Below, one piece after another: positions 1-64,000 of a stretch of 64,000 bases of DNA. Origin of the DNA: Raja brachyura (taxonomy: Eukaryota); contig OY740807.1 of NCBI GenBank assembly GCA_963514005.1, positions 20,646,001-20,710,000 on the forward strand, written 5' to 3'. The notes under the pieces were generated by a model. That model saw only the letters and a program-made list of their open reading frames with translations, was not told where the DNA came from and did no database searches. Both the position numbers and the translations under genes were made by a program. Each line of letters begins with the position of its first letter. Position 1 is the first letter of the stretch.

Positions 1-328
1 TGCCCAATTGTATTTCATTGAATTACAAGCCACTTATGTGCACGCAAATTAATCAACCTTTTAAGAGGCTTTAGTATGGTTCTGTAATCGCCATTCTGGA
101 AAACGAGATGTGTTAAAAATATGTGTATCATTAGGAGCATCAATTCAGAGGTTTCGCAGACTTTGCAGGCTATTGAGGAGGGAGTTTGACAGATCCTTAG
201 GTCCTGGACTGCATTCAAACCCAATAACACCCCTCCTATAGATTATATTAGCCTGCTTAGTGATCAGGGAGCAAGGGTTTAAATGCAGCCATGCAGGCAA
301 GAGCTAAAGGAACCCTGCCTTTGCAATT

Positions 329-735
329 ATAGACAATAGGTGCAGGAGTAGGCCATTCGGCCCTTTGAGCCAGCACCGCCATTCACTGTGAGCATGGATG
401 ATCATCCACATTCAGTATCCCGTTCCTGCCTTTTCACCATATCCTCCGACTCCACTAACTTTAAGAGCTCAATTAGAGCTCTCTTGAAAGCATCCAGAGA
501 ATTAGCCTCCACAGCCTTCTGAGGCAGAAAATTCCACAGGTTCACAACTCTCTGGGTAAAAAAGTTTTTCCTCATCACTGTTCTAAATGGCATACCCCTT
601 ATTCTTAGGCTGTGGGCCCTGGTTATGGACTCCCCCAACATCGGGAACATGTTTCCTGCCTCTAGTGTGTCTAATCCCTTAATAATCTTAATATGTTTCA
701 ATAAGATCCCCTCTCATCCCTTTAAATTCCAGAGT
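329..735 (-). mobile_element. CR1-clade LINE, 3' fragment
   Basis: ORF 402-701 reads [23 protein letters not shown] (CR1 ORF2 C-terminus), followed by the 3' UTR seen in other copies. Confidence 0.85.
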
Positions 736-814
736 TTAGTTTTGCTAAATAAAAACGGAGCGGCTGGAAAATGTATCAGGTCAGGAAGTCGTTGCAGTGT
801 TATAAAAGTTTAGT

Positions 815-1740
815 TAGGCTTCATTTGGAGAACTATACAGTTGTGGTTGCCTCTTTATAAGATGGAAGTGCAGACTTTGGTCGAGGGTGCAGAAGAAGTT
901 TACCAGGATGCTGCCTAAATTGGAGAATATTAAGTATATGGAGAAGTTGGGCAAATTTGCATTGTTTTCACTGGAATGTTGGAGCCTGATGGGAGACTTG
1001 ATGGAAATTTATAATTTATAAATTACATCAGGATCAAGATCATCTGTGAACGTGGCCCAAGGAATGGCAGATGAAATTTAGCGTGGATTAGTGCGAAATG
1101 GGTTACATTTTGGGACATTAACCCAAGGCAGGTCTCACATGTTTAATGTCAGGACCATGGAATATGCTGTAGAACAAATAGATCTCGGGTTGCAAGTACA
1201 TAGTTCCTTGAAATCGGGAACACCGAACAGTGACTAAGGTATTTGGCACACATACCTTCATTGGTCAGGGCATTGACTGCAAGAGTTAGGATGTCATGTT
1301 CCAGCTACACAATGTGCCATTCTAGTCATCTAACACTAGGAAGGATGTCATTAAGTTAGAAAGAGTCTAAAAAATTTCACAAAGATGTTGCCAGGTACCT
1401 TGGAGGTATATAAAATCATCAGGGGCATAGATAAGGTGAGTGTCACAATCTTTTGCCCAGAATTTTGATCAAAAACTGGAGAGCATGTTGCGAGGAGGAA
1501 GGTTTAAAGGGATCCGGAGGGACAAGCTTTTCACAGAGAATGATAGATATATGAAATGAACTGCAAGAGGAAATGTAGAGGCAGGTACAATTACAATGTT
1601 TAAAGGACATTTAGGCAGGTAGACAGACAGGAAAGATTTAGCAGGATTTGGGCCCAATGAAGGTAAATGGAACTAGCTGAGGTAGGCATCTTGTCAGCAA
1701 GAGTTGGATGCAGGGCCTGATTCCATACAGCATAACTCAG
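815..1740 (+). mobile_element. Degraded CR1 fragments (two or more pieces)
   Basis: Decayed similarity to the [18 protein letters not shown] and 3' UTR segments of the younger CR1 copies in this window. Confidence 0.65.
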
Positions 1741-2792
1741 ACTCTTCCATCAAAGGTGACAGGACTGTGATCCATTCCCTCACACCTTTTGTCCCCTCCT
1801 TACAACTTAAATAGGTTTTCCCTTGAAAACATTAATCTCTACGTATAACCTCTGACATTTCTGGATCTACCAGGATCTTACTGCCACCAAGCACAGCACC
1901 CCTTTCATCCCCTTCCCCCCAAGCCCACCTCTATCAACATTACAAAGGGGCCTTTTTCTTTGGAGTATCCTGATCATTCCTTAACCTCACTAATAGGCTT
2001 CATCATCTCCGAACACCATCTTGTGTCACTGCTGGAGACTCAGTAGCTGCCTGTTCTTCCTTCCCATTTTCATGCACCTTCCTCTTGTATTTTGCAAATT
2101 AAACAATGACTTTCTTGTATTTCTTTCAGTTAGCATGTTGCGTTTCTTACTCATGGTGCCATCTTCTCTCCTTTTGGGAAAGAATATCCCAAAATCACTT
2201 TGCAGACCACTGTTCAGTTCAGTTAGCAAGCACATCCCCAAGTTTCTCGTCATCTGGCATTGTACTCCTCCACCAAAATTCTGCTGTGAGTTCTTATCCT
2301 CAGCACTGTATAATGCTAAAGGTAAGTTTGAGCTACAGCCTGCATCTTCCAGCTAGGCACATTACAGTGGCAGCCCATCAGACTAGCCGTGCAATTTCAG
2401 ATACTGATTCTGTAAATCCCTACATCCACTTCTCCTGGATTCTTGTTGTGTTCTCCACATATTAATTATCACCCTTTCCACCATCATCTCATTTGCTTGC
2501 TTGCAAATCACGAACCTGAGAAACCTCAGCTTCCCATTCTTGTATTATTGCCCCAACTTAAGTCTGGGATGATGCATGCATAATGCTGCACTTTATCAGA
2601 TCATCGGGAGTTTCACGATGCTTCTGATTCAAACAATGACATTTGAAAACTTAATCTGTTTTTGCAATGTTCAGCAGGTGAAATACCATCCCTAGAAAAC
2701 AGTAAAATGTACATAAATCCAACCAATTTTAAATAATTTATTTGTCAATGTTAACTGATTTGCTCAATAACTGTGTGAAATAAGGAAAAGCT

Positions 2793-3081
2793 GGCACACT
2801 GGCACAGGGGTAGAGTTGCTGCCTTACAGTGGCAGAGACCTGGGTTCAATCCAGACCTGGGTTCAATCTTGCTGTTTGTACGGAGTATGCATGGGCTTTT
2901 TCCGGCTACTCCAGTTTCCTCCCACATTCCAAAGATGTGCAGGTTTGTAAGTTAATTGGCTTCTGTAAATTGTCCCTAGTTTTGATCATAGAACCAGTAA
3001 ACAGGTTCATTGGTTGGTGTGGACTCAGAGGGCCAAAAGGCCTGTTTCCACGCTGTATCTCGAAACCAAACTAAAACTAAA
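2793..3081 (+). mobile_element. tRNA-derived SINE (HE1-like) with CR1-type tail
   Basis: A-box-like TGGCACAGGGGTAG, B-box GGTTCAATCC (locally duplicated), and tail ggcctgtttccacgctgtatctc plus actaaa repeats, shared with CR1 3' ends. Confidence 0.75.
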
Positions 3082-3673
3082 GGTTGTAGAATGCCTTTGT
3101 ACCATTGGCTCAATATGGTTTTGGAAGATCACTGTAGTCTGAAATCATGACAGATAATTCTTACATTTTTAAGATCTGTTACGTGAAGCCCTTTCATTTA
3201 ATTCCACTATATCAATGTAGGAAGTAATCATAAATGGCTTATCCCACTAATAATGCTAATATCGGGTTATTTTCGCAGCTCAAGTGTAAAAACCTGGCAA
3301 ACAGTCCAGCTTTTTTGTTTAGATTCAATCCTGTTCTGCGTTCACCGCAAGGTTTCAGTACAACCAATGTCCTCACTAGATTTATTACAGCCAAAACCTT
3401 CTTAAAAATTGTTTGCAGTGCAGTCCTGAAACACTCTCCTCTGCATAAATACCAAGTAGTTGATATTCCCATGAGCTTTATGGATGCTGCTTGCTACTTA
3501 TCTATGGGGATATTTGTTCCACAATTTACAATATGACACAGCACATTTTCTGTTTTAATAGCCTGATGGTTTCTTGTGCTTTGAGTGGTTTACAGACTGA
3601 AGCTTGGCTTTCTCTGTTTACCAACCACTCTTGCTCCTCTGTTTCACTGCATTCTCACATTGATAATTGCAAG

Positions 3674-3703
3674 CAAAAAGAGGAAAGCTGGATCAGGAAG
3701 AAG
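3674..3703 (+). CDS. SRRM3: SRRM3 30-nt exon, (S)KKRKAGSGR(S)
   Basis: ttgcaAG|C AAA AAG AGG AAA GCT GGA TCA GGA AGA AG|GTaaag, phase 2-2. It sits where the KKRRLESECS-like segment precedes the next exon in mammalian SRRM3 (recalled). Confidence 0.72.
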
Positions 3704-6700
3704 GTAAAGGGCCTGTCCCACTTTCACGACCTAATTCACAACCTTTTTTTCTCGTGGACATTTTTTATCATGCTAGAAAAACGCCCCGACCTACTTGATG
3801 CCATGAGTACCTACGACTAGCATCACGGCCTGCTATGACCTACCTACGACCTCCTACTACCTCGTGACGACCATGCGCGAGTATGAGTCAAGGGCAAACT
3901 CGGCAGAGGTCGTGAATTAGGTCGTGAAAGTGGGACAGGCCCTTAAGTGTGAGAAGGTCAAAGTGGAGAAGTCATCTATTGAAAAAGTGAGAACTGCCCT
4001 ATCTAAATGCTTGAATGAGCAAGTCATTAAATGCTCTTTGCTGTGTACTGTTGCTTATTCTGGCACTGAATCATAGAGTCATACAGCGTGGAAACAGGCC
4101 CTTCAACCCAACGTGCCCACACCGGCCAACATGTCCCATCTATACTAATCCCACCTGCCTGCATTTGGTCCATATCCTTCTAAACCTGTCCTATCTAGGT
4201 GCCTTCCTAAATGTTTCTTGAACATTGTGATAGTACCTACTTCAACTACCTACCCCGGCAGTTCATTCCATACACCTACAAATCTTTGCATGAAAAATAA
4301 ATTTGAATCTTTTAAAACACCAGAAGTGTGGTTGGACATTTTTGAACTTGTGAGCAATATTGTTACCCTCAAAGGAAATATATTAAAGGTTTCTACTACC
4401 TCCCATTCCTCACACTCCACAAGCAGACTGTTCCCTATGAGATGGGTAAAGTGCCCACTCCATCCTCACTTAACTCAACCATCTGAAGAGAGGGAAAAGA
4501 TTGGATGTTGAGGTAACAAATGTAAATAACAATCAAGTTGTTCATGCCATTTTTTGGTGGAAAATAATTAATTAAAATAACCAGGATACATCCTGGGGAA
4601 GGCTGCATTGAGCAAGAGCATTTCAGAAGCATCAGAAACATTTATAATGGTAAACTATTTCTGCCTTTTTAAAGAAATGGAAAGGTGTTTTTCTCTTTTA
4701 ATACTTTTATTTTTTCCTGTTTCATTTCTCTATCACTGCCTACATAGATTGGATTTTATAAAGGTCTGTTGCTGTGTGGTTTGTATCAATATCGTGATTC
4801 TATCAGGCCCATCATACACAAGTGATTTTAGCCCAAGCTGAAACTAGTGAGGGGAGAGCTTGGAATTGGTAAGGGAAGGAAACAGTTTCCACAGGCATTC
4901 CATTTCATGTTATCATTAAGCCCATCAAGTCTACTCCACCATTGGCCATGGCTGATCTATCTCTCCATGAACTCTGACACCTGTACTAATCAAGAATCTA
5001 TCTGTCTACCTTAAATATATCCACTGACTTGGCCTTCACAGCCTTCTGTGGCAAATAATTCCACAGATTCACCACCCTCTGACTAAATAAACTCCTCCTC
5101 ATCTCCTTCCTAAAAGAATGCCCTTTAATTCTAAGGCTATGACCTCCAGTCCATTTCTCTCCACTCTTACTTCCACCTCTGCAATTGAAAGCATGCTTGC
5201 TTTCTCACCATTTCCAATTATCATGCATGTTGTCAACCGGTAACCTTAATGATTTCTCCCTAACCTATTGAGTATTTCCATTATTATCTGTTTATATTCT
5301 GCGGGTCTGTTCTTCCATTTAGTTTATCGAAACGGATATACATCGTAACTCCGTCTACTTCTCGAGTTCCAAATCCATTAATACACTTCTATATACAAGC
5401 TATCAAGCTCAGTTTTGAACTGTTTCATCAGTGCTTTTTGAAGACAGCGTTCCAGATTTCCATTAGCATTTGCACAAAGAGGAACTACCTGTCGCCCTGA
5501 ACAATTTTAATTTTGTTTTGCTCTTCTGCAAATTCTATTTCCATCTTCCCACTCTTTCATTTATTGGGAAGCTATGACTATAATTTAATGTGGCTCGGAC
5601 AATTTTGTGAAACGCAGCACATTAAACTTGCTTACATAAAAAGCCACAAAGAAATACACCAGGAGTAGAGAAATCTAGCTTGAGAATTGCTGATTTGTCT
5701 TCCTCAGCTATAAATAAAATTGCAAAGCCAGCAAGCTGTTTTTCTGACTTGCATTGGTTCCTGGTTGGATCTTCTTGTGCTAGATGCAAGTATTTTCAGA
5801 AAGAGACAATTGTTATATTTAAATTGTTTTGTTTTTCTTCATAGCTGCGAAAGTTCCTCATCATCACGGAAAGAGAGAAAAAAGAAGAGTGGGAAGAAAC
5901 ACAAGAGAGACAGGTGGAGTTGCTTCTGTTCTTCTGTAGTCATACCAGACCCCTCCAGGTATAGCACATCTAATGCAGAATCGATCGGCTGCACAATCCC
6001 TGGAGAAAATCATAATGTCTTTCTCACATCCTTGGCCACAGCACAATATCTGAATGATATAGTTAAAGGAACCTATGTAACATCAAGATTTTGAAATAGA
6101 TTACAGTGCAAAGTTTCCAGACAATCTTTTTAAAAGCCTTGCACACGAGGAAAAGTGAGAGATCCGGATAATTCTTATGCCATCGAGTTCCATGGACAGT
6201 TGTTTCTGTTTATTTTGTCTCCCTGTTGCAAGGCATGCCAATATTAATTTTAAGTTGTTGTCTGCAACTACAAATTTAAACGGTTCTCAAGGTAGCATTT
6301 CAGCTTCCAAAATAGATTCTCTGTCAGGGGAAGAAGGCAGTAGTAAGATGGCTGGTCACATCTCGAGTCCAGTAGGGATTGAAGAGCAATAAGGGTCTAA
6401 TAGGAGATCTGTTGTCAGTGCCAGAGTCAGTTTGGAGATCAGAAAGTTTGTGATCAAGGAGATTAGCTGTTAGAAGAGATTATTTGGTTGAATACAGTAC
6501 TATGATCGTGGGATGCCCAAAATATACCAGGTAAGTAATGGGATTTAACCTTTGTAGCATCCCTGTTCAACACAGAATTATTTAAATGCAGTCATCTCAG
6601 GCGCATAACAAAGTAGGAATGTTGTATAGGGAATAACTTGTTCATATGTGATGTGGAAGTTAACTCATGCTGAGCAGATAGGCTGAGGATTGGTTAATGG

Positions 6701-9700
6701 AATTTAATACAGAGAAATGTGAGATGGTGCAATTTGGGAGCACTAACATGGGCAGGACCTGCTCAATGAATGGTAGGGCTCTGGGGGGGGGGGGTGTTGT
6801 TGAGCAGAGGGATCTAGGCGTACAGGTACATAGTGTGTTGAAAGTGGCATCACAGGTAGATAAGGCTTTTGACACATTGGCCTTCATCACTCAGAGTATT
6901 GAGTATAGAAGTTGGGAGGTCATGTTACAGTTGTATAGACGTCGATGAGGCCACATTTAGAGTATTGTGTTCAGTTTTGGACACTGTTATAGGAAAGATT
7001 TTATCAAGCTTGAAAGGGTGCAGAGAAGATTTACGAGGATGTTGCCATGACTCGAGAGCCTGAGCTGTGGGAAGAGGTTGAGCAGGCTAGGACTCTCTTC
7101 CTTGGAGTGCAGAAGGATGAGGGGTGATCTTATAGATTGTACAAAATCATCCATCGAAAGGAATAGATCAGGTAGACGCACAGAGTCTCTTGCCCAGAGT
7201 AGGGGAGTTGAGAACCAGAGCACATAGGTTTAAGGTGAGGGGGGAAAGATTTAATAGGAACCTGAGGGCTAACTTTTTCATACAAAGGGCAGTGGGTGTA
7301 TGGAAGGAGCTGCGGGGGAGGTAGTTAACATAGGTAAGGTCGCAATGTTTAAGAAACATTTAGATGGGTAGGTACATGGATAAGACACGTTTAAAGGGTT
7401 ATGGATCAATCGCAGGCAGATAGGAGTAATGTAGATGGGACATGTTGGCCGGTGTGGGCAAGTTGGGCTGAAGGACTTGTTTCCACATCGTATGACTCTC
7501 TGACTCTTAAGTCACATGTAAAATTATATATTAAATCTAAAATGTTGGAAATACTCAGCCGAACAGACAGCAATTGTGGAATGAGATGGTAATCATTTCA
7601 GGTCAGTAACCTTTCTTCTCAGAACATTAAAATAGGACTTAGAAATTGTGCAGTGGCTCTTTGATATCCAAATGAACATTCTGCATCATTGGTTTTTCCA
7701 AATGCTCGTGTTAATTGTTCTTACTAAAGAAAATGGTCTTTGTATTTATGTCTTCTAAAATGGAAAAAGTGACCCACAATAATTGCCTAATGTTGTGATC
7801 CGGTGATTAAAAAAAAACAGGAGAATGTCTTCATCTCTTTGAAATAAACCACTTGTTTAAGTATCCTTGATACATGGAACCTTAAATTTATTTTGCAAGT
7901 ATTTTCTTTATGGAGCAATCAAAGAGCATTGTGCCCGAGACGACATTGAGCAAACCCCTACACTTAGTCACTTCTCATTTTATACGGGTCTGATTCAGGT
8001 TCCAGAAAAAGAGGAGGCATAGGTAGGCATAGAAAATCATTGGATACCATTGTAAAGGTTCATTAGCTGCCTACTGTCAATGATCACACAACTAGTGCTA
8101 TTGGAATTATGGGTATCGGCTGGTCGCCTATGTTGCAGAAATCTTCTTTGTCCCAGGACTTTGTACAAGATTGTTTTATGGATAAATATGTCAATAAGAG
8201 AACAGGTTATTTAGATCTAGTATTTTGCAATGAGAAGTTAACTAAATAACTTTGTGGTTAAAGGGCCTGTCCCACCAGCATGCAACTCTATGCGATGAGC
8301 GCGACCTAACGTGGTCACTTGAGCCGTCCGGCGTCGCGGGGCCGGTCCCACTTCGATCGCCGAAATTGTGCGGTGTTCGTCCCAACATCGCGTGGGGCTC
8401 TGAAAAACTGACTATGTTAAAAAATTCCGCGCGGCAACGGCTTGTCGGCTCACAGTCGCCTCGACGCATTACACGCCGTCTCAACGTCGTGCCTCCGTGA
8501 CCCTCTCTGTAGGTGCCTCCGTGACCCTCTCTGTGTGTGGCTCTGTGGCCCTCTCTGTGTGTGCCTCTGTGCCCCTCTCTGTGTGCCCCTCTCTGTCCTG
8601 GCGAACTTACCTTTAAGACTTCGATCCAAGTTCGCCTCACTTTGCGCCGCGTTACGCCACTCACCCTACCTCCGCGCGGCCCTCGCTGCCGGTTTGATCG
8701 CGCTTGCCGCATGCAGGCGCATGCTGGTGGGAACGGCCCTGTACAGAGATCACCCGACCTCCGCGTGGCCCGCGCTTCTAGTTTGATCGCGCTCATCGCA
8801 TGGAGTCGGATACTGGTAGGACAGGCCCTTAAGGGGATTTTAAGGAAGACTGGTGAAAATATGGTAGAATTTTATACAAAGATGGGAATTTATTTTAATT
8901 TAGTCCAGAATTAAATCTAAACAAAGAAAACTACAAAGGTATGAGGCACAAGCAGATTGGGGTAAATTGGGAGTCTACATTAAATGTACAACAGTAAACA
9001 AACCATTTAAATAATTAATTATTTTATTATTTTATAGATTACAACAAATTATATATTTCTTGTAAGGCATTAAAAATAAACCATGGCTGACAGGAACACT
9101 TAAAGGTAATATTGGATCAAAGATAAGTCTTACAATGCTGCCAAAAAAGAAAAATCTTGAACATTGAGGAAATATCTAAATTTGGCAATGGGGGGCAATG
9201 GAGGTATTAATAAGGAATAAGAAACTTGAGATCTAACAAGAAGCTTAAAAATGTGTAAAAGCTGTTGTAGACATGTATAATACAAACATAGAGAGAATTC
9301 CTTTCAGCCTGAGACAAGGGAAATTTCCATCAGGGAATAAATAAATAGCAGATACATTATTTGTGTCTGTCTTCTTGGAAGAACAGTTGGTTTAGAATGA
9401 CTGGGAAATATTAGTTTTAAAAATGTAAAGGAAAAGTTAATGGGTTTGAAGGCTGATATACCCCCAGTGTCTGAAGAACCTCATTGCAATATTGTTGAGG
9501 AGATGCTGATGGAGATGGTGCATGCACTGGTTGTCATGTTCCAAATTCCCATTGATTCTTGAGTGATTCCCAGAAATTGGAAGAATGCAAATATAAACCC
9601 AGAACTGAAGAGAGGAGAGAGAAAGTTAATTGGGAATTAGAGATCAGTTAGCCTGACATCATAGAGCAAATTGCAAATCTATTAATAAGGAAATGGTAAC

Positions 9701-12700
9701 TTGACTCTTTGAAAATAATGCAAATGGAAGAGGGGATTTGGAACTAGAAGAGGACATTTGTAGATCTATTAGGGCTTTTAGATGTAGTAAATAGCAGCAT
9801 AGATAAGAGCACATGATTGGATATGGTGACTTTGGACTGTCCAAAGACTTTCAATCAGGTAGCAATTAAGAGATTATAAAGCAAAATGGAACTCTGTACC
9901 TTGGAGAGATTTGAAGGATCAGTAACTGAACATATCTAAGGTAGAAAGCAATGGATCAGCCATCTGAAGAAGGGTCTCGACCTGAAACGTCGCCTATCTC
10001 CTTCGCTCCTGCACCCGCTGAGTTTCTCCAGCTTTTTGTGTAACCCATGATCAAAGATGAAACAGGTGCAAAAAACTTTTTTTATGTACTCATGTATGAG
10101 ACAGAATAAAATAAGTGGAGAAAGAATGGTGCAATTTTTTAATTTCCAGTCAGTAAAACAAAAATCCTGATTCATTATGTTCTTAATTGAAGGTCCAATC
10201 ATACGATCATGGATTGGTTAAATGTTTAACAAATGACTTATTTTCTCCACTTCTTTTACTAAAATATAACGCAGGAAGGAAGTAATTGTGACTTGCAATT
10301 ATTGTGATGATAGTTTAAAATAGATAGATACAAGAAAGATATGTTACAGCAGTGCCGCTTTTCTGTGCCATTGGCACTTTAATCAGTTCTCATCTCATGT
10401 TGCAACACTAGAATCCATGAAGTGCCATCAAACAATAAATAATCAGAACACAATCAAAATATTAAACCAATGGAGCAGTCAAGTTAAATCTAGAGATTAT
10501 GGTTAAATTGATGGCAATTGTTGCATTGAAATTCAGTTGCACTCTTTTTTGTAACTAAACCATGTTGCAGTTTGCCCTAAAAAAAAATTGGTCAAAACAA
10601 GGGTGCAGAGGTATAAAGATTTCTGTACACAGCAAGAAGCGCTAAATACATAACCTTCACACTTCTGAATGGGCAGGGTTAAGTTGCAGTTGCTACCACT
10701 TTACTGCCCAATAATCAGAAAAGGGAGTTTGACCAGTGAAGACTCATTGATCATGGTGACCAGACAACAACAAACTATACTGTGATTCCCATGAAGTAGA
10801 AAAGAACGCAGAAGTGCTTTCCAGTACAATGCACGGTGAGAGACAGGTCTGCTGCACAGGGGATGATGGTGGAGGCTTCACAGATGGATACTCAAGTTGT
10901 TTATCTGGGGGTCCTTTCTCAATATAGCAGTGGCTCATGAAATTCCACAAACTCTCCAAGTTTCCGTTTCAGTGTAAAATAAATATTTCGTACCAACACA
11001 CTTATCGAGAGACAGGCAAGCACATGTAGAATGCATACAGGCACGCACACAAACACTTGCACAATCTGTTACTCAAACCACAAAAAACAGTAACTCAAAT
11101 TTCACTGTACCTTAATTGGTACATGTGACAATAAACTGGCCTTGACTTAGAAACCTTGAAACCTATTTTCTCCAACACCACTCTCACTGACCTAATCCTT
11201 TCACAAATTAAGGAGGTAACAGAAAGGTAATTTGGCACCCATTTGTTTGTTTTTTTCATTTTCGCAAAACAATAATGAATAGGAAGGAGTCCGCCCACAA
11301 TGGAGGTTTACATCCCACCCCAAATTCCAGATACAGTGTCTCAATCAATTGTAGGATGTGATCCTTTACTCATAGCCAGAAAGATCGAAATCACCTTACA
11401 AACAGAGGCTATGTGCAATCTACTAAGTATATTAATGGTTTTTCATTGTTGTAATTACTTCCATTTTGTATTGAGCTGAAGTATCCATCTCAGTAGCACG
11501 TGCTCTGTTTTAAAACTATTATGATGTGAGCACAGCTAACATGGTGTCTGGGTTCCAGCAACTAAGTTACAGGGAAAGGTTGAACAAGTTAGGTCTTTAT
11601 TCTTTGGAGCGGAGAAGGTTAAGGGGGGACTTGATTGAGGTCTTTAAAATGATGAAAGGGATAGACAGAGTTGACGTGGATAAGCTTTTCCCATTGAGGG
11701 TAGGGAAGATTCAAACAAGAGGGCATGACATGAGAATTAAGGGACAGAAGTTTAGGGGTAACATGAGGGGGAACTTCTTTACTCAGAGAGTGGTGGCTGT
11801 GTGGAATGATCTTCCAGCAGAAGTGGTGGAGGCAGGATCGATTTTAACATTTAAAAGTAAAGTGGATAGGTATATGGACGGAAAGGGAATGGAGGGGTAT
11901 GTTCTGAGTGCAGGTAGATGGGACTAGGGGAAAATAAATGGTCGGCACGGACTGGAAGGGCCGAGAAGGCCTGTTTCCGTGCTGTAATTGTTATATGGTT
12001 ATATGTGCAAATCTTCCTCATTATCATTCTAGGCTATGAGGAGAGACTATATTTCTCCCCTCACTAGAGCAGGGTGGAGAGCAGGAGAAGCAACAAATAA
12101 TACAAAGTGTTGTAGAGCGGAGTGGTCTAGGAGTCCAGGTACTTAGTTCCCTGAGAGTAATATCACAGGTAGTGATGTGCTTGGCATAGATATTAACCAT
12201 ATAACAATTACAGCATGGAAACAGGCCATTTCGGCCCTTCAAGTCCATGCCGAACAACTTTTTTCCCGTAGTCCCACCTGCCTGCACTCATACCATAACC
12301 CTCCATACCCTTCTCATCCATATGCCTATCCAATTTATTTTTAAATGATACCAACTAACCTGCCGCCACATATTGTGGGCTGAAAGACCTATTCTACATT
12401 CTAAAGTTGTTTTAGAATCATTAGAAACCCGAGGGACAACCTTTTCAAACAGAGGGCGCTGGGTATATGAAACGAGCTGTCAAAGGAGTTAGTTGAGGCA
12501 AGTACTATAACAGCATTTAAAAGACACTTAGACATGTACATGGAGAGGAAAGGTTTAGAAGGATATGGGCCAAGTACATGTAAATGGGATAGTGAAGATA
12601 TCAGGCCCAAATTGCTGGAGATGATGAGGAGCATAGAGAAGTCCACCTCTGTGCTCTTGCGAGAGAAGGCACAGTCAGGAATCAAGAGCCTAGGTATATT

Positions 12701-15700
12701 TGTTGGGAAGCTAGATGTTTGATACAGGAGGAGGCCACAATGTCTTTCTACTTCGATACAGTTTCACACTGATATAATTAGCGGTTTGGTAGCTGTCACA
12801 CAGGAATAGCATGAGCACCTCAGGGTCAGAGATAGACCAACATTTCAATACAAAGGCAATGCCACCTGTAAATAGATTGCTGGTATGAGGCAGGATTCTC
12901 AAGCAGCGAGGGTATGCTATACATGAGTGATCAGCTATTCTCCATCAGTGGAGGTTTGCCATGCTAAAGCAGATTGCCCCCTTATTCTTACTGAGAAACA
13001 AAACATGTGAATTCATCTCTCATCTACAGGTGATTTGGGGATGGGATGTCTATGAACCAGCTCAGCATTAGGTCTGAATGGTCAAACAGGTTCTTGGTGT
13101 GTAGGTTCAGTGTGTTACTGTGTCCCAGCAAAGGCTTCGGAGTCAACCTCCCCCATGACCTGTTGGGCGACACAATCATCACTGGTCCATTGCCAGCCAT
13201 CTAAGACTGTCTTTTGATTAACTGAGGGCTATAGTCTGAAGCCACCCTGTTTAGGGCCAGAGTTTCAAGTGGGTCATCAAGGATATCTGCATGGACAGTA
13301 AAGGAAATGGAGCTGCCTTCCAATGATCAGACTTCAGCATAGGGCCTGCACTGTCAGGCCTAGACTTAGGCCATAGGCTTCACCATAGGGCCCAGATAAC
13401 CAAAACCCATCTACAATATGGTTTAAATGGTGTTTAGCTTGATAAACAGATGTTGTGATTTTAGTTTGGTATAAGCAGTTACCTAACGCATTCTCAATTT
13501 GGACACTTAACATTTTTCACTGTAGAGATCATTTACACAGGTGTGACAACTGCTGGCATTGTTCCATATCCTGTGGTACCTTCTTTGCAAGCTTGCGAAG
13601 GTGATGCATTTCAGGATGGTTTGCTTGAGAAAAACCTTTATTGGCTGTGGACAGTGGCAAATAAAAATAATGACCTCTATGCCATGCAATGCATGATTAT
13701 CAAATAATTTGAACAATGTTATTTATTGCTGTTGTGTTATTCCCAAAGAGGAATTTAAACTCCAAGGAATATAGGCCCATGCTATTTAGTCTAAATTGGT
13801 AGGACAACCTCTCATTCCCAGAATCAGCCAGCGAATATCCTTCGTAATGTCTCTATGTGAGTGGGCAAATGTTTGGCAGATGCAGTATAATGTGGATAAA
13901 TGTGAGGTTATCCACTTTGGTGGCAAAAATAGGAAAGCAGACTATTATCTAAATGGTGGCCCATTAGGAAAAGGGGAGATGCAGCGCGACCTGGGTGTCA
14001 TGGTACACCAGTCATTGAAAGTAGGCATGCAGGTGCAGCAGGCAGTGAAGAAAGCAAATGGTATGTTAGCTTTCATAGCAAAAGGATTTGAGTATATGAG
14101 CAGGGAGGTTCTACTTCAGTTGTATAGGGTCTTGGTGAGACCACACCTGGAGTATTGCGTACAGTTCTGGTCTCCAAATCTGAGGAAGGACATTATTGCC
14201 ATAGAGGGAGTGCAGAGGAGGTTCACCAGACTGATTCCTGGGATGTCAGGACTGTCTTATGAACAAAGACTGCATAGACTCGGTTTATACTCTCTAGAAT
14301 TTAGGAGATTGAGAGGGGATCTTATAGAAACTTACAAAATTCTTAAGGGGTTGGACAGGCTAGATGCAGGAAGATTGTTCCCGATGTTGGGGAGGTCCAG
14401 GACAAGAGGTCACAGCTTAAGGATAAGGGGGAAATCCTTTAGGACCGAGATGAGAAGGACTTTTTTCACACAGAGTGGTGGGTCTCTGGAACTCTCTGCC
14501 ACTATGTCTCTCTGAACTTCAATCAGTTCCAGTCTCTCTCCATTTAGATAATAACCTGCCTCTTACCAATGTATACAGCTTCCGCACATTAAACTACATC
14601 TGCCAGTATTTTGCCCATTCACTCGATATACTTGTATCCTGTTGCAGTATCATAATACAGCCTTCAGTCTATTGTTTGTACCATCAACAAATTTGGAAAT
14701 TTTGCTTACAACATCTCCCTTCTGATCATTAATATAAATATTGAACAATTGTGGCCAAGAACTGCTCCCTGAGGTTTTCCACTAGTTACCTCCTTCCGGT
14801 GAATAAAGTACATATTTATTTGAACTGTTTTCTATGAGTAGGAAAGAACTGAAAATGCTGGTTTAAATGAAAGATAGCCACAAAATAGAAACATAGAAAA
14901 ATAGGTGCAGGAGTAGGCCATTCGGCCCTTTGAGCCAGCACTGCCATTCAATATGATCATGGCAAATCATCTAAAATCAGTACCCCGTTCCTGCTTTTTC
15001 ACCATGTCCCTTGATTCATTTAGCCCTGAGAGCTAAATCTAAATCTCTCTTGAAAGCATCCAGTGAATTGGCCTCCACTGTTTTCTGTGGCAGTAAATTC
15101 CACAGATTCACAACTCTCTGGGTGAAAGGGTTTTCCTCATCTTAGTCCTAAATGGCCTACCCCTTATTCTTAAACTGTGACCCCTGGTTCTGCACTCCCC
15201 CAACATTGGGAAGTTTTTTCCTTCATCTGGCCTGTCCAATCCTTTAAGGATTTTATATGTTTCTATAAGATCCCCTCTCATCCTCCTAATTTCCAGTGAA
15301 TATAAGCCCAGTCGACCTATTATTTCACCCTATGTCAGTCCCGCCATTGTGGGACTTGGTGAAAATATGCTGCACTCCCTCAATAGCAATAATGTCCTTA
15401 TTCAAATTAGGAGACCCAAATTGCACACAATGCTTCAGGTGCAGTCTCACCAGGGCCCTATACAACTGCAGTAGCCTCCTTGCTCCTAAACGCAAATCCT
15501 CTCTCAATAAAGGCCAACATGCCATTAGCTTTCTTCACTGCCTGATGTACAAGCACACCCATTTACCTCACATTTATCCACATTATATTACATCTGCCAT
15601 GCTTCTGCCCATTCACCCAACCTATCCAAGTCACCCTGCAGCCTCATAGCATTCTCCTTGCAGCTCACACTGCCACCCAGCTTTGTGTCATTCGTAAACT

Positions 15701-18700
15701 TGGAGCTGTTACATTTCATTCCCTCGGCTAAATCATTAATATATCTTGTAAACAACTGGTGTCCCAGCACCGAGACTTGCGGCACCCCACTAGTCACTAC
15801 CTGCCAGACTGAAGAAAAAACATCACTCATTCCTTCTCTCCAGAGATGCCGCCTGTCTCGCTGAGTTACTCCAGCATTTTGTGTCTATCTCTGTTTTCTA
15901 TGAGACAGCCAGTTTACAGTCCTTTCTAACACACTTTATCTGGTTCTATGGGCCTTTAATTTATGCGCAAGCCTTTATGTAGCATCGTGTCAAATGCCCT
16001 TTATGAATCTACACTAAAGCTACAGGTTCCCCTCCGTCAACTCTCCCTGTTATTTCCTCAAAGAATTCAAGCGGATTTGCCAAACATAATTTACCTTTTG
16101 TAAAATCATGTTGTGACTAGGTTTAACAGCTAGGTTTAGCATGTTGTTCAGCTATCCTAAACAATTGTCCGTTTCCTCTATAACCTCCTCTATAGGAAAT
16201 GATTTGATTTCCGAAGTATTAGGGGACTCCAGGATTAGGTGACATACCCAGTAAATTAAAGTCATGTGTTTTGGAAGTTCAGAAATAGTTTTATAGTATT
16301 CTATAGAAAAGCATGTTGGCACTGTCTTCAGAAACCCTGGTTGTTCCTGCCCCAACATTTTGTGTACCCATGCTTCAGTGCAATAACTACTTACTGTAGA
16401 TATCAAACATGAATAATTAAAAAGTATCTTCTTGAATATCCTAATTGCGTGAATTATGTCGCAATTTAAATGATAAATATCCATCATAATGGGTGGTCAT
16501 TAATCCAATTAAAATTGTTGCCTAATAGAATTGTTCCATTCATGAAATGTAATGTTGCATCTCATGAATGGAAGCAACTCCCCTTTGACCTGGAAGTACT
16601 TCATGCAGGTGTTGCAAGGAAACTGTGGTAAAGTATATTGTTCATCAAAATTTGCCACATTTTATCATCATGAGTAGCAGTATTATTATCTTGGGGGAAA
16701 AAAAGGGTATTTTAACTACACATACTGTTGAAATCTGCTCTGAAGGAAGTCTGAAATCTAAAGTACTCCTAAGGAAGTCTACACACATATTGGGACGTAT
16801 AATTTTACTCCCCTAATTTTTATTCATTAATTTTCTCCGTAGGTCTACAAGCCCTAAAACCAAACGCAAAGACAGAAGCAAACAAAGAAGGCGGTATGTT
16901 TAATTTATTAATGATTATCCTAGCGGGACTCATGATTCAGCCTTTGATATAAGCTGTTTCTTGCTCACAAAGATGGCCTGAATGATAGATGTTGGACCAT
17001 GGTGATTCTTATTCTTATATTGTTATAGAGGTTTGGTGCAGAGTTCATGATAATGCCAAATAATCTAGTTACACAGCCCTGTAGAGCTCAGTTTCCCACA
17101 TTTGTCTTTTTAGCTTTTCTCTTTTCTCCTTTTCATTTCTATAGTTCTAATGCCTAATTAAAAATATTGAATAAAGGTATAATAATAAAAATTCAAGAAC
17201 CTAATCTAATCAAATATATCAAATGGTTGCCTAATTATTTATGTCACCAAAGCCAAAATAACAAATAGCCTCATTGGACATCAGCATAATCCATAGTGCT
17301 CAATGCTTTCTTGTTTGAAGACAAAAGACACTGCAGATGCTGGAATCTAGAATGGTAAAAGGTCTCAGTGGGTCAATGTTTTGGGTAGAGATCCTGCATC
17401 AGGAGTGAGAGGGGATAGGAAAGATTTCCAATAAATAGGAGTGCGAAGGCAGATGGGATAGAGGCCAATGAGGATGTTGGCCTGACCTTAGCAATGGAGA
17501 AGTCCAAGGGCAGACAGTTCAGTGTGGGAGTGGAAACGGTGATGTGCCATGCCACCAAAAGCTCAAGAAGGCCGTTGTAACCTTGGGGAACACCACTCAT
17601 ATTCTGCCTGGTAGTTTACAATGCAATGGAATGAAAAATAATTGTTCTAATTTCCAAACCCACACCACACATCACCACCCCAGTGTTCTCCTTCCACACA
17701 CACTCACCTGTCCTTCTCGGTTTCTTCTCACCTTGTTCTCCCCTTCCCCACACCTCATTCCATCATCCCCTCCGCTGCACCTATCACCCACCAGCCTCTG
17801 TCCCACCTCACTTTGTGCTATTATTTCCTGGCAACATTTTTAATTCCCTCTCAATCTTGATGCAGTTCAGACCCTAAATGTCAAATTCCATGTTTGGCCT
17901 CTGCAGGAGCTGCTTGACTCATAGTGCATTCTGAGTTCTTCCATCATTCTGTTTTCTTGTATATTACACTTTGTTTGTTACCTTTCCATTTTGCAGTGAT
18001 TTTTTGCTATAGTTCAAGTTATGTTGATTTAAAATGTACCTCATATTTATAGTTTAAGTTGCACAGAGAAAGTACATGGAGTTCCCATTTAGTTTGTATA
18101 ATTCTTTGCAGTGTTGCTTTACATTAGTGTTGGGTACGTATCCACCATAAAATAACAGAAAAAAATGGTAAATACTCAGCAGGTCAAATTGCATCGGTGA
18201 TCAAGAGATCGGAGATAATATTTCAGGTTGATGGCCTACACACACAGATCAGTACTGCCCAGGACCAGGCCCTTCGGCCCACAATGTCTGTGCCAAATAT
18301 TATCTCAACGTAAACTAATCTCTCCCTATACATGATCCATATTTCTCCATTTTCTGCCTGTAAAATTCTTTTAGCTGTCACACCTTTAAATTCTCCCCTC
18401 TGACCGACCTTCAAGCTAGCTCTTTTAGTCTTTTGTTCTGACAGTCTACCCTATCAATGCCGCTTGGAATTTTTATTCCTTTATCAGATATCCCTCAACG
18501 TCTGACATTCCAGAGAAAACATTCCAAGGGTGTCCAACCTCTCCTATTACTAATCCCCTCTAATCCAAGCAGCAATCTGGTAAACATCTTCAATGCCTAT
18601 TAAAATCAAGTATTTTGTCAAAACGGTGACAAGGAGATAAATAGCTTTTTAAAGAAATAAAGGACAGGAGGAAAGGACAAATGAGTAGGCCTGTGATAGA

Positions 18701-21700
18701 GTGGGTGTCAGAAAGAATAGCCATACGAATTATATCTACAAATACTATTTAGAGTACTGCTATATTTAGTTCTGAACACTGATTTTCAGGAAGGATATAT
18801 TAGCCTTGAAGGACATGTAGTGTTTATTCACTCAAATAGCATCAGTCCTAATCATAGACAATTATGGTAACAGATTTCCTAGGCTAGGCTTGTATTTCTC
18901 ATATGAAATTAATTAAGAGCGTATATAATCGAGTTGTTTAAGATGATCAAATATTTTCATTAGACGTAGAGAAAATATTTCCTCTGGTAGGAGAGTTTAC
19001 ACCCATGGGTGAAATTAGAACTATGCCTCTCTCATATATAATGTGTAATTTTAGACGGCAGTTTTTTGTGTAAATGGTAATGAAAATCTGGAACTCTGTC
19101 CTTCATGGCGTTGTTGAGGATAGATCAATTAAAATTTGATAAGACTCGAGATTTATGTTAGCAAGGCATTAAGTAATATGAAACCATGGGAATTGAATGA
19201 AGGTGCCAATCAACTGCAATCTAATTGAATAATGAAACATGTTCAAAGTGTTGAATGGCATATTCTTTTCCTATGTTTAAAAGGTTTTTCACCCGTTTGA
19301 CAACATTACTTTAATACTTGTAAGGCATTAAACACACTGATGAGTAAACTTGGAATAATTACTGCAGTATTTATAACTTTAATAATCCCATTTTATGTTC
19401 CTGCAACCTTAACTAGTTAATGTGTGAGACAGATTTCACAACAGCCACAATAATGTAGTAAAACTAAAAATATTGCAGCACTAACAGTGGAGTGAAGGGA
19501 ATGAACGCGTTGATTCTATACTAGTAAATAGAAGTCTTGTCCAATCCAGTAAATAATTCACATATTAACGTATAATTTAAGACCAACCTTTTTCAGGTTA
19601 GTCACAGTTTTGTGCACAAACATTCGACTGCCTTCCTGACTCACTACATATTTTTTATTAATCCATTGCAGTATAATAATATTTACCCAAATCAGTGATT
19701 AATTAAAATGAATCACAAGAGATTAGGCATCTATGTTCTAATTGGCATTTTGGTTTATTGCTCCCACCAACTGCAAAATGTAGCTTGTGCCTCCAGTTGA
19801 ATTAATAATGTATGAAATCAGGTTGGAGTTGATAATGTTCCAGATCCATGGCCAATTTACAAGGGCTACCTTTAGTTCCACAATCACATCCTCTGTAGTA
19901 TAGCCAACACTTATCCTTGAATCAGCAACTCAAGAACACCTTGATGTACCATGATCATATTCAGTGAGAGTGTATACGTTAAGAGAAAATAGTGTAAGTG
20001 TTTCAAGCCAATAATCATTCATTAAAACCTGATATTTAGGACTTGGATTAGGAGGAATTGTTCACCTCAAATGACTTGATATTTTTTGGAATTCTCTATC
20101 CCAAAGGCTTGTATGAGCTTGGTCATGTATGTTCAAGAAAGAGATTATTCAAATGTGGTTAATTTTGAAAAGTAGGAAAAAGTAGTCCTTTCAATCATCA
20201 TAAAGAAAGAGACTTCTAAGTGTTCAGGTTTGTAAATAAGACCAACCCAATGCACAATAATACATGTGCATGTATTACATACAACTACTATTTGCATTAA
20301 TACCGTTAATGTTGTGAAACATCTCAAAGCATTTTGCAGTTGTCTTATCAAACAAATGTAATACTAAACCACAAAAGAGGTTTATGAACAAGTGATCAGG
20401 AAGGTTTTGAGTACCTATGAATAGAAAAATGGTAAGATTTATGAATTAGCAGCAGCATTTTGAGGAGATATTTCCAGATTTGTAATATTCTTAGTGTAAA
20501 ATACCTCCTGACATCTCGCCTGATTCATAAAGTTATGTATTTATTCTAAATTCTTCAACCAGAGGAAATATTTATGTTTTAATCTTCCTAATTTAAGGGA
20601 ATGTGGCCTGAATTCTAGCATTCTGTACTCATAACATAAATAATGGTTTTTTTTGTGTGATTAATAGAATTATTTTTTTTACATTATAAATAATAATGAA
20701 ATGCTGTGATACATTAAGTAATCAGTCGTGTTCTGATTGAAAGGTAGATTCTGCATAAAGGGCTGTTTTCTGATTGTCTGCTAATGATATTCTTTTCAAA
20801 TTCTATATTATACTGACATTTCCACTGCTGATAACATCCACAGGAAAGACATTGCTCAGTGTGGTCCATTTCTCATGCAAGCATCTTTTCCTCAACAGGT
20901 CACCCAGTGAGTCACCACCACGGAAAACACACAAAGCCCGAAGCTGTTGCAGCTCCCGCAGTGTGTCTGCATCGTCCATACGCAGCTCCTCCAAATCTCC
21001 AAGCAGGTCAGTATTACATGCCACATATTCGGCCGAATATTAACAGACTAGGTGTTATGTTATTATCCAAATTCTGACTTCCCGTCTGTAAACCTAATTC
21101 CCTGATGTTAACTTTACCATCATTACCTATCCCCATTCATAATTAGAATGGGAACGTTTCTAATTTTGGTTAGACATTACTCTTGTTCTGCAGTACGTTA
21201 CAAGTTTTATCACAAAGGCCATCTGTTCAAGGCAGCACCCAGCAGTTAATAGAATTAGATATTCAGCAGTGCTTTCAAAGGTTCCACACTGCCGATTTCA
21301 TGATCCTAGTCAAAATGAGATTAAATCACTACAGAATTCTTAATTTGTAACTCCCATCTGTTAAACGTCTAAAACTTGTAACAGAATAAATAATATGTAA
21401 CACCCAATTCTATTTTATGAAATACTGGAAGTTTAGTAATCTGGCAATTTATATTACAGCCCACCTAGAGAGCAGATTGCTGCAATGGGTAAATATGTTC
21501 TGAGAAAGATTTAAAAAAATGGGGATGAGGAGTAAGAAAGATACAGACAAAAGATAGAAAGTGTGAGGAATCGAGAAAAGGAGGGAGAGAGAAATTATTA
21601 TTGCACTGTTCCTTAACATAATAGTTAAAACTGATTAACACACTTTTTATTTTAATAGGCCTATTAATATATTACCATGATTTTGTAAATAAATAACAAC

Positions 21701-24700
21701 AGAGTGTGAAAAAGGACAAACGTATCAATCTAAAATGTGTATGGGCTATGTTGGCACCTAGGTCATTTTGCTTTCCATTTGATCCTATCTGACCGTTTAT
21801 TTAATCTTGACAAATCATGTGTAGCAAGGGCAGTTTTTACAGGTGTACTAATTTCTAGACAGACGGTTCTAAATTGGCATAGAACATAAAGATATAAGTA
21901 CAGCTGCCAGCCTATACTTTCAATAGCGATCTAAATTAAATGTTTTCCCCAAGCTTTCACGTCAGGTTTGCATTGCGTCCATGCAACCTTTCTATTAACA
22001 TGCAGGTCTTAAAACCTGTTAACAATACTGGAGAAGGTGATCTTCTGTAGTAGGGTCTCGACCCAAAATGTCACCCATTCCTTCTCTCCAGAGATGCTGC
22101 CTGTCCCGCTGAGTTACTCCAGCTTTTTGTGTCTATTTACTGAAACACAGGCCTGGATTCTCCTTGACAACCTGCTGCCTGTAAAGCCTATTCATCTGAA
22201 GGCAATTTGAAAGGCAATCAACCAGCACCAAGGTCCTGGAGCCAGTTAGATCCTATGCTGCAGCAACTCATTCCAGTGATATCTGGAACCATCTCCACTT
22301 AAAAAATCCCCCTGAACTTTTGGCAGATGACAATGCTCTTAATAGAAGGTGCATCTTGGGCACAATGCTGCTTGGCTTCACCATTGCCATCTATGCCACT
22401 CACTCATAGCTTAAAAGCCACCACAGCCATTGATTGTTTGTGATTATTCCTGACATTGTAATTACAAAAAATAGTTTATTACAATATTTTTTTAATTGGC
22501 AAAGACACAAAAATATTTAATATCACAATTTAAATATCAAATTCCAAAACATGGATTTTTATGTGAAATTACTGACAAAATTCACAACATTAAGATGCCT
22601 TGCTTATAATACCCATTTTCTATAAGTTAATGCTTTCTTGCTGTAATACTTCCCCAATATTGTTGATAAAACAGCAATGCCATGGAGGATTTATCTGCAT
22701 TTAGTTAATTGTTTCATCCCAATATTATTTGGGCTTAAGTTCATCAAGCATAGGAGAAAATAAACCATCAACAAATACCTAACGTGCAAGTGCCAGATTT
22801 TGCCACATGAACTTTTAAAAATTTAATAATGGCATGACAGGTTAATGGTGAAGTTTAATAGCCTTCTGATTAGGTGGTACTACATTGAAGCAAGCTGTGT
22901 GGAGTGATTGAGGGGCTGCAGCGAGGTCAACAATGTACTTGAATTGTATTCGCAAATGCACAGTGTGCAACAGTGTATTACAATCTTTCAACACTTCATT
23001 GACTAAAGACTAATCACCCACTGACCAATGTTGGAACTCAGCAACGAGCTTATTGGTTACACTTAATCAGCCACTTGCTTTTATTTGTTTTCCAGTTCCC
23101 ACAGCCCATCTTCAGAGCGTAGAACATCACATTCCAAAAGCAAACGCAGTGCTATTTCCAGGCAGCCCAAGAATGACACAAACGAACCCAGTCAATCTCC
23201 TCTGCAAGGCCGACGCAACAGATCAGTGACTCCCAGAGAGAATGGACACAAGGGTCCTTCGTGGAGTGACAGACACAGTCCAAGACACAGACATCCACCA
23301 AACAGATCACAGGATGTATGTAGTCTTTTCCTTCTTTTCTCTGGTTTTCCTCTTTTCTCTCTCTTTTTCTCCTATCCAGCCCCTTCTCTTTTCCTCTCTC
23401 TCTTCTGGGAGTTTTGAAGCCAGTTTCCAATCAGAATCTTGTGTGTGCTCTCCATTCCCCATCATTGTTTTCTATTTCTCATTACCATCTGAACAGCATG
23501 TGCAGTTCATTAGCAATAAGCTTCATTTGTGGTAGAAAATTCCAAATCCTATGAACAATTTAGTAGAGAGTACCTTATTAATCTTAGGATGTCCTTCCTC
23601 CATATATAAATTGTATCCAGAAATTTGTCTATTGAACTAATGATCAGTTCGTTAAAGGGTTTAGTGAAAATCTATATCCAATTGGTAAGGAAAAGTAGGG
23701 AGAACAGAGTCAGAACTGACTAGCCTTTCACAAAATTTGATTGCATAATGGTATTAATGATATTTTAAAGTAGTGATGAGAGATCTCAGTTGTTCAAAGA
23801 AATAAGAGTTAAACTGATATTTCCTTTTGAGCAGGAAAGGTTGGCTAGAAGTGTAAAAAGAAGTAGTCAAGATTATGAATGGTGCGGTACAGGAGAAATG
23901 ATTTCTACTGACAGGAGGCTCGCATGACAAATGTATAAAATAATTAACAAGGGCAAGAGAACATGAGATAAAAAAGTATCTGCATTAAGATTTCATGATC
24001 AGAATGTCTGTTTGAAAAATGGATGGAAACAAATGAAAAAGTAAAATTAAGAAAAGAAAGTAAAATACTTAAAAGGACAAAAACCCTACATAGGTTAAAC
24101 ATTGGGATAGGACTGATAGACCTTTGGTCCAAAGCAGGATTTTATGACAATTAAAATGTAAGTTACATGAACTCTTAATTAGTTTTTGCAACCCATCCCC
24201 ATTGTAATGAATTGTAATGTGCAAGCCATAGATTCAAGTATGCTGTTTGAGAGGCTCAACAGTCTGGAAACATGATCTGTCCCCTGCAGATTTTGTGATT
24301 TTGTGATTACTGTCAGCTTCATTTTGGCTCAAAGGGAGCAGGGATTAGCCAAATTAATATGTATTCCATTGATGTGTTCCATTTTCCCTGTATCTTGAAA
24401 CAAAATACAAGAGAAACAATCTGAAGCCACATGTTGGCGATTAAACGAAGCGTCCTTGGGTAAAACTTTTAGGGAGATATGATTATTTATATTGTGTTTC
24501 CTCATGTTGCCACCACTTCGAATATACCGATACAGCTGGTGGAAACAAATGATGAAGTGATACACTGCACCAATTTCCAATTGCAGCATTCTCAAATGCT
24601 GCTGTCTGCATTTTCTTACTGGGTATACAACAGATACCACCTTATTTGGCAAAACATGATGATATTTATTATTCAAGGTGCCATCCGTGTGTCTCTCCAG

Positions 24701-36700: not shown

Positions 36701-39700
36701 CAACCTGTTAAGCTCACTTTTTAAAGTTTATTTATTCTTCCATTCTATTCCTTCTTAAACTTTTGTTGACTCTTTATTTATTTTTTTCCAATTCCAGGTT
36801 TTTATTTTCAATTAGTTTTTGGTTTGCATGCAAAATCTTGCATGAGCTGCACTGTAGAGGACTGTGTTAGATAAAATATTGACGTAGGCTGTGTCATAGG
36901 GATGTGGCAAGAATTGGAAAATGGTGTTGCTAATGTGTCAGGGTCTCTTTTAAGGTTAGCCTTTTTCTCCTGCCGCAGAGCACGGACTCCAGGTCATTGT
37001 CCCCAGGAGCAGAGCCCAGGTCTGCATCAAAGTCGCCAAAGGCAAAGGAAGGCAAACACTCGAAGCATAATTCCAGGAGTTTCAGGTCCAAATCCCCCGG
37101 CCACAGCAGGAGGTCCTCCGCTGAGGGAAGACACGCAAAGCCCAGGTCAAGATCACCATCCGCTCACAGAGGCTCAAGCCGACGGAAGTCGACCCTGCCG
37201 GCTCACAAAGTGTCTTCTCGCTCTCCAAGTCAATCGGACTTCAGCAGTGACTCTGCGGGAAGTGTCGGCAGTCGGTCGCGATCGCGTCATACGTCAGGCC
37301 GGAGTAAAAGCACACGAGCAAAGAAGTTAGTCCTCGCTTATTTTTCTGCTTTTCAAAAGACACAATCTTGATATTCTGCATCCCCAGCTCTCTTAAATTC
37401 CTGTCCACCTATTTTTAGGTCATTCATTGTTGACATGCCCCAATGTACTCCTCCACATTCTCCCCTCCATGGAACCTGTTCTTCAGGTTACAAATCTGGT
37501 TTTCTGGGTCATTGATCATGACGGAATGGAAATGTAGCTATAACCACATTTCGGTTCCCTTAATACCAATAAATGGACCCGGCCCCCAAAATGCAACCTC
37601 TTAGTATTGGTGAAACTGCAGTCCATTGACAAAGTTATCTTGGAAATTGGTTTCGAAAATAAACATCTGTGGCTATCTGCAGTCTGTAAGATGTGCGTAA
37701 ATTATTCACTTCCTGTCATGATTCACCCTCCAAGTCTCATTTCCCATCATATTTCACATGCTATGAGATCATTAACATTCATCTTATGGCTCGCTGACAG
37801 ACATTGAATAACAAGGCTGTGACCCATGATCTTCGTGCATCACAGCAAAACAAAAACGTCCAACACACAGAGAGGGGGAACCATATTGATTAATGCATGC
37901 TGCTCTTTTGCAGACGATCAATCAATAATTATGTGACACTTGGGGCTTGAATATAACATGAAGCCCAATCAGCAGCTCCATAACTCTTTCATTTGAACTA
38001 ATTTTCACATCCAGGCCCCATGATTTCCACTTTCCTCCCTTGATTTCAGTCTTGTTTCTCTGTTTTCCCCATGCCCCCGTCCCCTATGCAAAATGTCTGT
38101 CTTCCTTTCCCCTCTTACACATGGCAGCCTGCGTGATTGTTGTAACGTGAGCTCTTTAACAATGCTAATACACTTCCTTATAAGCAGATTTTATTTGTTG
38201 GATCACTTCCATGTAATCTTAGAGCATAACTGAGTTCACCAGAAATGGTTCAAATCCAATTTCTAGACTTTTATATCCACACAGGCACAGTACAATCATG
38301 TAATTATTCATACCACCTTGCAGTGACCCAAGTTCTGTCTATGTTGTCATATTCTTCTTCATTAAAGTAAGCTTAACATAAATTTAACCACAACACATAG
38401 TTATTCAACCAAAGTCAGGATACACTATTTATAAGCACTCCTGTGAGTTTGGGTTTCATTTTGTTGAAACTGCTTGTGTTCCATTCATGCCTGATTTTTT
38501 ATTATTTAAGGTGTTGTGTAGGCATTGCACCCAGTGTGAAAAGTTAAAATACTTTCATGAAGTGCTCCCGGTCAAACTGGCCAACATGAATCAAAAATGT
38601 ACTAGTTAGAGTCATGCTTTATACAAAAGATACGTGTTGAGGAAATTGCTGCAGGAATTTTGCAGAATCCTCAACAAAGCCCCATTTGACTAGTTTTACC
38701 AATAATTGTCCATTCATAAGAGCAGTGAATTGCTGATGATTGCACAGTGTTTAGTTGTAATGATGTGTCCTCATATAATCAAGGATTCCATGCCTGCCTA
38801 AAGCAAGGTCTGGCCAACATTTGGTTCATTACAAGCGGTAGGTAACACACAAATGTCAGGCAATGATCCGTTCCATTCAGTACGAGCCTGCCACTGTGAT
38901 ATGATCACTATGTCCTCAGCATCCCAGCATTGACCAGAAATCTATTTTTATATATTTTTATTAGAGGCCATACGCATTACAAATAATATGATAATTTTTT
39001 TCAGATATATTACATCTTTCCAAAATTATATAAATATTACAAAGCCAAATATATAGGCCTCAATTTTTTTAATAGTGTGAAGAAAAAAAAAGAGTAAAGA
39101 AAGAATAGAGATTAATTTAAAGAGTGTGATTATAATTTTGATTAGAAGAGAAAAAGAGAGAAAAAAAAACATATAGCTAATAAACAATTATTATACTTAA
39201 AGATTAAAAAAACAGTATACATCTTAACAATGAATGGAACAATTTCTAATTATAATATATAGAGACAAGTATATAAATCTCAGATTAAACATTTTCGTTT
39301 GATCTTACCACCGGGTACTTGTTGAGTTTCAATGCTGAGCCCAGCTACCCCTTCATATAATCAGTGAATGGAGACCATATTTGTTCGAAAAGCTCGTGTT
39401 TATCCATTAGGATAAACCTAATTCTCTCCAATTGCAACGTCTCCAACATTGACCAGAAATCAAACTGAGCAATGCCCTGCGTAGAAGTTTAAATTTTCTG
39501 GCTTTTATAGTGAGTTGCAAATGTCTCCATAACTTCAACTTCTACATAGATTTGGTGATTATTCGAATGGTGTGGAACGGAGGGGGCCCTTGTTTTACCC
39601 ACTTCCTGGCATACGTGTACAGCTATAACTGCAATAGTCATCATAAATTCACAGCAATGATAACTGCAAATTTGCCTGAGAAGCAGGTCGGAAGCTGCAA

Positions 39701-42700
39701 GATCCAGTCACATCCTGGTGGATATTTTCTGACATCCCTAAGCTTTCCCACCATCTAAAAGGCACAAGGCTGGGCTGTGATGAGATAGTCTCTACATATC
39801 TGGATGAATCCAATACATCCTAGTCAAGAAACATGTGGGTAAATGTCAATTTGGTTAGCATTGTATTCACACACCTCAACATTAATAAGATTTAGGACAG
39901 TGGCAATTTGGAAGCAACTCCATTCTTCCCTCCAATTTGCACGCTGTCTTGAAATGCTGCAGTTCCCAATCTAATGAAACTGCAGCCATGTATTTACTAG
40001 ACAGACAGACTACTGTGATTCAGGAAGGTGACTTATAAACACCGTCAAGGGGGCACTGATAGATATTCGATAAAGTCTGACCTTAGAATTAATGCCCAGA
40101 TACTTCATATTAGAAAAAATAATACTGGACGTGTAACCCTTATTGGGCATATCAACATTTAGTCCAAGGGTCATTAAAAAAAAAATCAGGACCCTGTCCT
40201 TTCTTTTCCAATTCCATCCAGTTCTTTGTTTCAGTTAATGCCAGAATTCTTCCCTTCATGGCAAGCAATGTGTTCTGGCTTACTTCTGGCTTGCTATAGT
40301 ATCTACCTCAACTACCCCTCTGGCAGTTCATTCCATTAACCCATCACTCCCTAACTGGAAAGGTTGCCCTACAGGTTCCTATTAAATCTTGCCACCCTCA
40401 CAAAAACCTATGTCCTCTAGTGCTTGATTCTGCTACCCTGGGAAAAGGACTATGTCCATTCGTCATATCTACCCCCATCATGATTGTATACACCTCCTTT
40501 TGATCAATCCTCAGCCTCCAACACACCAAGCAATAAATTCCTAGCCTGCCCAACTTTTCCCGATAGCTCAGGCCCTCGTGTCCTGGCCTCGTAATCCTTC
40601 TCTTCCAGTTTAATGGCATCCTTCCTGTAGTAGGGTGACCAAAACTGAACACAGTACTCTAAATGTGGCCTCACTAATGTCTTGTACAACTGTAACATAA
40701 GTGTCCCAACATCTATACTCAATACTCTGACTGATCAAGGCAAAAGTGCCAACTATCCTCTTTGCAATCCTATCTACCTGTGTCGCCACTTTCAAGCAAC
40801 GATGTACGTATTCCTAGAACGCTCTGCGCTATAACACTTTACAGGCCCCAAACATTCACTGTGAAGGTCCTGCCCTGGTTTGACTTCCCAAAATGCAACA
40901 CCTTGCACTTACCTACATTAAACTGCATTAGCCATTCCTCAGCCCACTTGCCCAATTGATCATGATCCTGCTATAATTTTTGAAAACCATTTTCGCTGTC
41001 TACCGAGTTACTAATCATGCCTTGTACATTCTCATCCAAGTCGTTGATATAAATCACAAACAGCAATGGACCCAGCACTGAACCCAGAGGCACACTCGTA
41101 GTCACAGGTCTCCAGTCTGAAAAACCACCTTCCACCACCACCCTCCTTCCATGAAGCCAATTCTGTATCAGGTTAAAGAGCTGTCTTTAGAGCCCATGCA
41201 ATTTAACCTTCCAGAGCAGCCTTCCATGTGGAACCTTATCAACCTTACCTAATTTTAAGATTGAAAGTATGCTTTGTATTAATCGCCACTAACCTCCCTA
41301 CCTCCCAGAAAACTTTAGAATTATTCCTGCTCCCATTTCCTAAAACATTTCTTAATTGCTGTTCAACCAAATCATTTATTCATTTCAAATAGCTGAACAA
41401 GATCATGCTGCGGTGCTCTGAATCAAGGGCCCGCAATTCCAATTCATAGCTATGTACTTTTGGTAATCAATGCTATTCTCTCTCCAAAGCCCTTGTATTC
41501 TTTTGTAGGAGAGGATATATTGGTCGTTTGTCAGACTTTAATGTGTGTAAATTGGCTGCTGACTTTACAATCCCCCGCCCCCCCCACCACTAGGTAATTA
41601 GTTGGATGTGAAGCATTTTAGAATGTATATAGATTGTAAATGGTCTAGATGAAAATAATCATTCTTTTTTTTGTTTCCAACATATTTTCACATATTTCAG
41701 AATGCCCTTAGCCGCTGCCTAGATTTTCTATTATGTGTTCTCTAGGATTCCCTTCATTTGATTCCCTGAATTTGAATTCACTGGTTTCTTCTTCCATGTT
41801 TCCCTTAACCCATTCAGTTAGGTGCACCTCCCACAGTGCTGTGAGGAGAGGCCTGCAATAGAGGATAATTTTGTTGTTGTTTATTACAGTGTTTACAGAG
41901 TAGTATGTATTCATACCTGTTATGATGCTGCAAGTAAGAATGTCATTGTTCCATTTCAGGACATATGACGTTAAAAATACAGTTGACTCTTGAATGGAAC
42001 GTGAATTGCATGGGCCACAGCAGTGAAAAATTGGGTGGGGAGGGGTGGGTCACACATGCAGAATGGATAACACAGCCAGCAAGGATCCTATACCAATTTC
42101 TTTGTTTTACCAGCTGGTTGCAAAACATACAGGCACCTGAAAGAGAATACCTGCCCCATTTATCTATTTGTTATCTTTAATTCTCTATCGTTCACTGATG
42201 ATCTCTTTGGTTTGTCTTCTAAAGCCCCCTGGAAATTCTTCACAGCCAGAGCCTTGTGTTTGTTTTCCCCCTTTATCCCCCACTTGAAGTCCCTGTGTTT
42301 CCTGCTTCATACCTCCTGTCCCTTTTTGAAAGTTTGCAGCGATAGTTCTCTTTAGATGAATGCTGCAATGCTCAGGACGTATTGAATTTCTAAGAAGCAC
42401 ACCCACATCATATTAATTAACTTGCTGCATAGCAAACCTTCAAGATATTTTGCAAGTGTCATGGAAATACAAACTAAGGAATCCAGTGAGCAAAGACATT
42501 CACTCCCCCCCCCCCCAAAAAAAAAGAGAATGGCAGAGGTGATCATAAGGTCATGTGATAGGAGTAGAATTAGGCTATTCGGCCATTAAGTCTACACCGC
42601 CATTCAATCATGCCTGATCGACCTCTTCCTCCTAACCCCATTCTCCTTAAAAATATCTTAAAACTCTTAAAAATATCCACTGACTTGGCCTCCACAACCT

Positions 42701-45700
42701 TCTGTGGCAAAGAATTACACAGATTCACCTCATGTTGTTGACCTCCCCGTGGTGAGCCCTGTCAACTGACCTCAGTCAGGCGAACAACAACAAACAGACA
42801 CAGCAACAGCGCCGCAGCTTGGCGCCAACCCGGAGCATGCGCCCTTTTTAGGGCGGGCACCTACGGATGTCGAACCGGATGGCATCACCCTGCTGCAGAC
42901 TTCTGCTGCCTCAAACGCAAGAAGAAGACCACCCTCTGATTAAAGAAATTTCTCCACATCTCCTTCCTAAAAGAACGTCCTTTAATTCTGAGGCCATGAC
43001 TTCTAGTCCTGGACTCTCCCACTAGTGGAAACATTTTCTCCACAACCACTCTAACCAAGCCTTTCACTATTCTGTATGTTTCAATGAGGTCCCCCCTCAT
43101 TCTTCTAAACTCCAGCGAGTACAGGCCCAGTGCCGACAAATGCTCATCATAGGTTAATCTATTCATTCCTGGGATAATTCTTGTAAACCTCCTCTGGACC
43201 CTTTCCAGAGCCAGCACATCCTTCCTCAGATATTGTGCCCAAAGTTTATCACAATTTTCCAAATGCGACATAAAACCTCAGCATTACATCCCTGTTTTTG
43301 TATATAAGCCCTCTTGAAATAGAAACATAGAAAAATAGGTGCAGGAGTAGGCCATTCGGCACTTCGAGCCTGCACCGCCATTCAATGTGATCATGGCTGA
43401 TCATCCAACTCAGTATCCCGTACCTGCCTTCTCTCCATACCCCCTGATCCCTTTAGCCACAAGTGCCACATCTAATGTGCTCTTAAATATAGCCAATGAA
43501 CTGGCCTCAACTACCTTCTGTGGCAGAGAATTCCAGAGACTCACCACTCTCTGTGTAAAGAATGTTTTCCTCATCTCGGTCCTAAAGGAATTCCCCCTTA
43601 TCCTTAGACTGTGACCCCTTGTTCTGGACTCCCCCAACATTGGGAACAATCTTCCAGCATCTAGCTTGTCCAACCCCTTAAGAATGTTGTAAGTTTCTAT
43701 AAGATCCCCCCCTCAATCTTCTAAATTCCAGCGAGTACAAGCCGAGTCTATCCAATCTATCCAATCTTTCCTCATATGAAAGTCCTGACATCCCAGCTAG
43801 CAATGCTAGCATTGAGTTTGTCATTTTACAACTGATACTTTACCTTTGGATTATATGTATATCTATAAACCAAATGGAACATTTAAGCCCACCATACAAT
43901 TCATTTATATGTCTATTCCTTATGTGATAATGCTACTGAAAAATTCCCTTATTATGTCATGTTTCATAGTGTGAGATATAGTTTGTGCTCACAATCACTG
44001 CTCAGAGACTAAATCATCGAAACAAGAGATGCTTTTTTTTATTTGCGAATCTGCAGAATCGGGTGCCTCTCCCAATTGAGACACACCGAAATCAGAAAAG
44101 TAAAGCCCCTTTATACACACAATTCTGCTGGCATAACCTCCCCTTCTGACTCTTCCCAATCGGAGCACTGAGGTGCACAGTCTATAGGTACGTCCCCCAG
44201 TACCACCCACATCATACATAGCATGTTCATACATGTGTATGGTAATGAGCAATTTCTCAACTAGGGGCGTATAAGTAATATTCATTCATTTCATTAAGCA
44301 TGCCCAGTTGCAATTGACCTGGCCTAGTTTGCTCACCTCCAACTGACCTATCTCAGTTTTTTTATATCTGAACTAAAGCTAGTTTCTACTGACAAGGGTC
44401 CCCTTTCATCCCTAGTCCCTACTGACAAGGTCCCATCTATCACCCTCCTTCTACGCTATACTATGCCATCCATCCTCACTCAAGGACAGTTCTGATAAAC
44501 CCATTCCCAGCTGTGTCAATATCTTCTCCCTGGCCCCTATCGGCTAGAATCCTGTTTACAAGTTAGAATCCTCTCCTGAATCCTTACAATAGTGGGGTTT
44601 AATCACTTTATCCCTCACAATAGTTCGTCACAATGGGCCCTCACCTGGCCTAAGTACCAAGGTTCAAAACAGGTATAAATCATGTCATAATTTTAGATGT
44701 AGCTGCAATAATTAATTTTCAGGTGTTTTTTTATGAGAATGTTGTCACTGAGACCTGCTGTATATTGTTTGTGTCTTTGAACCTCAGCAAATCTCTTTGA
44801 ATATCACCATACTTCCCCAATTGTAGGTGGTTGTATAGAGGGTCTTAAACTTTAAAAGTGCAAAAAGATACAAGTTCCATGTGTTCTCTTTGGGCCCCAT
44901 TCTTGATTTTGCTGAAGTTTGCATTCTGGTGTTTACTCATGGGATTGGACAGTAATTGAAAATAAATGTCACAAATAAATTCTCAATTATAGTCCACCGG
45001 AAAGTTCACCCCTGCACCCAAACACACCAAACAAACACCACAATAGGCAAGAAAGCAGCTTGAACCAACATGAGAGAACTCTGATGTACGCAGCCTGAAA
45101 ATGCTCCCTTTCTCGACAATGTGATCTGTTGTAAGTGGGAAATGTGCCATGTGCCTCTGACTGCATATAATGTGACATGCTCTCAATCACCTTAACATCA
45201 AGTAAAGCAAAACTTGAACATATTATCAACGGCAGACTCCCTGGACACATTAGAGCCTATAAAATGCTTCAAAAAAATCATCCTTAATAAAATCGGCAAA
45301 ATAAAGCAGATTGTATAGCTATTACCTCACAGCGCCAGTGGCTTGGGTTCAATCCTGACCTCAGGTGCTGTCGATGTGGAGTTTGCACATTCAGTCTGCG
45401 ACAGCGTCAATTTCCTCTGGTTGCTCCAGTTTGCCCCCACAACCCAGGATGTGCGAGTTGGTAGGTTAATTGATCGTCATAAATTGCCCTTGTGTGTCGA
45501 TGAGTGGTGGAATATGCGGGAAGTTGTCAACATTGTGGAGAGTATAAAATTATATTTGATTAATGTAGGATATGTGTAAACGGTTGGTTGGTGGTCAGTG
45601 TGGACAGGTTGGACCAAAGGACCTGTTTCCACGCTGTATCTCTCTTTTTTTTTTATTGCATTCACAGGAAAAAGAATGACCCATTCAGCATCTCAAAGAG

Positions 45701-48700
45701 TAGGCCAAAATCTAGCCAACTCAATCTCAAGAAAGTTGAAATTTTACTTTTAAAGCAAAGTATCCAGATTGTGAATGCAGTTCAATTGGCAAATGTGTTT
45801 GCTGTTCACCCCAGTTGTCCAATAATAAATGTGGATTGCAACTTTTAATAGATGCATATGTTTCTGGTTAACCTTGCAATCATCTCTAAAAGGAAGATGG
45901 CCAAGTGAACTCATTTCAGATTTTTGTTTTCTTTATTGGTCAAGGTGTTCACCTCTCCCAAGTTGTCACCTGGCTATGGAGTATTGCTTTCTGCTTCAGG
46001 CAGAGGTGCTCTTGGAAATTAGATTATGTTATTTCTGCCAGCCCTCACTGCATTCAGCCTTACGGCATTTTAAATTATCCTACAATACATACTTCTGAAA
46101 AGCAAATCAGGTATGACAAGATTGATGAATTAGGGAACGCTATTTCTATTACCTGGGTGGAATTGGTTATAATGCTATTTTCACCAGGAACTAGAGAACT
46201 GCATAAAAGGCACTTTAAATTGACATGCCGGTAAAGCTGTCTTGGAAAAAAATAGTCTAGGGAGAAAAAAACTGCTTCCATTTCCCCTGCCCACAATAAT
46301 CAGATACCATTGTCTCTTAAGAACGCAGTCCGTCAATTTCACCACCAGTATTCATTGAAATTTACAAGTATTTGCTTTTATTGACACTTATGGATATTCT
46401 AATAAAAAGGGTAAAGGTCCTGTCCCACCTTGCCGAGTTACTCACAAAATCTCCAGAGTTTTCCTCTTGATTCGAACTCGGATAATTACAGTAATAGCCA
46501 TTCGTAGGTATTCGGGGCTTTTTTTTATCTCGTGGACATTTTTCAACATGTTGAAAAAACGTCCCGACTTATTTGATGTCCCGAGTTCCTATGGTTGGCA
46601 TTACAAGCCGCTACGAAACATCTACGGACTCCTACGGACTCGCTACTGACATTTCCCGACATTCCCCAAGTTCGAATCAATGGGAAAACTCGGGAGAATT
46701 CGTGAGTAACTCGGGAAAGTTTCAAAGGAATGCACCTATCACACTATCGCAGAACTGTTTGTATTTTGCTGTTCAAAAAGTGCAGAAAAAAAACAGATTA
46801 TTAATATCACTACCTACCTTTCCTTTTGCTTGCAACAATGTCCAGGAAATGAATAATTTTTTTCCTAGCGAATCCAGGACATGCAAGTCGATTAAAACTC
46901 TGCTTGGAGTGTCTGCGATGCACAATACCCAACAGATGTAGGGGCAAAACTGGATGAGGCATGAGATCTGTCCGTATCCCCATTGTCCTAGGCTCGTCAG
47001 GTCACAAAACAAAAATTAAGAACATCTGTTTGATTTTTCTGAAGGTTAAGGCATGCTTCAAGTCGTCACCATCGAAGGCATTACACGAGCAGGAACAAGA
47101 GCCGCACCCGGTCTCCAAGGAAGCACGAACAACCCAGCAGCCACAACTCGGACAAAAAGAAAAGCTCTTCCTACAGCCCCCGGCGCAAGAGCAGCTCCAG
47201 GAGCTCCAGCAGGTCCGTGTCCCGCTCATGCTCCCGATCGCATGATAAGAGAGATGGACGGAGCAAATCACGGTCTTTACTTCGGAAGGAGCAGTCCAGG
47301 TCGGTCACTTCCCTCCACCATGCTAAGCAGGGTGAATGTCAGTAGCTGGAGTAACTCAGCGGGCCAGGCAGCATCTCTGGTTCCTTCTCTCCAGAGATGT
47401 TGCCAGTCCTGCTAAGATACTCCAGCATTTTGTGTCTATCATTGTTACAAACCAGCATCTGCAGTTCCTTCCTACACACATGGTTATTGTAGGTATAATT
47501 GTGCAAATTCCATTTGCCTACTGTATGTAATACCAGAGAAATGGAACGCGCTAGTACTTTTGTCTGAGCTTGATTTGCAGAACTTTACTATGTTTGTTTA
47601 AAAGATGTCAGAACATTGATCATCTTGCCTTTTGCAAAATCTGGATCTGCTTCTGGCAATCACCTCTGTAAGAGGAAGGAAGCCAAATGAGCGAGTTTCA
47701 ATCCGTTAAAGAGATCAAACTTTTTTCCTTAATTGGTCAAGGTGTTCACGTTTTCTAAAATTGCTCAGCCTTCATTTAATTTATTTACATATTCCATTCC
47801 TGTTTTAGTTGTAAAAGCTGTCAAATTATCTTTTTATCTTGTCTGAGATAATTGCTCTGCTACGATGTCTGTTTATTTTTTATTTATTATAATTTTATTA
47901 TTTAAGAAAATAGATGCTATTTGCAGTAATATAAATGGAAGATCATCATCTCAAAAAACTCAATCAAATGTGCAGACCTGGATATTCTTGTGTGCAGTTT
48001 TGGATATTCTTGCAGCAAAGATACTGTGTTAGATGAGGGGAAATTAACCAGACTAGATCTGTACTCTCTTTAATTTGCAAGAACAAGGGATGATAAAACA
48101 TAGAACTGTACAGTCCAGAATCAAGCACTGTGGCCTACGATGGCTCTGCTGCACATGATGTCAGTTTAAACTGTACATTTGTCTGCACATGATCTATAGT
48201 CCTCCATTCCCTGCCTATTCATGTCTTACATAAATGTCTCCTACTTGCTGTCATTTCTACTTCCTCTACTTTTCCTGGCAGCATATTCCAGACACCTACC
48301 AATCTCTGTGTAAAAAAATGTGTCACATGAATCGTGTTTAAACTTTCCTCCTCCCACCTTAAATCTGTGCCCTCCAATATTTGAAATTTCCACTGTGGAA
48401 AAAAGACTGTCTACTCTGTCCATGTCTCTCATCATTTCATAATTTCTTGTCAGGTTGCCCCTCAGCCTCCGACACTCGAGAGAACATAATTCTTACAAGA
48501 ATGATCCCAGGAATGAGTAGTTAACCTATGATGATCATTTGTCAGCACTGGGCCTGTACTCGCTGGAGTTTAGAAGAATGAGGGGGAACCTCGTTGAAAC
48601 ATACAGAATAGTGAAAGGCTTGGATAGAGTGGATGTGGAAAGGATGTTTCCACTAGTGGGAGAGTCTAGGACTAGAGATCAGAATTAAAGGACATTCTCT

Positions 48701-51700
48701 TGAGAAGGAGATGAGGAGACATTTATTTAGTCAGAGGGAGGTGATCTGTGGAATTCTTTGCCACAGAAGGCTGTAGTGGATATTTTTCAGGCAGAGATAG
48801 ATAGATTCTTGATTCGTACATATGCCAGAGGTTATGGGGAGAAGGCAGGAGAATGGGGTTAAAAGGGAAATATAGATCAGCCATGATTAGACTTGGAGTA
48901 GACTTGATGGGCCGAATGGCCTAATTCTACTCCTATACCTTATGACCTGATGACATAATCCAAGTTTGTCCAAGGTATCCATGTAGCTAATACTCTCTAA
49001 TCCAGGCAACCTCCTGGTGAACAACTTATGGGCCCTCTCCAAAGCCTTCACATTCTTCCTGCAATGCGGCGACCAAATTCACTGAAGCATAGAACATTCT
49101 AGGAGAGTCAATGGACTGGTTTTGGGTTTTGTTTTATTATTATTGCATGTAGCAACATGCAGCAGGGAGGACATCTCCTCTGGTAAAGGAATTGAGAAGC
49201 CATGACCTTGAATGATGGGTAGACAATTTAAGACTGAGATAAAGAGAGATTTCTCGATGCAGGCAATGATGAATCTCTGGAATTTTCCACCCTGGAGTAC
49301 TTTGGAAGCTCAGTCATTACATTAATTCAAAATTAAGGTCAATATTGAATATTGCAAGAAATGCTATTTTGCACATCTCTCCTCAAAATCTTATTTATTT
49401 CCATTGTTTTTGATTCAATTGCATATATCCAAGGTGTTTTTAATATTGCATTTTATTTATTTATTCATGTGGTGCTCTGCACCAGGTTTCAAGTTTCATG
49501 TCTTGACCTGAGGGTTATGATGTTAAGTGATTGGCTGTCATTTTGATAAAACTATTTTCATATTGAGAAACCAGTTTAAACAGGGATGGCAACGAGAAGA
49601 GTCATCATGCACCCCAGTACTGGGAATGATGAAATGTAAAATAAACAATATGCTGTTGTGCACAGTATTTTCATATTGTCAGCTCACAACTGTAGTTATT
49701 CTATCAAGAGATTCGCTTACACAATGCAATGGAAGCCTTGGAACGTCAGGCTGCTCTGCTAAAATATTAATCTTGCTGCATTAATTCCCTGCAACATCTA
49801 TCCTGGCTCCCTCTGCTGGATTAACAACAAACTGCAATACATGGCGGTTAATAGAGAGTTCATCCATTTTACCCATGAATCCCAAAGGCTCAGATTTTAC
49901 TGCATTGAGCCTCCTGCTCACACACATAGCTTGAGTTTGGTGCTAAACTGACCAGGTCTAGATCAGATCACTGATCTTGCTGGCCAAGGCTGCCCTGGAA
50001 CTTAGAGCTGCCCATCAAGCTTTTTTGATGGACTGTTTAAAAACAATTTTTTAATGAAATAAATAATTTTAAATTGTGAAAATTTAAGAATGGCCAAACA
50101 TTGAATATTAAATGACTAAAACATTAAAATAATTTAATAAAACGTAACAAAGATAGACACAAAATGCTGGAGTAACTTAGTGGGTCAGGCAGCATCTTTG
50201 AAGGAAATGGATAGGTGATGTTTTGGAATTCTTGTTTAGGTGGAGACCCTTCTTCAGTTTGATTTAGGGGTAAGGGGAACAGGAAGCAAGAACAGATTGG
50301 GACAAATCAGGGCCAGCAACAAATCAGGGCAGTTTCCTGATATGGTTGGTTGGTTGGTAATGGTTGGTATGGGACGATTTGATCCCAAGAGGGATACATT
50401 ATTCCACCAATTGTCATAAATTGATAACATGATTTATTATGAAATAATTAAAACTGATCATAAAATATAAAAATTACAAAATGCAACAGTGCATTCATGC
50501 TATTCTTCCTTAAAGCAATACAACCACAATTCAAATGAATAGACTTGCAATCCTGCACAAATGCTTGAGAGTTTCAGGAAGCTCCAGCTACAATTGTGGA
50601 CTCCATCTTGAGTCCAAGGGATAGACGAGTGCAGCAGGGAAGCTGCGTGCAGAGCCAGACTAGTACATTTGATATTTCCACATTCAAATAGTAGAGCCAC
50701 AACCAAGAACTATATGTGAAGGAATGAACTGCAGATGCTGGTTTAAATCGAAGATAGACACAAAATGCTGGAGTAACTCAGCGGGCCAGGCAGCACCTCT
50801 GGAGAGAAGGAATGGATGACGTTTCGGGTCGAGACCTTCTCTCCAGAGATGCTGCCTGTCCCGAGTTACTCCAGCATTTTGTGTCTACAAAGAACTGTAT
50901 GTTGCATTCATACCTCTATGCGGTTAGATTCAGTCTGGTTATGCAAAGAGACAAAGATAAATTAGGTTAAAAATTCCAAGTTAGGATATGGCTTATTTTA
51001 TTAGGCTTGATTTATCAAAAGTGGAATTCTAAGCAGCTACTCAAAGGTAAATTAGTTTCATAAAGGTAAATCAGAAGAATTAAGTAATTAAATTCAGAGA
51101 ATTCAGGATAAGTATATTCCACAGATAGAAAGGGTTAGACTGCTTACATCAAATAATGAGTGCAAATACTGACACTGGCAGATTATAGAAATGTTGAGAA
51201 GAGCATAAGAACAATAGAAATAGCACTGGCAATACACCATTCAGCCTCATGGGTCTGCTCTGTCATTTAACAAGATCACGGCTGATCTTCTACGTCATGC
51301 CGCTTTTGTGCCCTATTCCCATATCCATCAATTCCTTTTTTTATTTAGGAATAAGTTGATCTTGACTTTTAATGACATTAGTGAGTGAGCCAGGGTGGCG
51401 AATTCCAAAGGTTCACCAGCCTTTTGAGTGAAAGAAATAATCATTATTTCAGTGTGAAATAGATTTTCTAGGTTTGTGATCCCTAATTCTCAACACCTCT
51501 GTCAGGGAAACATCAACACAAACCGAGTCTAATTCCATACCACAATCTGTTTAGCCAAATTTCTTCCTGTTCTCTGTATTCAAGCCATCCCTCACTGACC
51601 ACAACCCAACCATCTTTTATTTTGCTCCTGTCCTCCTTATATGTCAAAGACTCTGAAATATTTAGCTCCCAGTTTGGGCCACCCTGCAGATCATATATAG

Positions 51701-54700
51701 ACACTGATATCATACTTAAGGGCCTGTCACACTAGCGCGCGATTAGACGCGATAAGCGTGACAAATTCGGACGCGGGGGTCGCGTGGGGGTCAGGCGATC
51801 CCGGTGCGAGTGAAGGGCCTGTCACACTAGCGCGCGATTACACGCGCGACGTCCGAAGGAAGGACGTTATTTTTCATCACGTGACGATGCGCATGAGCAT
51901 GCGCGTTGCACGACGTCGGGCAGTGACGTCATCACGCAACGCCACGCTGAAGACGCACAACGTCAAAACGTCATCACGTTCCGCGCGACAGGATTTTGCC
52001 GCGCGTAATTTTTAAGCAGTGTCGGTTTTTGGACACTACGCGCGATGTCGACACCAGCTCCACACGAGTCCGCGGAACTCCACCAGACTCCGGCGATCGC
52101 AGTGGGACAGGGTCACGCGAGGCCGGACGACTAAAGCGACCACGGTAGGTCGCGCTTATCGCGTCTAATCGCGCGCTAGTGTGACAGGCCCTTCATTTTC
52201 AGCTATTTGTCCTATTAATTAATCCATCGTTGTGGATACAGCATACATTTAGATGTGTCACCTTTAAATGTGGCCTTTTTAACAGTTTACAGTTCGCTGA
52301 ACTTACGCTTTCATTTCCATTGCCTATTTGTTCACTACATACACATGTTTCAATTCCAGGGATTTGTTTCTTTCCACCATAACCCTTCTCAGGTCCCAGG
52401 CCCTCTCTTAAGTGAGTTTATACCTCCTAAAAGCACCGGCAAATGCCCTGCGAGGATATGTGTAGAACATAGAACAATATGCACTTCAATTAAAGAGTCT
52501 GAAGGTACTGTGATCTGGACCAAAAAACGTGCTTCTCGAGCAACAGCAGCAGAGGCAGCGTTTATGGAGGCAGAGGAGTGGCTGATATTATAGGTCCAGA
52601 CCTGTATCAGTTTCTCAGCCTGAAGCGTCCATCATCCCTGTCTCCACAGATGATGCCTGGGCCACCGAGTTCTTTCAGCAGTTTGTTTTATTGCACTTCA
52701 ATTAAATTTGTATTAACAATCTAAATAATGTCGGGGATAAATTCCTACAATTGAGCCACGCTGTAATGGCTCGATTGTAATCATGCATTGTCTTTCTGCT
52801 GACTGGATAGCATGCAACAAAAGCTTTTTACAGTACCTCGGTATTGATAAGGTCCCACATAGGAGATTTGTGGGCAAAATTAGGGCACATGGTATTGGGG
52901 GTAGAGTGCTGACATGGATAGAAAATTGGTTGGCAGACAGGAAACAAAGAGTAGGGATTAATGGGTCTCTTTCAGAATGGCAGGCAGTGATTAGTGGGGT
53001 ACCGCATGGCTCAGTGCTGGGACCGCAGCTATTTACAATATACATCAATGATTTAGATGAAGGGATTCAAAGTAACATTAGCAAATTTGCAGATGACACA
53101 AAACTGGGTGGCAGTGTGAACAGTGAGGAGGATGCTATGAGAATGCAGGGTAACTTGGACAGCTTGGGTGAGTGGGCAGAGACATGGCAGATGCAATTTA
53201 ATGTGGATAAATGTGAGGTTATCCACTTTGGTAGCAAAATCAGGAAGGCAGATTATTATCTAAATGGTGTCAAGTTGGGAAAAGGGAAAGTACAACGGGA
53301 TCTGGGGATCCTTGTTCATCAGTCAATGAAAGTAAGCATGCAGGTACAGCAGGCAGTGAAGAAAGCAAGTGGCATGCTGGCCTTCATAACAAGAGGAGTT
53401 GCGTATAGGAGCAAAGAGGTGCTTCTGCAATTGTATAGGGCCCTAGTGCAACCACTAGGGTCCTATACAATTGGGCCCTAGTGGTTGCACTACTGTGTAC
53501 AGTTTTGGTTCCCTAATTTGAGGAAGGACAGCATAGATTTACAAGGTTAATTCCTGGGATGGCAGGATTGCCATATGCTAAGAGAATAGAACGGCTGGGA
53601 TTGTATACTCTGTAGTTTAGAAGGATGAGAGGGGATCTTATTGAAACATATAAGATTATTAAGGGTTTGGACATGTTGGAGGAGTCCAGAACCAAGGTTT
53701 TAGAATAAGGGGTAAGGTATTTAGAACGGAGATGAGGAAACACTTTTTCACACAGAGAGTTATGAGTCTGTGGACTTCTCTGCCTCACAGGATGGTGGAG
53801 GCCGATTCTCTGGATACTTTCAAGAGAGAGCTTGATAGGGCTCTTAGCGATAGTGGAGTCAGGGGATATGCGGAGAAGGCAGGAACGGGGTACTGATTGT
53901 GGATGATCAGCCATAATCACATTGAATGGTGGTGCTGGCTCGAAGGGCCGAATGACCTACTCCTTCACCTATTGTTTATTGTCTATTGTGTATCGGTACC
54001 CTTTACAATAAACTAAACTGATACTGAACTGAAACTGAAAGCATTGTAGACAAAAATGAGACGGCTTCTGGGGCTTGTCTTTCAATTAGTAAAGTTGGTG
54101 TTTTAATATTTACCACACAATAATTGTTAAGACAGCACAAGAGGAAATCAATTGGAATAGGAGATAAAGTAGGAGGGATTCTCTTTCTTTCGCACCTGTG
54201 CAGTTATCCATCCATTTTCTCCTCCTAACAGAGAAAGAGATAGTGACATTGGACCACGGCACCATGACTCTGAGGCTGAGAGACACCGTCGCCGATCAAG
54301 AAGTTATTCACCGATCAGAAAACGAAGGAGGGATTCGCCCAGCTTCATGGAGCCCCGTCGGATTACAAGGTACACCATCTGGAGGCCCCAGCTGCCATTC
54401 TTCAATTGGGTTTGTTTAGGATACAGGCATGGATTTGATAAAGGAAGAAAACATTACTGACTATGCATCTTTTCAGCTATTCAGATTTCATTTTACCGTG
54501 AGTATAGTGATATTTTAGCAAGGGTATAAGGGTTGATTTAACAGATTCCCTACATGGCCAAATGGTGACTTTTGGACTTCCTCCTGTACTATATGTTCTC
54601 ATTTATAACCTTCTTACTAAACCTTCTTTCATAGGGAATGTATTAAGTTGTAGGTGGGATGTGAAGACTGCATTCTTTATCGTTAGTTTATGTACTTTGA

Positions 54701-57700
54701 AATCTTCTGAATGCTAACTTTGGCTTGTTCTATTTGGCTATTAGACAGCTAGTCTAAGAAGATGAGGTGCAGCATATCGTCCAAAGTATGTATGTTCTTC
54801 TATCTCTTCACTAGCGACGTTCTTCGTTTAGTACATTTAAGTATACTTATTGACAACTTTTACTAGAATAGAAAGTCCTTCAGAGGTGGAATTATATTCC
54901 TTGCTTCAGTGATCTTGGCAGGAAAGCTTTCAAAATAGCTGACTATCAAATTATAGCAAGTCTGGTTTTTGATGCTCACAGTGCTCGCTGAAAGTGCTGT
55001 TGACCCCACTTAGCTAAATATCTATCTGTTCCATTACATAGTGCAGTAAGCTGATAGTAAGTTGGAGTCCAGCAGCTTCTGTGTGCCAACTGGTAGCCAG
55101 ATGCAGATTATCTTGGTGCGCACAGGCAGATGGAGCCACAGGTATATAAAGCTAAAACCACAAGGAAGGGCATCAGGGGAGTAGAGGTTTTCCACCTAGA
55201 GATGTGTGCACCACTACCCCACCCCTTCAACCTGCCCTGTGCTATCATGATCCTCTCCCATGCCTCGGATCCTCTCCACTACAAGACAGCCACAGAGAGA
55301 GCTCTGTCATAGTGTCACCACCTCTCTCACCCCTCGCCCATTTAATCCCACAGATTAGGTTTCAATGCGTTTTAGAGGGAGGAAATTATAACAATTTCTG
55401 AAAATAAAATACCGCAGATTTGTATTTTACTTTTGATTGAACCCAGATTTGATAGGAGCTGTACCCACTGAACCACCAAGTAAGAAGGAAATCGAACTTC
55501 TAGGATGTGCTGTTTTATTTGCTGGATCTAAAATGTAATCTGATTTTGGAGAAGATTTAAATTGTTATCCTTCTTCCTACAGAATAACACAGCAACAAAA
55601 CAAAAGTTTTATTTCATTCAGATTTTCACTTTATATTGAAAGAAAATCCCTTAATTTAGTCAGAATCTAACCTAGTGTCTAACCAGAATCTAACCGCCTT
55701 GATCCTTTACAGGATCTCAAGAACTCGGGTTAAAAAAAAACAGCTTGTTGACTGTTCTAGATTACCACTGGTTAATAAATTCTGCACAACATAACAATCA
55801 TACTAAACTAAAGTACACTGGTTACTAAACAACTGAAAACACTCACTGGAAGTGAATTGTTTTTTGAGATGTGTGAAAGACAAAGTAAGACACTTGCTGT
55901 TGTTGGTAAATGTTGAACACTGGTGATCATTGATAAGTCGGTGATTGATAAGTCAGCTGATTAATTTGAGTTGCAGTAATTATTTGTTCCACCTACATCT
56001 GATTCTGGTAATGCTCCATGTACATCATTACATTGTCAACATTTTGGGGCTTACGTTCCTTTGGATGATTTGAGCCACGTATAAAGGTGTTCCATATTTA
56101 ACATTATTATTCTCCATGTGGATGATTTAAACTCAAGGCCCTGAAAAGGCTTTCGTTTTATGCTGCTCCAAGTTGCTTAACTTTGTTTCAGTTTGTCTTG
56201 TGTCTCATTTTTTTCCTCCCATTTGAAGGTTTGGTGAAGATTGCTCCATCCGATTCTGGTTACCTGGGTAACCGCTGCTCTGCATTGGAGTGACGCTATC
56301 CCACCTTGAACCCCCATTGTGAGGCAGTTAAAGAAGAGCATCCCATCACTGTACGGCCAACATTTGTCGCTCTGTCCCTACTGAAACATTTAAGTAGTAT
56401 CTCATCACAGTGGAAGCTTCTCTGTTGATGAGTCACTTTAACCTAATCTATTGTGCAAACTTTCAGAGTGTACTTACAATTCAGCTGATGTCGTGGTGTT
56501 GGAACTTGGTGCCTTTAACTACTTTTCATCGCTGCTTCTGTCCACAGGACCCACATTTTATTGTAATCCCCATTTTCCCCAAGTCAACAATGAACAAGTC
56601 ACAAAATCTGTAGATGCAGGTAGCAAGATTCTGACCCAACATTAGTTACACTAAGTCTTAAGGTTGCAAGTCTACAAAATCACTTGGGAGGGGAAGTCAA
56701 CAGGTTAGCAGAGTTGCCTTTCATTTCCAAGCAATAAATCTAGTGGAGTAAGTGATGGCTGTAAGTATTGTGTGATGAATGAAGCTGGGTCGTGTCCACC
56801 TTGTTAACTTTGCATCAAAATCATCAAAGTTGCCATGAAAGATCACATGCAAAACAAAAAGGCAAATAGTTAAGGGAACTTTGAGGAATAACTGTGTGCA
56901 TGACTACGAAGTGGTGGCCTACTGTTTCAGGAAACCTTTTTGGTTGCAACTGAGAAGTTCTGTCCCATCTAAGTCTTTTGCACTAAGTCCCATTCAATAC
57001 TGAGGAAGTTAAAGTCACCCACTACCACAATAATGTTCTTCTCGACCATTGAAAACATATAGTCAAGCAATTTGATAGTAATTGACCATTTCAGCCATTT
57101 GGCTGATTGCTACACTCCAGCTTCTGATGGGGCAGAATAGAGTAATAACATCCCAATAGGATGCATTTTCAGTTCAGACTTTTATTATTGGAGTGATATT
57201 CTTTATATAGAATAAACATTAAAAGGTACAATGTAGAACAAAGTGCATCCCACATGGACATCATCTGAGTCTGGTACAGATCTGATCTTGTACAAAATTG
57301 AATCTTTGCTTCCTTGCTAACAGCAGCAAATTGCACAGCCAACTAACAGATTATGGTCTTGCTCTTTGGGGCTGCAAGTTTATGAAGGACTGCTCACTGG
57401 TGAATATTTCATAAAATTCTTTAGAATCCTCATTTGAAAGCAATTCAGGTTCATTTTGCCCATTTTACCCAATAACACTTTCACCTTTTTTTAAATTTCC
57501 ATTTTATTTCCATTTTGAACTGCTAGCAATTTGGCATAGTGAAGGCAGGAAAATTCAGACATCAGTAAATACTCTAAACCTGCTCATGTGGTAGCATTCA
57601 TTTCAGAACACATGGACCCAAAGGAAAAGGCAAATGAGCTGAATGCTAATATTTTTTTGGATCATTGGTATCTCCACTTTGCTTTACTATACTGCTAACC

Positions 57701-60318
57701 CCGGAAACATTTCAATTACAAGTCTCCTAATTTGAATTGATGTCTGTAATTTATAAGACACAATAAGACAAAATATCTTAAACAGGTTTTTTTCAGCAGA
57801 AAATGTTTCGAAACTAGTCTTACGCGGTTTTATTGCAGGAAAGAATATTAGAAAATGCCTTTGGAATTTCTTCTTCCCACATGACAGACAAACATTCTAG
57901 TCAATTTGATAAATCTTTGGAATTGTCTCCCACCCCACTGAGCAGGCCCTCTCTGATCTAATCTAACATGCTTACTAACCAATGTTATATTCACCTCTCG
58001 TAGACCTGGTGTACCTGATCTTTCTGAAGGACAGCACAGGCTTTCAACTAATCATTTTTGTAACTTGTACATTTTAATACCGATAAAATAGCTTTCAATG
58101 AACTTTGCGCTCACAATCAAATGAAATGTGCAATGTTTCAGTGTTCTCCACATACATACAAAGTTAAAATAATTCATCTCTTGACTTTAATTGAAATGGG
58201 TCATTTTGAGTGGCCGCAAGTAGTTGGGTGCAGTGTAACTACATGTCACTTTTATGAATATCTACTTTCCTATTAAGATATGAAGTGATGGTTCTGGTTC
58301 TGATAGCTGGTGAATTGATGAAACCTGGTATTTTATAATAGGCTGAGCTGTGACTTCAATGAGCTATGTGGAAAACACTGACACAAAATGATAGAGATGA
58401 CTTAGAGTTGATTTTGTCTTGTCTATGTTTCTTCTAATCTGGTAATTTGATGATTCACCTAATTTGCAAATTTTGAAAAGCCAAGGCTTTCACTGCCTGA
58501 TTATCGGACTTCTGAATTTTTTTTTTTCAGATTGCATTTCTTCATATGAGATAAATCTCTAATCTAACAGTGATTTTAATTACGTTGTATTCATATAGAT
58601 TTTATAATCTTCACCGGTTGACATTTTCAGAAGCAATTCAATTGTCTCTTTTCAATAATTGAGTCTGGCTTTATGGAGGCTTTCTAATTACATTACTTGT
58701 TAATTACCATTGCACACCAGAACATAATCAGTGTTCAAAAGTACAATCCAGTCTTTTGGTGAGTTTGACAAGAGCTCGCTATTTAAAAAGGCCTATTCCC
58801 TAACTGCATCAAACAAAGCTTACTCAGTGGAAACAAGAAGCTGATGATGCTGGTTTACAAAAAAAGACGCAAAGTGCTGGAGTAACTCAGTGGGTCAGGC
58901 AGCATCTCCGAAGAACATGGATTGGTGATGTTTTGCGTTTGAAGGAGAGTCCGGACCCAAAACATTACCTATCCATGTTCTGCAGAGATGCTGCCTGATG
59001 TGCTGAGTTACTCCAGCACTTTGTGGCCTACTAAAGCTTATTTGAGATAATGCACCAGATTACTTCTCGAGTTTTCTCCCCATTCCTCTAGTTTATACAG
59101 GATATTGGTTCTATAGCTGACAACAGGCCTCTGGTTTATGTGAGCCTCAGCTTTAATTGTTGAAGCTATTGAATCATGGGGCATTAGCGCCTAAACTAAT
59201 TCTGATCTCACCAGTTGTCCTTGGAATATCCAAAAGTAACAACTGACAAGTTTAATTAATTGCTTTCTTACAAAAATAAATTAAATAAACAGCAATCAAA
59301 AGGTAAGACACAGCAGATGCTGGAAATTTGAAATAAAATCAAGAAATAAGGAAAATGCTGTAAATACTTAGGTCAGGCAGCATCTGTGGAAAGAGAAACA
59401 AGGTTAATGTTTCAAGCCTATAATAGTAAACACCAACTAATCTAAATACTCACTGAAATACTGACATTTTTTAACATATGGCAATTCCCTAGTTCAAACT
59501 AAGATTAATGTTCAAGATTACGATTTATATTCAAACAGTCCTCTCTCTTATAAATGCATGTCTAATTCGCATTTGAACATCATTATTTGGTCTGTTCAAA
59601 CCATCATTTAAAGTGATGTCTTTCAGATGTTACTGTAAAAGCAAAATATCTTCATATTCACTCTGGTTCTTTTGACATAAATGCGGATACTAAATTCGAC
59701 ATAGGCCAGGTTCCTAAAGAATCAGACTTGTTTAAAAGACTGGATAAACTGAACACATCAGATATCACGCATGTGCTAACAAAAGTCTATATACATATCT
59801 TTGTGGAACTAATCTTTCCTGTTAATGTGTCTGAAAATCCCAGCAATTATTTGAAGGGAAGAACCATATTGAGCAACTTTTCCTGCATTGGTGCCTGATG
59901 CCTTGGGCAGAGAATTTGGAGAAGGGCATGTTTGTCCCTTGTAAGCATGTCCCAAAGCTCCAGATGCCCAGAGCAGGAAAATCTGCCCGCTGTATTTACA
60001 AGGCATAAGTAGCAACATTTTAATACCCGTACTCTGTGTAGAGTCGTAACTAACCCAGCTTCATTCTTGTCTCTTTTCCTTGTTTGTTTTTGGTGTCCCC
60101 GTTCATTCAGTGCACGTAAGCGGCCAATCCCATACTACAGGCCCAGCCCATCGTCACCCAGCTCCCTCAGCAGTTACTCTTCCTACAGCAGGAGTCAAAG
60201 CCGAAGCTACGACAGCTACAGCTCGTACAGTCGGAGCAGGAGCAGGAGCCGGAGCCGGACTCGCAGTCGGACCGTCAGCTACGACAGTCGTACCAGCTCA
60301 GAGAGTGCAGGCTTCTAG
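3674..60318 (+). CDS. SRRM3: SRRM3 (serine/arginine repetitive matrix 3), 5'-partial. Join of 3674-3703, 5845-5913, 7999-8022, 16843-16893, 20899-21006, 23096-23315, 36979-37325, 47045-47299, 54232-54369, 60111-60318 (1450 nt including stop)
   Basis: All ten segments have AG/GT ends and compatible phases, giving one open frame of Ser/Arg/Lys-rich protein. The eMIC motif is recognised. The C-terminus SSESAGF* resembles the SRRM3 ending (SSSESGGF, from memory) rather than SRRM4. N-terminal exons lie upstream of the window. Confidence 0.92.
3708..3943. mobile_element. PIF/Harbinger-type MITE (236 bp)
   Basis: TIR AGGGCCTGTCCCACTTTCACGACCTAATTCAC at both ends, TAA TSD at 3705-3707 and 3944-3946. 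Confidence 0.9.
4070..4295 (-). mobile_element. CR1 3' end fragment
   Basis: Reverse complement of the 3' UTR found at 7290-7505. Confidence 0.75.
4915..5150 (-). mobile_element. CR1 3' fragment
   Basis: ccacagattcaccaccctctgactaaa encodes FSQRVVNLW on the minus strand. Confidence 0.75.
5845..5913 (+). CDS. SRRM3: SRRM3 exon, (S)[22 protein letters not shown](R)
   Basis: Polypyrimidine tract and catAG acceptor, donor GTggag, 69 nt, phase 2-2. Resembles SCGSSSPLRKKKKSVKKHRRDR. Confidence 0.88.
6670..7505 (+). mobile_element. CR1 LINE, 3' portion, frameshifted
   Basis: [14 protein letters not shown]...QRDLGVQVH...EVMLQLY through to the 3' UTR. Confidence 0.88.
7999..8022 (+). CDS. SRRM3: SRRM3 24-nt microexon, (R)FQKKRRH(R), derived from the ancestral SDSGSRKKRRHR exon
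   Basis: attcAG|G TTC CAG AAA AAG AGG AGG CAT AG|GTaggc, phase 2-2. From 7988 the sequence still reads SDSGS, but it is preceded by CGG, not CAG. Confidence 0.65.
   Translation, partial: VPEKEEA
8262..8829. mobile_element. PIF/Harbinger-type MITE with internal 24-bp minisatellite
   Basis: ~43-bp imperfect TIRs starting AGGGCCTGTCC, TAA TSD at 8259-8261 and 8830-8832, CpG-rich. Confidence 0.88.
8488..8596. repeat. 24-bp minisatellite, ~4.5 copies (gtgcctcygtgnccctctctgtrk)
   Basis: Directly visible tandem units; they give the THREGHRG repeat in ORF 8242-8796. Confidence 0.85.
8900..9900 (+). mobile_element. Highly degraded CR1 ORF2 (pre-RT and RT N-terminal region)
   Basis: Remnants such as [19 protein letters not shown] near 9540-9595 and GNxRSVSLTS near 9630-9660. 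Confidence 0.6.
11545..12005 (+). mobile_element. CR1 3' fragment (young)
   Basis: Intact frame [29 protein letters not shown]...GNFFTQRVV plus 3' UTR. Confidence 0.92.
12195..12365 (-). mobile_element. CR1 3' end, same subfamily as 11545-12005, inverted
   Basis: taaccatataacaattacagca is the reverse complement of the tail at ~11980-12002. Confidence 0.8.
13855..14503 (+). mobile_element. CR1 ORF2 fragment inserted into an older minus-strand CR1
   Basis: ORF 13796-14515 ([16 protein letters not shown]...[13 protein letters not shown]...FFTQ), flanked by ATGTCTCT at 13847-13854 and 14504-14511. Confidence 0.9.
14839..15890. mobile_element. Penelope-derived short element interrupted by a minus-strand CR1 (~14886-15808)
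   Basis: 14-bp TSD CTGTTTTCTATGAG at 14825-14838 and 15891-15904. The inner CR1 reads [12 protein letters not shown]...[10 protein letters not shown]. Confidence 0.8.
16843..16893 (+). CDS. SRRM3: SRRM3 exon, (R)[16 protein letters not shown](R)
   Basis: ttttctccgtAG acceptor, GTatgt donor, 51 nt, phase 2-2. Confidence 0.88.
17325..17955. mobile_element. Degraded Penelope-like fragment with inverted ends
   Basis: ctgcagatgctgg end motif, GIY-YIG C-terminal remnant near 17595-17650, pyrimidine-rich 3' region, decayed hammerhead-like motifs in both orientations. Confidence 0.55.
18250..19280. mobile_element. Degraded CR1 fragments (minus ~18250-18590, plus ~18750-19280)
   Basis: Decayed similarity to CR1 ORF2 C-terminus and 3' UTR. 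Confidence 0.6.
20899..21006 (+). CDS. SRRM3: SRRM3 exon, (R)[35 protein letters not shown](S)
   Basis: cttttcctcaacAG acceptor, GTcagt donor, 108 nt, phase 2-2. Confidence 0.9.
23096..23315 (+). CDS. SRRM3: SRRM3 exon, SHSPSSERR...[10 protein letters not shown]
   Basis: tttgttttccAG acceptor (a second in-frame AG lies 9 nt downstream, start 23105), GTatgt donor, 220 nt, phase 2-0. Confidence 0.88.
25650..25770 (-). mobile_element. Short LINE-3'-end-like repeat; a second copy is split at ~52760-52843 and 53993-54040
   Basis: Shared sequence gattgtaatcatgyattgtctttc...caacaaaagctttt...caataaactaaact. Confidence 0.65.
26040..26260. mobile_element. Palindromic Penelope-derived short element with two opposed hammerhead-like cores
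   Basis: Inverted arms (tgctggagtaactcag...ctaagttgctccagca) centred on ttcttcag-a-ctgaagaa at 26163-26179. Confidence 0.7.
27040..29200 (-). mobile_element. Rex1/Babar-clade LINE, degraded
   Basis: [12 protein letters not shown]...[10 protein letters not shown]...LSWAQHI...[11 protein letters not shown], and YSSAFNTMI (RT). Upstream [15 protein letters not shown]-like segment near 29070-29130. Confidence 0.8.
27880..28008 (-). mobile_element. Penelope-derived short element inserted in the Rex1 copy
   Basis: 14-bp TSD AATTGTCCACCAAT at 27866-27879 and 28009-28022; hammerhead-like core on the minus strand at 27968-27995. Confidence 0.8.
30020..30900 (+). mobile_element. Penelope-like element 3' remnant (GIY-YIG endonuclease pseudogene plus terminal repeat)
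   Basis: From ~30052: [21 protein letters not shown] (cf. YCIxCxxCxLLYIGETKRxLxxRF), then CHxNSPSHS and [15 protein letters not shown]. Decayed hammerhead-like motif at ~30772-30815. Confidence 0.75.
36979..37325 (+). CDS. SRRM3: SRRM3 exon, [15 protein letters not shown]...GRSKSTRAK(K)
   Basis: ctttttctcctgccgcAG acceptor, GTtagt donor, 347 nt, phase 0-2. Matches the RS-rich ORF at 36997. Confidence 0.9.
38943..39446 (-). mobile_element. 5'-truncated L1-clade LINE with 15-bp TSD
   Basis: TSD CATTGACCAGAAATC at 38928-38942 and 39447-39461. Minus strand 39446-39345 reads [33 protein letters not shown], then an AT-rich 3' UTR, AATAAA and an A-rich tail. Confidence 0.85.
40300..41245 (-). mobile_element. 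CR1 ORF2 fragment
   Basis: [26 protein letters not shown], and an RT segment ([20 protein letters not shown]) near 41040-41100. Confidence 0.88.
42729..42792 (+). ncRNA. HDV-like (CPEB3-type) self-cleaving ribozyme fold, lacking the first ~4 nt of P1
   Basis: P2 TGTTGTTG/CAACAACA, P3 ACC/GGT, L3 TCCCCGT, P1 3' strand GAGCCCT (5' remnant CTC), GT linker, P4 CTGAC-CTCA-GTCAG, J4/2 CGAA. Confidence 0.8.
42729..42927 (+). mobile_element. ~200-bp non-autonomous retroelement (Ingi/Vingi-like by inference) inserted in a CR1
   Basis: GC-rich block that interrupts the CR1 motif agattc-acc-accctctg. It starts with an HDV-like fold and ends in (AAG)3; possible 3-bp TSD ACC. Confidence 0.7.
45312..45645 (+). 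mobile_element. tRNA-derived SINE (HE1-like), second copy
   Basis: B box GGTTCAATCC at ~45346-45355; body and tail similar to 2793-3081. Confidence 0.75.
46415..46720. mobile_element. PIF/Harbinger-type MITE, right TIR truncated
   Basis: TAA-AGGTCCTGTCCCAC left end. Inner TIR part ccgagttactcac/gtgagtaactcgg. Internal tctcgtggacattttt...aaaaacg shared with the MITE at 3708. Confidence 0.75.
47045..47299 (+). CDS. SRRM3: SRRM3 exon, [26 protein letters not shown]...RKEQS(R)
   Basis: The RS-rich frame is the third frame, absent from the ORF track. Acceptor tttttctgaAG (alternative in-frame AG gives start 47051), donor GTcggt, 255 nt, phase 2-2. Confidence 0.85.
48100..49080. mobile_element. 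Minus-strand CR1 with a plus-strand CR1 3' fragment (~48490-48952) nested inside
   Basis: CR1 C-terminal motifs in both orientations; acataat flanks the inner copy on both sides. Confidence 0.75.
50718..50889. mobile_element. Palindromic Penelope-derived short element
   Basis: Inverted arms agacacaaaatgctggagtaactc/gagttactccagcattttgtgtct. Flanking repeat AAGAACTRTATGT at 50705-50717 and 50890-50902. Confidence 0.75.
51719..52192. mobile_element. PIF/Harbinger-type MITE, CpG-rich
   Basis: Perfect 40-bp TIR AGGGCCTGTCACACTAGCGCGCGATTAGACGCGATAAGCG. Flanks are TTA and TCA. An extra left-TIR copy starts at 51814. Confidence 0.88.
52844..53992 (+). mobile_element. CR1 LINE, 5'-truncated, RT domain to 3' tail
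   Basis: DKVPHRR...[21 protein letters not shown]...[10 protein letters not shown]; (tattgty) tail; TCGGTA at 52838-52843 and 53993-53998. Confidence 0.92.
54232..54369 (+). CDS. SRRM3: SRRM3 penultimate exon, N-terminal part of eMIC ([27 protein letters not shown])
   Basis: ttttctcctcctaacAG acceptor, GTacac donor, 138 nt. Translation matches the SRRM3/4 eMIC motif. Confidence 0.95.
58823..59032. mobile_element. Palindromic Penelope-derived short element (older)
   Basis: Inverted arms caaagtgctggagtaactcag/ctgagttactccagcactttg. AAAGCTTA at 58815-58822 and 59033-59040. Confidence 0.7.
60111..60318 (+). CDS. SRRM3: SRRM3 last coding exon, (S)[15 protein letters not shown]...SSESAGF*
   Basis: Long pyrimidine tract and ttcAG acceptor, eMIC C-terminal half, RS repeats, TAG at 60316-60318. 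Confidence 0.95.
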
Positions 60319-62900
60319 GATTGGATTTTAAAATGTGCACAAATAAAACTGAGAGTTACAAAAGTAAGTAATGGACTCGTTTTCAAAAGATGGGAACGGA
60401 AGAGAAACTGCAAGCGTCAGTAAACCCAGTAGGTCAGTGCAACCAGATTTATATTATAACAAGTATATATTTATATCAAGACAGCCTTGATGAATTCTTG
60501 GCCCAGGCTCACACAACTTTCAGCACTGATAAAATGAAGTACATAACAGTTTTGCAGTCTTCAAACTCTCTCCCTCCTATGTTTGTCTGGTCACCATCAT
60601 TCAGGAGATTCAAACTATTTGCCTGGTGCTGGGATTTAAGTGAATACGTTTTTTGTAGAAACAAAACTTTAATTATAAACCTCTGCAAATGAATTCTTCC
60701 ACGAAGTTATCTGAACCAAAAGTCAGCAACTTCCTCCAAATATTAAACATGCAGCTATTTAAAAAAACAATTCTTTTCTGGTTGACTGGAATTTTCATTG
60801 AACAAATCGTCAGGAGTTTCCATGCTTATATTTTTGAAGAACCTCTGGATGAAATACTTCAGATGAACAAGTGGACAAGTGAGCATGGAAGTTCTCTACT
60901 TGGTCCTATACGGTAAATGCCAGCTACAAGAGTAGTCTATCAAATTCCTCCTACTGACCTTGTACCAATGGGAAGGGAACTAGGATTAAGTCACTGGTTG
61001 CAAAAATGGAAAACTATGCACTGTAAATATAGTCTAATTAGCAAATGTGGGTTGGGGGGGTGGGGGGAGGTGGGGGGGACAACTGGTGTGCGACCCAAGA
61101 TATCAAAGGGGAATTGTATAATGCAGATGTATGTGGAATTGTGTCCCTTCTTCTAGTTACTTACAAATGGTTGCTAATGAGGCCTGTTTAAGCAACATTG
61201 TTGAGAATGCCTCAAGAAATATATGTTTAAATGTTGTGCAGCAAATGCAATTGTCTTTTCATTACTTTTCTGTTCTCATTATTAGGATTTTATAGGCAAT
61301 ACCTTAACTTATTATCTTGTTAATCAAAATGCTTATTTCATGAAACTCATTATTTTAGGTTAACCCTTCATCCACTAAATGACCATTCTCCAGTGAATAT
61401 TGTGCCACTCTGATTGCACGCAGTATGCTAAGTGTGAGGCACTAGTGTCCAGTCCAACTTTAAGCATTGAATATATTGTAATCCAATACTGTCATTCAGA
61501 CTGAAGGCTTGAACCAAGAGTTTGGTAAACTCATCCGTAGTTCTGAAGTTGGCAGAATGGAGTTGTAGTTTTGATAATCACTGACTTTTCAGTGTCCTAA
61601 AATAAGGGATGAATCTAGAAACATCTAATTTTCCTGCCCACGAGTTGTACAAAAATGATGATATCTCAAACACAAACATTTATTTTTACATTCTCAGAGG
61701 AAAGGAGATCAAATTGACTTAGGTATGTCCTATGGATGTGCAATTTTATGCAGAGCTTTTTCCAGTTGCAGTTATAACATTCAGTGCATACTCATGGTTT
61801 GCAAGCCTTGCTGTTTGCAACATATCCAGTACAACAAACTGAAACATGAAAGTCCAGGAAGTCAAATAATATAGAATGAAAGATAGGTTGTATTTAATTT
61901 AATAAAGGTAGGATGTATTTAACACAAGAGATTGCTTGTCAATCCTGATGCATAATGTTTTATAACCTGAAAAGCAGGAGTATAAGATCTGATGCAGATC
62001 CATAGTAATTGGATTTTTACATTCAATGGTACTAATTTACTTATTATCTTGCAATTCAGCAGAATATTGTAATCTTATTTGATCGTCCCTTTTTTCCCCT
62101 CAGTAAGTGGTTTTATCACATTTCGTCGTATACATTCTCCCATAATTCTGCTAGTCCAGCACCACCAAAGACGCAAGTATGTCAGATTAGAGGAGCTTTA
62201 CTGTATGTGATCATGCAGTAAAAAATATGAAAAAAACAGCAGGCCCATCCCAATAGAATACATCCTATTGTCTGATTTTTGTAAGGATAAACAAGAGCAA
62301 ACTAGAACAAAACCTCCAAACATTCTTAGAGGGTAAAGAGTCCTTGGGATGTTACCTTGGCAAACAATTAAAAAGTGACAATGATACAATGAATGATTCC
62401 ACCACTACCAGCAATATAATTTAACCGAGTTAGACCAACTGTAATCCAAGGATTTCCAAACACAATGGTTATACCACGATCAATTTATTAGCTAGATATT
62501 CAGTAGTGGAAAACATTTCATTGGGGGAGGGGCTTATTGTGGTAGAATCTTTTCACAGCATGTTACATTATAACGTATTATTAAAATTGCCTGCAAATCC
62601 AGGCTCCTTCCCCCAAAAAATGTATTTCAACAATAGCATTGGAAGATATATTTATAAAAGGAACTTGGCAAACCTCTTAATTTATTGCACAAATCTCATT
62701 CATAGAATTTATTGTTAACCCAATAAGAAACATTCAATGTTTGAGTTCTGAGATTTGTCCTTTTGTCTTTTATTTATTTGGTAACAATTAACTTATTTGT
62801 AAATATGTACCTCAGTAGTTAAATGCATTTATTGACAACATAATATATAAAACATGTTTTTTTTTAATATAAAGGTGGCATGTAATAAGCCCCCTTCAGC
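60319..62900 (+). other. Putative SRRM3 3' UTR (3' end uncertain)
   Basis: AT-rich, with no recognisable young TE. AATAAA at 60342-60347 and 61901-61906. TGTAAATA (Pumilio-type) at 61022-61029 and 62798-62805. Confidence 0.5.
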
Positions 62901-64000
62901 CTTGTACGGTTTGGGTTTAATCTGTGTTATGTTGACTTGTATTGTTGAAATGTAGAAGTTCCAATATGCTGCTTTTTTTCCTGTACAGTATTAAATGTGT
63001 TTCTCTTAACTGGTCACCATGAAGAACCGTGTAACACAGATAAGCTAAGTTTTTGAAATATTTAACAGATCCACCCTCCTCAACCCACCAACATGTTTGA
63101 ACCTTAACTGTAAACATTAATACTAACACCAATACTTTGACTCTGTAAAATCAATTCAGACTCTGATTTGATCTGAACCAACTCAATCCAATGTAAAGAA
63201 CAACAATATGTTCCAAAATACAGGAGGCCTGAATCTGGTCAAAACAAACCAGTTTCATTCTGGTTTTGAGTGCTTATTGTCTATTCAGCTGTTCCCATTA
63301 CACTAACCATGTATCACAAGTTAATGAATCATTCAGTTTTATTCTCCATTAGACATGTGATTTCATTTAAAACAACCCCCACCCAAAACAAGCCTTAAAT
63401 TAATCCTAATATAAGTCCAGCTGTGAAGAATGCAGGAAACCAGAGCAGACTTTAATTTTGAAACCAGGTAGAGGCTGGAATTTTCCCCTATTGCCTATCT
63501 AGACATATATACAGGCCAATAATAACATGTCAACAGCACAAGTTTGATACCATCCTGATTAAATTACCTAACTAGTTTATCCGAAGATTTAAGATTTCAA
63601 TCTCACTATGACAGCCAGGTAATTGGAATTCAATAGATTAAATAAGATGGATTTTTTTTTTAAAGCTTGCCCAACATAGCTGTCAGAAAATCTCATGCCT
63701 TTAAAGTGATTTCCTTATCTTATCTGGCTTGGTCTTCCTGCAACTCCTGGCCCACAATGTGGTTGACTCTGAATTACCTCCTCAAGGGTAAATAGGGAAG
63801 GACAATGCAGCCAGTTATATCCACAACCTATGAATGAATAAGAAATTCCTATTAATGAACACAGGGTCATTTTCTCCATGCATCATGAAGTGGCGCTAAC
63901 AGCATACTGTCTGAAATTGGTCAGGGAGGATCATCAGAAGTAATTTATTTTTTTCAGGGCTTAAAGTTTTCTGAATGCAATTGATGAAAGGATCTCACAG

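Follow-up and report, generated by a model that had tools for sequence, protein, structure and literature searches.

The SRRM3 gene of the ray Raja brachyura carries a conserved exon of 36 nt whose acceptor has been destroyed and which has also lost a single base; the distribution of these two lesions in the source and its relatives suggests, with modest confidence, that the exon was lost by skipping and has since decayed at a homopolymer run. The gene was studied in a window of 64,000 nt, i.e., positions 20,646,001 to 20,710,000 of contig OY740807.1, to which all coordinates below refer.

On the evidence of its domain and its nearest named homologues, the gene is SRRM3 (SRRM3/4 family), as the original prediction held: its SRRM_C/eMIC domain matches the Pfam profile PF15230 (E 2.7e-16; 60.3 bits against a cut-off of 27), and the closest named protein is Narcine SRRM3 (1/1 match in protein searches). 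The window holds eight more coding exons on the + strand, all with canonical borders and reaching as far as position 60318:

5845..5913, + strand: SRRM3 coding exon before the broken exon, 69 nt, phase-2 end, AG/GT borders
16843..16893, + strand: SRRM3 coding exon after the broken exon, 51 nt, phase-2 start; joins directly to 5913 in frame
20899..21006, + strand: SRRM3 coding exon, mapped in the window
23096..23315, + strand: SRRM3 coding exon, 88% identity to Narcine SRRM3
36979..37325, + strand: SRRM3 coding exon, 79% identity to Narcine SRRM3
47045..47299, + strand: SRRM3 coding exon, mapped in the window
54232..54369, + strand: exon with the first part of the eMIC/SRRM_C domain (PF15230)
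60111..60318, + strand: final coding exon, containing the remainder of SRRM_C and the stop codon (PF15230 profile match and exon mapping)

The first of these is identical to Narcine SRRM3 at 23/23 residues. A motif scan of 1-5844 found no exon upstream of 5845, and the N-terminal part of SRRM3 with the cwf21 domain probably lies before the window. Midway through the product of exon 23096-23315, the Narcine protein has 9 extra residues, three of them cysteines, reflecting either an insertion there or a deletion here. The donors at 54369 (GTACAC) and 37325 (GTTAGT) look weak, the former dividing the eMIC domain; the absence of SRRM_C from many database models of SRRM3, together with the weak donor at 54369, hints at regulated splicing at that point.

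The broken exon and its splice signals lie between the first two of these exons:

7963..7985, + strand: pyrimidine tract of the old acceptor, with CTCAT (A at 7977) as the candidate branch point
7986..7987, + strand: dead acceptor, GG instead of AG (CGG at 7985-7987), the same in the X1 contig described below
7988..8022, + strand: what is left of the conserved 36-nt exon, shortened to 35 nt and ending TAG|GTAGGC
7997..7998, + strand: first downstream AG, candidate cryptic acceptor at +11, giving 24 nt with A5 and 25 nt with A6
8004..8005, + strand: second downstream AG at +18, giving 17 nt (frameshift) with A5 and 18 nt (in frame) with A6
8006..8010, + strand: A5 run, one base shorter than the A6 of relatives B and C (1-nt deletion)
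8023..8028, + strand: intact donor GTAGGC, 6/9 consensus matches

These letters—the GG acceptor, the 35-nt block, the A5 run, the AG at 7997-7998 and the 24 nt that follow it—can all be read directly in the window as originally claimed. The CGG at 7985-7987 stands against an AG acceptor in all eight other coding exons. As had also been proposed, the ancestral exon was 36 nt long, in phase 2/2 and conserved, for the block with one A restored spells exactly the 12-residue segment of Narcine and Callorhinchus SRRM3; by this sequence match the block is the true homologue of the conserved exon and not a chance match. A search of the window for a second copy of the exon found none (one exact match, and three with up to three mismatches against 2.25 expected). 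The last 8 exon bases recur 2 bases on (8015-8032; copy at 8025-8032), straddling the donor, a duplication common to relative C among the differences listed; this repeated exon end was considered as a donor site and rejected, no GT following it.

The possible readings of the block differ sharply in their outcome. Splicing at the 7999 acceptor would yield the 24 nt of 7999-8022; placed between 5845-5913 and 16843-16893, these are in frame, as predicted, and read R-F-Q-K-K-R-R-H-R. This form runs open to the natural stop (472 aa within the window). Skipping from 5913 to 16843 is equally open to the natural stop (464 aa within the window). In contrast, inclusion of all 35 nt meets a stop at residue 131, in exon 23096-23315, and the 17-nt form one at residue 125, both falling four exons before the last. 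Two further acceptors were tried and discarded: the upstream AG at 7966-67 gives 55 nt and a stop at residue 40, and an acceptor shifted by 1 nt gives 36 nt in which a stop codon is read. The block holds five AGs, of which three are in frame with A5 (24, 9 and 6 nt) and three with A6 (18, 9 and 6 nt). Since three of the five are thus in frame on either allele, an in-frame 24 nt is by itself weak evidence and no surprise. Neither is the AG at 7997-7998 a "new AG", as it had been called: the old exon already had it, where the codons TCA and GGT (Ser-Gly) meet, and in relative C it is unaltered.

Reads from four of 20 listed runs (X1, X3, X7 and X16) were compared over 5780-8255, with one individual per organism, so that the alleles may not be fixed. 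The 20 runs come from 9 studies; 0 are recorded as RNA, and the 5 guessed to be RNA all belong to other organisms. A contig of 826 nt from X1 (organism A, all sampled words present) covers 7458-8255 at depth 4.9 with 0 other letters and 0 gaps, matching the window at 798/798 bases. The raw-read comparison proposed in the original prediction over G7986 and the A run thus returned CGG and A5, not CAG and A6; both lesions are present in reads and are not assembly-only errors. The earlier argument against simple sequencing error holds to this extent and is tempered by the nature of X1, which may be the source sample itself rather than an independent one, at a depth just under the caution level of 5. 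If one or both lesions were nonetheless sequencing or consensus errors, the position of the deletion in a homopolymer would be natural, and the only run of the source organism compared, probably the assembly's own sample, would be a shallow witness. However, the gapless match of the read-derived contig, the canonical borders and open frame of the other eight exons, and a G7986 deduced in an independent study (X7) make such an artifact highly improbable, and an error in A5 alone would still leave the acceptor loss standing.

Two runs from two other studies, X3 (relative B) and X7 (relative C), have an A inserted behind 8005 (8.7/8.7 and 10/10, respectively), which X1 does not; the A deletion is thus private to the source lineage among the three organisms compared, one individual each. 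In X7, two contigs span 7901-8028 at depths of 7 and 3, which sum to the flanking depth and represent two alleles, with 4 differences from the window on the deeper and 6 on the shallower, the 3 shared ones being at 7942, 7947 and 7979. By the 30-base overlaps of the contigs, the alleles first differ at 7931 and last at 7999; with a word length of 31, the bubble stays unbroken only if two more differences lie between these. All four remaining differences are therefore private to one allele, leaving no room for a shared change at 7986. Hence, at least one allele of relative C appears to combine CGG with A6, with 7986 deduced from contig overlaps rather than read directly; under uniform placement, both alleles have CGG in 99/105 compatible arrangements, 7986 being involved in 6/105. 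The remaining five X7 differences, judged by kind (three from G), also fit CGG in relative C, 40/71 differences being listed individually. The four places in 69 bases (7931-7999) at which the X7 alleles differ are denser than the divergence of about 2% seen between species in the intron, and one of them is 7999, the +1 base of the cryptic acceptor.

Relative B is compatible with either G or A at 7986, as four of its G>A differences have no listed position. With 10 changes common to B and C, about 14 private to B and at least 21 private to C, relative B is closer to the source than C, and parsimony therefore gives it G at 7986 too; on this sequence comparison, the acceptor was probably lost in an ancestor shared with B as well. 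The two mutations that the original prediction wished to see ordered through relatives can to that degree be so: A6 in B and C dates the deletion as the later event, and the CGG deduced in C places the acceptor loss first, persisting in C without compensation. The same comparison divides the claim of a mutually compensating pair, for the order suits a rescue, yet an allele with CGG and A6 in relative C would render the deletion unnecessary.

One might instead suppose that the GG acceptor, or that of one of two alleles, is still used non-canonically, with the 36-nt exon alive in B and C and the window presenting a rare frameshift haplotype. The exon and its donor are otherwise conserved, only one individual was available and contigs drop second alleles, and relative B is compatible with AG at 7986. 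Against this, GG at -2/-1 is as a rule no recognized acceptor; X1 has a single contig across the site at a depth like that of its neighbors (4.9 vs 6.2); and one allele of relative C is deduced to differ at 7999, where any change turns the conserved Gly to Asp or Ala. This alternative is accordingly given little credence. In X16 (organism E, of uncertain kind), one contig piece covers 5844-5915 only, as spliced RNA would by depth bins, with no cover at 7988-8022 and no contig joining across; it is not taken as evidence for skipping.

The segment itself is widely retained. Among 185 proteins fetched, 170 have the upstream anchor and 15 do not; the 12-residue segment was found by pattern in 155/170 of the anchored homologues, and its Gly, encoded by the codon at 7999, is kept in 149/155. 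Exactly this exon is absent in 7/170 anchored models—four Dendropsophus isoforms, one Hyla, one of three Leptobrachium and one Tupaia—these skip forms of frogs and tree shrew being database models known from annotation rather than DNA, and the other 8/170 comprise 2 variant inclusions, 2 cut-off sequences and 4 odd models. A shortened form of the segment occurs in 0/170. Protein searches found no cartilaginous-fish SRRM3 clusters beyond Narcine and Callorhinchus, and a 23-nt pattern of the exon gave 0 matches in metagenome contigs. All five listed models from Dendropsophus and Hyla lack the 12-residue exon and those of Bufo, Engystomops and Dendrobates keep it, pointing to a possible independent exon loss in hylids, as far as such models go.

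The splice signals bear on what could have replaced the old acceptor. The latter retains 13/17 pyrimidines at -20..-4 of 7988 and has its candidate branch A 10 nt away, the same A lying 21 nt from the 7999 acceptor. The site at 7999 has a CAG|G context; no other AG comes between it and the candidate branch point, and a zone of 29 nt free of AG precedes it. Its tract ends about 12 nt before the AG and is of ordinary strength, with 10/17 pyrimidines, below all eight used acceptors (11-14/17). A YAG is thus present a short way into the exon (CAG at +11) at a workable distance from the branch point, as a cryptic site should be. At 6/9 matches to the consensus, the donor GTAGGC scores like the seven other donors, which range from 5 to 8.

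These signals leave room for a different course, in which the old AG at 7997 took a part of splicing once the acceptor was lost, and the A deletion then spread because it brought a 24-nt exon into frame, with the basic KKRRHR retained. On A6 alleles, use of AG 7997 would waste transcript by frameshift, or else the 18-nt form from AG 8004 would be used. The order of acceptor loss and deletion, the favorable position of the 7999 site and the intact donor all fit, as does the survey of cryptic 3' splice sites, which reports that exonic cryptic acceptors are usual after mutation of the AG, with a peak 8 nt into the exon, skipping cases being excluded (PMC1636351). The product, if the 7999 acceptor is used, would be of microexon size (under about 30 nt and a multiple of three), and its tract and branch point stand farther from the AG, as described for neural microexons (10.1101/2024.09.17.613571). 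Yet relative C appears to keep CGG with A6, so that a rescue was not required; the site has the lowest pyrimidine content of any acceptor in the gene; the TGC (UGC in RNA) expected between branch point and AG in SRRM3/4-dependent microexons is absent within 30 nt, the nearest being at -67; no anchored homologue has the shortened form; and an in-frame outcome at a mutable run is roughly a one-in-three event. From the sequence, this compensated origin is rather unlikely. Its fuller version is a two-step birth, with acceptor loss shared by several ray species, an uncompensated CGG/A6 intermediate alive in the sisters by skipping or through the 18-nt form, and then a 1-nt deletion creating the in-frame 24-nt exon, its set-back tract maybe under SRRM3's own control; it too must be called unlikely.

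Exon loss by skipping followed by decay seems the best account of the same observations. The acceptor would have been destroyed by an A>G change at -2 in a common ancestor with relative C, and probably with B as well, and the exon so lost would be a symmetric one of 36 nt in the R/S/K-rich middle of SRRM3. In most transcripts 5913 would now be spliced straight to 16843, at the cost of 12 low-complexity residues but with no damage to the frame or to the C-terminal eMIC domain; the destroyed splice site (CGG) and the frame-preserving skip (464 aa) are what is expected of a lost exon. As AG 7997 frameshifts with A6 (25 nt) and AG 8004 with A5 (17 nt), and the two alleles differ by a single exonic A, neither is likely to be the main route if both alleles are common, so that skipping appears to be the main outcome, and since it keeps the frame, no rescue is needed. 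In a zebrafish study, the eMIC domain is reported to be necessary and sufficient for microexon inclusion, and absence of the srrm3 eMIC to be lethal at 10-13 days (10.1101/2021.09.08.459463); given this lethality, a frameshifting AG is unlikely to carry most transcripts. Shorter exons, above all those < 30 nt, are moreover included less according to another report (10.64898/2026.05.22.727141), and a minor 24-nt inclusion product, which may exist, would be harmless.

Once released, the exon would have drifted, losing an A from the A6 run in the source lineage only, and one allele of relative C would have altered the conserved Gly codon in the course of this drift. Three of the four indels among the three organisms fall in runs of at least 5, only 7 such runs existing in 1563 unique bases, and with indels so concentrated, slippage is likely at an A6 run once its exon is released. 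Possible signs of relaxed constraint are one indel here and one deduced Gly change in C, i.e., two events only, where the intron rate predicts 0.8 substitutions for 36 nt. Against exon loss stand the intact donor, the strong conservation of the exon, which means that its loss may carry a cost, and the order of acceptor loss and deletion, which is what a rescue needs; moreover, the 1563 unique bases hold a single indel on the source branch, and it lies in the exon, where it brings the first AG into frame (uniform chance that at least one of 4 indels lands in the 35 nt: 0.087).

If the exon is indeed lost, one ray clade, and perhaps hylid frogs too, can do without a basic segment of 12 residues that is otherwise retained from chimaeras to mammals; this agrees with the view that the eMIC domain is the working part of SRRM3. 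Such a result would be modest, with the practical consequence for annotators that homology-based pipelines could call this SRRM3 broken. If, on the other hand, the 24-nt form were really used, three close species would show the initial, intermediate and final stages in the shrinkage of a long exon to a microexon, a series that is rare and directly testable.

The surroundings of the exon are rich in repeats. A MITE-like element, which has terminal inverted repeats and contains tandem repeats of 24 nt and 89 nt, lies at 8261-8830, 240 bases downstream of the broken exon's donor, where it might affect exon definition; others are found at 3707-3944, 46416 and 51720-52195. High-copy LINE-like fragments with reverse-transcriptase-type frames are found at 6681-7506, 11800-12600, 13857-15895, 40310-40944, 42500-43800 and 52971-53991, some as inverted pairs inside the intron after the broken exon.

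Searches for SRRM3 with shark, skate or cartilaginous exon loss found no published report of this loss, subscription papers and bioRxiv supplements being mostly outside reach, such that a table entry could be missed. The nearest comparisons are the SRRM3 proteins of Narcine bancroftii (XP_069741050.1) and Callorhinchus milii (XP_042194502.1), which share the exon order, the RS-rich middle, the C-terminal SRRM_C/eMIC domain and near-identical exon flanks; their 12-residue segment is whole, whereas in Raja the acceptor is dead and one base is missing. A parallel to the Raja skip form might be drawn with Dendropsophus ebraccatus X1-X4, Hyla sarda X2 and one of three Leptobrachium models, in which exactly this exon is absent and the flanks are joined in frame; these are annotation models, in contrast to the Raja lesion, which is read in DNA.

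With SRRM3/4-dependent neural microexons, the putative 24-nt exon shares its length, a multiple of three, and the distance of tract and branch point from the AG, although the tract is of ordinary strength; it differs in having no UGC near the AG and no conservation as a microexon, its inclusion being only putative. UGC occurs in 74-79% of the microexons dependent on SRRM3/4 and is not strictly required for the response (10.1101/2024.09.17.613571). The cryptic 3' splice sites of DBASS3 include the same -2A>G lesion, the commonest mutation class at that position with skipping cases excluded, and an exonic AG a few bases downstream able to share the tract and branch point (PMC1636351); those cases are disease alleles with demonstrated RNA use, whereas the Raja allele appears to be shared between species and is known from DNA alone. 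Frame-preserving acceptor shifts and compensated frameshifts are likewise, in TOGA2, known and routinely handled classes (10.64898/2026.06.30.735536); what differs here is that the shift and the indel would offset one another and carry the exon across the size limit of microexons. The Raja case is most likely an ordinary lost symmetric exon, or possibly a cryptic-acceptor shift, both being known classes.

Follow-up and report, generated by a model that had tools for sequence, protein, structure and literature searches.

A short retroposon with a predicted ribozyme head in Raja brachyura, and a probable retrotransposon donor of the mammalian CPEB3 ribozyme

The CPEB3 ribozyme has been studied as a single-copy mammalian RNA linked to memory. 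It is active, intronic, conserved and restricted to mammals (PMC8233481, excerpts). In a general statement, the HDV ribozymes of amniotes are held to be likely domesticated (PMC7761336), and neither PMC8256844 nor PMC10919898, in the excerpts, puts forward a donor of the CPEB3 ribozyme. Six LINE clades are credited with 5′ ribozymes, i.e., R1, R2, R4, RTE, Ingi as well as LOA; Vingi is not one of these six (PMC5786205, excerpts). Vingi elements have a compact single ORF, with an APE endonuclease followed by a reverse transcriptase (RT), and, unlike Ingi, no RNase H; Vingi-1_Acar, keeping the 5′ UTR native to it, has become a tool for inserting genes (both from PMC13708176, excerpts). A whole-word literature search, with Repbase, the full Rfam lists and patents outside its scope, found no paper that joins CPEB3 and Vingi, and none mentioning both Vingi and a ribozyme that ties the two together in its excerpted text. 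A prior statement of a Vingi origin of the CPEB3 ribozyme is possible.

NARTc and RIME are short, internally deleted derivatives of L1Tc and ingi that carry the Pr77 HDV-like ribozyme, and the NARTc/L1Tc ribozyme is an experimentally tested precedent (PMC4035085, excerpts). The R2 SIDE elements are also ribozyme-headed internal-deletion derivatives of a LINE (PMC3414825, excerpts). The family analyzed here is represented by one copy in a 64,000-nucleotide stretch of Raja brachyura DNA, which we call the window. Like NARTc and RIME (PMC4035085, excerpts), it is a non-autonomous internal deletion of an APE-type LINE with a 5′-terminal HDV-like fold. It differs from them in its vertebrate host, in a parent without RNase H, in its AAG tail, in a three-part short form that keeps 29 codons of the ORF start, and in that its ribozyme is a predicted one. 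R2, in the SIDE excerpts, is specific to an rDNA site and has a restriction-like endonuclease, whereas the focal family is found at dispersed sites. As in the focal family, the derivatives of Vingi-1_EE include many different internally deleted forms of a single-ORF LINE of ~3 kb, and SINE2-1_ACar and SINE2-1_AMi, which are SINEs derived from Vingi, have a tRNA head that the focal element lacks (PMC5786205 and PMC4494074, excerpts). The printed 5′ end of Vingi-2_Gav has a head geometry identical to that of the focal family (PMC5786205, excerpts). Taken alone, the focal element is a vertebrate counterpart of NARTc/RIME.

The insert, its copies and its host intron

A 199-nt insert, window 42729–42927, is one copy of a family of hundreds. 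We consider it very probable that this short element was derived by deletion from a single-ORF LINE, likely a Vingi, and that it is headed by a predicted HDV-like self-cutting ribozyme. The features discussed below are as follows; those within the first 64 nt refer to the predicted fold.

42729..42927, + strand: non-autonomous internal-deletion derivative of a likely Vingi-type LINE, lacking the first four bases (sequence, copies, junctions)
42729..42792, + strand: predicted HDV-like ribozyme fold, element positions 5–68 (sequence, Rfam on an intact copy, covariation)
42729–42731, + strand: P1 remnant
42732, + strand: J1/2 A
42733–42740 with 42785–42792, + strand: P2
42741–42743 with 42751–42753, + strand: P3
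42744–42750, + strand: L3
42754–42760, + strand: P1′
42761–42762, + strand: GT
42763–42780, + strand: P4 region, stem 42766–42770 with 42775–42779
42781, + strand: predicted catalytic C
42793..42809, + strand: rest of the retained LINE 5′ UTR (comparison with long copies L091, L099, L110 and L111)
42810..42898, + strand: LINE ORF start, 29 codons at 42812–42898 (match to long copies, translation)
42899..42927, + strand: last base of the LINE stop codon, 19-nt 3′ UTR at 42900–42918 and three AAG repeats at 42919–42927 (3′ ends of L101, L104, L110 and L112)
42888..43277, − strand: presumed CR1-type ORF2 C-terminal remnant with the element inserted in its 3′ part (open frame, empty-site joints)
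36934..37368, + strand: RS-rich frame that contains the upstream exon of an SRRM3-like host gene (open frame; cwf21 and SRRM_C matches)
47043..47342, + strand: RS-rich frame that contains the downstream exon of the same gene (open frame)

A check of the sequence placed every element of the original prediction where it had been put. That the insert belongs to a repeat family, as was proposed, is borne out by a DNA search of the genome, which gave 960 first-look candidates; 40 were scored, namely the window copy and 39 others with 93–96% identity over ~200 nt. A 27-nt tail pattern had 115 exact matches and a control pattern had none. In a sample of 49 full-length copies that is biased to good matches, the copies diverge from the most frequent letter by 4.0% at non-CpG and 12.5% at CpG positions. 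The window copy departs from the column majority at positions 1–4 and at four others.

Base 42726 is joined to 42928 in contigs from all four sequencing runs compared, and thus the insert interrupts an otherwise continuous repeat. The surrounding repeat, which we take to be a CR1, is therefore split in its 3′ segment, as had been read from the window. The first ~40 nt of the stop-free frame at 42888..43277 are element sequence. None of the contigs listed spans the focal junction. Presumed-RNA contigs cover the element and carry neither strand nor end information, and an expression look-up gave no RNA data set with the element among those listed. In one related organism (runs X6, X15 and X17), contigs of high depth carry a variant of the short element that may be a younger subfamily; contig depth is no measure of copy number. 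Within the head this variant is changed in the P4 loop alone, and its other differences lie beyond the head.

The insert fits a position in a sense-strand intron of an SRRM3-like gene, as first suggested. On the + strand there is a cwf21 exon ~99 kb upstream of the window, the insert has an RS-rich frame on either side, and a later RS-rich frame has a weak SRRM_C match (E 0.0025, below the cut-off). The assignment uses a domain order that we take to be that of SRRM3. Two further open frames of the window, both on the − strand, have no Pfam match (for the first, at E ≤ 0.1): 28813–29385, with 191 Cys/His-rich codons, and 8245–8871, with 209 codons and a short tandem peptide repeat.

The predicted ribozyme head

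The head matches the CPEB3 ribozyme (RF00622) in the lengths of P1 (7), J1/2 (1), P2 (8), P3 (3) and L3 (7), in the GU, the 18-nt P4 region and CGAA, and in a P1.1 of a single pair. The stems differ in sequence from those of CPEB3; families with heads close to CPEB3 in sequence are the sister families of this genome. Thus, the CPEB3-type label originally given to the head holds for its geometry, but RF00622 (cut-off 35 bits) gave no match at E ≤ 10 to L007, an intact copy. In the Infernal-type comparison with Rfam models that had been proposed, L007 scored 32.8 bits (E 1.4e-4) on HDV-F-prausnitzii, below its cut-off of 44, and 24.1 bits on the HDV model, also under the cut-off. The window copy scored 15.9 bits (E 9.3) on HDV-F-prausnitzii.

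For covariation, seven LINE heads were compared with their segments anchored on L3, as the stems of five heads had come out of register when aligned simply by MAFFT. Across the seven, 120 of 126 stem cells are paired, and 16 of the 18 pairs changed on both sides; when strands are mixed between heads, 10.6 of 18 pairs form on average, versus 16–18. A descriptor requiring pairing, or inspection by eye guided by it, was the source of five of the seven heads, so the paired fraction is inflated and the two-sided changes are not. All seven heads retain the catalytic C, the AA that follows it and the core of L3; their stems turn over. A search for related proteins gave 80 metagenome loci, 34 of which include the ORF start. 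The strict descriptor hits 5 of the 34 regions upstream of related ORFs, none of their 34 reverse complements and none of 175 downstream windows; additional heads, decayed ones, were recognized by eye. The opening G1-U and, as read from columns over 88 heads, the U/C/G of L3 and the CRRA of J4/2 fit the descriptor of PMC6326823 (excerpts), from which the single-pair P1.1 departs.

It could be argued that the head is no ribozyme and that a LINE 5′ UTR happens to pair in this way by chance, as the Rfam scores lie below cut-off and minimum-energy folds are no better than those of shuffles (z −0.8 and +0.4). The folding program is blind to pseudoknots, and its result is uninformative here. The two-sided changes in 16 of 18 pairs, the clean descriptor controls, and sister heads, placed alike in related LINEs, that pass a curated model of a ribozyme all speak against chance, which we regard as extremely improbable. 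A predicted HDV-like ribozyme is the reading kept here.

Its cutting may be slow, because P1.1 is limited to one pair out of two: C22 pairs with G37, and position 38 is U, giving a C·U mismatch. The same site is GU in the RF00622 consensus as well, and GG in a close relative, L116. The core is intact in 26 of 88 heads (a few of which may be duplicates), and the catalytic C, which lies in a CpG, is T in 17 of 88. Non-CpG divergence is 3.4% in the ribozyme against 4.3% in the rest of the element, and no clear constraint on the ribozyme is seen among the genomic copies. Elsewhere, the metagenome LINEs L116 (3880–3951) and L152–L156 have a head almost identical to that of the focal family with coding DNA that is only ~63–66% identical, which could reflect either strong constraint on the head or horizontal transfer.

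In L007 all seven P1 pairs form, beginning with G1-U. In the window copy P1 is cut to three of seven, and the P1 defect originally noted is real. The perfect 8-bp P2, also noted, is present in this copy as a pairing and is not a family feature, since it arises from two CpG transitions, 42739 T and 42786 A, that happen to complement one another; the usual pair there is C-G (63 of 88 heads), with T-A in 5 of 88. A search for a distant replacement P1 strand gave one fully complementary 7-mer, 4.8 kb upstream in the intron, about the chance level.

Two later hairpins had also been described. They exist, but they lie in or at the edge of the ORF remnant, and the fold of that part is unremarkable against shuffles (z −1.3). 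A 6-bp hairpin, 42840–42855, is inside the ORF-start piece, and 6-bp hairpins occur in the same region of the focal family, L116 and family B (see below; shuffle p 0.09–0.16). In a survey in which 5 of 15 rows lacked the anchor motif, other lineages have other hairpins or none. A conserved cis element at the ORF start is suggestive only.

The parent LINE and the mode of spread

Tail-pattern loci were a poor source of the parent, as the 30 searched gave short or 5′-truncated copies only. In each of two runs, 15–17 contigs leave the intact copy at one internal point. A pattern across that point had 91 matches, and the 30 fetched show many different internal deletions. One of these loci, L084, continues into an endonuclease frame, the DNA of which had 38 matches, 15 of them full-query at 85–100%. 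No long copy scanned has an intact ORF (22 fetched; three without the anchor were omitted). L110, in the same genome as the window, runs ~3.3 kb from head to tail. Thus, an autonomous LINE sharing both ends with the insert, as had been anticipated, was found as a ~3.3-kb single-ORF element. Several of the long copies L093–L100 have common flanks and lose the 3′ end at the same point, and so these spread by segmental duplication or inside another repeat; L096–L098 carry a duplicated head. A 46-nt segment of the window, 2811–2856, matches the interior of L110 (87%) and may be an unrelated repeat inserted in L110.

In comparison with the long copies, the short element has three parts. Element nt 1–77 are LINE 5′ UTR. 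After 42809, a first deletion removed ~40–60 nt, including the start codon. Nt 82–170 are the ORF start, 29 codons that are 88–94% identical to long copies and stop at the Q of the endonuclease QLN motif. A second deletion, of ~3 kb, follows 42898. Nt 171–199 comprise the end of the stop codon, a 19-nt 3′ UTR and the AAG tail. As the whole element maps to the LINE, the label "SINE-like" should be replaced by internally deleted LINE. In the earlier interpretation the family, the four-G start, the LINE parent, Vingi as the likely clade and the sense-strand intron are supported. L007 has no tRNA, 5S or 7SL Rfam match at E ≤ 10; that is, a strict SINE head is absent.

Four frames of the genome's own LINE fragments match endonuclease (PF03372/PF14529) and RT (PF00078) families in Pfam, and four C-terminal frames have no Pfam match at E ≤ 0.1, hence no RNase H. 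Intact relatives of the protein are ~970–1050 residues long with the same domains; the named ones are from fishes, echinoderms and one tunicate, and RNase H (PF00075) is absent from all 120 relatives listed of 170. The single ORF with endonuclease and RT and without RNase H agrees with the suggestion that the parent is a Vingi. In an RT tree, the genome's own copies group with the relatives P0005 and P0004 and with metagenome loci L116/L152 (support 100/99). No labelled Vingi, Ingi or RTE element is among the rows of this tree, and therefore Vingi is the likely clade rather than a proven one. The clade name derives from the domain content and from an indirect 5′ link: metagenome locus L179 has P2 and P3 in common with the head of Vingi-2_Gav, its ORF is 37% identical to P0005, and the RT of P0005 is 71% identical to that of the genome's own copies. 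Solved structures gave distant L1 and R2 matches only, protein-cluster look-ups returned no clade names, and a supposed MER6–Vingi link proved wrong.

The ends of the copies are those of a TPRT-type non-autonomous retroposon, with target duplications of variable length, a repeat tail and ends in common with a LINE. A duplication of at least 7 bp (median 11 bp) flanks 40 of 66 copies that have head and tail, and in 31 of these 40 it ends within 2 nt of G1. The GGGG start predicted for intact copies is also found, as four G's precede the CTC remnant in 41 of the 66 and none do in five. Of 30 loci chosen by their tail alone, 19 extend to position 4 or further 5′, four start at 5–12, two at 13–68, and five lack the head. 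Very short derivatives without the ORF remnant (119–183 nt; L061, L068, L072 and L080) also occur; L072 has a 16-bp duplication and consists of the head, ~30 nt and the tail.

The three-part match to the parent, the ~11-bp duplications, the sharp G1 boundary and the covarying stems are all observed in the DNA. We propose that a copy would be transcribed by read-through from an upstream host promoter. The first 68 bases would then fold and cut the element RNA free just before G1, and the parent's endonuclease and RT, supplied in trans, would recognize the ~20-nt 3′ end and AAG tail and paste the copy by target-primed reverse transcription. Cleavage and mobilization in trans are proposed because of the L1Tc/NARTc example (PMC4035085 and PMC6765202, excerpts). 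The ribozyme-headed non-autonomous family of the original prediction is thus supported by the covariation of the fold and by the LINE parent, with activity predicted.

The main rival for the 5′ boundary is an internal promoter in the head, as in Pr77 of L1Tc. Cutting would then be slow or incidental, and the fold would mainly serve to shield the end of the RNA, to bind the LINE protein or to initiate translation. Pr77 combines promoter and ribozyme (PMC4035085, excerpts), P1.1 has a single pair in the focal family, and a sharp G1 boundary fits either route. A purely structural role would need none of the catalytic C, the AA and the L3 core, yet all are kept in the seven heads, and we judge a promoter-set boundary improbable. 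Release by self-cutting is the route we prefer.

The window copy has none of the four leading G's, and its ribozyme is likely dead because these G's of P1 are lost; with three of seven P1 pairs kept, the copy is likely an inert fossil. Its target duplication is only 2–3 bp versus the family median of 11. This junction fits truncation at insertion and also a later small deletion. It has been suggested that absence of the P1 start explains tolerance of the insert in a sense intron. In the fullest form of this proposal, the copy inserted at full length and active, and loss of P1 was later selected as cleavage harmed the SRRM3-like transcript. The sense orientation is as this would require, and the short duplication fits a small deletion across the 5′ junction. 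However, 11 of the 30 tail-picked loci begin inside or after P1, so copies are often truncated 5′ as they insert, and this could produce such a junction too; copies decay anyway, as the counts of intact cores and of T at the catalytic position show; and an active intronic ribozyme is conserved in CPEB3 (PMC8233481, excerpts). Selected loss of P1 is therefore an unlikely history for this copy.

Sister families and the CPEB3 ribozyme

Metagenome locus L179, whose head lies 223 nt before the ORF, scores 55.6 bits on RF00622 (cut-off 35). Of 11 further metagenome loci scanned, L182, a duplicate of L179, also passes, L163 and L130 score 25–27 bits, and the others have no match. In the genome of the window itself, 59 candidates were scored and at least 41 match RF00622, at least 32 of them over the cut-off, the best at 65.8 bits. 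Fourteen control genomes gave no matches. As to a ribozyme in a CPEB3 intron of this genome, the 41 matches among the 59 candidates include none that comes within 3 Mb of any of its five CPEB loci, located by their ZZ domain.

Reading 27 of the 41 by eye placed them in four families, with 12 in B and five each in C, D and E; the sister-family loci are L196–L203 and L210–L229 of this genome (G000). The head of family B leads directly into a ~3.1-kb LINE (L228; E 9e-81 to P0005), and B has short derivatives with target duplications. In L229 (G000:C4:64111500-64115600), a family C head is inverted relative to such a LINE ORF inside an 8-bp direct repeat, as judged by eye, and the arrangement looks like a 5′ inversion formed at insertion. 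Family C has the whole 7-bp P4 stem of CPEB3. Family E (L222 and L224–L227) is ~170 nt long with an AAG tail and apparent target duplications, and in its head a linker of ~5 nt replaces P4, giving a predicted near-minimal ribozyme; its parent was not found. A link to an ORF is thus seen for B and C heads, and for neither D nor E. It appears that the genome holds at least five families with predicted ribozyme heads of Vingi-like kind, four of which match the CPEB3 model.

Named Vingi elements point the same way. By hand count, with the interior of P4 left aside, 52 of 54 positions agree between the 5′ end of gharial Vingi-2_Gav and the RF00622 consensus (PMC5786205 supplement, excerpts), and the 7-bp P4 stem of that consensus recurs in the part of alligator SINE2-1_AMi that derives from Vingi (PMC5786205 and PMC4494074, excerpts). 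As the focal family shows P1, P2 and P4 to be free to vary, their identity argues for common descent and not convergence. The direction would be from element to CPEB3, because the LINEs are widely spread and the intronic copy is restricted to mammals (PMC8233481, excerpts). Because the sister families, the metagenome LINE and Vingi-2_Gav all match CPEB3, we think it probable, on these sequence comparisons, that Vingi-clade LINEs begin with an HDV-like ribozyme and that the CPEB3 ribozyme of mammals arose by co-option of the 5′ end of a Vingi element.

The value of the window copy thus lies in what followed from it, a probable retrotransposon donor for the CPEB3 ribozyme. A self-cutting head and the ~30-nt 3′ end common to amplified short copies would bear on the design of Vingi templates. 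A named donor clade makes the origin of the CPEB3 ribozyme datable and testable, and it supplies natural variants, one of them nearly without P4, for structure–function work.
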